This document shows positions 1 through 32,000 of a DNA stretch of 32,000 nt, in pieces. The stretch is taken from contig NZ_WUUQ01000003.1 of NCBI RefSeq assembly GCF_009831105.1, positions 120,001 through 152,000 of the forward strand, read 5' to 3'. Source of the stretch: Copranaerobaculum intestinale. Lineage in GTDB: Bacteria; Bacillota_I; Bacilli_A; Erysipelotrichales; Erysipelotrichaceae. The notes under the pieces are model-generated. The model saw nothing but the letters and a program-made list of their open reading frames with translations, was not told the DNA's origin and did no database searches. Every line of letters begins with the position of its first letter. Within the stretch, counting starts at the first letter, position 1. The position numbers and the translations under genes were made by a program.

Positions 1-77
1 GCTATTGCGGACTTGGGAATGATGACGCCCTCATAGAGAAGGGTGCCGTCCACGTCTACGAAGATATAGGATTTCAT
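1..77 (-). CDS. HAD-superfamily (Cof-type) hydrolase, N-terminal fragment cut by the window edge
   Basis: The complement of 75-77 is ATG. Reverse translation gives MKSYIFVDVDGTLLYEGVIIPKSAI, which contains HAD motif I (DxDGT). It is truncated, so it is absent from the ORF track. Confidence 0.6.
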   Translation of the reverse strand, partial: MKSYIFVDVDGTLLYEGVIIPKSAI

Positions 78-197
78 GAGCTTATACCGCCTTTTCACAT
101 GTATTCATTATAATGAAAGCAATTTGGAAAGTAAAGAAAGTTTCTAACTCGAACAAATTTTTAGAGTATGTTAAAATACATTCATCGAGGTGATGTT

Positions 198-905
198 ATG
201 AATGTTACATATCTGGATCATTCCGGATTTTGTGTAGAGTTAAAACACACGGTTCTGATCTTTGATTTTGTTGAGGGAAGTCTGCCGCATTTTGATCCGA
301 AGAAAGCGATCTATTTTTTTGTTTCGCATCGTCATCAGGATCATTTCCATAAACATTTAGGAGAATTATTAACAGCATATCCGCAGGCAAAAGCGATAGT
401 TTCAAGCGATATTCGAAGAGTCCGTGATGCAGCGGTTACATTTATGAGACCGAAAGAGGAACGGATGCTTGACGACATTTATATCACAACGCTTCAGTCT
501 ACCGATGAAGGAGTTGCCTTTCTGGTACAGGCAGAGCAGCAGGTCATCTATCATGCAGGAGATCTGCATTGGTGGTACTGGGACGACGATTCTAAATCAG
601 AAAAAGCTGCGATGAAGCAAGCATATTTTACTGAGATTAAAAAGCTGTGTGACATACCGATCGATCTGGCATTTTTGGTTCTTGATCCGCGGCAGGAAAG
701 TGATTATTGGATGGGCTTTGATGCTTTTATGCGTATCAATCAAGTGCAGTATGCAGTACCGATGCATTGCTGGGAAGATTATGACATTATGAATCGTTTA
801 AAGAATCATCCATGCAGCGAACCATACCGTGATCGCATAATTTCGTACGATCATCGGGGTGAAACTTTTCAAATAGGAGGAAAACAGGATGAAATTTGTA
901 TTTGA
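198..905 (+). CDS. MBL-fold metallo-hydrolase
   Basis: Track ORF 168-905. SHRHQDHF matches the HxHxDH metal motif of the metallo-beta-lactamase fold. The ATG at 198 has GAGGTGA 5 nt upstream, so I prefer it over 168. Confidence 0.8.
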   Translation: MNVTYLDHSGFCVELKHTVLIFDFVEGSLPHFDPKKAIYFFVSHRHQDHFHKHLGELLTAYPQAKAIVSSDIRRVRDAAVTFMRPKEERMLDDIYITTLQSTDEGVAFLVQAEQQVIYHAGDLHWWYWDDDSKSEKAAMKQAYFTEIKKLCDIPIDLAFLVLDPRQESDYWMGFDAFMRINQVQYAVPMHCWEDYDIMNRLKNHPCSEPYRDRIISYDHRGETFQIGGKQDEICI

Positions 906-1254
906 TCATAACAATATCAATGTGCTTGACTTGGAAAAAAGTCTTGCATTTTATCAGAAAGCATTGGGACTTAAAGAAATTCGCCGCCATGAATCGGATA
1001 GCTTTACCCTTGTTTATTTGGGTGACGGCGTGCATGCACATCAGTTGGAGCTCACATGGCTGAAAGATCGAAATGAACCTTATGAATTAGGAGATAATGA
1101 ATCTCATATAGCATTTACCGTAGATAATTTCGAAGCAGCACATGCGCTGCATGAGAAAATGGGATGTATCTGTTTTGAAAATCCGGAAATGGGCATTTAC
1201 TTTATCCATGATCCCGATGATTATTGGCTGGAGATCATACCTTCCCGCTCATGA
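889..1254 (+). CDS. VOC / glyoxalase I family protein (lactoylglutathione lyase-like)
   Basis: 121-aa ORF. Its size and N-terminus (FDHNNINVLDLEKSLAFYQKALGL) are typical of glyoxalase I/VOC proteins. GGAGG lies upstream, and the ORF overlaps the preceding gene by 17 nt. Confidence 0.75.
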   Translation: MKFVFDHNNINVLDLEKSLAFYQKALGLKEIRRHESDSFTLVYLGDGVHAHQLELTWLKDRNEPYELGDNESHIAFTVDNFEAAHALHEKMGCICFENPEMGIYFIHDPDDYWLEIIPSRS

Positions 1255-2027
1255 GTTATTTTGTCGCACTGCTGCTTTCTAATGATGTGCAGAAGCAATT
1301 TGCGAATCGTACAAATTCACTGTCGATGCATTTTCAAACGATGCGCCCGATCCGTCAGGATCAACATCATATTACGCTGGCCTTTCTGGGTGAGCTGTCT
1401 GAAGCAGAGCTTGCTTTGACAAGCCAAATTCTAAACGGTGTCTGCGGTTATCAGATGCGGCTGGAAACTGCTGATCTTGATCTATTCAATCACGGTGTGC
1501 TGATTCAAAAGCTGAAAAAATCGCCGCAGCTGTATACCTTTCAGAAAAAAATAATCCGGGCTTTGAAAAAAGCAGATATTCTCTTTGATCAGAAACCGTT
1601 TTATCCTCATATTACTTTGGCAAAATCATGTACATGTGATACTTTCCATCCCCGCGCATGGCTAAGCGGGCAGGATTCGATTGAGATTGCGATTACATCT
1701 GCAGCCTTGGTTCGCAGTCATCAGGGTATCTATCATATTGAACAGGACTACCCTTTGAAGCCGCAGCCAACCCAATATGTTTACCTTTTAAAATGCGGTG
1801 ACGGAAGCTATTATACAGGGTGGACGAATCATCTGGAGGCTCGTGTCAGAGCTCATCAAAGCGGTCAGGGAGCTAAATATACAAAAAGTCATCAGCCGGT
1901 TGAGCTAGTATACTATGAGGAGTATGCAGATAAGCGGACAGCGATGCAGCGTGAGTATGCCTGTAAGCAGATGAGCCGTCAAGAGAAGGAGCAGCTAATT
2001 CAAAGCAAGCATCTTCAAAAGCGCTGA
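1251..2027 (+). CDS. Fusion protein: 2H phosphoesterase (LigT / 2'-5' RNA ligase-like) N-domain plus GIY-YIG nuclease C-domain
   Basis: ATG 1251 overlaps the upstream stop (ATGA). Two HxTx motifs (HHITLAFLG, PHITLAKS) define the 2H/LigT fold. The C-terminal YVYLLKCGDGSYYTGWTNHLEARVRAH...REYACK is a GIY-YIG module. Both lie in one uninterrupted frame. Confidence 0.75.
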   Translation: MSYFVALLLSNDVQKQFANRTNSLSMHFQTMRPIRQDQHHITLAFLGELSEAELALTSQILNGVCGYQMRLETADLDLFNHGVLIQKLKKSPQLYTFQKKIIRALKKADILFDQKPFYPHITLAKSCTCDTFHPRAWLSGQDSIEIAITSAALVRSHQGIYHIEQDYPLKPQPTQYVYLLKCGDGSYYTGWTNHLEARVRAHQSGQGAKYTKSHQPVELVYYEEYADKRTAMQREYACKQMSRQEKEQLIQSKHLQKR

Positions 2028-2307
2028 TAACCATTTCTTTAGTGTATGGACTTTAGATAAAGGAATAAAAATGCAATATAGAAAAATATATCTGATAATA
2101 ACAGGAATGCTTGCCATTTGTGACTTTGGCAGCACAGAAGTCGTTCATCGGATGTATTTTTTTATGCTGCGCAGTATTTTTCAGAATGTGATAAGATCTG
2201 ATAATTTATATGTTTAATCAATAAAGCATGATTTAAAACTGACCATAAATTGATATTTTATATTGATTATATGAAAGTTTGGATTCTGCAAATTTCTATG
2301 AATCATG

Positions 2308-2333
2308 AAAAAACGGCATCAAAAATGATGCCG
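2308..2333 (-). terminator. Rho-independent terminator of the hydrogenase gene
   Basis: Stem CGGCATCA/TGATGCCG (2314-2321 / 2326-2333) with a 4-nt loop. On the minus strand it is followed by a T6 run (A-run 2308-2313 on plus). Confidence 0.7.
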
Positions 2334-2346
2334 CAATCAAATTTTA

Positions 2347-4026
2347 TTATATTTTTTCAAACAAAGCTTTTGGAACCGTGCAGATCGGACATGTATAATC
2401 ATCCGGCTCTTGGGTAATATCACCTTCATATATGTAACCGCAGACTGTGCATTTGTAGCGGACAGCTTCAGAAGGAGCTGCATTAGATTCTGATTTTTCT
2501 TCCATCAGCTCAAACATTGCCTTTGAGGCGAAGCAGATTGGACATTGATAATCATCTGATTCCTGATTTAAATCGCCTTCATAAATATAGCCGCAAATCG
2601 TACATTTCCACTTTACGCAAGAGGCAGCTTCCGCTTTCGGTTCTTTTTGATAATCCGTTTGATAAACCGCCGGATCCTCTCCTAGAATATCACTGCGATC
2701 TTGATAATAGGTATGCAGCAGCTTTTCAGCTGGCTTTGACAGCGGTTTACCATAGAAGGCTTCATAAAGCCGTATGATTTCCGGATTTTCATGGGAGAAT
2801 CGTAGGGTCATCTTTTCATCCATCTGGTATAAGCCGTCCATCCGCTCTTTGCGTACGGTGTTCATATCCTCCTGCAGATGCTTAGGCTGACCGCCGCCGC
2901 TGATACAGCCGCCCGGACATGTCATCACTTCAACAAAGTGGTACTGCTTGTCACTTTTTTCCATTTGATCGATGAACTGCCGCGCATGATCGGTACCGGA
3001 TACAACTGCCAGATGGAGTGTCAGATCCCGGATGGTGACATCACAGATTTTTACTCCATCAAGACCGCGCAGCGGTTTGTATGTAAGCAGATCCTGCGGG
3101 GGATTTTCACCCGTCAGCATATAATAGGCAGTACGCACAGCAGCTTCCATAACGCCGCCGCTGTTCCCGAAAATAATACCTGCTCCACTGCCTCGCGGCA
3201 TCAGGGAATCATACTTCGATGGCTCCAGCATGTCAATATCAAGATTTTCCATTTTCATCCAGTCTGCCAGCTCTTTGGTTGTAACCACATAATCGGTATC
3301 TGGGTGATCAGGCAGCGCATCCTGCAATTCCAAACGGCGTACTTCAAATTTCTTAGCCGTACATGGTGTGAGCGCTACGGTAATAATGGAAGCCGGGTCA
3401 ATGCTCTCCTGTTGGGCAAAATAACTCTTTATGGTCGGACCGAACATCGAGATAGGACTTTTGGAGGAAGAAATATTAGGCAGATACTGGGGGTAATATG
3501 TTTCCGCAAATTTTACCCACGCCGGACAGCAGGAGGTGAACTGCGGCAGCGGTTTATGGTTGGTAATGCGTTCAATCAATTCGCTTGCTTCTTCCATTAT
3601 TGTAAGATCAGCCGCAAAGGTCGTATCGAAAACATAATCTGCTCCCAGCTTGCGCAAAGCCGCAACCATTTGTTCCTCTACATAGGCGCCGGCTTTTTTG
3701 CCGAATGGCTCACCCAACGCAACCCGCACGGACGGAGAGGTCATGAAGATAACTTTTTTGCTTGGATCCATGATTGCTTTTTTAACCAAATAGGCTTCCT
3801 TCTGTTCTGTGAGGACATCGGTAGGGCAGACCTGCACACACTGCCCGCAATGGATACAAATCGCCGTATCATTTGTTTTCAATAAATCATAATGATTGCC
3901 TACGGAAATAACATCGCGGCATACATCACGGCATTGTCCGCAGTGAATGCATAGACTTTCAATTCTTCGAATTGCGGGATTATCCAATTCGATTGGAACG
4001 CGTATTTCAGGTGATAAATGTTTCAT
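2347..4026 (-). CDS. hydA: [FeFe]-hydrogenase catalytic subunit: N-terminal 2x[4Fe-4S] ferredoxin domain, H-cluster domain, two C-terminal rubredoxin-like domains
   Basis: Two CxxCxxCxxxC motifs (CIHCGQCRDVC, CIHCGQCVQVCP). H-cluster signatures are FTSCCPAW, TPCTAKKFE and EVMTCPGGCISGGGQP. The C-terminus has two CxxCG...CPxC units (KCTICGYIYEGD...QCPIC and KCTVCGYIYEGD...TCPIC). ATG 4026 has AAAGGAG upstream; the track start at 4041 is a TTG. Confidence 0.9.
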   Translation of the reverse strand: MKHLSPEIRVPIELDNPAIRRIESLCIHCGQCRDVCRDVISVGNHYDLLKTNDTAICIHCGQCVQVCPTDVLTEQKEAYLVKKAIMDPSKKVIFMTSPSVRVALGEPFGKKAGAYVEEQMVAALRKLGADYVFDTTFAADLTIMEEASELIERITNHKPLPQFTSCCPAWVKFAETYYPQYLPNISSSKSPISMFGPTIKSYFAQQESIDPASIITVALTPCTAKKFEVRRLELQDALPDHPDTDYVVTTKELADWMKMENLDIDMLEPSKYDSLMPRGSGAGIIFGNSGGVMEAAVRTAYYMLTGENPPQDLLTYKPLRGLDGVKICDVTIRDLTLHLAVVSGTDHARQFIDQMEKSDKQYHFVEVMTCPGGCISGGGQPKHLQEDMNTVRKERMDGLYQMDEKMTLRFSHENPEIIRLYEAFYGKPLSKPAEKLLHTYYQDRSDILGEDPAVYQTDYQKEPKAEAASCVKWKCTICGYIYEGDLNQESDDYQCPICFASKAMFELMEEKSESNAAPSEAVRYKCTVCGYIYEGDITQEPDDYTCPICTVPKALFEKI

Positions 4027-4069
4027 AGAAACTCCTTTCAATTTAAGAATGATTCTTATTCTTAAATAA

Positions 4070-4097
4070 ATTATACATGATTAGCAAGAATTGGTAA
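4070..4097 (-). promoter_or_regulatory. Candidate sigma-A promoter of the hydrogenase gene
   Basis: On the minus strand: TTACCA (complement of 4092-4097), 16-nt spacer, TATAAT (complement of 4070-4075). Confidence 0.4.
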
Positions 4098-4118
4098 ATA
4101 TTTTTTAATAAAATTGAT

Positions 4119-4134
4119 GTGAAAACGTTTTCAC
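4119..4134. promoter_or_regulatory. Perfect 16-bp palindrome matching the CcpA cre consensus
   Basis: GTGAAAACGTTTTCAC. The core TGAAAACGTTTTCA (4120-4133) fits TGWAANCGNTNWCA at every specified position. It lies between the divergent hydrogenase and feoA promoters, 3 nt upstream of the feoA -35. Confidence 0.5.
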
Positions 4135-4136
4135 TT

Positions 4137-4165
4137 CTTGCAAAATTGATTGATCAGGGTTAAAA
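4137..4165 (+). promoter_or_regulatory. Sigma-A promoter of the first feo operon
   Basis: TTGCAA (4137-4142), 17-nt spacer, TAAAAT (4160-4165). Confidence 0.6.
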
Positions 4166-4177
4166 TATGGCTGTATG

Positions 4178-4196
4178 TTAGATTAGGCTAACTCAA
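4178..4196. promoter_or_regulatory. DtxR/IdeR-type iron box (operator) in front of feoA
   Basis: TTAGATTAGGCTAACTCAA matches the 19-bp IdeR consensus TTAGGTTAGGCTAACCTAA at 16 of 19 positions. It lies just downstream of the -10 element. Confidence 0.55.
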
Positions 4197-4197
4197 G

Positions 4198-4440
4198 ATG
4201 GGATGGATGAAAATGACGCTGGATCAAATAAAAATCGGAGAATCCGCAAAAATCACTGCTGTTTTTGGCGAAGAAGAGCTTCGCTGTCGGCTGCTGGATA
4301 TGGGACTGACCCCACGAACCGAAGTAATGGTGAGAAAAGCGGCACCGATGGGCGATCCCATTGAACTGCGGCTGCGCGGCTATGAGCTGACGCTGCGGCT
4401 GGAGGATGCACGCAATATCGAAGTGGAGGAACACGCATGA
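4198..4440 (+). CDS. feoA: Ferrous iron transport protein A (FeoA)
   Basis: Small SH3-like FeoA signature (LRCRLLDMGLTPRTEVMVRKAAPMGDPIEL). In-frame ATGs at 4207 and 4213 are alternative, possibly better, starts. The stop overlaps the feoB start (ATGA). Confidence 0.85.
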   Translation: MGWMKMTLDQIKIGESAKITAVFGEEELRCRLLDMGLTPRTEVMVRKAAPMGDPIELRLRGYELTLRLEDARNIEVEEHA

Positions 4441-6440
4441 TCTTCGCACTAGCAGGTAATCAGAATTGCGGCAAAACAACGCTTTTCAATCAGCTGACCG
4501 GTTCCAATCAGCATGTGGGAAATTTTCCCGGCGTTACGGTAGACAGCAAAAGCGGTGTAATCCGTAATCATCGTGAAGCAAAGGTTGTCGATTTGCCTGG
4601 TATTTATTCGCTTTCACCCTATACCAGTGAAGAGATTGTTACTCGTGATTTTTTATTGAAGCAGAATCCCGACGGCATTATCAACATCGTCGATGCAACA
4701 AGCATTGAACGAAATCTTTATTTAAGCATGCAGCTGCTGGAGCTTCATAAGCCGATGGTCATTGCCTTGAATATGATGGATGAGGTAAGGGCCAACGGCG
4801 GTACGATTAAAATCAAAGAGCTGATGGAAGAGCTGGGGGTACCTGTTGTTCCTATCTCAGCCAGTAAAAACGAAGGTATTGATGAGTTGATCGAGGCTGC
4901 GATACGCACCGTTAAAAATCATCAGCTGCCGAAGCGAATCGATTTTTGTTCAGGTGCTGTTCATCGGGCGATTCATGCGACGGTGCATTTGATTGAGGAT
5001 CATGCCGGCCGTGAAGGCTTGCCGCTTCGTTTTGCGGCTACGAAGGTGGTTGAGGGCGATGCTCCTATCTTGAATCAGCTGAAGCTGTCTGATAATGAAA
5101 AAGATATGCTCGATCATAATGTTACGGAAATGGAGCATGAGATGCAGATGGATCGCAAAGCGGCGATGGCAGATATGCGGTATACCTTTATTGAAAAGCT
5201 GTGCGCGCAGTATGTGGTGAAGCCTAAGGAAAGCAAAGAGCATCTGCGCAGTGTAAAGATAGATGCGTTATTGACGCATAAGTATTTGGCAATCCCAATT
5301 TTCTTATTGATCATGCTGACGATTTTCTGGTTGACCTTCAGTGTGGTAGGCGCGTTTCTGTCCGATTTACTGGCGGCCGGTATTACCGCTCTCAGCGACA
5401 CGGTCAGTATTCAGCTCACCGCATACGGTATCAATCCTGTCGTACATTCGCTGATAATCGACGGAGTATTTTCGGGAGTAGGAAGTGTTCTGTCATTTAT
5501 CCCGACGATCGTGGTATTATTTTTCTTCCTTTCTCTACTGGAAGACAGCGGCTATATGGCACGGGTTGCCTTTGTTATGGATAAGCTGCTTCGTAAAATC
5601 GGCTTGTCCGGGCGCAGCTTTGTTCCAATGCTGATTGGTTTTGGCTGCTCGGTTCCGGCAATTCTGGCTACGCGTACGCTGGCCAGTGAGCGTGACCGCA
5701 AAATGACGATTCTGCTGACACCGTTTATGAGCTGCAGTGCGAAGCTTCCCATCTATGGTATGTTTACCATGGCATTCTTTCCGAAATATCGCGGTTTGGT
5801 TATGATAGCTTTATATGTGCTGGGGATGTTGATCGCTATTTTGAGCGGATTCATTTTAAAGAATACGATCTTTCATGGAAAACCCGTTCCCTTTGTGATG
5901 GAGCTTCCCAACTATCGGATGCCTTCCGCAAAAAGCGTCATGCTTCTTTTATGGGATAAGGCCAAGGATTTTTTGACCCGTGCTTTTACCATTATTTTTA
6001 TCGCTACTTTAATTATTTGGTTCTTGCAGACATTTGATATGCGCTTTAATGTCGTAAGCAATAGTGCCGACAGTTTGTTGGCGCAGATCGGCAAGCTGGT
6101 ATCGCCGATTTTTGCCCCGCTGGGCTTTGCCGATTGGCGAGTATCTACTGCGTTAATTACCGGTCTGACAGCGAAGGAAGCGGTTATTTCAACCTTTGCA
6201 GTATTGATGGGAACCTCAACCGCAGCTTTACCGCAGGCACTGCATGCGGTATTCACACCGCTCAGCGCATGGACTTTCCTGGTTTTCACCTTGATTTATA
6301 CCCCATGCTTTGCAGCGATCAGTGCCATTAAAGGAGAACTGCGCAGCTTTAAAACGACGCTTGGCATCGCATTCTATCAGAGCTTTATCGCATGGGTGAT
6401 CGCATTTCTGTTTTATCAGATAGGAAGTTTACTGTTATGA
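4437..6440 (+). CDS. feoB: Ferrous iron transporter FeoB (G-domain plus polytopic membrane domain)
   Basis: N-terminal GNQNCGKTTLFN P-loop and DLPGIYSL switch, followed by a long multi-span membrane domain. Confidence 0.95.
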   Translation: MIFALAGNQNCGKTTLFNQLTGSNQHVGNFPGVTVDSKSGVIRNHREAKVVDLPGIYSLSPYTSEEIVTRDFLLKQNPDGIINIVDATSIERNLYLSMQLLELHKPMVIALNMMDEVRANGGTIKIKELMEELGVPVVPISASKNEGIDELIEAAIRTVKNHQLPKRIDFCSGAVHRAIHATVHLIEDHAGREGLPLRFAATKVVEGDAPILNQLKLSDNEKDMLDHNVTEMEHEMQMDRKAAMADMRYTFIEKLCAQYVVKPKESKEHLRSVKIDALLTHKYLAIPIFLLIMLTIFWLTFSVVGAFLSDLLAAGITALSDTVSIQLTAYGINPVVHSLIIDGVFSGVGSVLSFIPTIVVLFFFLSLLEDSGYMARVAFVMDKLLRKIGLSGRSFVPMLIGFGCSVPAILATRTLASERDRKMTILLTPFMSCSAKLPIYGMFTMAFFPKYRGLVMIALYVLGMLIAILSGFILKNTIFHGKPVPFVMELPNYRMPSAKSVMLLLWDKAKDFLTRAFTIIFIATLIIWFLQTFDMRFNVVSNSADSLLAQIGKLVSPIFAPLGFADWRVSTALITGLTAKEAVISTFAVLMGTSTAALPQALHAVFTPLSAWTFLVFTLIYTPCFAAISAIKGELRSFKTTLGIAFYQSFIAWVIAFLFYQIGSLLL

Positions 6441-6628
6441 AATTCATAGATATCGTATTATTGTTATTAATTGTGCTGGCCGTTATCGGCGCTGTTAGAT
6501 ACCTGAGAAAACACAAGGGTACGTGCGGAGATTGTAAAGGCTGTACCTTGGATTGTCATCACCCGGATATATATGAAGCATATCGGCGTGATCATCCGGC
6601 TGATCCCAAAGCGGATCAAAAAGGATAG
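6437..6628 (+). CDS. FeoB-associated Cys-rich small membrane protein
   Basis: ATG 6437 overlaps the feoB stop (ATGA). MKFIDIVLLLLIVLAVIGAVRYLRKHKGTCGDCKGCTLDCHH has one TM helix followed by a Cys cluster. The track start at 6392 lies inside feoB and is unlikely. Confidence 0.7.
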   Translation: MKFIDIVLLLLIVLAVIGAVRYLRKHKGTCGDCKGCTLDCHHPDIYEAYRRDHPADPKADQKG

Positions 6629-6686
6629 AAATACGATGATAGGAGTAAAGAATCATTTATTCCTGTCATATATTTTAAGTATTTAG

Positions 6687-6705
6687 TTATCTGTGGCTAA
6701 CTTAG
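6687..6705. promoter_or_regulatory. Degenerate DtxR/IdeR-type box (good right half-site only)
   Basis: TTATCTGTGGCTAACTTAG matches the IdeR consensus at 13 of 19 positions. The GGCTAAC core is conserved. It lies 16 nt upstream of the second feo locus start codon. Confidence 0.3.
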
Positions 6706-6720
6706 GAAGGAGGAATTTGT

Positions 6721-6930
6721 ATGCCGTTAAGTATGGCTTTGGTCGGGGATAAGCACCGTATTGTGAGGATCACCGGCAAGGACGAAGTACGCATTCATCT
6801 GGCAGAGCTTGGCTTTGTCGCGGGAGAGGAAATTACGGTGATATCCCGTATTGCCGGCAACATGATTCTGTCAGTAAAGGACAGCAGAATTGCTCTGGAT
6901 CAATCGTTGGCAAATCGCATTCAAGTATAA
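6721..6930 (+). CDS. feoA: FeoA family protein
   Basis: 69-aa ORF with GGAAGGAGG upstream and a FeoA-like pattern (HLAELGFVAGEEITVISRIAGNMILSV). Confidence 0.8.
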   Translation: MPLSMALVGDKHRIVRITGKDEVRIHLAELGFVAGEEITVISRIAGNMILSVKDSRIALDQSLANRIQV

Positions 6931-6942
6931 AAGGAGGAACTT

Positions 6943-7164
6943 ATGAAGACATTGAGAGATGTGGCAATCGGCGAACGCGCGGTTGTAGTGAAGCTGCACG
7001 GAGAAGGTGCGGTGAGAAGAAGAATGATGGATATGGGCATTACTAAAAATGCGGAGGTTTTGGTAAGAAAAACAGCACCGCTCGGTGATCCTATTGAAGT
7101 GAAGGTTCGAGGCTATGAATTATCGATCCGTAAAGCAGACGCTTCCCTGATCGAAGTTCAGTAA
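6943..7164 (+). CDS. feoA: FeoA family protein (second copy in this locus)
   Basis: 73-aa ORF with AAGGAGG upstream. RRRMMDMGITKNAEVLVRKTAPLGDPIEVKVRGYEL closely parallels the product of the feoA gene at 4198-4440. Confidence 0.85.
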   Translation: MKTLRDVAIGERAVVVKLHGEGAVRRRMMDMGITKNAEVLVRKTAPLGDPIEVKVRGYELSIRKADASLIEVQ

Positions 7165-7176
7165 TATGTTCAGTTA

Positions 7177-7195
7177 TAAAGTTAGCTTAATCTAA
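7177..7195. promoter_or_regulatory. DtxR/IdeR-type iron box between feoA and feoB
   Basis: The reverse complement TTAGATTAAGCTAACTTTA matches the IdeR consensus at 15 of 19 positions. It differs from the 4178-4196 site at three positions (the central G/A plus two near the 3' end). It abuts the feoB RBS. Confidence 0.45.
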
Positions 7196-7211
7196 CAAAA
7201 GGAGGAAGAAG

Positions 7212-9371
7212 ATGAAACAGTACAAAATAGCACTGGCGGGTAATCCAAACAGCGGTAAAACTACAATGTTCAACGATCTTACCGGAAGTGCTCAGTATGT
7301 CGGCAACTGGCCTGGTGTTACCGTTGAAAAGAAAGAGGGAAAGCTGAAAGGATACGGCGATGTTATTATTCAGGACTTGCCGGGAATTTATTCCCTGTCA
7401 CCGTATACGCTGGAGGAAATAGTCGCGCGTACGTATCTGATCAATGAAAAACCGGATGCGATCATCAATATCGTAGATGGTACGAATATCGAGCGTAACC
7501 TGTATTTGACTACGCATCTGTTAGAGCTGGGCATTCCGATGGTTGTAGCAGTCAACATGATGGACCTGGTGGAAAAGGGCAAGGATAAGATTAGTCTTGA
7601 TAAATTATCTGCGGAACTCGGCTGTGAAGTATACGGGATTTCCGCATTAAAAGGAAACGGCACAAAAGAGCTGGCAGCCCGCGTTGTTGAACTGATAAAG
7701 CGAAAAGAACAGGTTCAGCCGCTGCATGTATTTGCGGGAAGCATCGAGCATGCGATAGCGCATATTGAAGACGCGATCGCACAGAAGGCTGAACAGAAAA
7801 ATCTGCGATGGTATGCGATTAAGCTGTTTGAACGCGATAAGAAAGCAGTTTCGGCTTTGGATCTTCCAAACGATCTGTTTCATGATATTGAACAGTATAT
7901 CGTAGAGTGTGAGATGGAAATGGATGATGATGCGGAAAGCTTAATCACAGATCAGCGATATGACTACATCGGCAGGGTTGTGGCAAAGAGCGTGAAAAAG
8001 CATCGTGATCATGCCCTTTCAGTATCGGATAAAATCGACCGTTTTGTTACAAATCGTTTTCTGGCGCTGCCGATCTTCGCATTGGTTATGTTCCTTGTGT
8101 ATTATGTTTCTGTGACTACCGTTGGTACGGTGCTGACGGACTGGACCAATGATACACTGTTTGCTGAATGGATCATTCCGGGTGCACACAATCTGTTTAC
8201 TCAGCTTGGCACGGCACCGTGGCTGAGCGGACTGATTGTGGATGGTATTATTAACGGAGTCGGTGCCGTTTTGGGATTTGTGCCCCAGATGCTGGTGCTT
8301 TTCCTAATGCTGTCAGTCCTGGAGGACTGCGGCTACATGGCTCGTGTTGCTTTCATCATGGATCGAATTTTCCGAAAATTCGGCTTATCCGGAAAAAGCT
8401 TCATCCCGATGCTGATCGGTTCGGGATGTTCGGTTCCGGGGATCATGGCATCCCGTACGATTGAACAGGAGCATGACCGCCGTATGACGATCATGACGAC
8501 TTCTTTTATTCCATGCGGAGCGAAAATGCCGATTATCGCGCTCATTGCCGGCGCATTATTCGGCGGTGCATGGTGGGTCGCACCATCCGCTTATTTCATC
8601 GGTGTCGCAGCAGTAATAGTATCCGGCATCATTTTAAAGAAAACGAGAATGTTTTCCGGTGATCCTGCACCGTTTGTCATGGAACTTCCGGCCTACCATG
8701 TTCCAGCCGTAAGCAATGTCCTGCGCAGCATCTGGGAGCGAGGCTGGTCATTTATCCGCCGTGCCGGTACAGTCATACTGCTTTCTTCGATTGTACTGTG
8801 GTTCTTACAGGGCTTTGGCATGGTTCATGGATCCTTGCAGATGGTATCGGATAACAACAACAGCTTGCTGGCGGCAGTCGGACGCTTTATTGCTCCGCTC
8901 TTTGCCCCGCTGGGCTTTGGCACTTGGCAGGCATCTGTCGGTACCTTTACCGGTCTGATCGCAAAAGAGAATGTGGTTAGTACGCTTGGTGTGCTGTATG
9001 GCTTTGGTGAAGTTGCAGAAGACGGTCTGGAATACTGGACGATGTTTGCCCGTGATTTCACGGCACTGTCAGCATTCTCATTTATGATCTTCAATTTACT
9101 TTGTGCGCCTTGCTTCGCCGCTATGGGGGCGATCAAACGGGAAATGAACAATGCCCGCTGGACTTGGTTTGCGATCGGGTACCTCTGTGTCTTTGCTTAT
9201 ACGATTTCCCTGATCGTATTCCAAATCGGTTCCTTTGTGAACGGCGGTGAATTTACCGTTTTAACCGCTGCCGCAATTATTCTTTTGACAGCACTGATCT
9301 ATCTTTTGTTCCGCAGTCCTGCCAAAGTAAAAGCAGAGACACTTTCTCAAACGGCTGCCGCACATGAGTGA
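7212..9371 (+). CDS. feoB: Ferrous iron transporter FeoB (paralog)
   Basis: GNPNSGKTTMFN P-loop and DLPGIYSL, followed by a polytopic membrane domain. AAAGGAGG RBS. Confidence 0.95.
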   Translation: MKQYKIALAGNPNSGKTTMFNDLTGSAQYVGNWPGVTVEKKEGKLKGYGDVIIQDLPGIYSLSPYTLEEIVARTYLINEKPDAIINIVDGTNIERNLYLTTHLLELGIPMVVAVNMMDLVEKGKDKISLDKLSAELGCEVYGISALKGNGTKELAARVVELIKRKEQVQPLHVFAGSIEHAIAHIEDAIAQKAEQKNLRWYAIKLFERDKKAVSALDLPNDLFHDIEQYIVECEMEMDDDAESLITDQRYDYIGRVVAKSVKKHRDHALSVSDKIDRFVTNRFLALPIFALVMFLVYYVSVTTVGTVLTDWTNDTLFAEWIIPGAHNLFTQLGTAPWLSGLIVDGIINGVGAVLGFVPQMLVLFLMLSVLEDCGYMARVAFIMDRIFRKFGLSGKSFIPMLIGSGCSVPGIMASRTIEQEHDRRMTIMTTSFIPCGAKMPIIALIAGALFGGAWWVAPSAYFIGVAAVIVSGIILKKTRMFSGDPAPFVMELPAYHVPAVSNVLRSIWERGWSFIRRAGTVILLSSIVLWFLQGFGMVHGSLQMVSDNNNSLLAAVGRFIAPLFAPLGFGTWQASVGTFTGLIAKENVVSTLGVLYGFGEVAEDGLEYWTMFARDFTALSAFSFMIFNLLCAPCFAAMGAIKREMNNARWTWFAIGYLCVFAYTISLIVFQIGSFVNGGEFTVLTAAAIILLTALIYLLFRSPAKVKAETLSQTAAAHE

Positions 9372-9498
9372 TTTTATCATCGGCGGAATCGTTTCCATTA
9401 TCGTTTTTACGATTGTTGTAAAATTGTTACAGCGTCATAAAAAAGGTCGGTCGAGCTGTGGCTGCGGATGTTGCGATTGTCAGGATCACGAAACCTGA
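9364..9498 (+). CDS. FeoB-associated Cys-rich small membrane protein (44 aa, below the ORF-track cutoff)
   Basis: Hand translation from ATG 9364, which overlaps the feoB stop region: MSDFIIGGIVSIIVFTIVVKLLQRHKKGRSSCGCGCCDCQDHET*. The architecture (TM helix, basic patch, Cys cluster) matches the 6437-6628 product. Confidence 0.65.
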   Translation: MSDFIIGGIVSIIVFTIVVKLLQRHKKGRSSCGCGCCDCQDHET

Positions 9499-9514
9499 AC
9501 CGATTTAGAAAGAA

Positions 9515-9543
9515 TTGACATCACATCCCTGCTATTTTAAAAT
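9515..9543 (+). promoter_or_regulatory. Candidate promoter of the HAD gene, embedded in the feo terminator
   Basis: TTGACA (9515-9520), 17-nt spacer, TAAAAT (9538-9543). Confidence 0.45.
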
Positions 9544-9565
9544 GATAGCTAGGGATGTGATTTTT
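9521..9565 (+). terminator. Rho-independent terminator of the second feo operon
   Basis: TCACATCCCTGCTAT / ATAGCTAGGGATGTGA form a stem of about 15 bp with one bulge and a 9-nt loop, followed by T5 (9561-9565). Confidence 0.7.
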
Positions 9566-10219
9566 ATGAAGAAAAAACAAGCTGTTTTATTTGATATGGA
9601 CGGTACCTTAATTGATACCTTTGGAGAAATGAAGAAAGAAAAAAACGGGAAAGTACCACTTTCAAGACGTTATTTCGATTATCGTATGAGTAAGCAGAGC
9701 TCTTATAGTTATACAGCGATGAAGCATATGATCGAGCATGATCCGATCATGCGGTTTCAGGCTGATAAGATTTTAAAGAATGTTATCGATACGATGTATG
9801 CGCGTTATGAGCGCGCTGCCCTGAAAAGCGGGGCGAAGGAGTTTTTGACGCGTTTAAAAGAACACAATTATCAGCTTTGCCTGTGTACAAACAATTCCAA
9901 TGATATGGTGAATTATATCTTAAATCAAAAAGGTCTTGATCATGTATTTGATCACATTATCACTTCAGAAATTGTAACAAATCCCAAGCCTGATCCGGAA
10001 ATGTATGAGAAAGCAGTATCCTATACCGGTCTTGATAAGGATGCCTGCATCGTCTTTGAAGACATGCTGGAAGGAGTACAGGCCGCAAAAGCAGCCGGAT
10101 TAGATGTATGTGTGGTCTATGATACGTATAATGAAAAGGATATGAAACAGATCAAGGATTTTTCTAATCTGATGATTCATGATTATACCGCACCTGATCT
10201 TCAAGTGTTTTTTGAATAA
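9566..10219 (+). CDS. HAD-family hydrolase (phosphatase)
   Basis: MKKKQAVLFDMDGTLIDT (motif I DxDGT) and a C-terminal FEDMLEGVQAAKAAG (motif IV region). The track start at 9515 is a TTG inside the terminator. Confidence 0.8.
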   Translation: MKKKQAVLFDMDGTLIDTFGEMKKEKNGKVPLSRRYFDYRMSKQSSYSYTAMKHMIEHDPIMRFQADKILKNVIDTMYARYERAALKSGAKEFLTRLKEHNYQLCLCTNNSNDMVNYILNQKGLDHVFDHIITSEIVTNPKPDPEMYEKAVSYTGLDKDACIVFEDMLEGVQAAKAAGLDVCVVYDTYNEKDMKQIKDFSNLMIHDYTAPDLQVFFE

Positions 10220-10251
10220 TATGTTCTATAATGTCTTAAAAATGTAATATT

Positions 10252-10282
10252 TTGCTTCCCAGGGGGTTACGGGAAGCATTTT
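10252..10282 (+). terminator. Rho-independent terminator after the HAD gene
   Basis: TGCTTCCC/GGGAAGCA form an 8-bp stem with a 10-nt loop, followed by T5. Confidence 0.65.
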
Positions 10283-10285
10283 TCA

Positions 10286-10463
10286 ATGATATAATAAGTA
10301 CGGACAAAGAGTTGAGAAGAGGCGCGTGTGCTTATTGAAAAGTGATCATGATACGTGAGGCTAGGGGTATACATTTATACAAAAAGCAAGAATTTCATGG
10401 ATACAAATGAAAGCACATCATTGTGCTTTTTCTTTGAGCTCTGACAAGGAAAGAGGTGCTGAT
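10286..10463 (+). promoter_or_regulatory. Extended -10 promoter plus a leader of about 160 nt with a terminator/antiterminator arrangement upstream of the YitT-family gene
   Basis: TGATATAAT at 10286-10294. Hairpin AAAGCACA-tcat-TGTGCTTT (10410-10429) is followed by TTCTTT. The upstream TGTGCTT (10327-10333) is identical to the 3' arm and could compete for the 5' arm. Confidence 0.4.
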
Positions 10464-11327
10464 GTGAAAATCAATGTAAAAGAAACGATCTGGGAATTCT
10501 GCATCGTTATTGCAGGGAACTTTTTACTGGCAGTCGGGGTTACGCTGTTTGTACTGCCAAACAATGTGCTGACTGGCGGAGTGGCCGGAATTGCCATAGC
10601 CCTTGAACCATTGATACACATCAAACCGGATATTATGATCAATATTTTAACCGTGGGACTTTTCTTGGTCGGAACGATTGTGCTGGGCCGTAAGTTTGCG
10701 GTAAAAACCCTGCTGAGCACGGTTACGTATCCAATTTTCATTTCACTGCTGACGAATTACAGCTCGCAAGTTTTTATTACAGACAACAAGCTGCTGGCCA
10801 CTATTTACGGTGGTGTATTTATGGGACTTGGTGTTGGACTGGTATTCCGTACCGGCGCATCGACCGGCGGTATGGATATTCCTCCGTTGATCGTTAACAA
10901 GTATACGCATTTACCGCTGCCGACGCTGGTGCTGATCACCGATGGGCTGACGGTGCTGCTGGGAGCTTTGGTATATGGCGTAGAAGCGGCGCTGATTGGG
11001 ATTATTTCAGTTTGGGTAAGCAGTTACCTCATTGATAAAACGATGATGATCGGCGGTCACTCTACAAAGAACATCATGATCATATCAGAGAAGTACGAGG
11101 ATATTCTGCAGGTGATTTATCAGGAGCTGGGCCGCGGTGCGACGCTTTTGGAGGGAACCGGAAGCTACACCAGAGAACGCAAGCCGGTGATTATGGTGTG
11201 TGTGGCCAATAAACAATATCCAATTTTGAATCATGCCATATCTAAACTTGATCCGAATGCCTTTGTGATCGTGACCGATGCTAATGAAGTGCAGGGCTAC
11301 GGATTCAGCTATATGGAAGAAATGTAG
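10464..11327 (+). CDS. YitT-family membrane protein (DUF2179 C-terminal domain)
   Basis: Multi-span N-terminal region and a soluble C-terminal domain (ILQVIYQELGRGATLLEGTGSYT...VIVTDANEVQGYGF) are typical of YitT/DUF2179. The GTG at 10464 has AAAGAGGTG upstream; the track ATG at 10407 lies inside the leader hairpin. Confidence 0.75.
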   Translation: MKINVKETIWEFCIVIAGNFLLAVGVTLFVLPNNVLTGGVAGIAIALEPLIHIKPDIMINILTVGLFLVGTIVLGRKFAVKTLLSTVTYPIFISLLTNYSSQVFITDNKLLATIYGGVFMGLGVGLVFRTGASTGGMDIPPLIVNKYTHLPLPTLVLITDGLTVLLGALVYGVEAALIGIISVWVSSYLIDKTMMIGGHSTKNIMIISEKYEDILQVIYQELGRGATLLEGTGSYTRERKPVIMVCVANKQYPILNHAISKLDPNAFVIVTDANEVQGYGFSYMEEM

Positions 11328-11337
11328 ATTATCAAGT

Positions 11338-11363
11338 CATAGCCGGGAGGTTATGGCTTTTTT
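11338..11363 (+). terminator. Probable terminator after the YitT-family gene
   Basis: CATAGCC-ggga-GGTTATG hairpin (with one G-U pair), followed by GC and T6. Confidence 0.5.
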
Positions 11364-11441
11364 AGAATTCACCCCTTCAACAGCCGCTTTCTTGAAGCAA
11401 TGAAAAAGGACTCGGTAAAGAGACCCTTCATCATATAATAA

Positions 11442-11681
11442 CTAATTTATTTTAATCATAGCACCGTTTATTGTAAGGAGACCCTGCGCAGTTACTTTTG
11501 TTTCAGCCTGCGCGTTCAAGGTTGTATTACAGCTGTCAATATTCACAATTACACCTTTTATTTTTATTTCTCCTGTGGGGTTGAGGGTAATGCTTGCTTT
11601 TCCTACTTGGATCGTAAGCGGCTTCTCTGATTGTAACTGAATCCCTTTTGCATCTTCTGTAAAAATTGAATGAAAATCCAT
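11442..11681 (-). CDS. 79-aa hypothetical protein with beta-helix-like (spike-tip-like) sequence periodicity
   Basis: An AGGAGG RBS overlaps the stop of the upstream gene. There is no signal peptide or TM helix. The sequence alternates hydrophobic and polar residues with a period of about 8 (IQVGKASI TLNPTGEI KIKGVIVN IDSCNTTL NAQAETKV TAQGLLTI NGAMIKIN). Confidence 0.6.
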   Translation of the reverse strand: MDFHSIFTEDAKGIQLQSEKPLTIQVGKASITLNPTGEIKIKGVIVNIDSCNTTLNAQAETKVTAQGLLTINGAMIKIN

Positions 11682-11692
11682 GATGATTCCTC

Positions 11693-12085
11693 CTATTTGG
11701 TTGTAATATTACTAGCTTGCGGAGTAATGCTTATCTGTCCTCCGTATGCACACATGAGTTTTGAGCTTGAGGTTAAACAAGGTTTTCCAGCCAAGAGCAC
11801 GGAAGGCTTGCTGATCGACCATGGTCCGCATGGCACCGGCATACAGGGCATGGGTGTGAGCACTCCAAGCGCAGCGGCAGTGGCCGCGGCAACCGCGGGA
11901 TTTGCCATCGACGTACACATTCCAAACGGAATAATATTTTGTATGGGGCGGTTATCCATTACGGTAGCCAGTGGTTGGCCCTTATAAATAATGCGGGCGT
12001 CTGGAAAAACATTCAGTTTAGCTGGAGCGGTTCCGAATGTACATGTCAAAATGGTGTTGCCGGAAACTAATAAATCCAAGACCAT
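11693..12085 (-). CDS. DUF4280 (PAAR-like) domain protein
   Basis: Matches my recollection of the DUF4280 pattern: LTCTFG...PFGMCTSMANPAVAAATAAALGVLTPMPCMPVPCGPW...KLMCAYGGQISI. I prefer the ATG at 12085 (GGGA upstream) over the track start at 12103. Confidence 0.7.
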   Translation of the reverse strand: MVLDLLVSGNTILTCTFGTAPAKLNVFPDARIIYKGQPLATVMDNRPIQNIIPFGMCTSMANPAVAAATAAALGVLTPMPCMPVPCGPWSISKPSVLLAGKPCLTSSSKLMCAYGGQISITPQASNITTK

Positions 12086-12189
12086 CACATCCCTTCTAAA
12101 CATATCATACCATATTTTACCAATTCACGAAATGTAAGCTGATCATTATTATTGCATTAATTCTGCGTAAATTTTCAATCATCATTCAT

Positions 12190-12233
12190 AAAAAACAGAC
12201 GATATTGTCATGTCACAAATCGTCTGTTTTTTT
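12190..12233. terminator. Bidirectional rho-independent terminator (ends the GNAT operon on the minus strand)
   Basis: AACAGACGAT / ATCGTCTGTT form a 10-bp stem with further inner pairing. An A6 run lies on one side and a T7 run on the other. Confidence 0.7.
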
Positions 12234-12235
12234 AA

Positions 12236-12676
12236 TTAAGGCTTGGTACTGGGGCCATACCAGTAATAAACCGCTTTATTTTTAGGATGCAGATAACCTT
12301 CACAAGATTGATAAAGAGCATTCGCTGCGGTATTGTCATCTTGCGTAATCAAAAACGTGTAGTGCAGCTTCTGTTCTTTTGCATAAGCAACCGCCATATC
12401 AACCAAAGTTTTCGCAATGTGACGGCGCTTGTAAGCATCCAATACAAATACATGATAGATGAACAGCATATCTTGCCCTAGATCCATTCGCTCCATTCGA
12501 TAAGCAAGCACATATCCGGTTATCTGATGTTCATCAAAACCGGCATAGACGAGATGGCTGGGATTGGATAGAAAGGCGGATGCTTTTTCATCACTGATCC
12601 GCTGCTGACGAAACTTCCAGACAATTTCCTGGAGCGGCTTGATATCCTGCGGATTCAGCAGCCGATAGGTAAGCAT
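12236..12676 (-). CDS. GNAT-family N-acetyltransferase
   Basis: 146-aa ORF whose size and central YHVFVLDAYKRRHIAKTLVDMAVAYAK segment are GNAT-like (acetyl-CoA binding region). Its start directly abuts the stop of the SIS gene. Confidence 0.7.
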   Translation of the reverse strand: MLTYRLLNPQDIKPLQEIVWKFRQQRISDEKASAFLSNPSHLVYAGFDEHQITGYVLAYRMERMDLGQDMLFIYHVFVLDAYKRRHIAKTLVDMAVAYAKEQKLHYTFLITQDDNTAANALYQSCEGYLHPKNKAVYYWYGPSTKP

Positions 12677-13732
12677 TTAACGGGTAACCGTGTGCTTGCT
12701 TACGCCGACCGGATTATCCGGGTCATAATCGCGGGAGAGAGCGCATAGGCAGGCAAACATCTGCGCAAATACAGCGCACGCATAGACTGCTTCCAAACCG
12801 TCATACTGAGATGGAATCAAGACAGAGCTGTCACCCAGCTTCGCAATTTCCGGATCATTGGTAACAATTGTAGAATAAATATGCTTTTCTTCTTTTAAAC
12901 GCTCATGCAGGCCGATAATGCATTCGTTGGTCTGCTTATCAGCGATGAAGAAGATCGCCGGCACGAAGCGAAGCGACGTGGCAATCGGACCGTGACGATA
13001 ATCACTGGACGCATAGCTGCGGGCATCCAGATAGCTGGTTTCCTGAATTTTCAATTCTGCTTCCTGTGCCAAACCGTACAGTAAACCGCGTCCAAACAGC
13101 AGCATATGCTCAATGTTGCGGTAAACCGGAATGATCGCCCGTACCTGATCTTCCAGCTTCAAAGCTTCAGCCACAATATCGGGAAGCTTATCCAGCTGAC
13201 TGATCAATTCTGCCTTTCCGCTGATGTGGGCAGCTAACGCATTCAGGATCAACAGCTGTGTCATATAGGATTTAGCTGCGGTAATGCTGGTTTCTTTGCC
13301 GCATTCATTGTTGATGTAATATTTTCCGGCGGTGGTCATCAATGTATCACGTTCATTGGTTACACTGACACAAATTCCCCCCTGCTCATCGCAGCGCTTC
13401 ATTACTTCATAGACGTCCTGCGCTCCGCCTGACTGGGATACACCGATTACCAAAGCATTTGAGTAATCCACGTTTCCATTATAGCAGGTGATAACAGCAG
13501 GGGTAGCGATGCTGGCAATCATCCCGCAATGAGTCTCAAACAGATAGCGTGCCAACTGAGCTGCGTGATCACTGGAACCGCGAGCCGCAAAAACAACGGT
13601 CTTGATGCCTCGCGCTTTTACTTCAGCGGCGATTTCCTTGAAAATCGGGGTGTTGACCGATAAACAGCGGCGCATCATTTCCGGCTGTTCAAAAATCTCT
13701 TTCCAAAGCTTAGAATTGCTAGTTGAAATCAT
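12677..13732 (-). CDS. Double-SIS-domain sugar-phosphate isomerase/deaminase (GlmS isomerase-domain / AgaS-like)
   Basis: N-terminal WKEIFEQPE, then VVFAARGSSDHAA and IGVSQSGGAQDV SIS motifs. At 351 aa it has no glutaminase domain. Confidence 0.75.
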   Translation of the reverse strand: MISTSNSKLWKEIFEQPEMMRRCLSVNTPIFKEIAAEVKARGIKTVVFAARGSSDHAAQLARYLFETHCGMIASIATPAVITCYNGNVDYSNALVIGVSQSGGAQDVYEVMKRCDEQGGICVSVTNERDTLMTTAGKYYINNECGKETSITAAKSYMTQLLILNALAAHISGKAELISQLDKLPDIVAEALKLEDQVRAIIPVYRNIEHMLLFGRGLLYGLAQEAELKIQETSYLDARSYASSDYRHGPIATSLRFVPAIFFIADKQTNECIIGLHERLKEEKHIYSTIVTNDPEIAKLGDSSVLIPSQYDGLEAVYACAVFAQMFACLCALSRDYDPDNPVGVSKHTVTR

Positions 13733-13827
13733 AATTTCCCTCCTTGACTTTTACGAAATTATTTTATCACAGTTTGTGTTATAATGTTATTATATATTTA
13801 CAAATATTTTAAAAGGAGGTTTCATTT

Positions 13828-15045
13828 ATGCAGAAATTAGTAATTTCCCACCGTATCTATACTGAAAGGGGATGTTTGGACGGCGCTTTGCTCATTGAGG
13901 ATGACAAGATCAAGCAGATTTATACCCGAGAAAATATCCCGGCTGATTATTGCGGGACGATTGAGGATTACGGAAATGATCGGATCATTCCCGGCATCAT
14001 CGAGATGCATGTGCATGGTTTTAAAGGATGGAGCGCTTTTTCCTCCGATGTGGAAGAAATCAGAAAGCTTGGCAAAGCATTGACGGTCAGTGGAATCACG
14101 GGATTTACGCCGACCAATCATTACAAGCCGAATATTATGGAGAATGCCGCAGCCTTGGCAGATGCTTATGAAGGACCGCGTTACGGAGCCCGCAATCTTG
14201 GTATCCACATGGAAGGTCCCTTCATTTCCGCAAAAACTTTAGGGTCGGTCGAAGCTGATGATTTACATGAACCGGACTTGGATTTAATGAAAAAATTTTA
14301 TGAAGCATCCCGCGGTCATATCAATACGGTCACGATGGCACCAGAAGTGCCGGGCAATATGGAAATCTTAGATTGGCTTGTTGCCCATGGAGTGAATCCG
14401 TGCATCGGGCATTCCTACGCTACGTATGCAGAATGCAAAAAAGCAGTTGATCACGGTGCGGTTATCACCCAGAAAACCGGAAACTGTATGCGCCAGATTC
14501 ATCAGCGTGAGGTTGGCGTAGTTGGTGCCGCGATGCTGGATCGCCGCTTATATAATGAAATCAATTCCGATTTAGCACATTGCAGTAAGGAATTTCTGGA
14601 AATCCTATACCGCATGAAGGGCTATGAAAAACTATGCTTGGTAGCAGATAACGGCCGCATGAGCGGATTGGCATTTGGCCGCTATGATCTGAAGGAACGC
14701 GGCGGCAAGTATGAAGTGGGTAAGGATGGATTGCTGCACATTGCGGACGGTACGATCGACGGCAGTGCTTTAACGATCATGCACGGGATCCGCAACTGGG
14801 TGGAAGTAATCGGTATTCCCATGGAAGAAGCGGTTGTTATGGCTTCACTGAATCCGGCCAAGGTATGCCATGTTGATCATCAAAAAGGATCGATCAAAGA
14901 AGGCAAGGATGCGGATTATGTCGTTATTGACGATGCGTATCAGGTACTGCATACGGTAGTTGAGGGCACGATCGAATATGATTGTCAAAATGGTTTCAAC
15001 TATGATAATAAAGAATATGCCGACTGTTTGATGGAAGCATATTAA
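13828..15045 (+). CDS. N-acetylglucosamine-6-phosphate deacetylase-like amidohydrolase (NagA family)
   Basis: PGIIEMHVHGFKGW (HxH), GIHMEGPFIS and TGNCMRQIHQREVG resemble NagA signature segments. AAAGGAGG RBS. Confidence 0.75.
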   Translation: MQKLVISHRIYTERGCLDGALLIEDDKIKQIYTRENIPADYCGTIEDYGNDRIIPGIIEMHVHGFKGWSAFSSDVEEIRKLGKALTVSGITGFTPTNHYKPNIMENAAALADAYEGPRYGARNLGIHMEGPFISAKTLGSVEADDLHEPDLDLMKKFYEASRGHINTVTMAPEVPGNMEILDWLVAHGVNPCIGHSYATYAECKKAVDHGAVITQKTGNCMRQIHQREVGVVGAAMLDRRLYNEINSDLAHCSKEFLEILYRMKGYEKLCLVADNGRMSGLAFGRYDLKERGGKYEVGKDGLLHIADGTIDGSALTIMHGIRNWVEVIGIPMEEAVVMASLNPAKVCHVDHQKGSIKEGKDADYVVIDDAYQVLHTVVEGTIEYDCQNGFNYDNKEYADCLMEAY

Positions 15046-15164
15046 AAATTAAGAAAGAACCCAACCCAGATATTGTTAAAAAATGCACAATTATGATAGA
15101 ATCGTGTTATAATATCATAAAGTAAAGACAATGATACAAAGATACAAGGTTGGGAGGTATCGAC

Positions 15165-15923
15165 TTGACTACCGATTACATCAAATTAAATAAAATGACG
15201 GCAACCCCGCTTTATTATCAACTGAAAGAAAGCATCAAAGCCGCAGTCAGTGAAGGCATTTTAAAACCCAATGATAAATTGCCTACGGAAGAAGAGCTGT
15301 GTCTGGCCTTTAATATATCCCGTCCGGTCATCCGTCAGGCGTATTCGGAATTAATCAATGAAGGAATCATCACAAGATTTAAAGGCAAAGGCACATTTGT
15401 CCGCGAACAGGAAGTGAAGGGAAGATTCTTCCGAGAACTCAGCAATTTTCAGCATGAAATGCACCGCCTTGGACTTACGCCAAGCACCAAGGTTCTGTCT
15501 TTAGAAACCATTTCGTATAATCGCAGGGTGTACGATGAAGTATTCCATTTAGAAAAAGGCGAGCCGGTTCTGCATATTCGCAGACTGCGTTATGGAAATG
15601 ACATACCAATCGTTTTGGTTGAAACCTTTGTCCCGCTGAAATATTTTCCGGGATTAGAAAAAGCGGATTTCACCAGTACCTCACTGTATGATCTGTTTGA
15701 GAAAAATTACAGTACCTATGTTGCCAAAGCAGAACGTACGATCGAAGCTCGCATCATTGAAAATAAGGATGCCGATCTGTTGGAAGTCAAACGTCACAGT
15801 GCCATGCATTTTGTAAAGACCTATGCATATGATCTCAGTGAGCGTATGGTTGAGTATTCAATAGCAGTTTACCCGGGCGAACGCAATAAGTTTGATGTCG
15901 TCATCAACCGCAGCAGCAACTGA
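15165..15923 (+). CDS. GntR-family (HutC/UTRA-type) transcriptional regulator
   Basis: PLYYQLKESIKAAV...LPTEEELCLAFNISRPVIRQAYSELINEGII is a winged-HTH followed by a UTRA-sized C-domain. The TTG at 15165 follows GGGAGG by 7 nt; the track start at 15150 is also a TTG. Confidence 0.8.
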   Translation: MTTDYIKLNKMTATPLYYQLKESIKAAVSEGILKPNDKLPTEEELCLAFNISRPVIRQAYSELINEGIITRFKGKGTFVREQEVKGRFFRELSNFQHEMHRLGLTPSTKVLSLETISYNRRVYDEVFHLEKGEPVLHIRRLRYGNDIPIVLVETFVPLKYFPGLEKADFTSTSLYDLFEKNYSTYVAKAERTIEARIIENKDADLLEVKRHSAMHFVKTYAYDLSERMVEYSIAVYPGERNKFDVVINRSSN

Positions 15924-16064
15924 TCATAACCCCTATTCTATGGTGATTATTCGTGAGAATTCATCATATCGGAATGGGGGATTTTTTATTTTTAAACAGG
16001 GGGTTGTTGAAACGAGTCAATCTGCTATAATCTGATTAACCGAGTCAGTCAAGGAGGTAAGACC

Positions 16065-16679
16065 ATGCAGTTTGAAGAACTGTCCAAAGTGAAACAGGAA
16101 GCAATTATAAATGCGGGCTTACAGGTATTTGGGAAAAGTGATTATCGTCATGCAAGCACTGATGATATCGCGAGACTGGCTGGTGTGTCCAAAGGATCGC
16201 TCTTTTATTATTTTCATAATAAGAAGGAGCTGTACGGTTATCTTTTGGAATATGCGCAGCAAACGATCATGAAGGAGCTTCGTGATGATGCGATATTTCA
16301 GGAGCCGGATTTTTTTGTTATGATGGAGCGTTCCCTGAAGAAGAAGGCCGAGCTGATGAAGCGAAATTCTTATATTTTCGCATTTTTGTTGAAGGCCTAT
16401 CCGGAAGTAAGTGAGGATGCTAAAGATGTGGTATATGAAAAATATGAATGTCTGATCGATTCAACCATGACGGGTATCCTGAAACATATCGATGTGAATC
16501 GATTTAAGGACGGGGTTGATGTGGATAAGGTATGGAAGCTTCTTTACTACTTTGCAGAGGGGTATATGCGGCCGTTTTATACCATGGAAGAACCGTTTGA
16601 TATTGATGCGCTGGCGGATGATTTTATCGGGTATATGAATATGATAAAACAATATTTCTATAAGGAGGAATATCTATGA
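16065..16679 (+). CDS. TetR/AcrR-family transcriptional regulator
   Basis: N-terminal HTH (ASTDDIARLAGVSKGSLFYYFHNKKELY). AAGGAGG RBS. It overlaps the downstream ABC gene (ATGA). Confidence 0.85.
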   Translation: MQFEELSKVKQEAIINAGLQVFGKSDYRHASTDDIARLAGVSKGSLFYYFHNKKELYGYLLEYAQQTIMKELRDDAIFQEPDFFVMMERSLKKKAELMKRNSYIFAFLLKAYPEVSEDAKDVVYEKYECLIDSTMTGILKHIDVNRFKDGVDVDKVWKLLYYFAEGYMRPFYTMEEPFDIDALADDFIGYMNMIKQYFYKEEYL

Positions 16680-17563
16680 ATGTTATAGAGATTGCAAATC
16701 TCACACGGGATTATGGAGATGGCAGAGGAATTTTTGATGTGTCTTTTACCATATCGGAGGGGGAAGTATTTGGATTTTTAGGTCCTAACGGTGCTGGCAA
16801 GACAACTACGATCCGTCATTTGCTGGGTTTTATTCATGCCAAGTCAGGAAGCTGTTCGATCTTAGGTAAGGACTGCGGTACCAACAGTGCGGAAATTCAG
16901 AAGCTGCTGGGTTACATCCCCGGAGAAATCGCTTTAAAGAACGATATGAGCGGTCAGCAATTTTTGAAATTCATGGCAGAATATCGGGGCATGAAGGATA
17001 TGGGGCGATGTGCTGAGCTCATGGAGCGCTTTGAACTCAATCCCAAAGGAAAGATTAAAAAAATGTCTAAGGGCATGAAACAGAAAATCGGTATTATTAC
17101 GGCATTCATGCATGATCCGAAAGTATTGATCTTAGATGAGCCGACCAGTGGTTTAGATCCGCTGATGCAGAATACCTTTGTCAAATTAATCATGGAGGAA
17201 AAGCAGCGGGGTAAAACAATTCTGATGTCTTCTCATATGTTTGAAGAAGTAGAACGTACAAGTGATCGCGTCGGTATCATCAAGGACGGAAGGATCGTAA
17301 GTATTTCTGATGTTGATACGCTTCGTCAAAGCAAGCAGCGGCGGTATTGCATTACCTTCCAGAGTGCAGATGAGGCAAGTCGTTTTGCGAAAGAGGAATT
17401 TGCCGTACAGGCGGTTGACGACCAAATGGTGCAGGTTATGATCGGTAACGATATTCAAAGACTGATAGCTGTTTTAAATACGTATCATGTACTCAATCTG
17501 GATATCGCCCAGCAGAGTCTGGAGGATCTGTTCATGCATTTCTATGGAGGTGATTCAAAATGA
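16676..17563 (+). CDS. ABC transporter ATP-binding protein
   Basis: Walker A GPNGAGKTT, signature SKGMKQK, Walker B ILILDEPTSGLD. Confidence 0.9.
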   Translation: MNVIEIANLTRDYGDGRGIFDVSFTISEGEVFGFLGPNGAGKTTTIRHLLGFIHAKSGSCSILGKDCGTNSAEIQKLLGYIPGEIALKNDMSGQQFLKFMAEYRGMKDMGRCAELMERFELNPKGKIKKMSKGMKQKIGIITAFMHDPKVLILDEPTSGLDPLMQNTFVKLIMEEKQRGKTILMSSHMFEEVERTSDRVGIIKDGRIVSISDVDTLRQSKQRRYCITFQSADEASRFAKEEFAVQAVDDQMVQVMIGNDIQRLIAVLNTYHVLNLDIAQQSLEDLFMHFYGGDSK

Positions 17564-18360
17564 TTAACTGGGTGCTGTTTAAAGAAGAATGGAAATCGAA
17601 TTATAAGATTTTGATAATCTTTATGCTGATTTTGACGATGTATACATCCATTATGATTACCATGTTCGATCCTTTACTCGGTACTGCTTTGGATGAATTT
17701 GCTAAGCTGATGCCGGATATCATGGCACTGGTGGGGATGAACGGTTCCACGGCAACGCTGGTAAGCTTTATGTCTACTTATTTATACGGCTTTATCATGA
17801 TTGCGTTTCCTCTCATCTTTATTGTAATGCTGTCCGTTCGTCTGATCGTCAGTAAAGTCGATCAAGGATTTATGGGTTATCTGCTGTCCTCCGGAAATGA
17901 TCGCGGCAAGGTTATCCGTACTCAGATCGCTGTATTGCTTTCGCAAATTCTTGCGCTTCTGGTATATGTAGTATGTCTTGGGATCGTTTGTGGGGCGCTG
18001 ATGTTTCCCGGTGATTTGGATATCTTTGCGTATTTGCGTTTGAATTTGGGCGCGCTGGCTCTGTATTTTGCCTTTGCCGGCATATGCTTTATGTTTTCTT
18101 GTATTTTTAATGAAACAAAAAATGCAGCTCTGTTAGGTGCCGGAATACCAATCGTTTTTATTCTGATTCAAATGCTCGGGAATATGAAGGGTGATCTGGA
18201 AAATTTAAAATATGCGACGATGCTTACATTATTCGATCCTGAGGGATTGATCGCCAAAACAGATACCGCGTTTTTAATGCTGGGTGTTCTGGCAGTCATA
18301 GGAATTGTGTGCTTCTGGTTCGGATCCTTTGTATTTAAGCGTAAAGATATGTCCTTATAA
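17560..18360 (+). CDS. ABC-2-type transporter permease
   Basis: 266-aa protein with about six hydrophobic spans, translationally coupled (ATGA) to the ATPase gene. Confidence 0.7.
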   Translation: MINWVLFKEEWKSNYKILIIFMLILTMYTSIMITMFDPLLGTALDEFAKLMPDIMALVGMNGSTATLVSFMSTYLYGFIMIAFPLIFIVMLSVRLIVSKVDQGFMGYLLSSGNDRGKVIRTQIAVLLSQILALLVYVVCLGIVCGALMFPGDLDIFAYLRLNLGALALYFAFAGICFMFSCIFNETKNAALLGAGIPIVFILIQMLGNMKGDLENLKYATMLTLFDPEGLIAKTDTAFLMLGVLAVIGIVCFWFGSFVFKRKDMSL

Positions 18361-18364
18361 AAAT

Positions 18365-18451
18365 AAAAAAAAACACCATCTGTAAATTGGCATGAAAGAA
18401 GCCGGAATATTTCCTACGACTGTCCTCATGACTTACACAGGTGGTGTTTTT
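18365..18451. terminator. Structured convergent-gene spacer (outer 11-bp stem with A-run and T-run; two inner hairpins)
   Basis: ACACCATCTGT (18373-18383) pairs with ACAGGTGGTGT (18437-18447), with one G-U pair. Inner stems are CATGA/TCATG and GGAA-tat-TTCC. The element is flanked by A9 and T5. Confidence 0.45.
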
Positions 18452-18466
18452 ATGTGCTCATGAATG

Positions 18467-19144
18467 CTATCCGCGTGACGATACTTCGATGATCGAGCGG
18501 AATTGCTTGACGTTGTCCTCAAAGCTGTGATCCTTACAAAACAGGGACGAGCTTCCTGCTACAAATGCATTAGCGCCCATTTCATTCATAATTTTCGCAT
18601 TGTCAAAGCTGACATTGCCGTCAACCTCCAACAGGTAAGGTTTGTTTAAAGCGTCCACGGCTTTGTGCAAAGAAGCGATTTTATCCAGGGTGTAAGGAAT
18701 GAGCGACTGTCCGGCAAAACCTGGATAGACAGTCATGATGGTGATCATATCAAGCTGCTCCAAATAGGGAAGCACGGCGGTGATATTGGTGTCAGGGCTC
18801 AGTGCAATTCCCGCTTTGCATCCTTTGCTTTTAATTTTATCAATCACTGCCTGCGGACAGCGGGTTGCTTCGATATGGAAGGTGATGATATCGTCTTTGC
18901 CGACCTGGAAATAATCAACCTTAAGTTCCGGGTGGACTACCATCAGATGTATATCCAGCGGGATCTGAGTTGTTTGGTGAAGCACGCTTACCATATCGGT
19001 ACCAAGTGTATAGTTGGGTACGAATTCACCGTCCATGACATCAATATGAATATAGTCGATCTGATTGTTTTCAAACTGGCGGATCGTTTCATCAAAATGC
19101 AGCCAGTTGCCGCACATAATAGAAGGACAGATATATTTTTTCAT
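18467..19144 (-). CDS. Ribulose-phosphate 3-epimerase family protein (Rpe/AlsE-like)
   Basis: ICPSIMCGNW...IDYIHIDVMDGEFVPNYTLG and ...VDGNVSFDN match the Rpe family pattern. ATG 19144 has GAGGTG upstream. Confidence 0.8.
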   Translation of the reverse strand: MKKYICPSIMCGNWLHFDETIRQFENNQIDYIHIDVMDGEFVPNYTLGTDMVSVLHQTTQIPLDIHLMVVHPELKVDYFQVGKDDIITFHIEATRCPQAVIDKIKSKGCKAGIALSPDTNITAVLPYLEQLDMITIMTVYPGFAGQSLIPYTLDKIASLHKAVDALNKPYLLEVDGNVSFDNAKIMNEMGANAFVAGSSSLFCKDHSFEDNVKQFRSIIEVSSRG

Positions 19145-19274
19145 AAGAAGCACCTCGTTATATTGTAATGATATAATAACAAATTAAATGACTGCCTTCA
19201 AGCCTTAGTTTTCCTATACAAAACTTATTTATTATATTATAATATTGTCATAATGTTTTTTGAGGAGGTGGATT

Positions 19275-20060
19275 ATGCAGTCATTTAATTTTCATACCCA
19301 TACTAAGCGCTGCGGCCATGCCACCGGGGAAGAAGAAGCCTATGTAAAGGCGGCCATTGAAGCCGGCTACAAGGTGCTCGGCTTCAGTGATCATGCCCCT
19401 TATAAACAGCGTTACAGTTGGGATGAACGAATGCATGAAGACGAATATCCGCTGTATTGTAAGGAAGTACGGCGTTTACAGAAAGTCTATAAGGATCAGA
19501 TTCAGATATATCTGGGACTGGAAATTGAATATTATGAAGAACAGCTGGAAGAATTAAAAGCATACCGAGAAGAATTGGATTTTTGTATTCTCGGCCAGCA
19601 TTCCTATACAGTCATGGGTCACAATTACTTTGTGGATTGTGATGACAGGTGGGTACTTGTATATGCAAATCAAATCCGCAAGGCTTGTGAAATGGGTTTC
19701 GTGGATATCATCGCCCATCCCGATTTGTTTATGATCAGCCGCAGTACCTGGTCAAAAGCCTGTGAGGAGGCAGCCTGCATCATTTGTGAGACGAGCAATC
19801 GTTTTCAAATTCCTTTAGAATTGAATCTTGGCGGCTTGCGTTACGGTAAGAAACAAAAGGGTAAGGAGCTGCGCTATGTATATCCTTATCGGCCTTTATG
19901 GGAAATCGTAGCGGAATACGGCTGTCCGGTTATTTATGGTTTGGATGCTCACTCGCCTGATTATGTGGGCAGAAAAGATATATTTAAGATTGCAGATGAA
20001 GTAGTAAAAGATTTGCCTTTAAACTTTTTAAAAGAGTTTAAACCGATGGGATGTAAATAG
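19275..20060 (+). CDS. PHP-domain phosphatase (histidinol-phosphatase HisJ family)
   Basis: FHTHTKRCGHA and GFSDHAP metal motifs. GAGGAGGTG RBS before ATG 19275. Confidence 0.75.
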   Translation: MQSFNFHTHTKRCGHATGEEEAYVKAAIEAGYKVLGFSDHAPYKQRYSWDERMHEDEYPLYCKEVRRLQKVYKDQIQIYLGLEIEYYEEQLEELKAYREELDFCILGQHSYTVMGHNYFVDCDDRWVLVYANQIRKACEMGFVDIIAHPDLFMISRSTWSKACEEAACIICETSNRFQIPLELNLGGLRYGKKQKGKELRYVYPYRPLWEIVAEYGCPVIYGLDAHSPDYVGRKDIFKIADEVVKDLPLNFLKEFKPMGCK

Positions 20061-20070
20061 GAGGAAAATT

Positions 20071-20724
20071 ATGATCAAAGCAGTAGTATTTGACATGGAT
20101 GGGGTACTTGTCGACACCGAAGGGTTTTATCGGGATCGGATGATTCAAGTTTTTGAGCATTATCAGATCCCTTATACTGTAGCGGCGTGTAATGAATTGG
20201 CTGGGGGATCACAAAAGCATTATGATGAATTTTTGGCAAAAATGTTAGATGGAATTATGGATCCCAAAGAGTTTCATGATCGTTACGAAGCGACGTTTCG
20301 CGATGATCCGGTTGATTATGAGAAAATTATGTATCCGGGAGTTCATGAGTGTATTCGGGATTTAAAAGCTGGGGGCTACCGGGTAGCGCTTGCCTCTTCT
20401 TCCAAGATGGTGAATATTTTGGAAGTTCTGAAAGCGATCCAGCTGGAGGATGAATTTGAGTTTCTGCTGAGTGGAGAAATGTTTCATGAATCTAAGCCGA
20501 ATCCGGAGATTTATCTGAAAGCGGCGGATATGCTGGGACTAAAGCCGCAGGAATGCCTGGCGATCGAAGACAGTACGTATGGTCTTCGCTCAGCATTCGA
20601 TGCTGGATTACATGTGTTAGCGAAACGTGATGATCGTTTCGGCTACGATCAGGATATTGCGGAAATGAAATTTGATGACTTTCAGGATATACTCACATAT
20701 CTGAGATCAAAGAGGGAAGCATGA
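20071..20724 (+). CDS. HAD-family hydrolase (beta-phosphoglucomutase-like subfamily)
   Basis: AVVFDMDGVLVDTE motif I, ALASSS motif II, KPNPEIYL and IEDSTYGLRSAFDAG motifs III/IV. Confidence 0.8.
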   Translation: MIKAVVFDMDGVLVDTEGFYRDRMIQVFEHYQIPYTVAACNELAGGSQKHYDEFLAKMLDGIMDPKEFHDRYEATFRDDPVDYEKIMYPGVHECIRDLKAGGYRVALASSSKMVNILEVLKAIQLEDEFEFLLSGEMFHESKPNPEIYLKAADMLGLKPQECLAIEDSTYGLRSAFDAGLHVLAKRDDRFGYDQDIAEMKFDDFQDILTYLRSKREA

Positions 20725-21617
20725 TGCATCAATATCGCGGTGTTGCCTATATTTTTCTCACCGCATTTCTGTGGAGCCTGGGTGGCCTGCTGTATCGCAT
20801 GGTCAACTGGAATGCCACCTTGATTGCCGGATTTACTTCACTGATCGCTTTTGTGATCATGGGGATCTGGCGCCGCAGCTTTAAAGTAAAAGTCACCAAA
20901 TTTGTTATTCTGACAGCGGTTTGTTCCTGTTTAACCAATTTGACCTTTGTTTATGCCAATCAGCTGACGACGGCGGCGAATGCGATCGTGCTTCAGTATA
21001 TATCTCCCGTTTTCTGTTTGCTGTATGCATGCTTATATCATCGCCAAAAACCGACTGCCAAGCAGATAGCCGTCATATTTGTAGCACTCAGCGGCCTAGT
21101 GCTGTTTTTCTTTGGTAAACTGGACAGCGGACAAATGTTGGGAAATCTGTTTGCGATAGTATCCGGTATTATCTTCGGTGCGGTATTCTTTCTGAATACC
21201 CTGCCGCAAGCAAAACCAGCCGACAGTTCCATGCTGGCTCAGTTATTTGCGGCGGTAATGGCTATTCCGTTCCTGTCTCAGATTCCTTCAGTTAATACCT
21301 CGTCGTTGACCGGTATTTTGCTGATCGGAGTGCTGCAGATGGGAATTTCCAGCATTGCCTTTGCGAAAGGTATTCAAGAAACGGAATCGGTTACCGCAAA
21401 TTTGATCTGTCTGTTGGAAACGATCATGAGCCCCCTTTGGGTGTTCATCGCCTATGGAGAACGCCCCGGTGCCTATGCTGTTTTGGGAGCAGTTATTCTA
21501 ATGAGTGCCGTCGTATTAAATATTATATGGGAAGGCAAGGAGGAAGCAAAAGAAGCGCTTGCGGAAAAAGAGCTTGCCCGGGAAGTACTGGCTTATGAAA
21601 AAGAAGGGGGATCTTAA
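20721..21617 (+). CDS. EamA/DMT-family transporter
   Basis: 298-aa protein with about 10 hydrophobic spans arranged as two similar halves. It overlaps the HAD gene's stop. Confidence 0.7.
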   Translation: MMHQYRGVAYIFLTAFLWSLGGLLYRMVNWNATLIAGFTSLIAFVIMGIWRRSFKVKVTKFVILTAVCSCLTNLTFVYANQLTTAANAIVLQYISPVFCLLYACLYHRQKPTAKQIAVIFVALSGLVLFFFGKLDSGQMLGNLFAIVSGIIFGAVFFLNTLPQAKPADSSMLAQLFAAVMAIPFLSQIPSVNTSSLTGILLIGVLQMGISSIAFAKGIQETESVTANLICLLETIMSPLWVFIAYGERPGAYAVLGAVILMSAVVLNIIWEGKEEAKEALAEKELAREVLAYEKEGGS

Positions 21618-21674
21618 TCATCCTCCTTTTGTTTAAGATTCATTTCGTTTGAGGAAAACGGGAAAGGAAATGGT

Positions 21675-22868
21675 ATGCAGGAATATTTGATCATATCCAA
21701 GCGAATACTTACGCCTAATGGCTTTCTGGCAGGAGCCCTGCACATTCAAAATGGAATTATCGTCAATATATATCAGGAGGAGGATGAGCTGCCTGATCTG
21801 CCGATGTATGGCTATCGCACCCAGATGGTATTGCCCGGTATTATCGATCTGCACACGCATGGCCTGCTGGGCTGGGCGGCAGCTTCCTTTGATGCGGAAA
21901 AAATTGAAAAGCTCGCTCAGGCAGAATGCTGCGTCGGTGTGACGGCCTTTCAGCCATCCATTGCAGATTTGGAAACAATGGAGGATTATGATCGGTGCCT
22001 GCATGCCATTGGTAAAGCAAATCCGATTAGCGGGGCGAGGATTCTAGGAGCGCATATGGAAGGCCCGTATTTTCATCCCGATCATAAGGGCTGTGACCTG
22101 GCGCGTAATATCACGCCGTCATTAGATGCGATGAAAGCGGCCATAGAAGCATCTGATCATCATCTGACGTATGTTGCGCTGGCTCCGGAATTACAAAATA
22201 TGGATACGATTATACCATATTTATTAAAAGCGCAGATACGAGTGGGAATCGGCCACAGCGATGCGACTTTTGCTCAAGCCTGGCAGGCCATTGAGATGGG
22301 CGCGAACATCGGTATCCATACCGGTAATGCGATGCGGGCAATTCATCAGCGGGAAATCGGTATCAGCGGAGCCCTTCTGCTGCATCCAGACGCTTATTGT
22401 GAGTTGATTTGTGATTTTCACCATCTGGCCCCTGAATACATTCAGCTGGTTTTGAAAATGAAGGGAAAAGAGCGGGTTTTGATGATGAGTGACGCGACGG
22501 AAATGTCCGGCTTAAACGAGGGTATTTACCGTATCCGCGGCCGTAAGATGATCGTGAAAGAGGGAAAGGTGCAGCTGGAAGACGGTACGATTGCCGGCAG
22601 CAGCAGTTATGTGCTTGCGGGAATGAAAAACCTGGTGCAGAAATTGAATCTGCCGATTGAGGATGTATCATATATGGCATCTATGAGCCCTGCGAACGTA
22701 ATGGGGATCCAGGCGCATAAAGGGTCGTTGGAAGTCGGCAAGGATGCAGATATCATGGTTCTGGATGATGACTTTAACTGTATGGTGACCTATGTGGAGG
22801 GAACCTGTCGCTATCAGGGAGAACCGTTGTCGGATTATACGAATCATACCTTTTTTAACCAAGCATAA
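21675..22868 (+). CDS. NagA-family deacetylase-like amidohydrolase (paralog of 13828-15045)
   Basis: PGIIDLHTHGLLGW, GAHMEGPYF and TGNAMRAIHQREIG parallel the motifs of the first copy. Confidence 0.75.
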   Translation: MQEYLIISKRILTPNGFLAGALHIQNGIIVNIYQEEDELPDLPMYGYRTQMVLPGIIDLHTHGLLGWAAASFDAEKIEKLAQAECCVGVTAFQPSIADLETMEDYDRCLHAIGKANPISGARILGAHMEGPYFHPDHKGCDLARNITPSLDAMKAAIEASDHHLTYVALAPELQNMDTIIPYLLKAQIRVGIGHSDATFAQAWQAIEMGANIGIHTGNAMRAIHQREIGISGALLLHPDAYCELICDFHHLAPEYIQLVLKMKGKERVLMMSDATEMSGLNEGIYRIRGRKMIVKEGKVQLEDGTIAGSSSYVLAGMKNLVQKLNLPIEDVSYMASMSPANVMGIQAHKGSLEVGKDADIMVLDDDFNCMVTYVEGTCRYQGEPLSDYTNHTFFNQA

Positions 22869-22892
22869 AAAATCACGTAATAAAAAATATAT

Positions 22893-22927
22893 AAAAAAAG
22901 CATTCGATGTGGGATCGGATGCTTTTT
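22893..22927. terminator. Bidirectional terminator between convergent genes
   Basis: AAAGCATTCGAT / ATCGGATGCTTT form a 12-bp stem (one G-U pair) with a 5-nt loop, flanked by an A-run and a T-run. Confidence 0.7.
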
Positions 22928-22941
22928 CATGTAATCAAAGA

Positions 22942-24045
22942 TTAGCATTCTGTATCTACATAGTTTTCTGTTTTGCAGGCAACTTTTTCTTTGAAGATAT
23001 TGTACAGCGGATGCTTTTCCCATTTATGTGTATCTTCCGTAACTTTATAAGAAATGATCTGGAAGAACGGCAGTGAGTATAATGGTGCGATCAATGGATT
23101 GGTGTCGAATGGCAGCCGGATCGCATGATCATCGTCAACCGTTGGATCATTGGTGATGATGTAAGCTTCATCGGTAATTGTACGTACAGCGTGATAAATT
23201 TCACTGACGCGTTTACTGCAGTGATCCATACCATCCACGAAGAACAGTGTGTAGTTTGGAGTAAGCTGCAGGTTTGGACCATGCAGGAATTCTTCCATTT
23301 CATAAGCGACAGATGGAATCTGAACCGTCTCACCGATTTTCAGGGCACCTTCCAGTGCGGTACCATAGCTGGCACCGAATCCGCATACATAAGCGCTGGT
23401 CATGGAAGTCATCGCCTTGTAATTTGTTTCGTAAAATTTCAAGGTTTCCTCGGTAACGATCTTATGTGCATCAGCAGTCTTTTTGATTTCTGCTTTTAAG
23501 GAATCTGCCTGTTCTGCATCCATGATGCCTTTCACTAATGCGGCTTCAATCGAGAACAGCATTAAGAATTCCGCTAACGTAGTAACACCCTTTGTCACAT
23601 AGCCAACGGTTTCAATGCCAACCCCATATTCAACCAATTCATCCGCATGATCTTTGAAATCACTGTCCAGATTTCCGGTCAGGCCGATTGCTTTTTTACC
23701 CATTGCCTTCAGCTTTTCAAGCGCTTCAATTGAATTCGTAGAATATCCGCTCTGTGAGATAACAAAACCGAAGTCATCATCACCCATATTGTTTTCATAG
23801 TTTGTGAAGGTATATGGGGTAACGATTTTCACTTCACAGTTCAGATACTCACGCATAAATGCACGGGCACAATTAGAACCGTTGAAGGAAGATCCGGATG
23901 CGATAATCCAGATTGTTTTATAATCCTTTTCCGTGAAGTCTTTCACCAGGGCTGCGGTCAGTTCCTTAGAACGATCTACGTTGTGGGCGATAGCCGGTGC
24001 AGACTCTAATACGTAATCCATCATGGTCATTTTCTTTTCTGTCAT
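22942..24045 (-). CDS. Double-SIS-domain sugar-phosphate isomerase/deglycase (AgaS/GfrF-like)
   Basis: IWIIASGSSFNGS and FVISQSGYSTNS SIS motifs. AAGGAGG lies 5 nt upstream of ATG 24045. Confidence 0.75.
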   Translation of the reverse strand: MTEKKMTMMDYVLESAPAIAHNVDRSKELTAALVKDFTEKDYKTIWIIASGSSFNGSNCARAFMREYLNCEVKIVTPYTFTNYENNMGDDDFGFVISQSGYSTNSIEALEKLKAMGKKAIGLTGNLDSDFKDHADELVEYGVGIETVGYVTKGVTTLAEFLMLFSIEAALVKGIMDAEQADSLKAEIKKTADAHKIVTEETLKFYETNYKAMTSMTSAYVCGFGASYGTALEGALKIGETVQIPSVAYEMEEFLHGPNLQLTPNYTLFFVDGMDHCSKRVSEIYHAVRTITDEAYIITNDPTVDDDHAIRLPFDTNPLIAPLYSLPFFQIISYKVTEDTHKWEKHPLYNIFKEKVACKTENYVDTEC

Positions 24046-24227
24046 AATTTCCTCCTTGTCATATTGTCATGATATATTTATTATAGCATATGATTTGTTG
24101 AATGCAATTTCTGTTCTAGGTAAATTTGTAGAAAAAGATTCTTATTTATAAGGAAAGAGCATAAAGAAAGGAATGTAATTTCATAATCGGGGAATATGTG
24201 AAAATGCAATCATTATGTAACTACATA

Positions 24228-24256
24228 TTGACAATCAGGAAGCTTTTTACTAAAAT
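24228..24256 (+). promoter_or_regulatory. Sigma-A promoter of the PTS operon
   Basis: TTGACA (24228-24233), 17-nt spacer, TAAAAT (24251-24256). The palindrome ATGTA-ac-TACAT (24213-24224) lies just upstream. Confidence 0.6.
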
Positions 24257-24303
24257 ATAGTCAGGCAATAAAACGCTTACAAAATAGATAGGGATGATTA
24301 ATA

Positions 24304-24777
24304 ATGGCAGAGCCTAACATTTTATTGACAAGAATTGACAACCGTCTGGTACACGGACAGGTTGGTAACGCATGGGTTGGAGCAGTTGGACCGAACTTGA
24401 TTATCGTAGCAGATGATGAAGCGGCAAACGATCCGATTCAGCAGTCCTTGATGAAGATGACTGCTTCATCAGTAGGCTGCGGTATCCGTTTCTTCTCTTT
24501 GCAGAAGACGATTGATACGATTTTTAAAGCAAGTCCTAGTCAGAAGATTTTCCTGGTTGTGAAAACTCCGGCCAGCGCAAGAAAACTGATTGAAGGCGGT
24601 GTTCCAATTAAGCAGTTGAATGTTGGTAATATGCATTTCTCAGACGGTAAAAAAGTTTTGCATGAGTCACATGTTTATGTCGATGACAAAGACGTTGCTG
24701 ACTTTGATGCAATTAAGGCTGCCGGAACGGAAATTTATATTCAGATCGCTCCAGGCGATAAAAAATATACCGTTTAA
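24304..24777 (+). CDS. PTS mannose/fructose/sorbose-family EIIB component
   Basis: The N-terminal LTRIDNRLVHGQV contains the phospho-His motif of Man-family IIB. Confidence 0.9.
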   Translation: MAEPNILLTRIDNRLVHGQVGNAWVGAVGPNLIIVADDEAANDPIQQSLMKMTASSVGCGIRFFSLQKTIDTIFKASPSQKIFLVVKTPASARKLIEGGVPIKQLNVGNMHFSDGKKVLHESHVYVDDKDVADFDAIKAAGTEIYIQIAPGDKKYTV

Positions 24778-24797
24778 ATTTGTACAATGCATGAAGG

Positions 24798-24825
24798 AAA
24801 ATGCATGCGGAATACATGCATTTTT
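24798..24825 (+). terminator. Terminator-like hairpin inside the PTS operon (IIB-IIC spacer)
   Basis: AAATGCATG / CATGCATTT form a 9-bp stem with a 7-nt loop, running into a T-run. Confidence 0.4.
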
Positions 24826-24918
24826 AAATTCGGGTTTTAAGCTCGTTTGTAAGAAAGGGATACAGACAGCTTTTAACATATTGATCGTTTAATACGATCA
24901 GAAAAGGAGGATTTTTAG

Positions 24919-25719
24919 ATGGAGATTACGATGGAGATTACATTGATTCAAGGTATTCTGCTTGCGATCGTTGCATTCATCTGTGGAATCGACCAGTGCT
25001 GGGAAGCATTCTACTGGTTCCGTCCGATGGTTGTTGCGTTCTTTGCAGGTATCGCACTCGGCGACATGAAGCTTGGTATCCAGGCTGGTGCCATTGCCGA
25101 ACTGTCTTATCTGGGTCTGCTGACTGTTGGTGGTACCGTTCCACCTGATCCACTGATGGCTGGTATGATGACAGTTGTTATCGCATACACAACTGGCAAA
25201 GGTGTGGAGACTGCATTAGGTCTTTCCCTGCCATTCGCACTGTTAGCTCAGTGGTTAGGTATTTTCTTCAATACCGTATACGCTGGTTTCATGCGTCCGT
25301 TGGAAGCTGCTGCAAAAGCTGCTGACACAAAGAAATTCAGAAACATCGTTTATCTGTCAGTTGCTATTAAAGCAGGTGCAGTTGCACTGCTGACTTTCTT
25401 AGCAGCTTATGGTTTACAGAAACCAATTCAGGAATTCGTAAATGCATTCCCGAAAGAATTAATTCACGGCTTTGAAATTGCCGGTAACCTGTTACCTGCA
25501 GTTGGTTTAGGCCTGTTATTGATGATCATGCTGAAAAAGGAGAATGCTCCTTACCTGTTCATCGGTTTCTTAATTGCTACATTTACTTCTGTTGGCAACG
25601 TTCTGCCAATCGCTATTGCGGCAATCGCTATTGCATACATCGATTATATGTATGATCAGAAAATGGCAAAAGCGGCTAGCGTAAGTATGGAAGGAGGAGC
25701 TGACGATGACGGTATCTAG
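24919..25719 (+). CDS. PTS mannose-family EIIC component
   Basis: 266-aa polytopic protein with a typical Man-IIC N-terminus (IQGILLAIVAFICGID). GGAGG lies 8 nt upstream. Confidence 0.85.
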   Translation: MEITMEITLIQGILLAIVAFICGIDQCWEAFYWFRPMVVAFFAGIALGDMKLGIQAGAIAELSYLGLLTVGGTVPPDPLMAGMMTVVIAYTTGKGVETALGLSLPFALLAQWLGIFFNTVYAGFMRPLEAAAKAADTKKFRNIVYLSVAIKAGAVALLTFLAAYGLQKPIQEFVNAFPKELIHGFEIAGNLLPAVGLGLLLMIMLKKENAPYLFIGFLIATFTSVGNVLPIAIAAIAIAYIDYMYDQKMAKAASVSMEGGADDDGI

Positions 25720-26497
25720 AAATAAACTGACAAAACAAGATATTAACAAGATGAGTTTATACTCTGTTATTGAACAGTCATGCTTTAGTTTTGAACGTAT
25801 GCAGGCTGCAGGTTTCACACTTTCTATGGTTCCTACATTCAAAAAAATCTACGGTGATCAGAAAGAAGAAATCGCTGCTGCTATGATGAATAACATGGAC
25901 TTCATCAACACTGAACCGCATATGGCTACTTTCTTGATGGGATTGATCGTATCTCTGGAAGAAGCTGGTGAAGACCGCGAAATGATCAAGGGTATTAAAA
26001 CTGGTCTGTTCGGACCTTTAGCTGGACTTGGAGATGCAATCTTCTGGTTCACACTGCTGCCGATTTCTGCAGCGATCTGCTGTTCCATTGCCAAAGATGG
26101 TTCCGTTCTTGGACCTCTGCTTTATATTGGCATTTGGTTTGTTGCGGCAATTTCTCGTATCTGGTTTGGACGTCTGGGCTACACATTAGGTGTTAACGCA
26201 GTATCTACTATTTCTGAGAATGCGAACGCTATCACCAAAGCAGCTGGTATTCTGGGTGTAATGGTTGTAGGTGGATTGATTCCTTCTTACGTATCACTTG
26301 AATTTGCCAAAAAGCTGACAGTTGCCGGCGGAGTTAACGTTCAGGGAGTATTTGATGGAATTCTGCCTAACGTTCTGCCTTTAGGATTTGTGTTCCTGCT
26401 GTATTGGCTGTTCAAGAAAAAGAACGCTAACGTTATCGTTATCATTCTGGGAATTATTGTATTCTCAATCGGTATGTCCTACCTCGGCTGGATGTAA
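25706..26497 (+). CDS. PTS mannose-family EIID component
   Basis: FERMQAAGF, NTEPHMATF and GPLAGLGDAIFW are typical of Man-family IID. It overlaps IIC by 14 nt. Confidence 0.9.
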   Translation: MTVSRNKLTKQDINKMSLYSVIEQSCFSFERMQAAGFTLSMVPTFKKIYGDQKEEIAAAMMNNMDFINTEPHMATFLMGLIVSLEEAGEDREMIKGIKTGLFGPLAGLGDAIFWFTLLPISAAICCSIAKDGSVLGPLLYIGIWFVAAISRIWFGRLGYTLGVNAVSTISENANAITKAAGILGVMVVGGLIPSYVSLEFAKKLTVAGGVNVQGVFDGILPNVLPLGFVFLLYWLFKKKNANVIVIILGIIVFSIGMSYLGWM

Positions 26498-26516
26498 GAT
26501 AAGAGTGATGTATATG

Positions 26517-26553
26517 AGCTCTTCATTGGTAAGCCAATGAAGAGCTTTCTTTT
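26517..26553 (+). terminator. Strong intrinsic terminator between PTS IID and the frlB-like gene
   Basis: AGCTCTTCATTGG / CCAATGAAGAGCT form a perfect 13-bp stem with a 4-nt loop, followed by TTTCTTTT. Confidence 0.7.
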
Positions 26554-26575
26554 ATGAAAGGGAAAGGGTGACAAG

Positions 26576-27574
26576 ATGATTAATTTTGATGAAAAAAGCA
26601 TGTTAGCGAATGGGGCATATATTTATGATCAAAGAGGTCATATGGAAGCGATTGCAGATCAGATCTGTAAAGAGGGCTTTGATAATATTTTCTTTACATC
26701 AAGCGGAGGATCTATCGCTATGATGAATCCTTTTGTGGATATCATCAATGAGATGAGTGATATTCCTGTATATTCCATTATTTCCGCTGATTTACTATTG
26801 ACCGGCCACAATCAGCTGCGTAAGAATTCGGTTGCATTTCTGGCATCCAAATCCGGTGATACAAAAGAAACTATGGAAGCTGCCCGGTATCTGAAAGAGC
26901 GTGGGGTACGCATGATTTCAGTAATCGGAAAAGAGCATTCACCGCTGGAAGAAATATCTGATCATAGTGTTATATATAAGGACGGTCGTCCTCAAGAGCT
27001 GATTATGTATCTCTTAATTGGAAGAATTTTATATAATAAGGGATTCTTTCCGGATTATCCGAAATTTGCGGATGAATTAAAAGAACTGCCGGCAGTCCTT
27101 GTTTCAGTACGCAAAGCGGCAGATGAGAAAGCGAAGAAATATGCGGAAACATACTATAAGGAACCATATAATATCTGGGTAGCATCGGGTAATTTATGGC
27201 CGGTCTGCTATGCTTATGCGATGTGTGTATTAGAAGAGAGTCAATGGATCCGCACAAAATCGGTCAGCTCACCAGAGTTCTTCCACGGAACACTGGAGTT
27301 GGTTGAAAAGGATGTTTGTGCTACCTTATTGATCACCGAAGGTAAAACCAGACCATTGGATCTTCGGGTGAAGGGCTTTTTGGAACAGTATACAGATAAA
27401 TTCACTTATTTTGACTGTGCTGAATATGCGTATCCGGGAATCAGTGATGAATTTCGCTGGATGCTTTCACCAGTGGTTATGAATGCAGTTTTGCAGCGCA
27501 TCAGTAAGAATATTGAAGTTGTAACCAATCATTCTCTGGATATTCGGCGTTATTATCGTACGGTTAACTACTAG
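26576..27574 (+). CDS. frlB: Fructosamine (fructoselysine-6-phosphate) deglycase-like SIS protein
   Basis: SIS motifs (FFTSSGGSIA, FLASKSGDTKET). The C-terminal ...HSLDIRRYYRTVNY resembles the tail of E. coli FrlB as I recall it (...HNPDERRYYGGLVEY). Confidence 0.6.
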   Translation: MINFDEKSMLANGAYIYDQRGHMEAIADQICKEGFDNIFFTSSGGSIAMMNPFVDIINEMSDIPVYSIISADLLLTGHNQLRKNSVAFLASKSGDTKETMEAARYLKERGVRMISVIGKEHSPLEEISDHSVIYKDGRPQELIMYLLIGRILYNKGFFPDYPKFADELKELPAVLVSVRKAADEKAKKYAETYYKEPYNIWVASGNLWPVCYAYAMCVLEESQWIRTKSVSSPEFFHGTLELVEKDVCATLLITEGKTRPLDLRVKGFLEQYTDKFTYFDCAEYAYPGISDEFRWMLSPVVMNAVLQRISKNIEVVTNHSLDIRRYYRTVNY

Positions 27575-27585
27575 GCGGAGACTCT

Positions 27586-28440
27586 ATGAAAATTCTTGGA
27601 TTAGGTGATAATGTAGTTGATCGCTATCTGAATCTCAAGGTGATGTTTCCGGGCGGCAATGCAGTCAATGTAGCTGCGCACAGTGCCAAATTGGGAGCTG
27701 AAGCTGGTTATCTGGGACGTATCGGTAATGATCAGGAGGGCCGAATGTTATTGAATGCTCTTCAAGATCTGCATATCGACCTTTCCCATTGTGAGCTTGT
27801 AGACGGCGGTACTACCAAGCGTTGTGATGTGAATGTATATGAGGGTGAACGATCTTTTGTCGGGGTTGATCTAGGAACCGCCTGGCCGGGAGCGCCGACT
27901 TTAAAGGATGATGATATCGCTTATATAAATTCTTTTGATCTTATTCACAGCAGCTGTAACGCGAAAATGCCGGAGCAAATGATGAAATTGAAAGACTGTC
28001 CTGGTCTTGTTTCGTTTGATTTCGGAGAAAAGGAAAAATACCGTACGGATGAATATATGGATATGGTCTGCCCATATACGAATCTGGCGCTGTGCTCCTG
28101 TGACGGCATGTCTTTGGAAGCGCGCAAAGCGCTGGCAAAAAGAATGCTTGAAAAAGGAATTGATGTTGTGCTGCTTACCAGCGGCAATGTCGGACCGCTT
28201 GCATATAATGGCACGGTCTATGTTGAAGGCAAGGTTGAATATGTAAAGCCAATTGATACAATGGGTGCAGGTGATTCTTTTCTAGCAGCCTTCATCGTAT
28301 CGCTGCTGAAACAGGGTTGGAAGAAATCTCATATACCAAGCGAGTCAATGCTTCAGAAAGCCTTGCATCAAGGCGCACACTACGCCGCACAGAACTGTCT
28401 GATTGAAGGCGGCTTTGGATATAAGAAATTATATATTTAG
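27586..28440 (+). CDS. frlD: PfkB-family kinase, fructoselysine 6-kinase-like
   Basis: LGDNVVDRY...FPGGNAVNVA and IDTMGAGDSFLAAF closely parallel E. coli FrlD segments as I recall them. The last ~40 codons lie in repeat copy A, and the final three codons plus the stop (LYI*) are AT-rich insert-derived sequence. Confidence 0.7.
   Translation: MKILGLGDNVVDRYLNLKVMFPGGNAVNVAAHSAKLGAEAGYLGRIGNDQEGRMLLNALQDLHIDLSHCELVDGGTTKRCDVNVYEGERSFVGVDLGTAWPGAPTLKDDDIAYINSFDLIHSSCNAKMPEQMMKLKDCPGLVSFDFGEKEKYRTDEYMDMVCPYTNLALCSCDGMSLEARKALAKRMLEKGIDVVLLTSGNVGPLAYNGTVYVEGKVEYVKPIDTMGAGDSFLAAFIVSLLKQGWKKSHIPSESMLQKALHQGAHYAAQNCLIEGGFGYKKLYI
28309..28429 (+). repeat. Direct repeat copy A (3' end of the intact frlD-like gene)
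   Basis: Aligns without gaps to 31226-31346 at a constant offset of 2917 nt, with 7 mismatches by hand count. Confidence 0.9.
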
Positions 28441-28456
28441 CAAAGGAATCCCCTTC

Positions 28457-28485
28457 TTGACAATATTTTCCAATTTAACTATAAT
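28457..28485 (+). promoter_or_regulatory. Consensus sigma-A promoter at the left end of the islet
   Basis: TTGACA (28457-28462), exactly 17 nt, TATAAT (28480-28485). Confidence 0.75.
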
Positions 28486-28531
28486 GAAGTTATAAGGGAA
28501 TAACGGAATTATTACTAGGGGGGTGATTCCA

Positions 28532-28561
28532 ATGGTTACATTTATTTTCAATAGAACATAA
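28532..28561 (+). CDS. Candidate 9-codon leader peptide (MVTFIFNRT)
   Basis: AGGGGGGTGA ends 5 nt upstream of the ATG. The TAA stop (28559-28561) lies inside the 5' arm of the following terminator. Confidence 0.35.
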   Translation: MVTFIFNRT

Positions 28562-28596
28562 AAGAATAGTTATCTATCTTTATGTTCTATTTTTTT
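28551..28596 (+). terminator. Intrinsic terminator / attenuator in the islet leader
   Basis: ATAGAACATAAA (28551-28562) pairs perfectly with TTTATGTTCTAT (28579-28590), followed by T6. Confidence 0.7.
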
Positions 28597-28623
28597 ATTT
28601 ATTGACCATAAGGAGGATAAAAT

Positions 28624-29052
28624 ATGTTAATTAATAAATTGATATTGGCTACGTCAGTTTTATTTCTTTCATCTTCACCTGTAAGCTTATATACTAGTGA
28701 TGAGTGGGAAATTATGCCACGAGCAGCTGTTGGAAGTCAAAAGGCATATAGTGGAACTGCTAAAATGAAAACAATAGGTAATACTTTGCAAACAGTTAAC
28801 TATAATGTAACCGTATATATGTCGTGGGATGATTCAACAGGTCGTGTTTTAGGTGCTGATTTTGGAGGACATAAATGTACTGTACCTGCATCCGGGGTTA
28901 AATTTACATGTACACTAGAAACCGTTTCTATTACAAAAGCAACATATTATGCCAAATATACATATAAAGCTGTTTATACACTTAATGGGGTAAAAAGAGA
29001 TTATGGAAGTCCTAATTTCACTATCACAAGATACAGTCCAGGTCAAAGTTAA
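28624..29052 (+). CDS. Secreted hypothetical protein (142 aa, signal peptide, beta-rich, two Cys)
   Basis: AAGGAGG RBS. The N-terminal MLINKLILATSVLFLSSSPVSL is signal-peptide-like. I recognise no family. Confidence 0.7.
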   Translation: MLINKLILATSVLFLSSSPVSLYTSDEWEIMPRAAVGSQKAYSGTAKMKTIGNTLQTVNYNVTVYMSWDDSTGRVLGADFGGHKCTVPASGVKFTCTLETVSITKATYYAKYTYKAVYTLNGVKRDYGSPNFTITRYSPGQS

Positions 29053-29058
29053 TCTAGA

Positions 29059-30831
29059 ATGAAAAAAAAGTACCTAGTTATTCCTTTATTTTCATTCATA
29101 TTAATGATTTTAATATATAATCTTACTTCATTCATGAATTTTAATTTTTATTATACATTTTCTGATGTATTGCATATTGAAACATATCAATCAATGAACA
29201 CAATTGATGTTATTAATAGTAATGAAATGGAATTCGATAAATTCATTGTATCTTTGATTGAGTATGCAAACAAAAATAATATAACTTATGTTCATGATAA
29301 TAATAGTAGTAAAAATGGAACAGAAATTATTAATCATTATATTTATTCAAATAATCAAAAAGTACAAAAATTATTGGATATCAAATCAAAAGATTTCAAA
29401 TATAATTTCAGCTTTAGTACAAAACCAAGTAAAGTTACAGATCGTTTATTAGAATTTGGAAAGCCCTATATTGATGGAAACATTAATTTAATTATTGGCA
29501 TTAAAAATTTTGCTTATTTAAAAAACTCTAATTTTTCAAACTTCCGTTTGACAGTTCTTTGTGCAACGCAGAAAAAATTTAATAGTTTCTCAAAATGGCT
29601 TGAAAATAGTAAAGGTTTAGAAACTAGAAAAGTCGAAGTTCATTCTGAATGGCTTCAGGAGTTAAAAAGTAAGAAAAATTTAATGATTAATCTAATTTTA
29701 CTTTTAATAATTTTATTGTTTGTTTTTGATATTAAATTAATATTAAAGGAGGTAGATAAAAAGAATATTTTAAAAGAAAATATTATAATACTTTCTTTAT
29801 CGTTTAGTATCTTTGTATTTTTATTCATAGGATTATCAAGTATACATAATAATATCTTTTTAAAACAATACATGTATTATATATTACCCAGAGTATTTAT
29901 GATTTATTTTACTTATTTGATAGTATCCTTCATAATATTTAGTTTTTTTGAAAAAAACACATCTAATAAGCTTAATTTGTATATTTACACAAAGCTTATT
30001 TATTCTATTATTTTAATGGTTTCTTTGAATAAAGTATATTATCTAACTGAATACTATTTGAAACAAGGTTATAATATCTATGTTAATCAAGAAGAAATAA
30101 ATTCTAAATATTTGATTAAAAATCTTGATCAGATAAACAAAGAATTATTTGAGGATTTTTTACCAGAAATAATATATTATGATTTTCTAAAATTAAATCT
30201 AAATGGAGTTGAGTATTCTTTTATAATAGTGAATAATGAATATATAAGTAAACACTTAAATTTTACACTCAATTTAACTGATTATGATTATATTATACCA
30301 AAAATCTTCAAATCAAGTTTAAAAAAAGAATTTTCCAATTACAAAGTTTTGTGGACAAAACAAGATTATAAATTTTTGAATTATAATATATATGATGTTA
30401 ATCAAGGCTTTGACAATGTAATAATTAGCAATATTGAACATAATAAGCAATTTGATTATGTTGATAGTGGGTGTATATTTATTCCTGAGCATAAAATACA
30501 AAGAATTAAAAATGTGTTACATGATCATAATATAGAGACTTATAATCTTATTAAGTATAAAGGAAAATCAAATTATGAATTAAGTATAGGAAAAGTGAAT
30601 ATTTTAATTAGTATTTATCTATTTGGCATGTTATTTTTGATCACGAATTCGTTGTGTCGAAATTTTATAGTTGAAATTAAAAGAAGCTATTTTTCCTATA
30701 TAGGTATGGAAATAATGTTTTTTGGATTTTTTTCATATATACTTAATATTCATTTGATACTATCATCAGCGTATTTTTTGGTTAATTGTACGTTCTTAAC
30801 CGTTGAGAAAATAAGAAAGAAGGATCTTTAA
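29059..30831 (+). CDS. Polytopic membrane protein, likely of the bacteriocin-associated integral membrane (DUF1430 / FtsX-like) family
   Basis: 590 aa with extremely AT-rich codons. Hydrophobic spans are arranged 1 + 4 + 2-3, separated by two Asn/Lys/Tyr-rich hydrophilic domains of about 180 aa. This architecture is typical of the membrane protein in lactococcin-972-type loci. There is no clear SD; the gene starts 6 nt after the upstream stop. Confidence 0.55.
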   Translation: MKKKYLVIPLFSFILMILIYNLTSFMNFNFYYTFSDVLHIETYQSMNTIDVINSNEMEFDKFIVSLIEYANKNNITYVHDNNSSKNGTEIINHYIYSNNQKVQKLLDIKSKDFKYNFSFSTKPSKVTDRLLEFGKPYIDGNINLIIGIKNFAYLKNSNFSNFRLTVLCATQKKFNSFSKWLENSKGLETRKVEVHSEWLQELKSKKNLMINLILLLIILLFVFDIKLILKEVDKKNILKENIIILSLSFSIFVFLFIGLSSIHNNIFLKQYMYYILPRVFMIYFTYLIVSFIIFSFFEKNTSNKLNLYIYTKLIYSIILMVSLNKVYYLTEYYLKQGYNIYVNQEEINSKYLIKNLDQINKELFEDFLPEIIYYDFLKLNLNGVEYSFIIVNNEYISKHLNFTLNLTDYDYIIPKIFKSSLKKEFSNYKVLWTKQDYKFLNYNIYDVNQGFDNVIISNIEHNKQFDYVDSGCIFIPEHKIQRIKNVLHDHNIETYNLIKYKGKSNYELSIGKVNILISIYLFGMLFLITNSLCRNFIVEIKRSYFSYIGMEIMFFGFFSYILNIHLILSSAYFLVNCTFLTVEKIRKKDL

Positions 30832-31160
30832 TGTTAAAAAAAAGTTTAAGTATTTTTACTATAATGTTAGTAGCTACTATAACGACTTGTTTTGCGTATC
30901 AACAATCAGCTGATGTGAAATGTGGAAATACAATGCCTAATAATTATGGTGTTGCATCAGCATATCATCCTGTTAGAACAACAGCAGCCACGCGAGTTAC
31001 ATCTGGAAATTTAGCTAAAGAAGGTCATAAATATTGTGCGAGAGTAGAAGATGCAAACTCTGCTGCTGTGCAGTGTACAACTAGAAGAAATACCTCTGCT
31101 GTTGCACAAAAGCCTTTAAGCCTCACAATCCCACATACGCATTCTTGGACATATGAGTAG
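30831..31160 (+). CDS. Secreted small protein, possible lactococcin-972-family bacteriocin precursor
   Basis: Signal peptide MLKKSLSIFTIMLVATITTCFA. NNYGVASAYHPVRTTAATRV resembles the HGYGVSSAYSNYHHGSKTHSATVV core of lactococcin 972 as I recall it. The start overlaps the upstream stop (TAATG), and AAGAAGGA lies upstream. Confidence 0.45.
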   Translation: MLKKSLSIFTIMLVATITTCFAYQQSADVKCGNTMPNNYGVASAYHPVRTTAATRVTSGNLAKEGHKYCARVEDANSAAVQCTTRRNTSAVAQKPLSLTIPHTHSWTYE

Positions 31161-31225
31161 ATTATAAATTAATAGCAATGTCGCAAAATATATCAATTAT
31201 GATGTATATAAATTTTGTTTTATTA

Positions 31226-31354
31226 AAACAGAGTTGGAGGAAATCTCATATACCAAGCGAGTCAATGCTTCGGGAAGCCTTGCGTCAAGGCGCACACTAC
31301 GCAGCACAGAACTGTCTGATTGAAGGCGGCTTTGGATACAAGAAATCGTTTTAA
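31226..31354 (+). pseudogene. Orphan 3' fragment of the frlD-like kinase gene (direct repeat copy B, original gene tail)
   Basis: In-frame translation ...WRKSHIPSESMLREALRQGAHYAAQNCLIEGGFGYKKSF* parallels the C-terminus of the intact gene. It has no start codon or N-terminal part. Confidence 0.85.
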
Positions 31355-31356
31355 AA

Positions 31357-31379
31357 TCGGCTTCTAAAGCCGATTTTTT
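31357..31379 (+). terminator. Rho-independent terminator (native frlD terminator)
   Basis: TCGGCTT / AAGCCGA stem with a short loop, followed by T6. Confidence 0.75.
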
Positions 31380-31435
31380 ATCTTTCATGACGTATATGGA
31401 AATGATATAATACATTATAAAGGAGTCGATCTTAC

Positions 31436-32000
31436 ATGGAAGCTGTCTATCAGGAACTCACGATCAATCGTAATTCTGCAATTCCGCTCTATTTTCAATT
31501 TAAACAATTTATGATTGATAAAATTGAAAAGGGCGAGCTGAAAGCCGGAGATTTAGTACCAACCGAAGAAGAACTTTGTAAACTGTACCACATCAGTCGG
31601 CCAACCATCCGACAGGCCTTTGGTGAACTGGTGAATGAGGGGTACATGACGCGAAAACGGGCGTTGGGAACTTTTATATCTCATCCTAAGCTCAGTTCAA
31701 AATTTTTGAATCGCATCGCTCGTTTTGATGAAGAAATGGAAACCATAGGCGTTCAGCCCATTACTTTGGTGAAGAAGCTGGAAGTATGTGATGCACCGGA
31801 TGAGGTGGATATCAAATTGCATTTGCACGGTGATCAAGCGATCAATCTGAATCGTCTGCGGCTTACGGAAAAGGGAGTGCCGTTTGTCTACGAGGAAACG
31901 TATATGCCATATCATCTGTTTCGCGGTATGGAGCATCTTGATTATACTGAGGATTCCATGTATCTGAATATGGAAGCACACGGGCATAAGATAGGAAGGA
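31436..32000 (+). CDS. GntR-family (HutC/UTRA) regulator, FrlR-like, 3' end beyond the window
   Basis: Hand translation MEAVYQELTINRNSAIPLYFQLKQFMIDKIEKGELKAGDLVPTEEELCKLYHISRPTIRQAFGELVNEGYM... The frame is open to the window end, so it is not in the ORF track. AAAGGAG and TGATATAAT lie upstream. Confidence 0.8.
   Translation, partial: MEAVYQELTINRNSAIPLYFQFKQFMIDKIEKGELKAGDLVPTEEELCKLYHISRPTIRQAFGELVNEGYMTRKRALGTFISHPKLSSKFLNRIARFDEEMETIGVQPITLVKKLEVCDAPDEVDIKLHLHGDQAINLNRLRLTEKGVPFVYEETYMPYHLFRGMEHLDYTEDSMYLNMEAHGHKIGR

Follow-up and report, generated by a model that had tools for sequence, protein, structure and literature searches.

In Copranaerobaculum intestinale (Erysipelotrichaceae), a cultured human-gut species (DONG20-135), our analysis supports the coupling of a gene for a PAAR-like cap to a gene for a minimal beta-helical spike tip, with no machine encoded within 32 kb. 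The stretch of DNA analyzed, referred to here as the window, is 32,000 nucleotides long, and the two genes are referred to as the cassette. The presence of DUF4280, the family of the cap, in Gram-positive bacteria without any known injection machine has been raised as a puzzle (Lays et al. 2016, PMC5349215; restated in PMC8651086), and in Firmicutes, PAAR_H2 (DUF4280) genes that adjoin vgrG genes of the Phage_GPD type, where genes of an extracellular contractile injection system (eCIS) or a T6SS are absent, have been described (Zhang et al. 2021, PMC8651086). The cassette is a rare minimal case of this puzzle, and since DUF4280 beside VgrG-like genes without CIS genes was already reported in 2021, what is new is the minimal form. 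The first-pass annotation of this DNA could not assign the pair to a described system, an assessment that holds only in part, given the pairs reported in 2021. The cassette is the smallest natural form of the puzzle found here, consisting of two small genes with a candidate promoter that is conserved. We suggest that the cassette encodes a free capped needle tip of three 79-aa proteins and one DUF4280 protein and that a tail-like machine with genes elsewhere most likely employs it in trans; we give this tentative reading a probability of about 45%.

The cap gene (positions 11693 to 12085, minus strand) encodes a 130-aa protein identical to WP_249806039.1 of C. intestinale. Its membership in DUF4280 had been proposed with an HMM search as the check, and a Pfam search returned a match to PF14107 with an E value of 3.1e-30 (105.4 bits; cutoff, 26.3) that covers positions 4 to 105 of the 109 in the profile, making the family assignment firm at the level of sequence. 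Because the match spans nearly the entire protein, a toxin-sized extension is absent, as had also been stated. Aligning the window protein with 19 relatives (20 sequences) revealed four invariant cysteines, C15, C57, C81, and C112, and the four conserved cysteines of DUF4280 have been implicated in metal coordination (PMC5349215). The protein is presented here as a predicted metal-binding cone capping a trimeric spike; an AlphaFold2 monomer model built from the 20 sequences was of low confidence (mean pLDDT, 49). A 136-aa form of the protein would begin at 12103.

The second gene (11442 to 11681, minus strand) encodes a 79-aa protein identical to WP_160625503.1, and sequence comparisons argue strongly that this protein is a homologue of the distal, extreme C-terminal beta-helix of CIS central spikes. 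In a profile search of the PDB, the top solved-structure matches were spike proteins, and the alignments reached their final residue: 9cuy_Y (E value, 3.4e-5), 7aef_q (1.2e-4; residues 506 to 581 of 581), 7b5h_AJ (2.2e-3; 523 to 589 of 589), and 9rce_F (5.3e-3; 549 to 597 of 597). Fragments of the T4 gp5 beta-helix ranked after these spike C-termini, and the engineered gp5-beta constructs 4jiw, 4jiv, and 4ku0 were matched by the profile over residues 27 to 75. An exhaustive HMMER search of a metagenome library with the 79-aa family likewise found matches at the C-termini of Phage_GPD/Phage_base_V proteins. All 10 of the larger matches sampled first carried Phage_base_V, mostly together with Phage_GPD or Gp5_trimer_C, and the segment matching the 79-aa protein lay C-terminal to these domains. 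By hhalign, the family aligned with 13 spike C-termini at 99.5% over 70 columns with a single 24-residue (3 × 8) gap, and with the spike of L023, a Firmicute eCIS locus, at 97.1% (E value, 7.7e-11); the L023 spike was located via its DUF4280 neighbor, independently of the 79-aa profile. This end-to-end alignment with the last ~75 residues of solved eCIS and T6SS spikes and with the L023 spike bears out the earlier suggestion that the protein resembles a spike beta-helix tip. The NCBIfam model of P2 gpV also matched weakly, and the Pfam beta-helix models DUF2345, Gp5_C, and Gp5_trimer_C did not match the protein. The search for a hub domain gave no Pfam Phage_GPD match even at an E value of ≤1, and that for an OB-fold gave no Phage_base_V match, the spike alignments covering only the region C-terminal to the OB-fold. 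The 79-aa protein is predicted to form a trimer serving as the platform for the DUF4280 cap; its AlphaFold2 monomer model, built from 4 sequences, was of low confidence (pLDDT, 66), and the confident part was all beta.

That the 79-aa protein is not spike-like at all, but has a generic beta-strand composition or is another small beta protein (e.g., an NfeD-like OB-fold) whose partnership with DUF4280 has a different basis, is highly improbable. Its sole Pfam match was to NfeD, below threshold (E value, 0.06); 5 of the 39 matches in the exhaustive search were unrelated repeat proteins, over short stretches only; and the reversed-sequence hhalign control reached 65.6% over 16 columns. The first-pass annotation had also described an 8-residue alternating pattern, and the sequence can indeed be arranged as octads from K20 (KPLTIQVG/KASITLNP/TGEIKIKG...). 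However, the hydrophobic periodicity was not significant in a simple Fourier test (period 8, P = 0.14; period 2, P = 0.23), and the spike-like reading therefore rests on homology. In contrast to these points, the near-full-length alignments stop exactly at the C-termini of bona fide spikes in the PDB, NCBIfam, and the metagenome library, column-shuffled controls gave ≤0.2%, the independently identified L023 spike was recovered, and the obligate partner belongs to a spike-cap family.

The two genes are closely coupled. The TAG stop codon of the DUF4280 gene (11695-11693) extends into the AGGAGG that serves the 79-aa gene as ribosome-binding site (11694-11689; stop codon and site together, 11689 to 11695, minus strand) in the sequence TAGGAGGaatcatcATG, confirming on the sequence that the stop codon is embedded in the ribosome-binding site, and a 7-nt spacer separates AGGAGG from the ATG of the 79-aa gene at 11681. 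The same overlap is present at a sister-species locus (L001), while a prophage copy (L011) has GGAGG after the stop codon and L013 has a 4-nt gene overlap. Upstream of the DUF4280 gene, a candidate extended -10 promoter element, TATGGTATGAT (TG-n-TATGAT; 12104 to 12114, minus strand), recurs as a conserved motif in the window, L001, and L011 (there TATGGTATGGT), in surrounding DNA that is unalignable; judged from the consensus, it is a candidate for the promoter of the cassette. Comparison of these three alleles also delineated a Shine-Dalgarno sequence, AGAAGGGA (12097-12090), and a conserved ATGTGA (12090-12085), together occupying 12085 to 12097 on the minus strand, with AGAA(A/G)GGATGTGA identical in all three. 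The ATGTGA holds a GTG start at 12088, and the window ATG at 12085 begins at its last base; the DUF4280 genes of L001 and L011 start at GTG. Fusion of the two ORFs by read-through or frameshifting was considered and ruled out, because the ORFs do not share a reading frame and the cap is encoded ahead of the stub.

The upstream GNAT/SIS genes end in an intrinsic terminator at 12190 to 12233 (minus strand), a strong hairpin followed by a U-run (fold, -20.3 kcal/mol; z, -6.4); none of 200 shuffled sequences folded as stably, and the hairpin shields the cassette from upstream read-through. On its other side, the divergent segment that holds the cassette is bounded by the terminator of the convergent YitT gene (11334 to 11359, plus strand; stem at 11341 to 11358 in the terminator scan; fold, -14.7 kcal/mol; z, -3.4). 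Immediately 3' of the 79-aa ORF, the minimum-free-energy fold of 11335 to 11445 contained a weak hairpin with a U-run at approximately 11404 to 11429 (minus strand), in a region with a z of only -1.26 and unscored by the terminator scan, which is possibly the cassette's own terminator. Thus, of the terminators that had been proposed to insulate the pair on both sides, the strong hairpin and the YitT terminator were recovered, whereas the cassette's own 3' hairpin is weak.

Families of CIS, T6SS, T7SS, and phage genes, including those for sheath, tube, and baseplate, were absent from the 32-kb window; the absence of injection machinery noted earlier holds for these 32 kb only and not for the genome. 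Neither cassette protein had a match in PHROGs or PADLOC, nor did tblastn of both proteins against 50,697 phage genomes return one. In IMG/VR, the 79-aa family was not found, and DUF4280 occurred at three loci, none of them (0/3) with a mini-spike; in plasmid DNA, matches were confined to the conserved DUF4280 core. A scan of a genome collection that holds no C. intestinale genome found no member of the 79-aa family, and in the same collection a search for an empty site via the YitT neighbor yielded only [Eubacterium] hominis (60%), without synteny and on a truncated contig; neither scan recovered the locus of the window itself. In the paper library searched, Erysipelotrichaceae were not linked to an eCIS, and Rfam had no match in the window.

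Among 1.84 billion representatives, the 79-aa family comprises only four sequence clusters, and a DUF4280 gene lies directly upstream of the 79-aa gene in all four. The conservation of the pairing, which had been put forward as a check on the original proposal, is thus invariable within the family. A wider class of mini-spikes was considered and dropped, because P0147 and almost all other matches in the metagenome scan were the C-termini of 200- to 820-aa spikes. In the prophage, the pair and the tail genes are encoded on opposite strands, and the pair is accompanied by genes for a secreted protein and a Big_2 surface protein; the opposite orientation argues against a virion-structural role there. 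The nearest DUF4280 relatives adjoin sheath and tube genes: the 128-aa DUF4280 tip proteins of Clostridia eCIS loci are ~55 to 62% identical to the window protein, and sheath, tube, and baseplate genes are present at L008, L009, and L023, the last with a 55%-identical DUF4280. The usual order of spike followed by DUF4280, seen in 6 of 8 loci, is reversed in the cassette. At L010, a Phage_GPD gene is followed by a Gp5_trimer_C-only gene, so that the needle is encoded apart from the hub. A second orphan pair type was found in Lutispora, in which a 120-aa, internally deleted gpV-like protein accompanies DUF4280 with no CIS genes within 10 kb.

Compared with known systems, the cassette combines familiar parts in a reduced form. 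The last ~75 residues of the spikes of eCIS (Afp8/Pvc8-type; AlgoCIS, 7aef; Anabaena tCIS, 7b5h; SalCis, 9rce) align with the 79-aa protein up to the terminal ...KG..V.IN; however, these spikes possess a hub (Phage_GPD) and an OB-fold (Phage_base_V), both missing from the 79-aa protein, and the cassette differs from eCIS loci in having no sheath, tube, or baseplate genes nearby and in placing the cap gene first. Like the pairs reported in 2021 (PMC8651086), the cassette places a Firmicute DUF4280 gene beside a spike-related gene without neighboring injection machinery. Unlike them, its partner is not a VgrG homologue found by domain models but a 79-aa stub missed by the Pfam spike models, and this type of cassette is carried by a prophage as well, where it and the tail genes are on opposite strands. 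The Francisella T6SS likewise combines a very short, needle-only VgrG (about 164 aa, without a gp27-like hub) with a DUF4280 cap, IglG. The corresponding models nevertheless score the cassette proteins far below their cutoffs (NF041249, T6SS_TssI_Fran, against the 79-aa protein, 17.9 bits, equivalog cutoff 100, E value 0.0023; NCBIfam IglG against the 130-aa protein, 27.7, cutoff 200, E value 2e-6), IglG carries an N-terminal extension not seen in the window DUF4280, and the Francisella VgrG/IglG pair is encoded inside a full T6SS island. Complexes of the T4 gp5 beta-helix with gp5.4 and of gp5-beta with PAAR proteins (4jiv, 4jiw, 4ku0) illustrate that a trimeric beta-helix fragment of ~90 residues suffices for tip binding. 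Those fragments are laboratory constructs from a 575-aa spike capped by a PAAR-repeat protein, whereas the 79-aa gene is a natural stand-alone ORF with a DUF4280 cap. The engineered gp5 beta-helix fragments used for crystallizing tip proteins have a natural equivalent in the cassette.

In our preferred reading, three copies of the 79-aa protein would intertwine into a short triangular beta-helix corresponding to the last part of a CIS spike, without hub or OB-fold, and one DUF4280 protein, as a four-cysteine, metal-binding PAAR-like cone, would cap its C-terminal blunt end. Both genes would derive from genes for the spike and tip of Clostridia-type eCIS and would now travel as a two-gene unit, apparently with its own promoter; this unit is present at a chromosomal site in Copranaerobaculum and in a prophage elsewhere. 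The complex would serve in trans as an accessory or interchangeable tip for a tail-like particle (an eCIS or a prophage tail) whose genes lie elsewhere. We infer both the 3:1 assembly and the function in trans. Co-expression of a tip protein with a 92-residue fragment of the T4 gp5 beta-helix yields a soluble complex (10.1101/2025.08.28.672839), which makes a free capped needle tip physically plausible. Counting against its joining a machine, the 79-aa protein lacks the hub and OB-fold domains by which spikes normally enter the baseplate. Orphan vgrG-PAAR islands, whose spike and tip genes lie away from the main cluster and serve a distant machine in trans, are an established pattern in T6SS organisms and provide the model for this function. 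Such islands encode full-length VgrGs, usually with effector, immunity, or adaptor genes, whereas the cassette has no effector-like gene. If a machine is encoded elsewhere in the genome, the cassette would be no more than an orphan spike-tip island that is unusual in being truncated.

The constraint on the pair bears on whether it is functional. Both ORFs are intact, with a pN/pS of ~0.3 to 0.4; saturation of synonymous sites precluded an estimate of dN/dS proper. The amino acid divergence of the pair is more than 10 times that of the flanking genes, the three alleles are 51 to 60% identical and roughly equidistant, and nucleotide identity between the window and L001 returns to 83 to 90% exactly at the YitT end. 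At six other loci, within-species changes in the 79-aa gene were all synonymous. A decayed remnant had been one of the options offered in the first-pass annotation, and the conserved expression signals and sequence constraint contradict it: that the pair is a non-functional leftover of a degraded eCIS or prophage, persisting neutrally, is quite improbable. Such an origin would fit the derivation of both genes from eCIS-type spike and tip genes, the resemblance of the 79-aa protein to a truncated spike, the tiny size of the family, and the L021 locus, where the DUF4280 partner looks like an internally deleted gpV. However, the ORFs have remained intact in four lineages at 34 to 60% identity; the MDFxxIFTED N-terminus, start site, promoter-like motif, Shine-Dalgarno sequence, and coupling are conserved; pN is well below pS; the GC content of the cassette is native; and the pair is fixed and nearly invariant in dozens of contigs of this species from gut metagenomes. 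Simple truncation would also not yield the cap-first gene order.

A capped mini-needle working as an autonomous module without a contractile machine, for example as a phage-borne, moron-type spike/tip decoy that disturbs the assembly or action of competing tail-like particles or as a small membrane-active complex released on lysis, appears somewhat unlikely. It would account for the occurrence of the two-gene unit, apparently under a promoter of its own, in settings as unrelated as a chromosome and a prophage, for the typical moron position of the prophage pair beside the Big_2 surface and secreted proteins, for the missing baseplate-entry domains, and for the second orphan pair type in Lutispora, and the rapid divergence and near-equidistant alleles resemble those of conflict-related genes. 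Nonetheless, the pair has no PADLOC defence-model match, no signal peptide or transmembrane segment was evident by eye in either protein, we know of no precedent for a spike-tip decoy, and the established T6SS pattern is that of orphan islands serving a distant machine. Unlikely, too, is a self-sufficient, phage-transmissible needle-tip module that interferes with how rival phages or tailocins assemble their spike or baseplate, or that acts as a minimal membrane-piercing complex. Were the autonomous reading true, the cassette would be the first case in which Gram-positive gut bacteria have domesticated a CIS spike tip as a two-gene system acting autonomously, and a concrete answer to the presence of DUF4280 in bacteria without T6SS or eCIS. 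The cultured gut host and the small size of the cassette make it experimentally approachable with respect to self-assembly of the 79-residue stub and cap, its binding partner, and its carrier particle.

Elsewhere in the window, a low-GC island at 28.6 to 31.2 kb contains three ORFs without a family match. The neighbors of the cassette comprise YitT, a GNAT acetyltransferase, SIS/NagA-type amino-sugar genes, a sorbose-family PTS, and two FeoAB systems, in agreement with the YitT-family gene and sugar-utilization genes initially described around the pair.

Copranaerobaculum intestinale is a cultured human-gut member of the Erysipelotrichaceae. On the minus strand of the window, the first gene of the pair (11693-12085) encodes a 130-aa protein of the DUF4280 family (PF14107), as its residue pattern had initially suggested. 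The Pfam match (E 3.1e-30; bit score 105, cutoff 26.3) spans nearly the entire protein, which also weakly matches the Francisella PAAR-like protein IglG in NCBIfam. Four cysteines form the metal-binding signature of the family (PMC5349215); their counterparts here, C15, C57, C81, and C112, were invariant in an alignment of the protein with 19 relatives. Its relatives number in the thousands. An antisense shadow ORF lies opposite the gene in the window (11670-11987, plus strand), in the sister-species locus L001 (9614-9892, minus strand), and in the prophage locus L011 (9743-9949, minus strand). The public gene calls of L001 and L011 list this antisense ORF (92 and 68 aa, respectively) and miss the DUF4280 gene, which starts with GTG. 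These records thus under-annotate DUF4280, and surveys relying on annotation would overlook the pairing.

For the 79-aa product of the second gene (11442-11681, minus strand), Pfam returned only a sub-threshold NfeD match (E 0.06), with no spike model detecting it, and NCBIfam gave weak matches to the minimal VgrG of Francisella (E 0.0023) and to P2 gpV (E 0.11). When a profile of the 79-aa family was compared with all solved structures, central spike proteins were returned, aligned to their very last residues. The ranking comprised a baseplate protein (9cuy_Y; E 3.4e-5; query 30-57 on chain 191-218 of 247), the AlgoCIS spike (7aef_q; E 1.2e-4; 5-79 on 506-581 of 581), the Anabaena tCIS spike (7b5h_AJ; E 2.2e-3; 13-79 on 523-589 of 589), and a VgrG (9rce_F; E 5.3e-3; 32-79 on 549-597 of 597), followed by T4 gp5 beta-helix fragments. 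Across 1.84 billion representatives, searched exhaustively with HMMER, the family had 39 matches. All ten larger matches sampled first contained Phage_base_V, mostly with Phage_GPD or Gp5_trimer_C, and the matched segment lay C-terminal to these domains; a second sample comprised three more spikes, one protein with DUF6484 only, one without any family match, and five unrelated repeat proteins matched via short multiple stretches. Compared profile to profile with 13 spike C-termini, the family aligned over 70 columns at a probability of 99.5%, interrupted by a single gap of 24 residues (three octads). Because this target set had been drawn from the query's own matches, controls were run: column-shuffled targets gave at most 0.2%, and a reversed target reached 65.6% across 16 columns. 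L023, a locus found through its DUF4280 gene and independently of the 79-aa profile, encodes a 601-aa spike that matched this profile at 97.1% (E 7.7e-11, 62 columns). Octads are visible by eye in the 79-aa sequence, and a Fourier test was not significant; the assignment thus rests on homology, by which the protein corresponds to the distal part of a spike's needle and lacks both hub and OB-fold. The resemblance to a beta-helix tip initially noted is upheld by the spike C-termini, the octad pattern remaining an impression by eye.

The two genes are tightly coupled: the TAG stop of the DUF4280 gene (11695-11693) overlaps the AGGAGG ribosome-binding site (11694-11689) of the 79-aa ORF, whose ATG follows 7 nt later. 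A strong hairpin with a U-run (12190-12233, minus strand) ends the upstream GNAT gene, and the terminator of YitT occupies 11334-11359 of the plus strand, the strand opposite the cassette. In the three alleles (window, L001, and L011), mutually only 51-60% identical, the motif TATGGTATGAT, the Shine-Dalgarno site AGAA(A/G)GGA, and the tight coupling to the second gene are all kept; TATGGTATGAT appears to be an extended -10-like element serving as the cassette's own conserved promoter. Directly after the DUF4280 Shine-Dalgarno site, the three alleles also share ATGTGA (window 12085-12090; about 9585-9590 in both L001 and L011), a minimal start-stop ATG-TGA that overlaps the GTG start and may be plain start context or a regulatory start-stop element. 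No contractile injection system (CIS) or other machine genes were found within the 32-kb window. Both the stop-in-RBS coupling and the missing injection machinery agree with the first-pass annotation, and the two-gene pairing was then checked across relatives: the close family of the 79-aa protein comprises only four clusters, and a DUF4280 gene lies immediately upstream in all of them (window, L001, L011/L012, and the short contig L013).

The sister-species locus carries the pair at the same chromosomal site as the window. The pair is also mobile: in L011/L012 it lies inside a siphovirus-type prophage, amid tail genes and on the opposite strand, a placement that is moron-like. In L011, the pair belongs to a block of four genes that runs antisense to the tail module (8196-10959, plus strand). 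The other two, on the same strand as the pair, encode a 441-aa Big_2 surface protein with a signal peptide and a C-terminal anchor, and a secreted protein of 232 aa that carries a copper-amine-oxidase-N-like domain. A wider class of stand-alone mini-spikes was considered and rejected: nearly all metagenome matches, among them the 75-aa library representative P0147, are C-termini of 200-820-aa spikes, P0147 itself ending 790-820-aa VgrG-like ORFs on longer contigs (loci L027-L037). Short library proteins can be contig-end fragments, so small size alone does not prove a stand-alone mini-spike.

Between the window and L001, amino-acid identity was 86-97% for the flanking genes and 55-60% for the pair, with dN of 0.014-0.09 and 0.26-0.37, respectively. 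Nucleotide identity dropped from 80-90% to 33-67% exactly from the GNAT stop to the YitT stop, except in one 60-nt window at the gene junction that reached 80%. The prophage allele is about as distant from the chromosomal alleles as these are from one another. For the pair, pN/pS between the window and L001 was about 0.3-0.4, with synonymous sites saturated. The pair hardly varies within the species, and the only changes that six other loci show in the 79-aa gene are synonymous. The GC content of the pair is native. These findings indicate that the cassette is functional and either fast-diverging or repeatedly replaced. Collectively, the constraint, divergence pattern, within-species invariance, and native GC exclude a decaying remnant, an option entertained in the first-pass annotation.

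The genomic contexts of seven DUF4280 relatives, 53-60% identical to the window protein, were examined. L008, L009 (Butyrivibrio), and L023 are extracellular CIS (eCIS) loci with DUF4280 directly beside the sheath gene, L020 is a CIS-like locus (Pvc16_N, AAA+), and L010 is a Phage_GPD island in which a beta-helix-only protein (Gp5_trimer_C) has its own gene. No CIS genes occur within 10 kb in L022 or in L021 (Lutispora), which holds an orphan pair of a 120-aa internally deleted gpV-like protein and then DUF4280. From these contexts and the spike homology, we conclude that both window genes derive from cognate spike and tip genes of a Clostridia-type eCIS. The L021 pair (9538-10390; Lutispora sp. 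GCA_029983695.1) represents another type of orphan pair; it sits amid housekeeping genes, and its 120-aa protein fuses the first half of the Phage_base_V OB-fold directly to a terminal beta-helix ending ...LELKGSMIKIN. L010 (6192-10390) carries a naturally split spike: downstream of an AAA+ ATPase gene come, in this order, a 424-aa Phage_GPD gene, a separate 251-aa Gp5_trimer_C/Gp5_C beta-helix-only gene, two unknown genes, and DUF4280. Its host is Gram-negative by appearance, with outer-membrane protein families nearby.

The occurrence of DUF4280 in Gram-positive bacteria was pointed out as puzzling in 2016 (PMC5349215). A 2021 survey found that PAAR_H2, a DUF4280 subtype, adjoins vgrG in 70.8% of cases with eCIS/T6SS genes not nearby and has Phage_GPD-type neighbors mainly in Firmicutes, and speculated on an unknown phage-like system (PMC8651086). 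The general situation had therefore been described, contrary to the initial claim of no precedent; that claim and the remnant option aside, the overall reading of a PAAR-like cap with a minimal spike tip is supported. What is new is that the partner has shrunk to an extreme degree, to a 79-aa needle stub below detection by Pfam spike models, that the cassette is carried in a prophage, and that the gene order is reversed: of 8 metagenome loci encoding both, 6 have DUF4280 3' of the spike at a distance of at most 76 nt, whereas in the window the cap comes first. Also new is the apparent conserved promoter of the cassette.

We propose that the pair may form a capped needle tip that serves, in trans, a tail-like machine whose genes lie outside the window, a tentative reading with a probability of roughly 0.45. 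Three 79-aa chains would form a short beta-helical prism, and the C-terminal platform (...LLTINGAMIKIN) of this trimer would be capped by one DUF4280 cone. A 92-residue T4 gp5 beta-helix fragment co-expressed with a tip protein gave a soluble complex (10.1101/2025.08.28.672839), and the 79-aa profile matches engineered constructs of such fragments among the solved structures, making a capped trimer physically plausible. The ribosome-binding site is weaker on the cap gene and strong on the stub gene, which, speculatively, would fit a 1:3 stoichiometry. In-trans use is favored because orphan vgrG-PAAR islands, and needles encoded separately as in L010 and Francisella VgrG, offer analogies. What weighs most against this reading is that the domains by which spikes enter the baseplate are missing from the stub.

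An autonomous role for the pair, to which its moron position in the prophage and its rapid divergence would point, seems rather unlikely. Neutral persistence is less probable still, since constraint, near-invariance in the species, native GC, and conserved signals speak against a decaying remnant, and we give very little credence to a non-spike identity of the 79-aa protein. The pair is real and rare, lends itself to experiments, and bears on an open question. If the genome encodes a machine at another site, the proposed needle tip would be fairly ordinary.

Elsewhere in the window, a low-GC island (28600-31200; 20-31% GC against about 43% elsewhere) looks horizontally acquired. None of its three plus-strand ORFs had a Pfam match even at E 0.1; they encode a 142-aa product whose N-terminus resembles a signal peptide, a multi-pass membrane protein of 590 aa, and a 109-aa product that looks secreted. 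At 4437-9500, two FeoB genes (667 and 719 aa) stand in tandem alongside several FeoA genes and one for a small Cys-rich peptide associated with FeoB. An [FeFe]-hydrogenase-like gene (2347-4041, minus strand) adjoins them, and this neighborhood is iron-transport-rich to an unusual degree.

Follow-up and report, generated by a model that had tools for sequence, protein, structure and literature searches.

A strain-variable, AT-rich three-gene cassette at the 3' end of a sugar-kinase gene in Copranaerobaculum intestinale resembles a solitary mobile-element remnant

Insertion into the 3' end of a protein gene, with the element supplying a diverged replacement tail, is known from the cryptic prophage e14 (and phage 21) at icd in Escherichia coli, where the native tail ends up beyond the element as a pseudogene fragment (icdC in the case of e14). 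In our own measurement the two e14 tails extend over 165 nt with 12 mismatches (92.7% identity), and their homology has an abrupt left edge at the annotated end of the prophage. A second related system is provided by the CIMEs, cis-mobilizable and decayed remnants of ICEs or IMEs that lie between att sites. Streptococci carry them, for instance, at the 3' ends of fda, rpsI and rpmG; the "classical CIME" spans 1.2–13 kb and is found at the 3' ends of protein genes (PMC7563491; PMC12084326). On their own account, surveys of integrated elements miss single CIMEs (PMC7563491). For the cargo described below, the closest comparison is with lactococcin 972-type clusters, in which a small Sec-dependent bacteriocin is combined with a DUF1430 putative immunity protein of seven transmembrane segments and an ABC ATPase (PMC12345188).

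In Copranaerobaculum intestinale, a human gut bacterium, a compositionally foreign, AT-rich three-gene operon lies inside the final ~130 nt of a sugar-kinase gene (Table 1) and forms a strain-variable islet of the species. The repeat search found one direct repeat, of 121 nt (28309–28429 and 31226–31346), which aligns without gaps at a spacing of 2917 nt with 94% identity; by direct count the copies differ at seven offsets (+6, +13, +46, +48, +58, +77 and +113; 94.2% identity) and contain perfect runs of 32 and 35 nt. Both analyses agree with a preliminary description of this DNA, which had reported the repeat with 7 mismatches at this offset, and the two copies are truly homologous. The insert between them (28430–31225, ~2.8 kb) has a GC content of 25.2%, compared with 43.7% (sd 1.7, minimum 40.3) for equal-sized segments elsewhere in the 32-kb window, i.e. 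the whole stretch of DNA that was analysed. GC3 is 0.17–0.19 for all three cargo genes versus 0.38–0.42 for host genes, and recounting the local collapse in G+C gave the numbers reported before (7 in 29101–29160 against 26 in 27601–27660). The left junction is spanned by an independent ENA scaffold that differs at 1 of 7579 nt, and the right junction by two independent ENA scaffolds that are 100% identical, so the arrangement is not an assembly artefact. As read from the ORFs, the intact kinase terminates in GGFGYKKLYI-stop, whilst the orphan tail reads in frame to GGFGYKKSF-stop, ending at 31354. The kinase had been called frlD: its membership of the PfkB family holds and its gene neighbourhood consists of PTS-Man, SIS and GntR genes, but with 151.6 bits it falls under the 247-bit cut-off of the FrlD equivalog NF007321, and the name is approximate only.

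Table 1. Features of the kinase locus and its insertion (positions within the window).
Feature	Position	Strand	Basis
FrlD-like PfkB sugar kinase gene, intact, 284 aa	27586..28440	+	ORF; PF00294 E 3e-29; protein MXQ74134
Repeat copy 1, attL-like, kinase tail brought by the element	28309..28429	+	5 variants missing from 18/18 native alleles
AT-rich surrogate kinase end (K-LYI-stop) in place of native SF-stop	28430..28440	+	ORF; alignment to empty alleles
Cassette promoter TTGACA-17-TATAAT	28457..28485	+	12/12 consensus matches; sole perfect site in region
Leader with mini-ORF and AU-rich hairpin, then U-run	28492..28623	+	RNA folding
ORF1, 142 aa, signal-peptide-like N-terminus, RBS AAGGAGG	28624..29052	+	GC3 0.17
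ORF2, 590 aa, predicted polytopic membrane protein	29059..30831	+	hydropathy; AF2 secondary structure (pLDDT 41)
ORF3, 109 aa, predicted signal-peptide protein; start overlaps ORF2 stop	30831..31160	+	ORF
Right-end spacer of insert, 15% GC	31161..31225	+	sequence composition
Repeat copy 2, attR-like, with native last codons SF-stop: displaced native kinase tail	31226..31354	+	identity to native haplotype B
Native kinase terminator, now sole terminator 3' of the cassette	31353..31377	+	terminator-like site search
GntR/UTRA regulator gene, native downstream neighbour of the kinase, cut by window end	31436..32000	+	PF00392, PF07702

The preliminary description had predicted an empty site, and this is found in at least 18 conspecific metagenome contigs, ~99% identical and representing four haplotypes: a single tail ending in KKSF-stop is followed at the same place by the terminator and, 81 nt on, by the GntR gene, which the insert thus parts from the kinase, as had been claimed. 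The empty arrangement is also present in two sister species (82–84% amino acid identity) and in Massilicoli (58%). Both the isolate and at least six metagenomes carry the filled allele, always at the kinase site. Two cassette haplotypes exist, 5 SNPs apart, and the filled alleles are nearly clonal; the species itself is visibly mosaic at a scale of 100–500 nt. The cassette is absent from basal relatives, and deletion-scarred empty alleles are not what was observed.

Alignment to the empty alleles shows that the 121-nt homology starts abruptly at offset 0, and it allows the origin of each copy to be traced. Copy 1 carries five variants that occur in no native allele (+5G, +48A, +58A, +77C and +113T; 0/18), where ~0.25 would be expected in 121 nt from the density in the flanks (14 SNVs in 6.7 kb); the 920 nt upstream of copy 1 hold no window-unique variant. 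Three of these five private variants correspond to the state in both sister species. Copy 2, on the other hand, matches native haplotype B without difference from +7 to +310, with only +5G and +6A being non-native. As the tail of the intact gene is non-native and the displaced tail is a native haplotype, the element supplied the replacement end, as the preliminary description had suggested: the body of the kinase is native, whilst its last ~40 codons and the LYI-stop end derive from the element. The homology of the surrogate ends 8 nt before the native stop codon. Since +5G is common to both copies and absent from native alleles, it calls for one extra event under any model.

The cassette has the geometry of e14, its target gene being preserved by an element-borne diverged tail whose native counterpart has been displaced, and it shows the presence/absence polymorphism with an intact empty target that such an element should have. 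The two differ in that e14 comprises 15 kb with its own intE and xisE, whereas the cassette comprises 2.8 kb with neither and encodes no tyrosine or serine integrase; furthermore, homology in e14 continues through the stop codon, whilst that of the cassette stops short of it, with LYI-stop replacing SF-stop. Scanning the cassette ORFs and every window ORF of 100 aa or more revealed no integrase or transposase domain, and terminal inverted repeats are absent (the best alignment of the insert ends scores 12, with a shuffle mean of 11.1), both in agreement with what had been noted before. A transposon or insertion sequence was rejected, given the lack of a transposase and of terminal inverted repeats above shuffle level together with a repeat that is 121 nt long and non-identical. 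With CIMEs the cassette shares att-like direct repeats at a gene 3' end, the lack of recombination and conjugation genes, the carriage of cargo and a size within their range; unlike these, it is solitary and not in tandem with another element. The att repeats of CIMEs are typically much shorter than the 121 nt seen here. Plasmids, phages, IMG/VR and JGI metagenomes contained neither a related cognate ICE or IME nor a parental ICE, IME or phage with the kinase tail or the cargo, no such element occupies the kinase site in any locus examined, and the cassette showed no sequence relatedness to an ICE or IME.

The cargo forms one transcription unit, running from a consensus promoter through a leader hairpin, ORF1, ORF2 and ORF3 to the displaced native terminator, the sole terminator-like site in 27400–31600 and located directly after the orphan tail; this is the terminator that the cassette had been proposed to use. 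The leader contains a mini-ORF (28532–28561, MVTFIFNRT-stop) and a hairpin (28550–28591; -30.5 kcal/mol, z -3.2, 0/200 shuffles as stable) that, together with the U-run, could possibly act as an attenuator or terminator; it matches no Rfam family. According to hydropathy, ORF2 consists of an N-terminal transmembrane segment, a loop of ~170 aa, a transmembrane cluster at 200–340, a second loop of ~170 aa and C-terminal transmembrane segments, and the probability of no stop over its length by chance is 2e-27. A search in 5.8e9 clusters and one with phmmer in 1.84e9 representatives returned ORF2 itself alone, with no family match at E up to 10, and ORF1, ORF2 and ORF3 have no homologue among about 15 billion proteins. 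The AF2 models (ORF2 pLDDT 41) were too poor for fold comparison. The 19-nt near-palindrome at 31214–31232, mostly in the right spacer and abutting the start of the homology, is not significant, because palindromes of equal quality are common in the insert.

In this gut Firmicute, an AT-rich accessory operon couples the translation of small signal-peptide proteins to that of a large polytopic membrane protein, an arrangement that recalls the lactococcin 972 clusters. Assignment to this type was however rejected: the TIGR01653 match of ORF3 is weak (16.7 bits versus a cut-off of 32.1) and disappears once the signal peptide is removed, the mature part matching nothing; ORF3 does not match PDB chains of the lactococcin 972 family; ORF2 has no DUF1430 or TIGR01654 match, and the cassette has no ABC ATPase gene. 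ORF1 and ORF3 are predicted to be secreted, and the architecture of the operon suggests a secreted factor or toxin with a membrane partner for immunity or export; a bacteriocin/immunity role would be only a guess.

For the insertion itself we favour, as the probable though by no means certain course of events, horizontal acquisition of the 2.8-kb operon and its integration into the kinase 3' end by a single reciprocal, site-specific exchange. The incoming DNA would have been a circle of ~2917 bp, or a larger element trimmed afterwards, that bore, beside the very AT-rich cargo, a diverged version of the final ~40 kinase codons. One reciprocal exchange between this copy and the chromosomal gene would place the element tail on the kinase body, leaving the gene intact with its surrogate LYI-stop end, and would in the same step move the native tail and terminator 2.9 kb downstream. 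The exchange point would most simply lie within the first ~13 nt of the homology ("AAACAG..."), with offsets 0 to +12 being the most parsimonious solution; an exchange near +47 is less parsimonious and still possible, given that offsets +13, +21 and +46 are polymorphic among native alleles. The 5' edge of the homology would correspond to the cutting position of site-specific integrases whose targets are gene 3' ends, such as those of e14 and phage 21 at icd, and the likely exchange position favours site-specific recombination. As the cassette has no recombinase gene, the enzyme would have acted in trans or been lost, and the cassette is best described as a solitary CIME-like remnant. A circular form or excision product was not seen; two Logan unitigs break inside the repeat and fit a circle and the integrated form alike.

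The absence of a recombinase is also in line with a Campbell-type integration by RecA, in which a non-replicating circle (such as an excised or transformed fragment) that had captured 121 nt of kinase tail recombined with the chromosomal counterpart without a dedicated enzyme, and from which the cassette could loop out and re-enter other strains likewise. This requires no missing gene, and 121 nt at 94% identity with the perfect runs described above are within the reach of RecA; the mosaicism of the species, and polymorphic sites that are compatible with an exchange near +47, speak for it as well. Against this, an exchange at its likeliest place, the first ~13 nt, would have hardly any homology to one side (~11% of events if uniform), the origin of a circle with a precisely trimmed gene tail beside a promoter is unexplained, and internal loop-out should leave foreign tail variants behind, which no empty allele examined contains. 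We thus regard RecA integration as possible, although doubtful. In an extended version, the cassette would be self-sufficient in its mobility without any recombinase, using the kinase tail as a homing address and spreading between strains solely through homologous recombination of the host (loop-out and Campbell re-entry), and its three orphan genes would encode a novel secreted toxin or bacteriocin together with an immunity/export system; this appears unlikely.

The mismatches between the copies can also be read as donor versus recipient alleles rather than attP versus attB, if the region was imported from a divergent donor lineage that already held the cassette at the kinase 3' end, entering through homology on the left and an illegitimate or microhomology join on the right (AAACAG), or through a double crossover with the right one inside copy 2. 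The tail in copy 1 does resemble a genuine, more basal kinase allele, given the sister-species state of three of its private variants, and both the mosaic flanks and the near-clonality of all filled alleles are consistent with such an import. The donor tract would however have to begin within 18 nt of the point at which the cassette rejoins native DNA, a coincidence that import leaves unexplained and that comes free with a single reciprocal exchange; about 15 billion proteins yielded neither a donor lineage nor the cassette in another context, and import only relocates the duplication event to a different lineage. Hence we consider it decidedly unlikely. That the region is ancestral, with empty alleles arising by deletion between 121-nt direct repeats that could in principle recombine, or that it is an assembly chimera, is extremely improbable and already refuted by the empty relatives (the two sister species and Massilicoli), the foreign GC3 (0.18 versus 0.40), the lack of cargo homologues in relatives and the presence of both junctions in independent assemblies.

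The cassette is thus a real but fairly ordinary mobile-element remnant, a kind of structure that is already known, and it does not overturn current understanding. Its value lies in showing the replacement of a gene tail by insertion cleanly and in nature, with both allelic states recovered from the human gut and each repeat copy traceable to its origin per base, and it indicates that population data alone suffice to delineate solitary integrase-less remnants. As a strain-variable, well-signalled operon without homologues, the cargo may reasonably be regarded as a candidate strain-competition factor of this understudied gut member of the Erysipelotrichaceae.

The structure at the 3' end of the FrlD-like PfkB kinase gene is supported as a strain-variable, integrase-less islet with a surrogate gene tail, and the overall reading of the preliminary description, an element integrated in the 3' end of a gene and supplying a surrogate end, is upheld. 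A repeat search of the window recovered a 121-nt, ungapped direct repeat with a spacing of 2917 nt and 94% identity, whilst direct counting gave seven differences between the two copies, both in agreement with what had been claimed. The insert between the copies (the cassette) has a GC content of 25.2%, compared with a mean of 43.7% for equal-sized windows elsewhere in the window (sd 1.7, minimum 40.3): this confirms the collapse in composition described before, for which the counts of 7 and 26 G+C in two 60-nt segments were also exact on recount. As had been read previously, the intact kinase ORF ends in KKLYI and the orphan tail in KKSF before their stop codons, and the terminator placed after the orphan tail corresponds to the sole terminator-like site in 27400–31600, immediately 3' of this tail. 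Domain searches revealed no recombinase or transposase domain in the cassette ORFs nor in any ORF of at least 100 aa across the 32-kb window, and alignment of the insert ends detected no terminal inverted repeats above shuffle level; the absence of integrase, transposase and terminal inverted repeats noted earlier thus stands.

Features of the kinase locus and of its surroundings (window coordinates)
Feature	Position	Strand	Description
Sugar-amine-type module	12677–15923		SIS (minus strand), amidohydrolase, GntR/UTRA
Sugar-amine-type module	21675–24045		amidohydrolase and SIS (minus strand), then PTS-Man/SIS/kinase/GntR operon
Insertion in PTS IIC gene	24918–24929		12 nt, GATGGAGATTAC
SNV cluster in PTS IID gene	26301–26372		six window-unique SNVs in 72 nt
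PfkB kinase ORF	27586–28440		intact
Repeat copy 1 (attL-like)	28309–28429		within kinase gene
Insert (cassette)	28430–31225		between repeat copies
Promoter	28457–28485	+	12/12 consensus positions
Leader	28492–28623	+	~130 nt; mini-ORF and AU-rich hairpin, then U-run
Leader mini-ORF	28532–28561		9 codons, MVTFIFNRT
Leader hairpin	28550–28591		AU-rich; z -3.2
ORF1	28624–29052	+	142 aa; signal-peptide-like N-terminus
Actinohivin-like segment	28834–28905		ORF1 residues 71–94
ORF2	29059–30831	+	590 aa
ORF3	30831–31160	+	109 aa; signal-peptide-like N-terminus
Near-palindrome	31214–31232		19 nt, TTTGTTTTA-T-TAAAACAGA
Repeat copy 2 (attR-like)	31226–31346		orphan tail
Terminator-like site	31353–31377
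GntR gene	31436–32000
Four genes of the locus			proteins MXQ74134-74137 (exact protein matches), 187,871-bp contig of C. intestinale DONG20-135 (Erysipelotrichaceae, human gut)

The kinase 90% identity cluster contains 14 sequences, amongst which a length of 284 aa with an LYI tail is seen in the window's own version only; the other full-length kinases have 283 aa and the C-terminus KKSF. Contigs fetched for four kinase variants provided 18 conspecific loci of four haplotypes (A–D) that share ~99% identity with the window; wherever one of these loci extends far enough downstream, the GntR gene lies 81 nt 3' of the kinase. The same empty arrangement was found in two sister species (82–84% amino-acid identity; loci L035–L038) and in Massilicoli timonensis (58% identity; L001): the empty site that had been predicted, with one KKSF tail followed by the GntR gene, was encountered at all three levels of relatedness, and the empty state is therefore the ancestral one. 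At least six metagenome samples (L010, L017–L021, L034), besides the isolate, carry the filled allele; independent scaffolds span both cassette junctions, and there are two cassette haplotypes, 5 SNPs apart. The second haplotype, from three metagenomes (L018–L020), differs at window positions 29673, 29989, 30138, 30269 and 31190, giving two synonymous changes, two proline substitutions in ORF2 (T311P, L404P) and one intergenic change, with ORF1 and ORF3 invariant. No other insertion was seen at the same kinase site in eight more distant relatives.

An alignment set both repeat copies beside native haplotypes A–D and the sequences of the two sister species, with offsets (+n) counted inside the 121-nt repeat. 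Relative to native haplotype B, copy 2 has only two differences, +5 (G) and +6 (A), and it is identical to this haplotype from +7 to ~+310. Copy 1 exhibits five states absent from every native allele (+5G, +48A, +58A, +77C and +113T), and the 920 nt directly upstream contain zero window-unique variants: with a flank background of 14 unique SNVs in 6.7 kb, ~0.25 would be expected in 121 nt versus the 5 observed (Poisson P ~7e-6, computed from flank density). Three of the five (+5, +58 and +113) show the state common to both sister species and hence are old polymorphisms, not new mutations. These allelic states identify the tail that the kinase now has as a genuine one of more basal type, which arrived with the cassette, the native tail being displaced, in keeping with the earlier proposal of an element supplying a replacement gene end. 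The homology edge is abrupt at offset 0 (CTGCTG just upstream on one side, TTATTA on the other), and homology stops at +120, 8 nt short of the native stop. The element-borne tail is host-like in composition, unlike the cargo ORFs, all three of which have a GC3 of 0.17–0.19 versus 0.38–0.42 in host genes; this shared value, far below that of the host, assigns the cargo to one foreign, very AT-rich source and, given the host-like tail, makes the element chimeric.

One reciprocal exchange between the element-borne tail and the chromosomal tail would account for both junctions. The simplest placement of this exchange is at offsets 0 to +12: copy 1 would then be native before it and foreign after it, and copy 2 would be cassette before it and native haplotype B after it, although no model can do without one additional event, as +5G occurs in both copies and in no native allele. 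A crossover at +47, as suggested by a first reading of the mismatches, was demoted once +13G and +46G proved to be natural polymorphisms and copy 2 to be haplotype B; this placement is possible but less parsimonious, since it demands that the element shares the private +13G of haplotype B by chance, plus a three-way mosaic recipient. Site-specific integrases with targets in gene 3' ends place the exchange in just such a position, at the 5' extremity of homology. RecA-mediated Campbell integration of a circle with a captured kinase tail would also join the element to the chromosome through this homology, and we regard it as a serious, if less likely, rival. A right join by illegitimate recombination, after import from a divergent donor lineage, is more doubtful still and the weaker rival, as it leaves the coincidence of both breakpoints unexplained. 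The near-palindrome, whose right arm lies on the first bases of homology, was rejected as a site for a recombinase: with ~10 comparable palindromes in the 2.8-kb AT-rich insert, it has no significance.

Transcription and translation signals indicate that the three cargo genes would form a single operon. The leader mini-ORF has AGGGGGG ahead of its start, the 5' arm of the hairpin holds the mini-ORF stop, and hairpin and U-run lie just upstream of the ORF1 ribosome-binding site (AAGGAGG): the leader looks like a translation-sensitive attenuator. It has no match in Rfam, and no known RNA or tRNA was found inside the insert. ORF2 starts 6 nt past the ORF1 stop, the start of ORF3 overlaps the ORF2 stop, and there is no terminator before the displaced native one. 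At 21% GC, a frame as long as that of ORF2 would stay open by chance with a probability of ~2e-27. ORF2 exhibits an N-terminal TM, two ~170-aa loops and TM clusters at ~200–340 and 515–582. From the architecture only, we infer that a secreted factor and a membrane immunity/export partner may be encoded.

Sequence searches detected no homologue for any of the three cargo proteins and place them in no known family. ORF2 retrieved itself alone, both in 5.8e9 clusters and when phmmer was run over all 1.84e9 representatives, as did ORF3 in its search, and the 90% cluster of ORF1 has a single member, with narrower searches empty. Nothing significant was found for ORF1–3 against Pfam, NCBIfam, PHROGs, PADLOC and PDB; DUF1430, FtsX or another family was rejected for ORF2, with Pfam, NCBIfam, PHROGs and PADLOC empty at E up to 1–10, and tblastn of ORF2 against plasmids gave compositional matches only, to AT-rich Borrelia plasmids. 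ORF3 scored 16.7 bits against TIGR01653 (lactococcin 972; cut-off 32.1), a match that vanishes without the signal peptide and is accompanied by no PDB match, so that this family was rejected. The layout of known Lcn972 clusters has been described (PMC12345188); the cassette lacks an ABC ATPase gene, and its ORF2 has no match to DUF1430. ORF1 and ORF3 do not align and were rejected as paralogues. One segment of ORF1 is similar to the actinohivin repeat unit, a lectin module of the ricin-B-like type (whole-sequence E 7e-4), with one copy only and no single stretch passing alone. Single-sequence AF2 models (pLDDT 41 for ORF2, 50 for ORF3) were too poor for use.

Several neighbouring features were also recorded. 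The insertion found right where the PTS IIC gene begins, extending IIC from 262 to 266 aa, is shared by the window and the other filled-allele scaffold L034 and absent from all four empty haplotypes. The SNV cluster in the PTS IID gene (background ~2 per kb) probably represents a short tract imported by recombination, without relation to the cassette. Outside the window, ~8 kb downstream of the site, the empty-site contig L011 carries a LytTR response regulator and a HATPase_c_5 histidine kinase (19146–20852); such two-component pairs are frequent controllers of bacteriocin loci in Firmicutes. The two sugar-amine-type modules in the window are similar to one another. Far from the cassette (1224–2027; 2347–4041, minus strand; 4437–6440 and 7212–9371) lie three unusual neighbours: a fusion of a LigT-like 2',5'-RNA-ligase domain with GIY-YIG, an Fe-only hydrogenase whose C-terminal part has rubrerythrin- and rubredoxin-like domains, and a pair of FeoB genes.

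The cassette at the kinase 3' end has the same geometry as e14 at icd in E. coli K-12. There, as measured here, 165 nt separate the start of the prophage from the icd stop, the displaced icdC fragment has a length of 165 nt, 12 positions distinguish the two tails, and homology has an abrupt onset at the annotated end of the prophage. Unlike the cassette, which encodes neither kind of gene, e14 carries intE and xisE. 'Classical' CIMEs are remnants of decayed ICEs/IMEs, 1.2–13 kb in size, that occupy the 3' ends of genes such as fda, rpsI and rpmG (PMC7563491; PMC12084326). Like them, the 2.9-kb cassette sits in the 3' end of a gene with att-like repeats on either side, carries cargo and is without recombination and transfer genes; these features fit their definition and size range. 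No related element was found in plasmids, phages, IMG/VR, JGI metagenomes or any fetched relative, be it with the cassette or tail (blastn against plasmids and phages), the exact tail pattern (IMG/VR and JGI metagenomes) or ORF1 and ORF2 (metagenome and viral contigs). The preliminary description had considered that the cassette might occur elsewhere; blastn gave no match in plasmids or phages, and among the loci recovered it was never seen outside the kinase site. By its e14-at-icd geometry and CIME-like status, the islet belongs to a known type, from which it is set apart by two things: its operon is completely orphan, and the history of its alleles can be followed nucleotide by nucleotide.

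Follow-up and report, generated by a model that had tools for sequence, protein, structure and literature searches.

In the lactococcin 972 (Lcn972) loci, namely lcn972-orf2-orf3 of L. lactis pBL1 and the family loci in Streptococcus, Staphylococcus, Enterococcus, Macrococcus and Bacillus plasmids, the gene for a small basic, Sec-exported, unmodified protein adjoins that for a membrane protein of about 600-700 aa. In all six loci used here as controls the order is bacteriocin, DUF1430 protein and, immediately downstream, an ABC ATPase. Lipid II binding and inhibition of septum formation are further traits of the family. The S. aureus and Macrococcus loci also carry genes for small secreted YxeA-family proteins between the DUF1430 and ATPase genes. 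A validated bacteriocin of this family, mediterrocin, comes from the gut clostridial species Mediterraneibacter gnavus; it has an 89-aa core behind a 25-aa Sec signal and shares 18% identity with Lcn972 (PMC12345188). The mediterrocin cluster, mdcE-I, encodes an extra signal-peptide protein (mdcG) beside a DUF1430 membrane protein (mdcH), and an ABC protein (mdcI) (PMC12345188).

We analyzed an AT-rich islet of about 2.8 kb (positions 28441-31225, 25% GC) in Copranaerobaculum intestinale, a gut member of the Erysipelotrichaceae. Positions refer to the window, i.e. the whole 32-kb stretch of DNA that was analyzed. As in the Lcn972 loci, a gene for a small basic exported-type protein adjoins that for a large membrane protein with 1+4+3 spans and two large outside domains, in a compact operon on accessory DNA. 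However, the gene for the small protein that invites the comparison (ORF3) lies downstream of the membrane protein gene, and not upstream as the bacteriocin gene does in the Lcn972 loci; the islet is led by a second, unrelated exported protein; and the ABC ATPase is absent. An earlier note on this DNA had proposed a non-canonical lactococcin-972-like bacteriocin-immunity module with reversed gene order, an extra unrelated secreted protein in the lead and a missing ATPase, and this arrangement (secreted, membrane, secreted, no ATPase) is borne out by comparison with the six control loci. By published description, not by sequence, the mediterrocin cluster is similar in its gut Bacillota host, in the size of the core (89 aa, against 87 aa for mature ORF3) and in the extra secreted protein beside the membrane protein. 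It differs in that the Lcn972 family and DUF1430 can still be recognised in mediterrocin and mdcH, respectively, and in the presence of the ABC protein mdcI.

A three-gene operon of foreign origin at the 3' end of a kinase gene

The features of the islet and its borders are as follows:

28309-28429, + strand: left direct repeat, the last ~40 codons of the kinase gene, in frame, ending in KKLYI and a stop codon
28457-28485, + strand: sigma-70 promoter with perfect consensus (TTGACA, 17 nt, TATAAT), inside the islet, upstream of ORF1
28532-28561, + strand: upstream ORF (uORF) of nine codons, MVTFIFNRT and a stop codon, with a Shine-Dalgarno-like GGGGGGTGA 5 nt upstream
28550-28597, + strand: terminator/attenuator-like element downstream of the promoter and ahead of the ORF1 ribosome-binding site, formed by a 42-nt AT-rich hairpin (28550-28591) with a T-run after it
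28624-29052, + strand: ORF1, 142 aa, signal-peptide-like N-terminus, mature part ~119 aa, ~13 kDa, pI 9.2, 2 Cys; orphan in our searches
29059-30831, + strand: ORF2, 590 aa, 21% GC, polytopic membrane protein; orphan in our searches
30831-31160, + strand: ORF3, 109 aa, predicted Sec-type signal, mature part 87 aa, ~9.5 kDa, pI 9.19, 3 Cys; orphan in our searches
31226-31346, + strand: right direct repeat, the displaced kinase 3' end, ending in KKSF and a stop codon, within a spurious 58-aa ORF (31178-31354)
31353-31377, + strand: intrinsic terminator, 11-bp stem and T-run, native to the kinase operon and now also downstream of the islet operon

The three ORFs were found on the + strand with the coordinates and lengths (142, 590 and 109 aa) given in the earlier note, and the tight coupling it described was read in the sequence: ORF1 and ORF2 are separated by 6 nt (TCTAGA), and ORF2 and ORF3 overlap by 1 nt in TAATG. 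Based on a per-codon stop probability of 0.092 in the islet composition, the probability of a stop-free frame is 1e-6 for ORF1, 1.5e-25 for ORF2 and 2.6e-5 for ORF3. The longest stop-free stretch comprises 592 codons; in 300 shuffles this value averages 74 and never exceeds 130. The three ORFs are real genes, far above chance length for DNA of 25% GC. Strong Shine-Dalgarno sites precede ORF1 and ORF3 (AAGGAGGA and AGAAGGA, respectively). The start of ORF2 is called differently by NCBI PGAP (545 aa, from M46) and by the Logan gene caller (565 aa, from M26); we favor the 590-aa form because the extension upstream of M46 is stop-free (p = 0.013), encodes MKKK and a TM helix, and begins 6 nt past the ORF1 stop.

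The promoter is the sole 12/12 match in a scan of 28200-31600. Downstream of it, the last four codons of the uORF, which may have a regulatory role, overlap the 5' arm of the leader hairpin. The leader RNA (28490-28630) folds with an MFE of -30.5 kcal/mol (z = -3.24), a stability reached by none of 200 shuffles, and no Rfam family passes the threshold for it. The hairpin was missed by the terminator scan because its stem has fewer than three G-C pairs; the only terminator-like site in that scan was the one at 31353-31377.

The target gene (27586-28440) encodes a pfkB-type, fructoselysine-6-kinase-like protein (PF00294, 3e-29; NF007321, 2.6e-44). The two copies of its 3' end that flank the islet are imperfect 121-nt repeats with 94% identity, the 7 mismatches being scattered along the length. 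All three ORFs have a GC3 of 0.17-0.19 vs 0.42 for the adjacent kinase gene, and in the orthologous locus of Massilicoli timonensis the kinase gene is followed directly by GntR, with 117 nt and no insert between them. The marks of an integrated islet, i.e. deviant composition, flanking repeats of the target 3' end and absence from the orthologous locus, are all present: the islet is foreign DNA that was acquired horizontally and entered at the 3' end of the sugar-kinase gene.

No recombinase gene was found in the islet or in the 32-kb window. Integrated islets without a recombinase occur at the 3' ends of genes, for example as cis-mobilizable elements at fda in Streptococcus thermophilus. Like such att-flanked islets, the present one is an insert of foreign composition with repeats that duplicate the target 3' end, an intact target and no integrase inside. 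In contrast to them, its repeats, at 121 nt, are long and show 6% divergence spread over their full length, and no related autonomous element or empty site was found. The insertion could equally have been a homologous one of the Campbell type.

Only this species yielded the islet, in 8 metagenome contigs from 6 samples with 99.7-100% identity, which marks it as accessory and species-restricted. None of the three ORFs is disrupted in any sample. Of four SNPs in ORF2, two lead to a proline (T311P and L404P), a slight hint of relaxed constraint. No empty site was found within the species: every metagenome contig extending beyond the kinase 3' end has the islet, and three contigs that stop within the kinase gene or its 3' repeat are uninformative on this point. 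A look-up via the neighboring SIS protein returned one contig with the islet and two ending before it, and no empty site; two metagenome DNA scans for an empty site or strain variation gave no matches.

Scans of the three proteins against Pfam, NCBIfam, PHROG and PADLOC gave no match above cutoff, nor did the mature parts of ORF1 and ORF3 against Pfam and NCBIfam; the earlier note, too, could name no family for the secreted proteins. A word-indexed search of 5.8 billion clusters returned self-matches only for all three, and phmmer with ORF2 against 1.84 billion representative proteins found only itself. ORF1 and ORF3 were searched by word index only, so very distant relatives could be missed. 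In tblastn searches, ORF2 gave only compositional Borrelia matches in plasmids and none in 50,697 phage genomes, ORF1 had no match in plasmids, and ORF3 only chance matches there (E about 1-8). IMG/VR scans with all three proteins and a PDB sequence search with ORF2 and ORF3 found none. In these searches of plasmids, phages, IMG/VR and ~15 billion proteins, none of the three gave a credible match to anything but itself, and at the level of sequence searches they are orphans. Absence of homologues means that there is no comparative evidence for selection or for conserved gene association.

Two explanations draw on these properties. The islet could be inert passenger DNA, a recent arrival from an AT-rich donor that is intact and contributes nothing to the host. 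Complete orphan status, the extreme compositional mismatch with no amelioration, the two proline substitutions and the terminator-like hairpin between promoter and ORF1 are consistent with this, but the intact ORFs and near-identical sequences in every sample, the consensus expression signals and the coupled starts argue against it, as does the fact that a 590-codon frame in 21% GC DNA, so improbable by chance, decays fast without selection. We consider inert DNA unlikely. The islet could also be a 'moron' for phage exclusion or surface modification, i.e. mobile-element cargo that keeps phages from adsorbing or their DNA from entering. A foreign, AT-rich insert that brings a strong promoter of its own, is flanked by terminators and sits at a gene 3' end fits this description, and membrane plus exported proteins are typical of superinfection-exclusion genes. 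However, neither PADLOC nor PHROG gave a match, no relatives turned up in the phage genomes (searched with ORF2) or in IMG/VR, and the 32-kb window contains no phage genes, which makes such a role very improbable.

The exported-type proteins and the lactococcin 972 family

As the earlier note had it, both small proteins begin like signal peptides, with a basic n-region followed by a hydrophobic h-region. In ORF3 the n-region is MLKK and the hydrophobic core spans residues 4-24; with CFA|Y at residues 20-23, cleavage is likely after CFA22. Mature ORF1 contains the two Cys residues that had been reported and is beta-rich, as judged by composition. The predicted mature proteins are basic (pI 9.2, charge about +4), as is Lcn972 (pI 9.7, charge +4.2), and ORF3 combines a predicted Sec signal with a small (65-90 aa) basic mature protein (87 aa, pI 9.19) and no modification genes. 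Many exported proteins are small and basic, and these traits do not single out bacteriocins. A PDB sequence search with ORF1 returned a 24-residue match to the actinohivin repeat, but a lectin fold was rejected: the apparent E of 6.6e-4 is misleading, because one query segment matches three repeats, each of them insignificant singly, and was discounted.

The absence of a significant HMM match of ORF3 to the lactococcin 972 family, together with that of ORF2 to DUF1430/FtsX-like families, had been named in the earlier note as the outcome that would speak against its proposal, and both absences are what we observed. PF09683 gave no match to the precursor (E<=1) or to the mature part (E<=10), whereas Lcn972, used as a positive control, matches it at 3.4e-15. 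TIGR01653 scored the ORF3 precursor at 16.7 bits, below its cutoff of 32.1 (E 0.0067), and this match vanishes without the signal peptide: mature ORF3 gives nothing at E<=10, and the signal peptide alone gives nothing. A mature-domain profile that we built from the members of the six verified Lcn972 loci scores ORF3 at 2.4 bits, equaled by 1012 of 5000 shuffles. The lactococcin 972 signature consists of GG-x-W-x-[YH]-G, S-x-Y-x-H, K-x-H-x-[AS]-T and a C-terminal Y. Missing from ORF3 are the W of this signature, S-x-Y, the second His and the C-terminal Tyr, and it retains 3 of the 10 residues invariant in the six members; members left out one at a time retain 10 of 10-12.

The motif NNYGVASAYH...AATRV, which the earlier note had likened to the Lcn972 core, is present in ORF3, and the likeness has a real local basis. 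BLASTP with the Lcn972 precursor aligns 36 residues with 14 identities (pairwise E 7e-4; region YGV-SAY...H..[KR]T.AT.V), and the Smith-Waterman score of 52 is exceeded in 3 of 2000 shuffles. The similarity is, however, to Lcn972 itself: it is not significant with the five other family members (p 0.07-0.75), and seven of the ten invariant residues are missing. A single-sequence AlphaFold2 model of mature ORF3 had a pLDDT of 45.3, too low for the model to speak for or against the beta-sandwich fold of PDB 2LGN; Foldseek, run on this model, found no match to it in the PDB at E<=0.001, and 2LGN was not among the returns.

Layout of ORF2 and its comparison with DUF1430 and FtsX proteins

ORF2 consists of TM1, an outside domain of ~185 aa, four TM segments, an outside domain of ~190 aa and 2-3 TM segments. 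Kyte-Doolittle peaks at 6-24, 210-228, 242-260, 279-297, 305-323, 515-533 and 550-568, with a shoulder at 564-582, agree with the 1+4+2-3 spans and two large extracytoplasmic domains proposed earlier. The last two spans are fused into a single 37-residue hydrophobic stretch. We favor 8 spans with both ends inside because basic residues, namely MKKK at the N-terminus, those of the inter-span loops and EKIRKKDL at the C-terminus, sit in the predicted cytoplasmic stretches. An AlphaFold2 model made without an alignment had a pLDDT of 41, too low for judging an FtsX 4-helix fold.

The likeness to DUF1430 proteins that the earlier note saw in this topology was confirmed: the 1+4+3 pattern with two large outside loops is common to the membrane proteins of five verified loci, as judged by Kyte-Doolittle analysis. 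Membership of ORF2 in DUF1430, bact_immun_7tm or FtsX, in contrast, found no counterpart in Pfam or NCBIfam (no match at E<=1), and the full-length model TIGR01654 gave none at E<=1, whereas five control membrane proteins from verified Lcn972 loci match PF07242 (DUF1430) at E 1.4e-5 to 5.9e-22. A profile of DUF1430 proteins scored ORF2 at -54.2 bits in hmmsearch, equaled by 484 of 1000 block shuffles, and hhalign against these proteins gave a probability of 0.2%. Pairwise Smith-Waterman scores of ORF2 against members were no better than those of block shuffles; members score 207-1159 with each other.

ORF3 could still be a true, extremely divergent lactococcin 972, i.e. a lipid-II-binding beta-sandwich, and ORF2 a true DUF1430/bact_immun_7tm homologue, in a locus whose order was rearranged and whose ATPase was lost. 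The sub-threshold TIGR01653 match, the 14 identities with Lcn972 and the identical topology of ORF2 point this way, and the family is very divergent, with mediterrocin at 18% identity to Lcn972 (PMC12345188) and one canonical-locus membrane protein itself below the DUF1430 cutoff (25.7 vs 28.2 bits). Against this stand the dependence of the TIGR01653 match on the signal peptide and the silence of PF09683, the shuffle-level score of the six-member profile, the insignificant similarity to the five other members and the loss of most invariants, the failure of ORF2 to exceed block shuffles and, finally, the missing ATPase, which all six control loci possess. We regard distant homology as quite improbable. 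The anatomy given in the earlier note was correct: two exported-type proteins and, between them, a polytopic membrane protein that has two outside domains, with the genes tightly coupled and no ATPase. The islet nevertheless appears to resemble a lactococcin-972 cassette in layout only, and family membership does not hold in the sequence comparisons.

Canonical DUF1430 proteins show weak FtsX matches in both halves, suggesting that a double FtsX layout is the parent architecture of the layout they share with ORF2. ORF2, like tandem FtsX/MacB-type (type VII ABC) permeases, repeats a unit of TM, ~190-aa outside domain and 3 TM. It differs from them in that neither the FtsX (PF02687) nor the MacB_PCD (PF12704) HMM matches it, that no internal duplication was detectable and that it has no partner ATPase, so that the layout alone agrees. 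No ABC ATPase is encoded in or beside the islet; the only one in the window lies 11 kb off and is paired with its own ABC-2 permease. FtsX-type permeases are not known to function in the absence of an ATPase.

Possible roles of the islet

FtsEX holds or controls PcsB, CwlO and EnvC in this way, and YxeA is found in association with BceAB-type modules. The islet might accordingly encode a non-antagonistic envelope module, with ORF2 as an FtsX-like scaffold or transducer that holds or controls both exported proteins on the cell surface, or as a permease using an ATPase encoded elsewhere. The repeated unit of TM, outside domain and 3 TM would suit such a role. The YxeA-family genes in the S. aureus and Macrococcus loci suggest that exported accessory proteins are a recurrent partner of this membrane layout, and the tight translational coupling suggests that ORF1, ORF2 and ORF3 are stoichiometric partners. 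However, no hydrolase, YxeA/DUF1093 or other domain was found in ORF1 or ORF3 with Pfam and NCBIfam, mature parts included; Smith-Waterman alignment with YxeA was not significant, and a relationship of either protein to YxeA was rejected. Furthermore, no ATPase partner was found in the islet or nearby, and a housekeeping-type function is unexpected on a species-restricted islet of 21-37% GC. We consider an envelope module rather unlikely.

What we propose on the activity of the islet proteins is inferred by analogy: tentatively, the islet may be a bacteriocin-like cassette for antagonism and self-protection, analogous and not homologous to the Lcn972/DUF1430 loci. The best available guess is the alternative that the earlier note had held in reserve, a different secreted-effector/immunity system that would share only the membrane layout. 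The cassette would be the whole self-promoted three-gene operon, which was acquired horizontally and lies at the 3' end of the C. intestinale kinase gene. The two small cationic proteins would leave via Sec, and one or both might act on the envelope of competitors. ORF2, made from the same mRNA and with 8 spans and two ~190-aa outside domains, would shield the producer, either binding the exported proteins at the outer face of the membrane or expelling them there. Its double FtsX-like layout would either work without an ATPase or borrow one encoded elsewhere. That the islet represents a new family of Sec-dependent protein bacteriocins together with a stand-alone, ATPase-independent, double-FtsX-like immunity protein, with no relative in ~15 billion proteins and carried on a recombinase-less insert under a leader-peptide attenuator switch, seems to us doubtful.

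Should the exported proteins have no antimicrobial activity, the islet would simply add to the lineage-restricted orphan inserts, and it would teach that a familiar-looking motif, even with a shared topology, does not suffice for placement in the Lcn972 family. If they are antimicrobial, they would constitute a new sequence family among the unmodified Sec-exported bacteriocins of gut anaerobes, and a double-FtsX-like immunity layout would be able to work without an ABC ATPase, which would bear on how DUF1430 proteins protect their producers.

Three coupled genes and their expression signals

The cassette at 28624-31160 of the window, which lies in an AT-rich islet (28441-31225), was proposed in the earlier note to be a non-canonical, lactococcin-972-like bacteriocin-immunity module. 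The three open reading frames were found at the coordinates, and with the tight coupling, that the note had described: between ORF1 and ORF2 there are only 6 nt (TCTAGA), and ORF2 and ORF3 overlap by 1 base within TAATG.

Features of the islet and its borders
28309-28429 and 31226-31346: imperfect direct repeat of 121 nt bracketing the islet (94% identity)
28457-28485: promoter TTGACA-17-TATAAT, perfect sigma-70 consensus, the sole 12/12 match in the region scanned
28532-28561: nine-codon uORF (MVTFIFNRT, then stop), preceded by the strong SD-like site GGGGGGTGA and ending in the 5' arm of the hairpin
28550-28597: AT-rich, terminator-like 42-nt hairpin, then a T-run, at the end of the leader, ~25 nt upstream of the ORF1 start codon
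28624-29052, + strand: ORF1, exported-type protein, 142 aa
29059-30831, + strand: ORF2, membrane protein, 590 aa
30831-31160, + strand: ORF3, exported-type protein, 109 aa
31178-31354: 58-aa ORF, a chimera of an AT-rich islet-derived start and the displaced 3' end of the kinase gene; almost certainly no gene

In the base composition of the islet a stop codon is expected with p = 0.092, i.e. once per ~11 codons, and the probability that frames of 142, 590 and 109 codons stay open by chance is 1e-6, 1.5e-25 and 2.6e-5, respectively. The longest open stretch was 592 codons, as compared with a mean of 74 and a maximum of 130 in 300 shuffles. Since these lengths are far above chance, the three ORFs are real genes and not accidents. 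The start of ORF2 differs between annotations (window 29059-29196): PGAP uses M46 (545 aa), the Logan gene caller M26 (565 aa), and the longest ORF begins at M1 (590 aa). The 590-aa form is more likely than the public annotation, because the 45 codons upstream of M46 stay open (p = 0.013), the added stretch codes for MKKK and then a membrane helix, and its start lies 6 nt past the ORF1 stop codon. With the shorter starts the first membrane span would be lost, and the first large domain would be predicted on the opposite side of the membrane.

Strong Shine-Dalgarno sequences precede ORF1 and ORF3. The leader (~130 nt, within 28457-28623) is structured (fold z = -3.2) and matches no Rfam family. 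The arrangement of uORF and hairpin would fit translation-controlled attenuation, or could belong to a small RNA.

Insertion of the islet into a sugar-utilization operon

In Copranaerobaculum intestinale (family Erysipelotrichaceae) the islet interrupts a fructoselysine-type utilization operon (PTS IIB/IIC/IID, SIS-domain protein, pfkB kinase, GntR/UTRA regulator). Between 29 and 31 kb of the window GC content drops to 0.22, from ~0.43, and GC3 is 0.17-0.19 in the three genes versus 0.42 for the kinase. In Massilicoli timonensis, whose genome was the closest retrieved (58% identity in the kinase), the GntR gene comes 117 nt after the kinase gene with no insert in between; we conclude that the islet was acquired horizontally, at the 3' end of a gene, by either site-specific or Campbell-type recombination. 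The final ~40 codons of the kinase gene make up the 121-nt repeat. Its left copy finishes the kinase frame, ending in KKLYI and a stop codon; the right copy ends in KKSF and a stop codon, and it is this copy that retains the native terminator (31353-31377) as well as the GntR gene. The 7 mismatches between the copies are spread evenly. At three variable codons (G, Q, K) the Massilicoli orthologue agrees with the left copy and not with the right, which suggests that the right copy may be the decaying or foreign-derived one, although the native terminator was kept there.

Neither the islet nor the rest of the 32-kb window has a recombinase gene, a phage gene or an orphan ATPase. Phage exclusion, as one possible function of such an acquired operon, is very unlikely. 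Every C. intestinale metagenome contig extending past the 3' end of the kinase gene contains the islet at 99.7-100% identity (8 contigs from 6 samples; 3 further contigs stop within the kinase gene or its 3' repeat), and no empty site was found among these contigs. Three of them (L002, L004 and L005) share 5 SNPs relative to the window, at 29673, 29989, 30138, 30269 and 31190; four fall in ORF2 (K205K, T311P in a predicted membrane span, N360N and L404P) and the fifth is intergenic, too few for a selection test. The two proline substitutions are notable. That the islet is inert cargo, persisting with no function of its own, seems rather improbable.

Two sugar-amine utilization clusters in the window are paralogous to each other, one at 12677-15923 (SIS, amidohydrolase, GntR/UTRA) and the other at 21675-28440 (amidohydrolase, SIS, PTS IIB/IIC/IID, SIS, pfkB kinase), and two feoB genes lie in tandem (4437-6440 and 7212-9371).

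Comparison with lactococcin 972 loci

As controls we used six annotated Lcn972 (lactococcin 972) loci on plasmids of Lactococcus, Streptococcus, Staphylococcus, Enterococcus, Macrococcus and Bacillus, with the Lcn972 sequence checked against PDB 2LGN. In each of the six the bacteriocin gene comes first, followed by the gene for the DUF1430-type membrane protein, in some loci by that for YxeA, and then by the ABC ATPase gene. The earlier note had likened ORF3 to the Lcn972 core. The likeness held locally, with 14 of 36 positions identical to Lcn972 itself (E 7e-4 for that single pairwise comparison; Smith-Waterman score beaten by 3 of 2000 shuffles), but did not extend to the five other members (p 0.07-0.75). 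ORF3 did not match Pfam Lactococcin_972, and TIGR01653 gave 16.7 bits (cutoff 32.1) over residues 1-67, signal peptide included. Without the signal peptide neither the TIGR01653 nor the Pfam model matched even at E<=10, as compared with 3.4e-15 for Lcn972 itself on the Pfam model, and a profile of the six mature family domains scored 2.4 bits, equalled by 20% of shuffles. Aligned with the family, ORF3 has the conserved residue in 3 of 10 invariant columns, as against 10 of 10-12 for genuine members, and does not have the family W, S-x-Y, second His or C-terminal Tyr. The similarity thus falls mostly on one member's own residues and not on the family core, a pattern that looks like chance resemblance. 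The single-sequence AlphaFold2 model of mature ORF3 was of unusably low confidence (pLDDT 45), and Foldseek found no match to it at E<=0.001.

The proposed assignment of ORF2 to DUF1430/bact_immun_7tm was not borne out: DUF1430, bact_immun_7tm, FtsX and MacB_PCD all failed to match, whereas DUF1430 matched all five control proteins (E 1.4e-5 to 5.9e-22) and FtsX weakly matched two of them. On a profile of the control proteins the score of ORF2 did not exceed that of block shuffles; the hhalign probability was 0.2%, and pairwise scores were at shuffle level. That ORF3 and ORF2 are nevertheless true remote homologues of Lcn972 and DUF1430 is very unlikely. Among the controls, the membrane protein of a canonical locus on the E. 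casseliflavus plasmid NZ_CP068133.1 (L010:4287-6416), annotated 'hypothetical protein', scores 25.7 bits on DUF1430 (cutoff 28.2), so that a true member can fall below the threshold in a family this divergent. Small exported YxeA-family proteins are encoded between the DUF1430 and ATPase genes in S. aureus (L009:6203-6523) and Macrococcus (L011:2293-2607); extra secreted proteins thus recur in canonical loci. Neither ORF1 nor ORF3 is significantly similar to them.

In a 5.8-billion-cluster collection all three proteins matched only themselves, ORF1 and ORF3 being searched by word index only, by which very distant relatives could be missed. An exhaustive phmmer search of 1.84 billion representatives likewise returned only ORF2 itself, and nothing meaningful came from searching plasmids, phages and IMG/VR.

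Predicted proteins and possible function

The general architecture noted earlier was confirmed. Hydropathy peaks of ORF2 (6-24, four within 210-323, 515-533 and 550-582) leave two outside loops of ~185-190 aa. Basic residues are located in the stretches predicted to be cytoplasmic (N-terminal MKKK, inter-span loops, C-terminal EKIRKKDL), which speaks for 8 spans and for both termini on the cytoplasmic side. This layout, 1+4+3 spans with two large outside domains, is common to ORF2 and all five control DUF1430-type proteins, and would place ~375 residues outside the cell, as in the putative immunity/permease proteins that Lcn972 loci encode. The single-sequence AlphaFold2 model of ORF2, built without homologues, was likewise of unusably low confidence (pLDDT 41). 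With such a topology, an envelope module for scaffolding or transport, and not for antagonism, can be considered, though it is unlikely.

The N-termini of ORF1 and ORF3 resemble Sec signals, each with a basic n-region and then a hydrophobic core; ORF3 also has CFA|Y at residues 20-23. Both mature proteins are basic (pI 9.2, charge about +4), similar to Lcn972. The segment STGRVLGADFGGHKCTVPASGVKF (ORF1 residues 71-94, window 28834-28905) aligns to all three tandem repeats of actinohivin, a ricin-B/CBM13-like lectin (PDB 4DEN, 3A07). We rejected this likeness as a sign of a lectin fold: all single-repeat matches were insignificant, and the repeats inflate the E-value obtained by combining them (6.6e-4). 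Mature ORF1 (~119 aa) is near the size of one beta-trefoil, but neither a threefold repeat nor a QxW motif is visible in it.

The islet is thus a foreign, self-promoted, tightly coupled operon for two small, basic, predicted exported proteins and a polytopic membrane protein. Tentatively, and by analogy, the islet is best read as an antagonism cassette, in which ORF1, ORF3 or both would be exported and attack the envelopes of competitors, and ORF2 would protect the producer cell. The pBL1 orf2-orf3 pair is regarded as an ABC transporter with an immunity role (PMC4055356), and in the M. gnavus mediterrocin cluster an additional signal-peptide protein adjoins the DUF1430 gene (PMC12345188). The weakest point of the antagonism reading is the absent ATPase, since FtsX-type proteins are not known to work by themselves. 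The probability left by the readings considered here falls to functions outside all of them. The islet is no member of the Lcn972 cassette family, because the defining sequence features were looked for and were absent; at most it works alike. Its known kind is an exported protein with a dedicated membrane protein on accessory DNA, and any function is assigned to it with low confidence. Orphan islets are common, and for this reason the interest of this one is moderate to low, unless an activity is shown.
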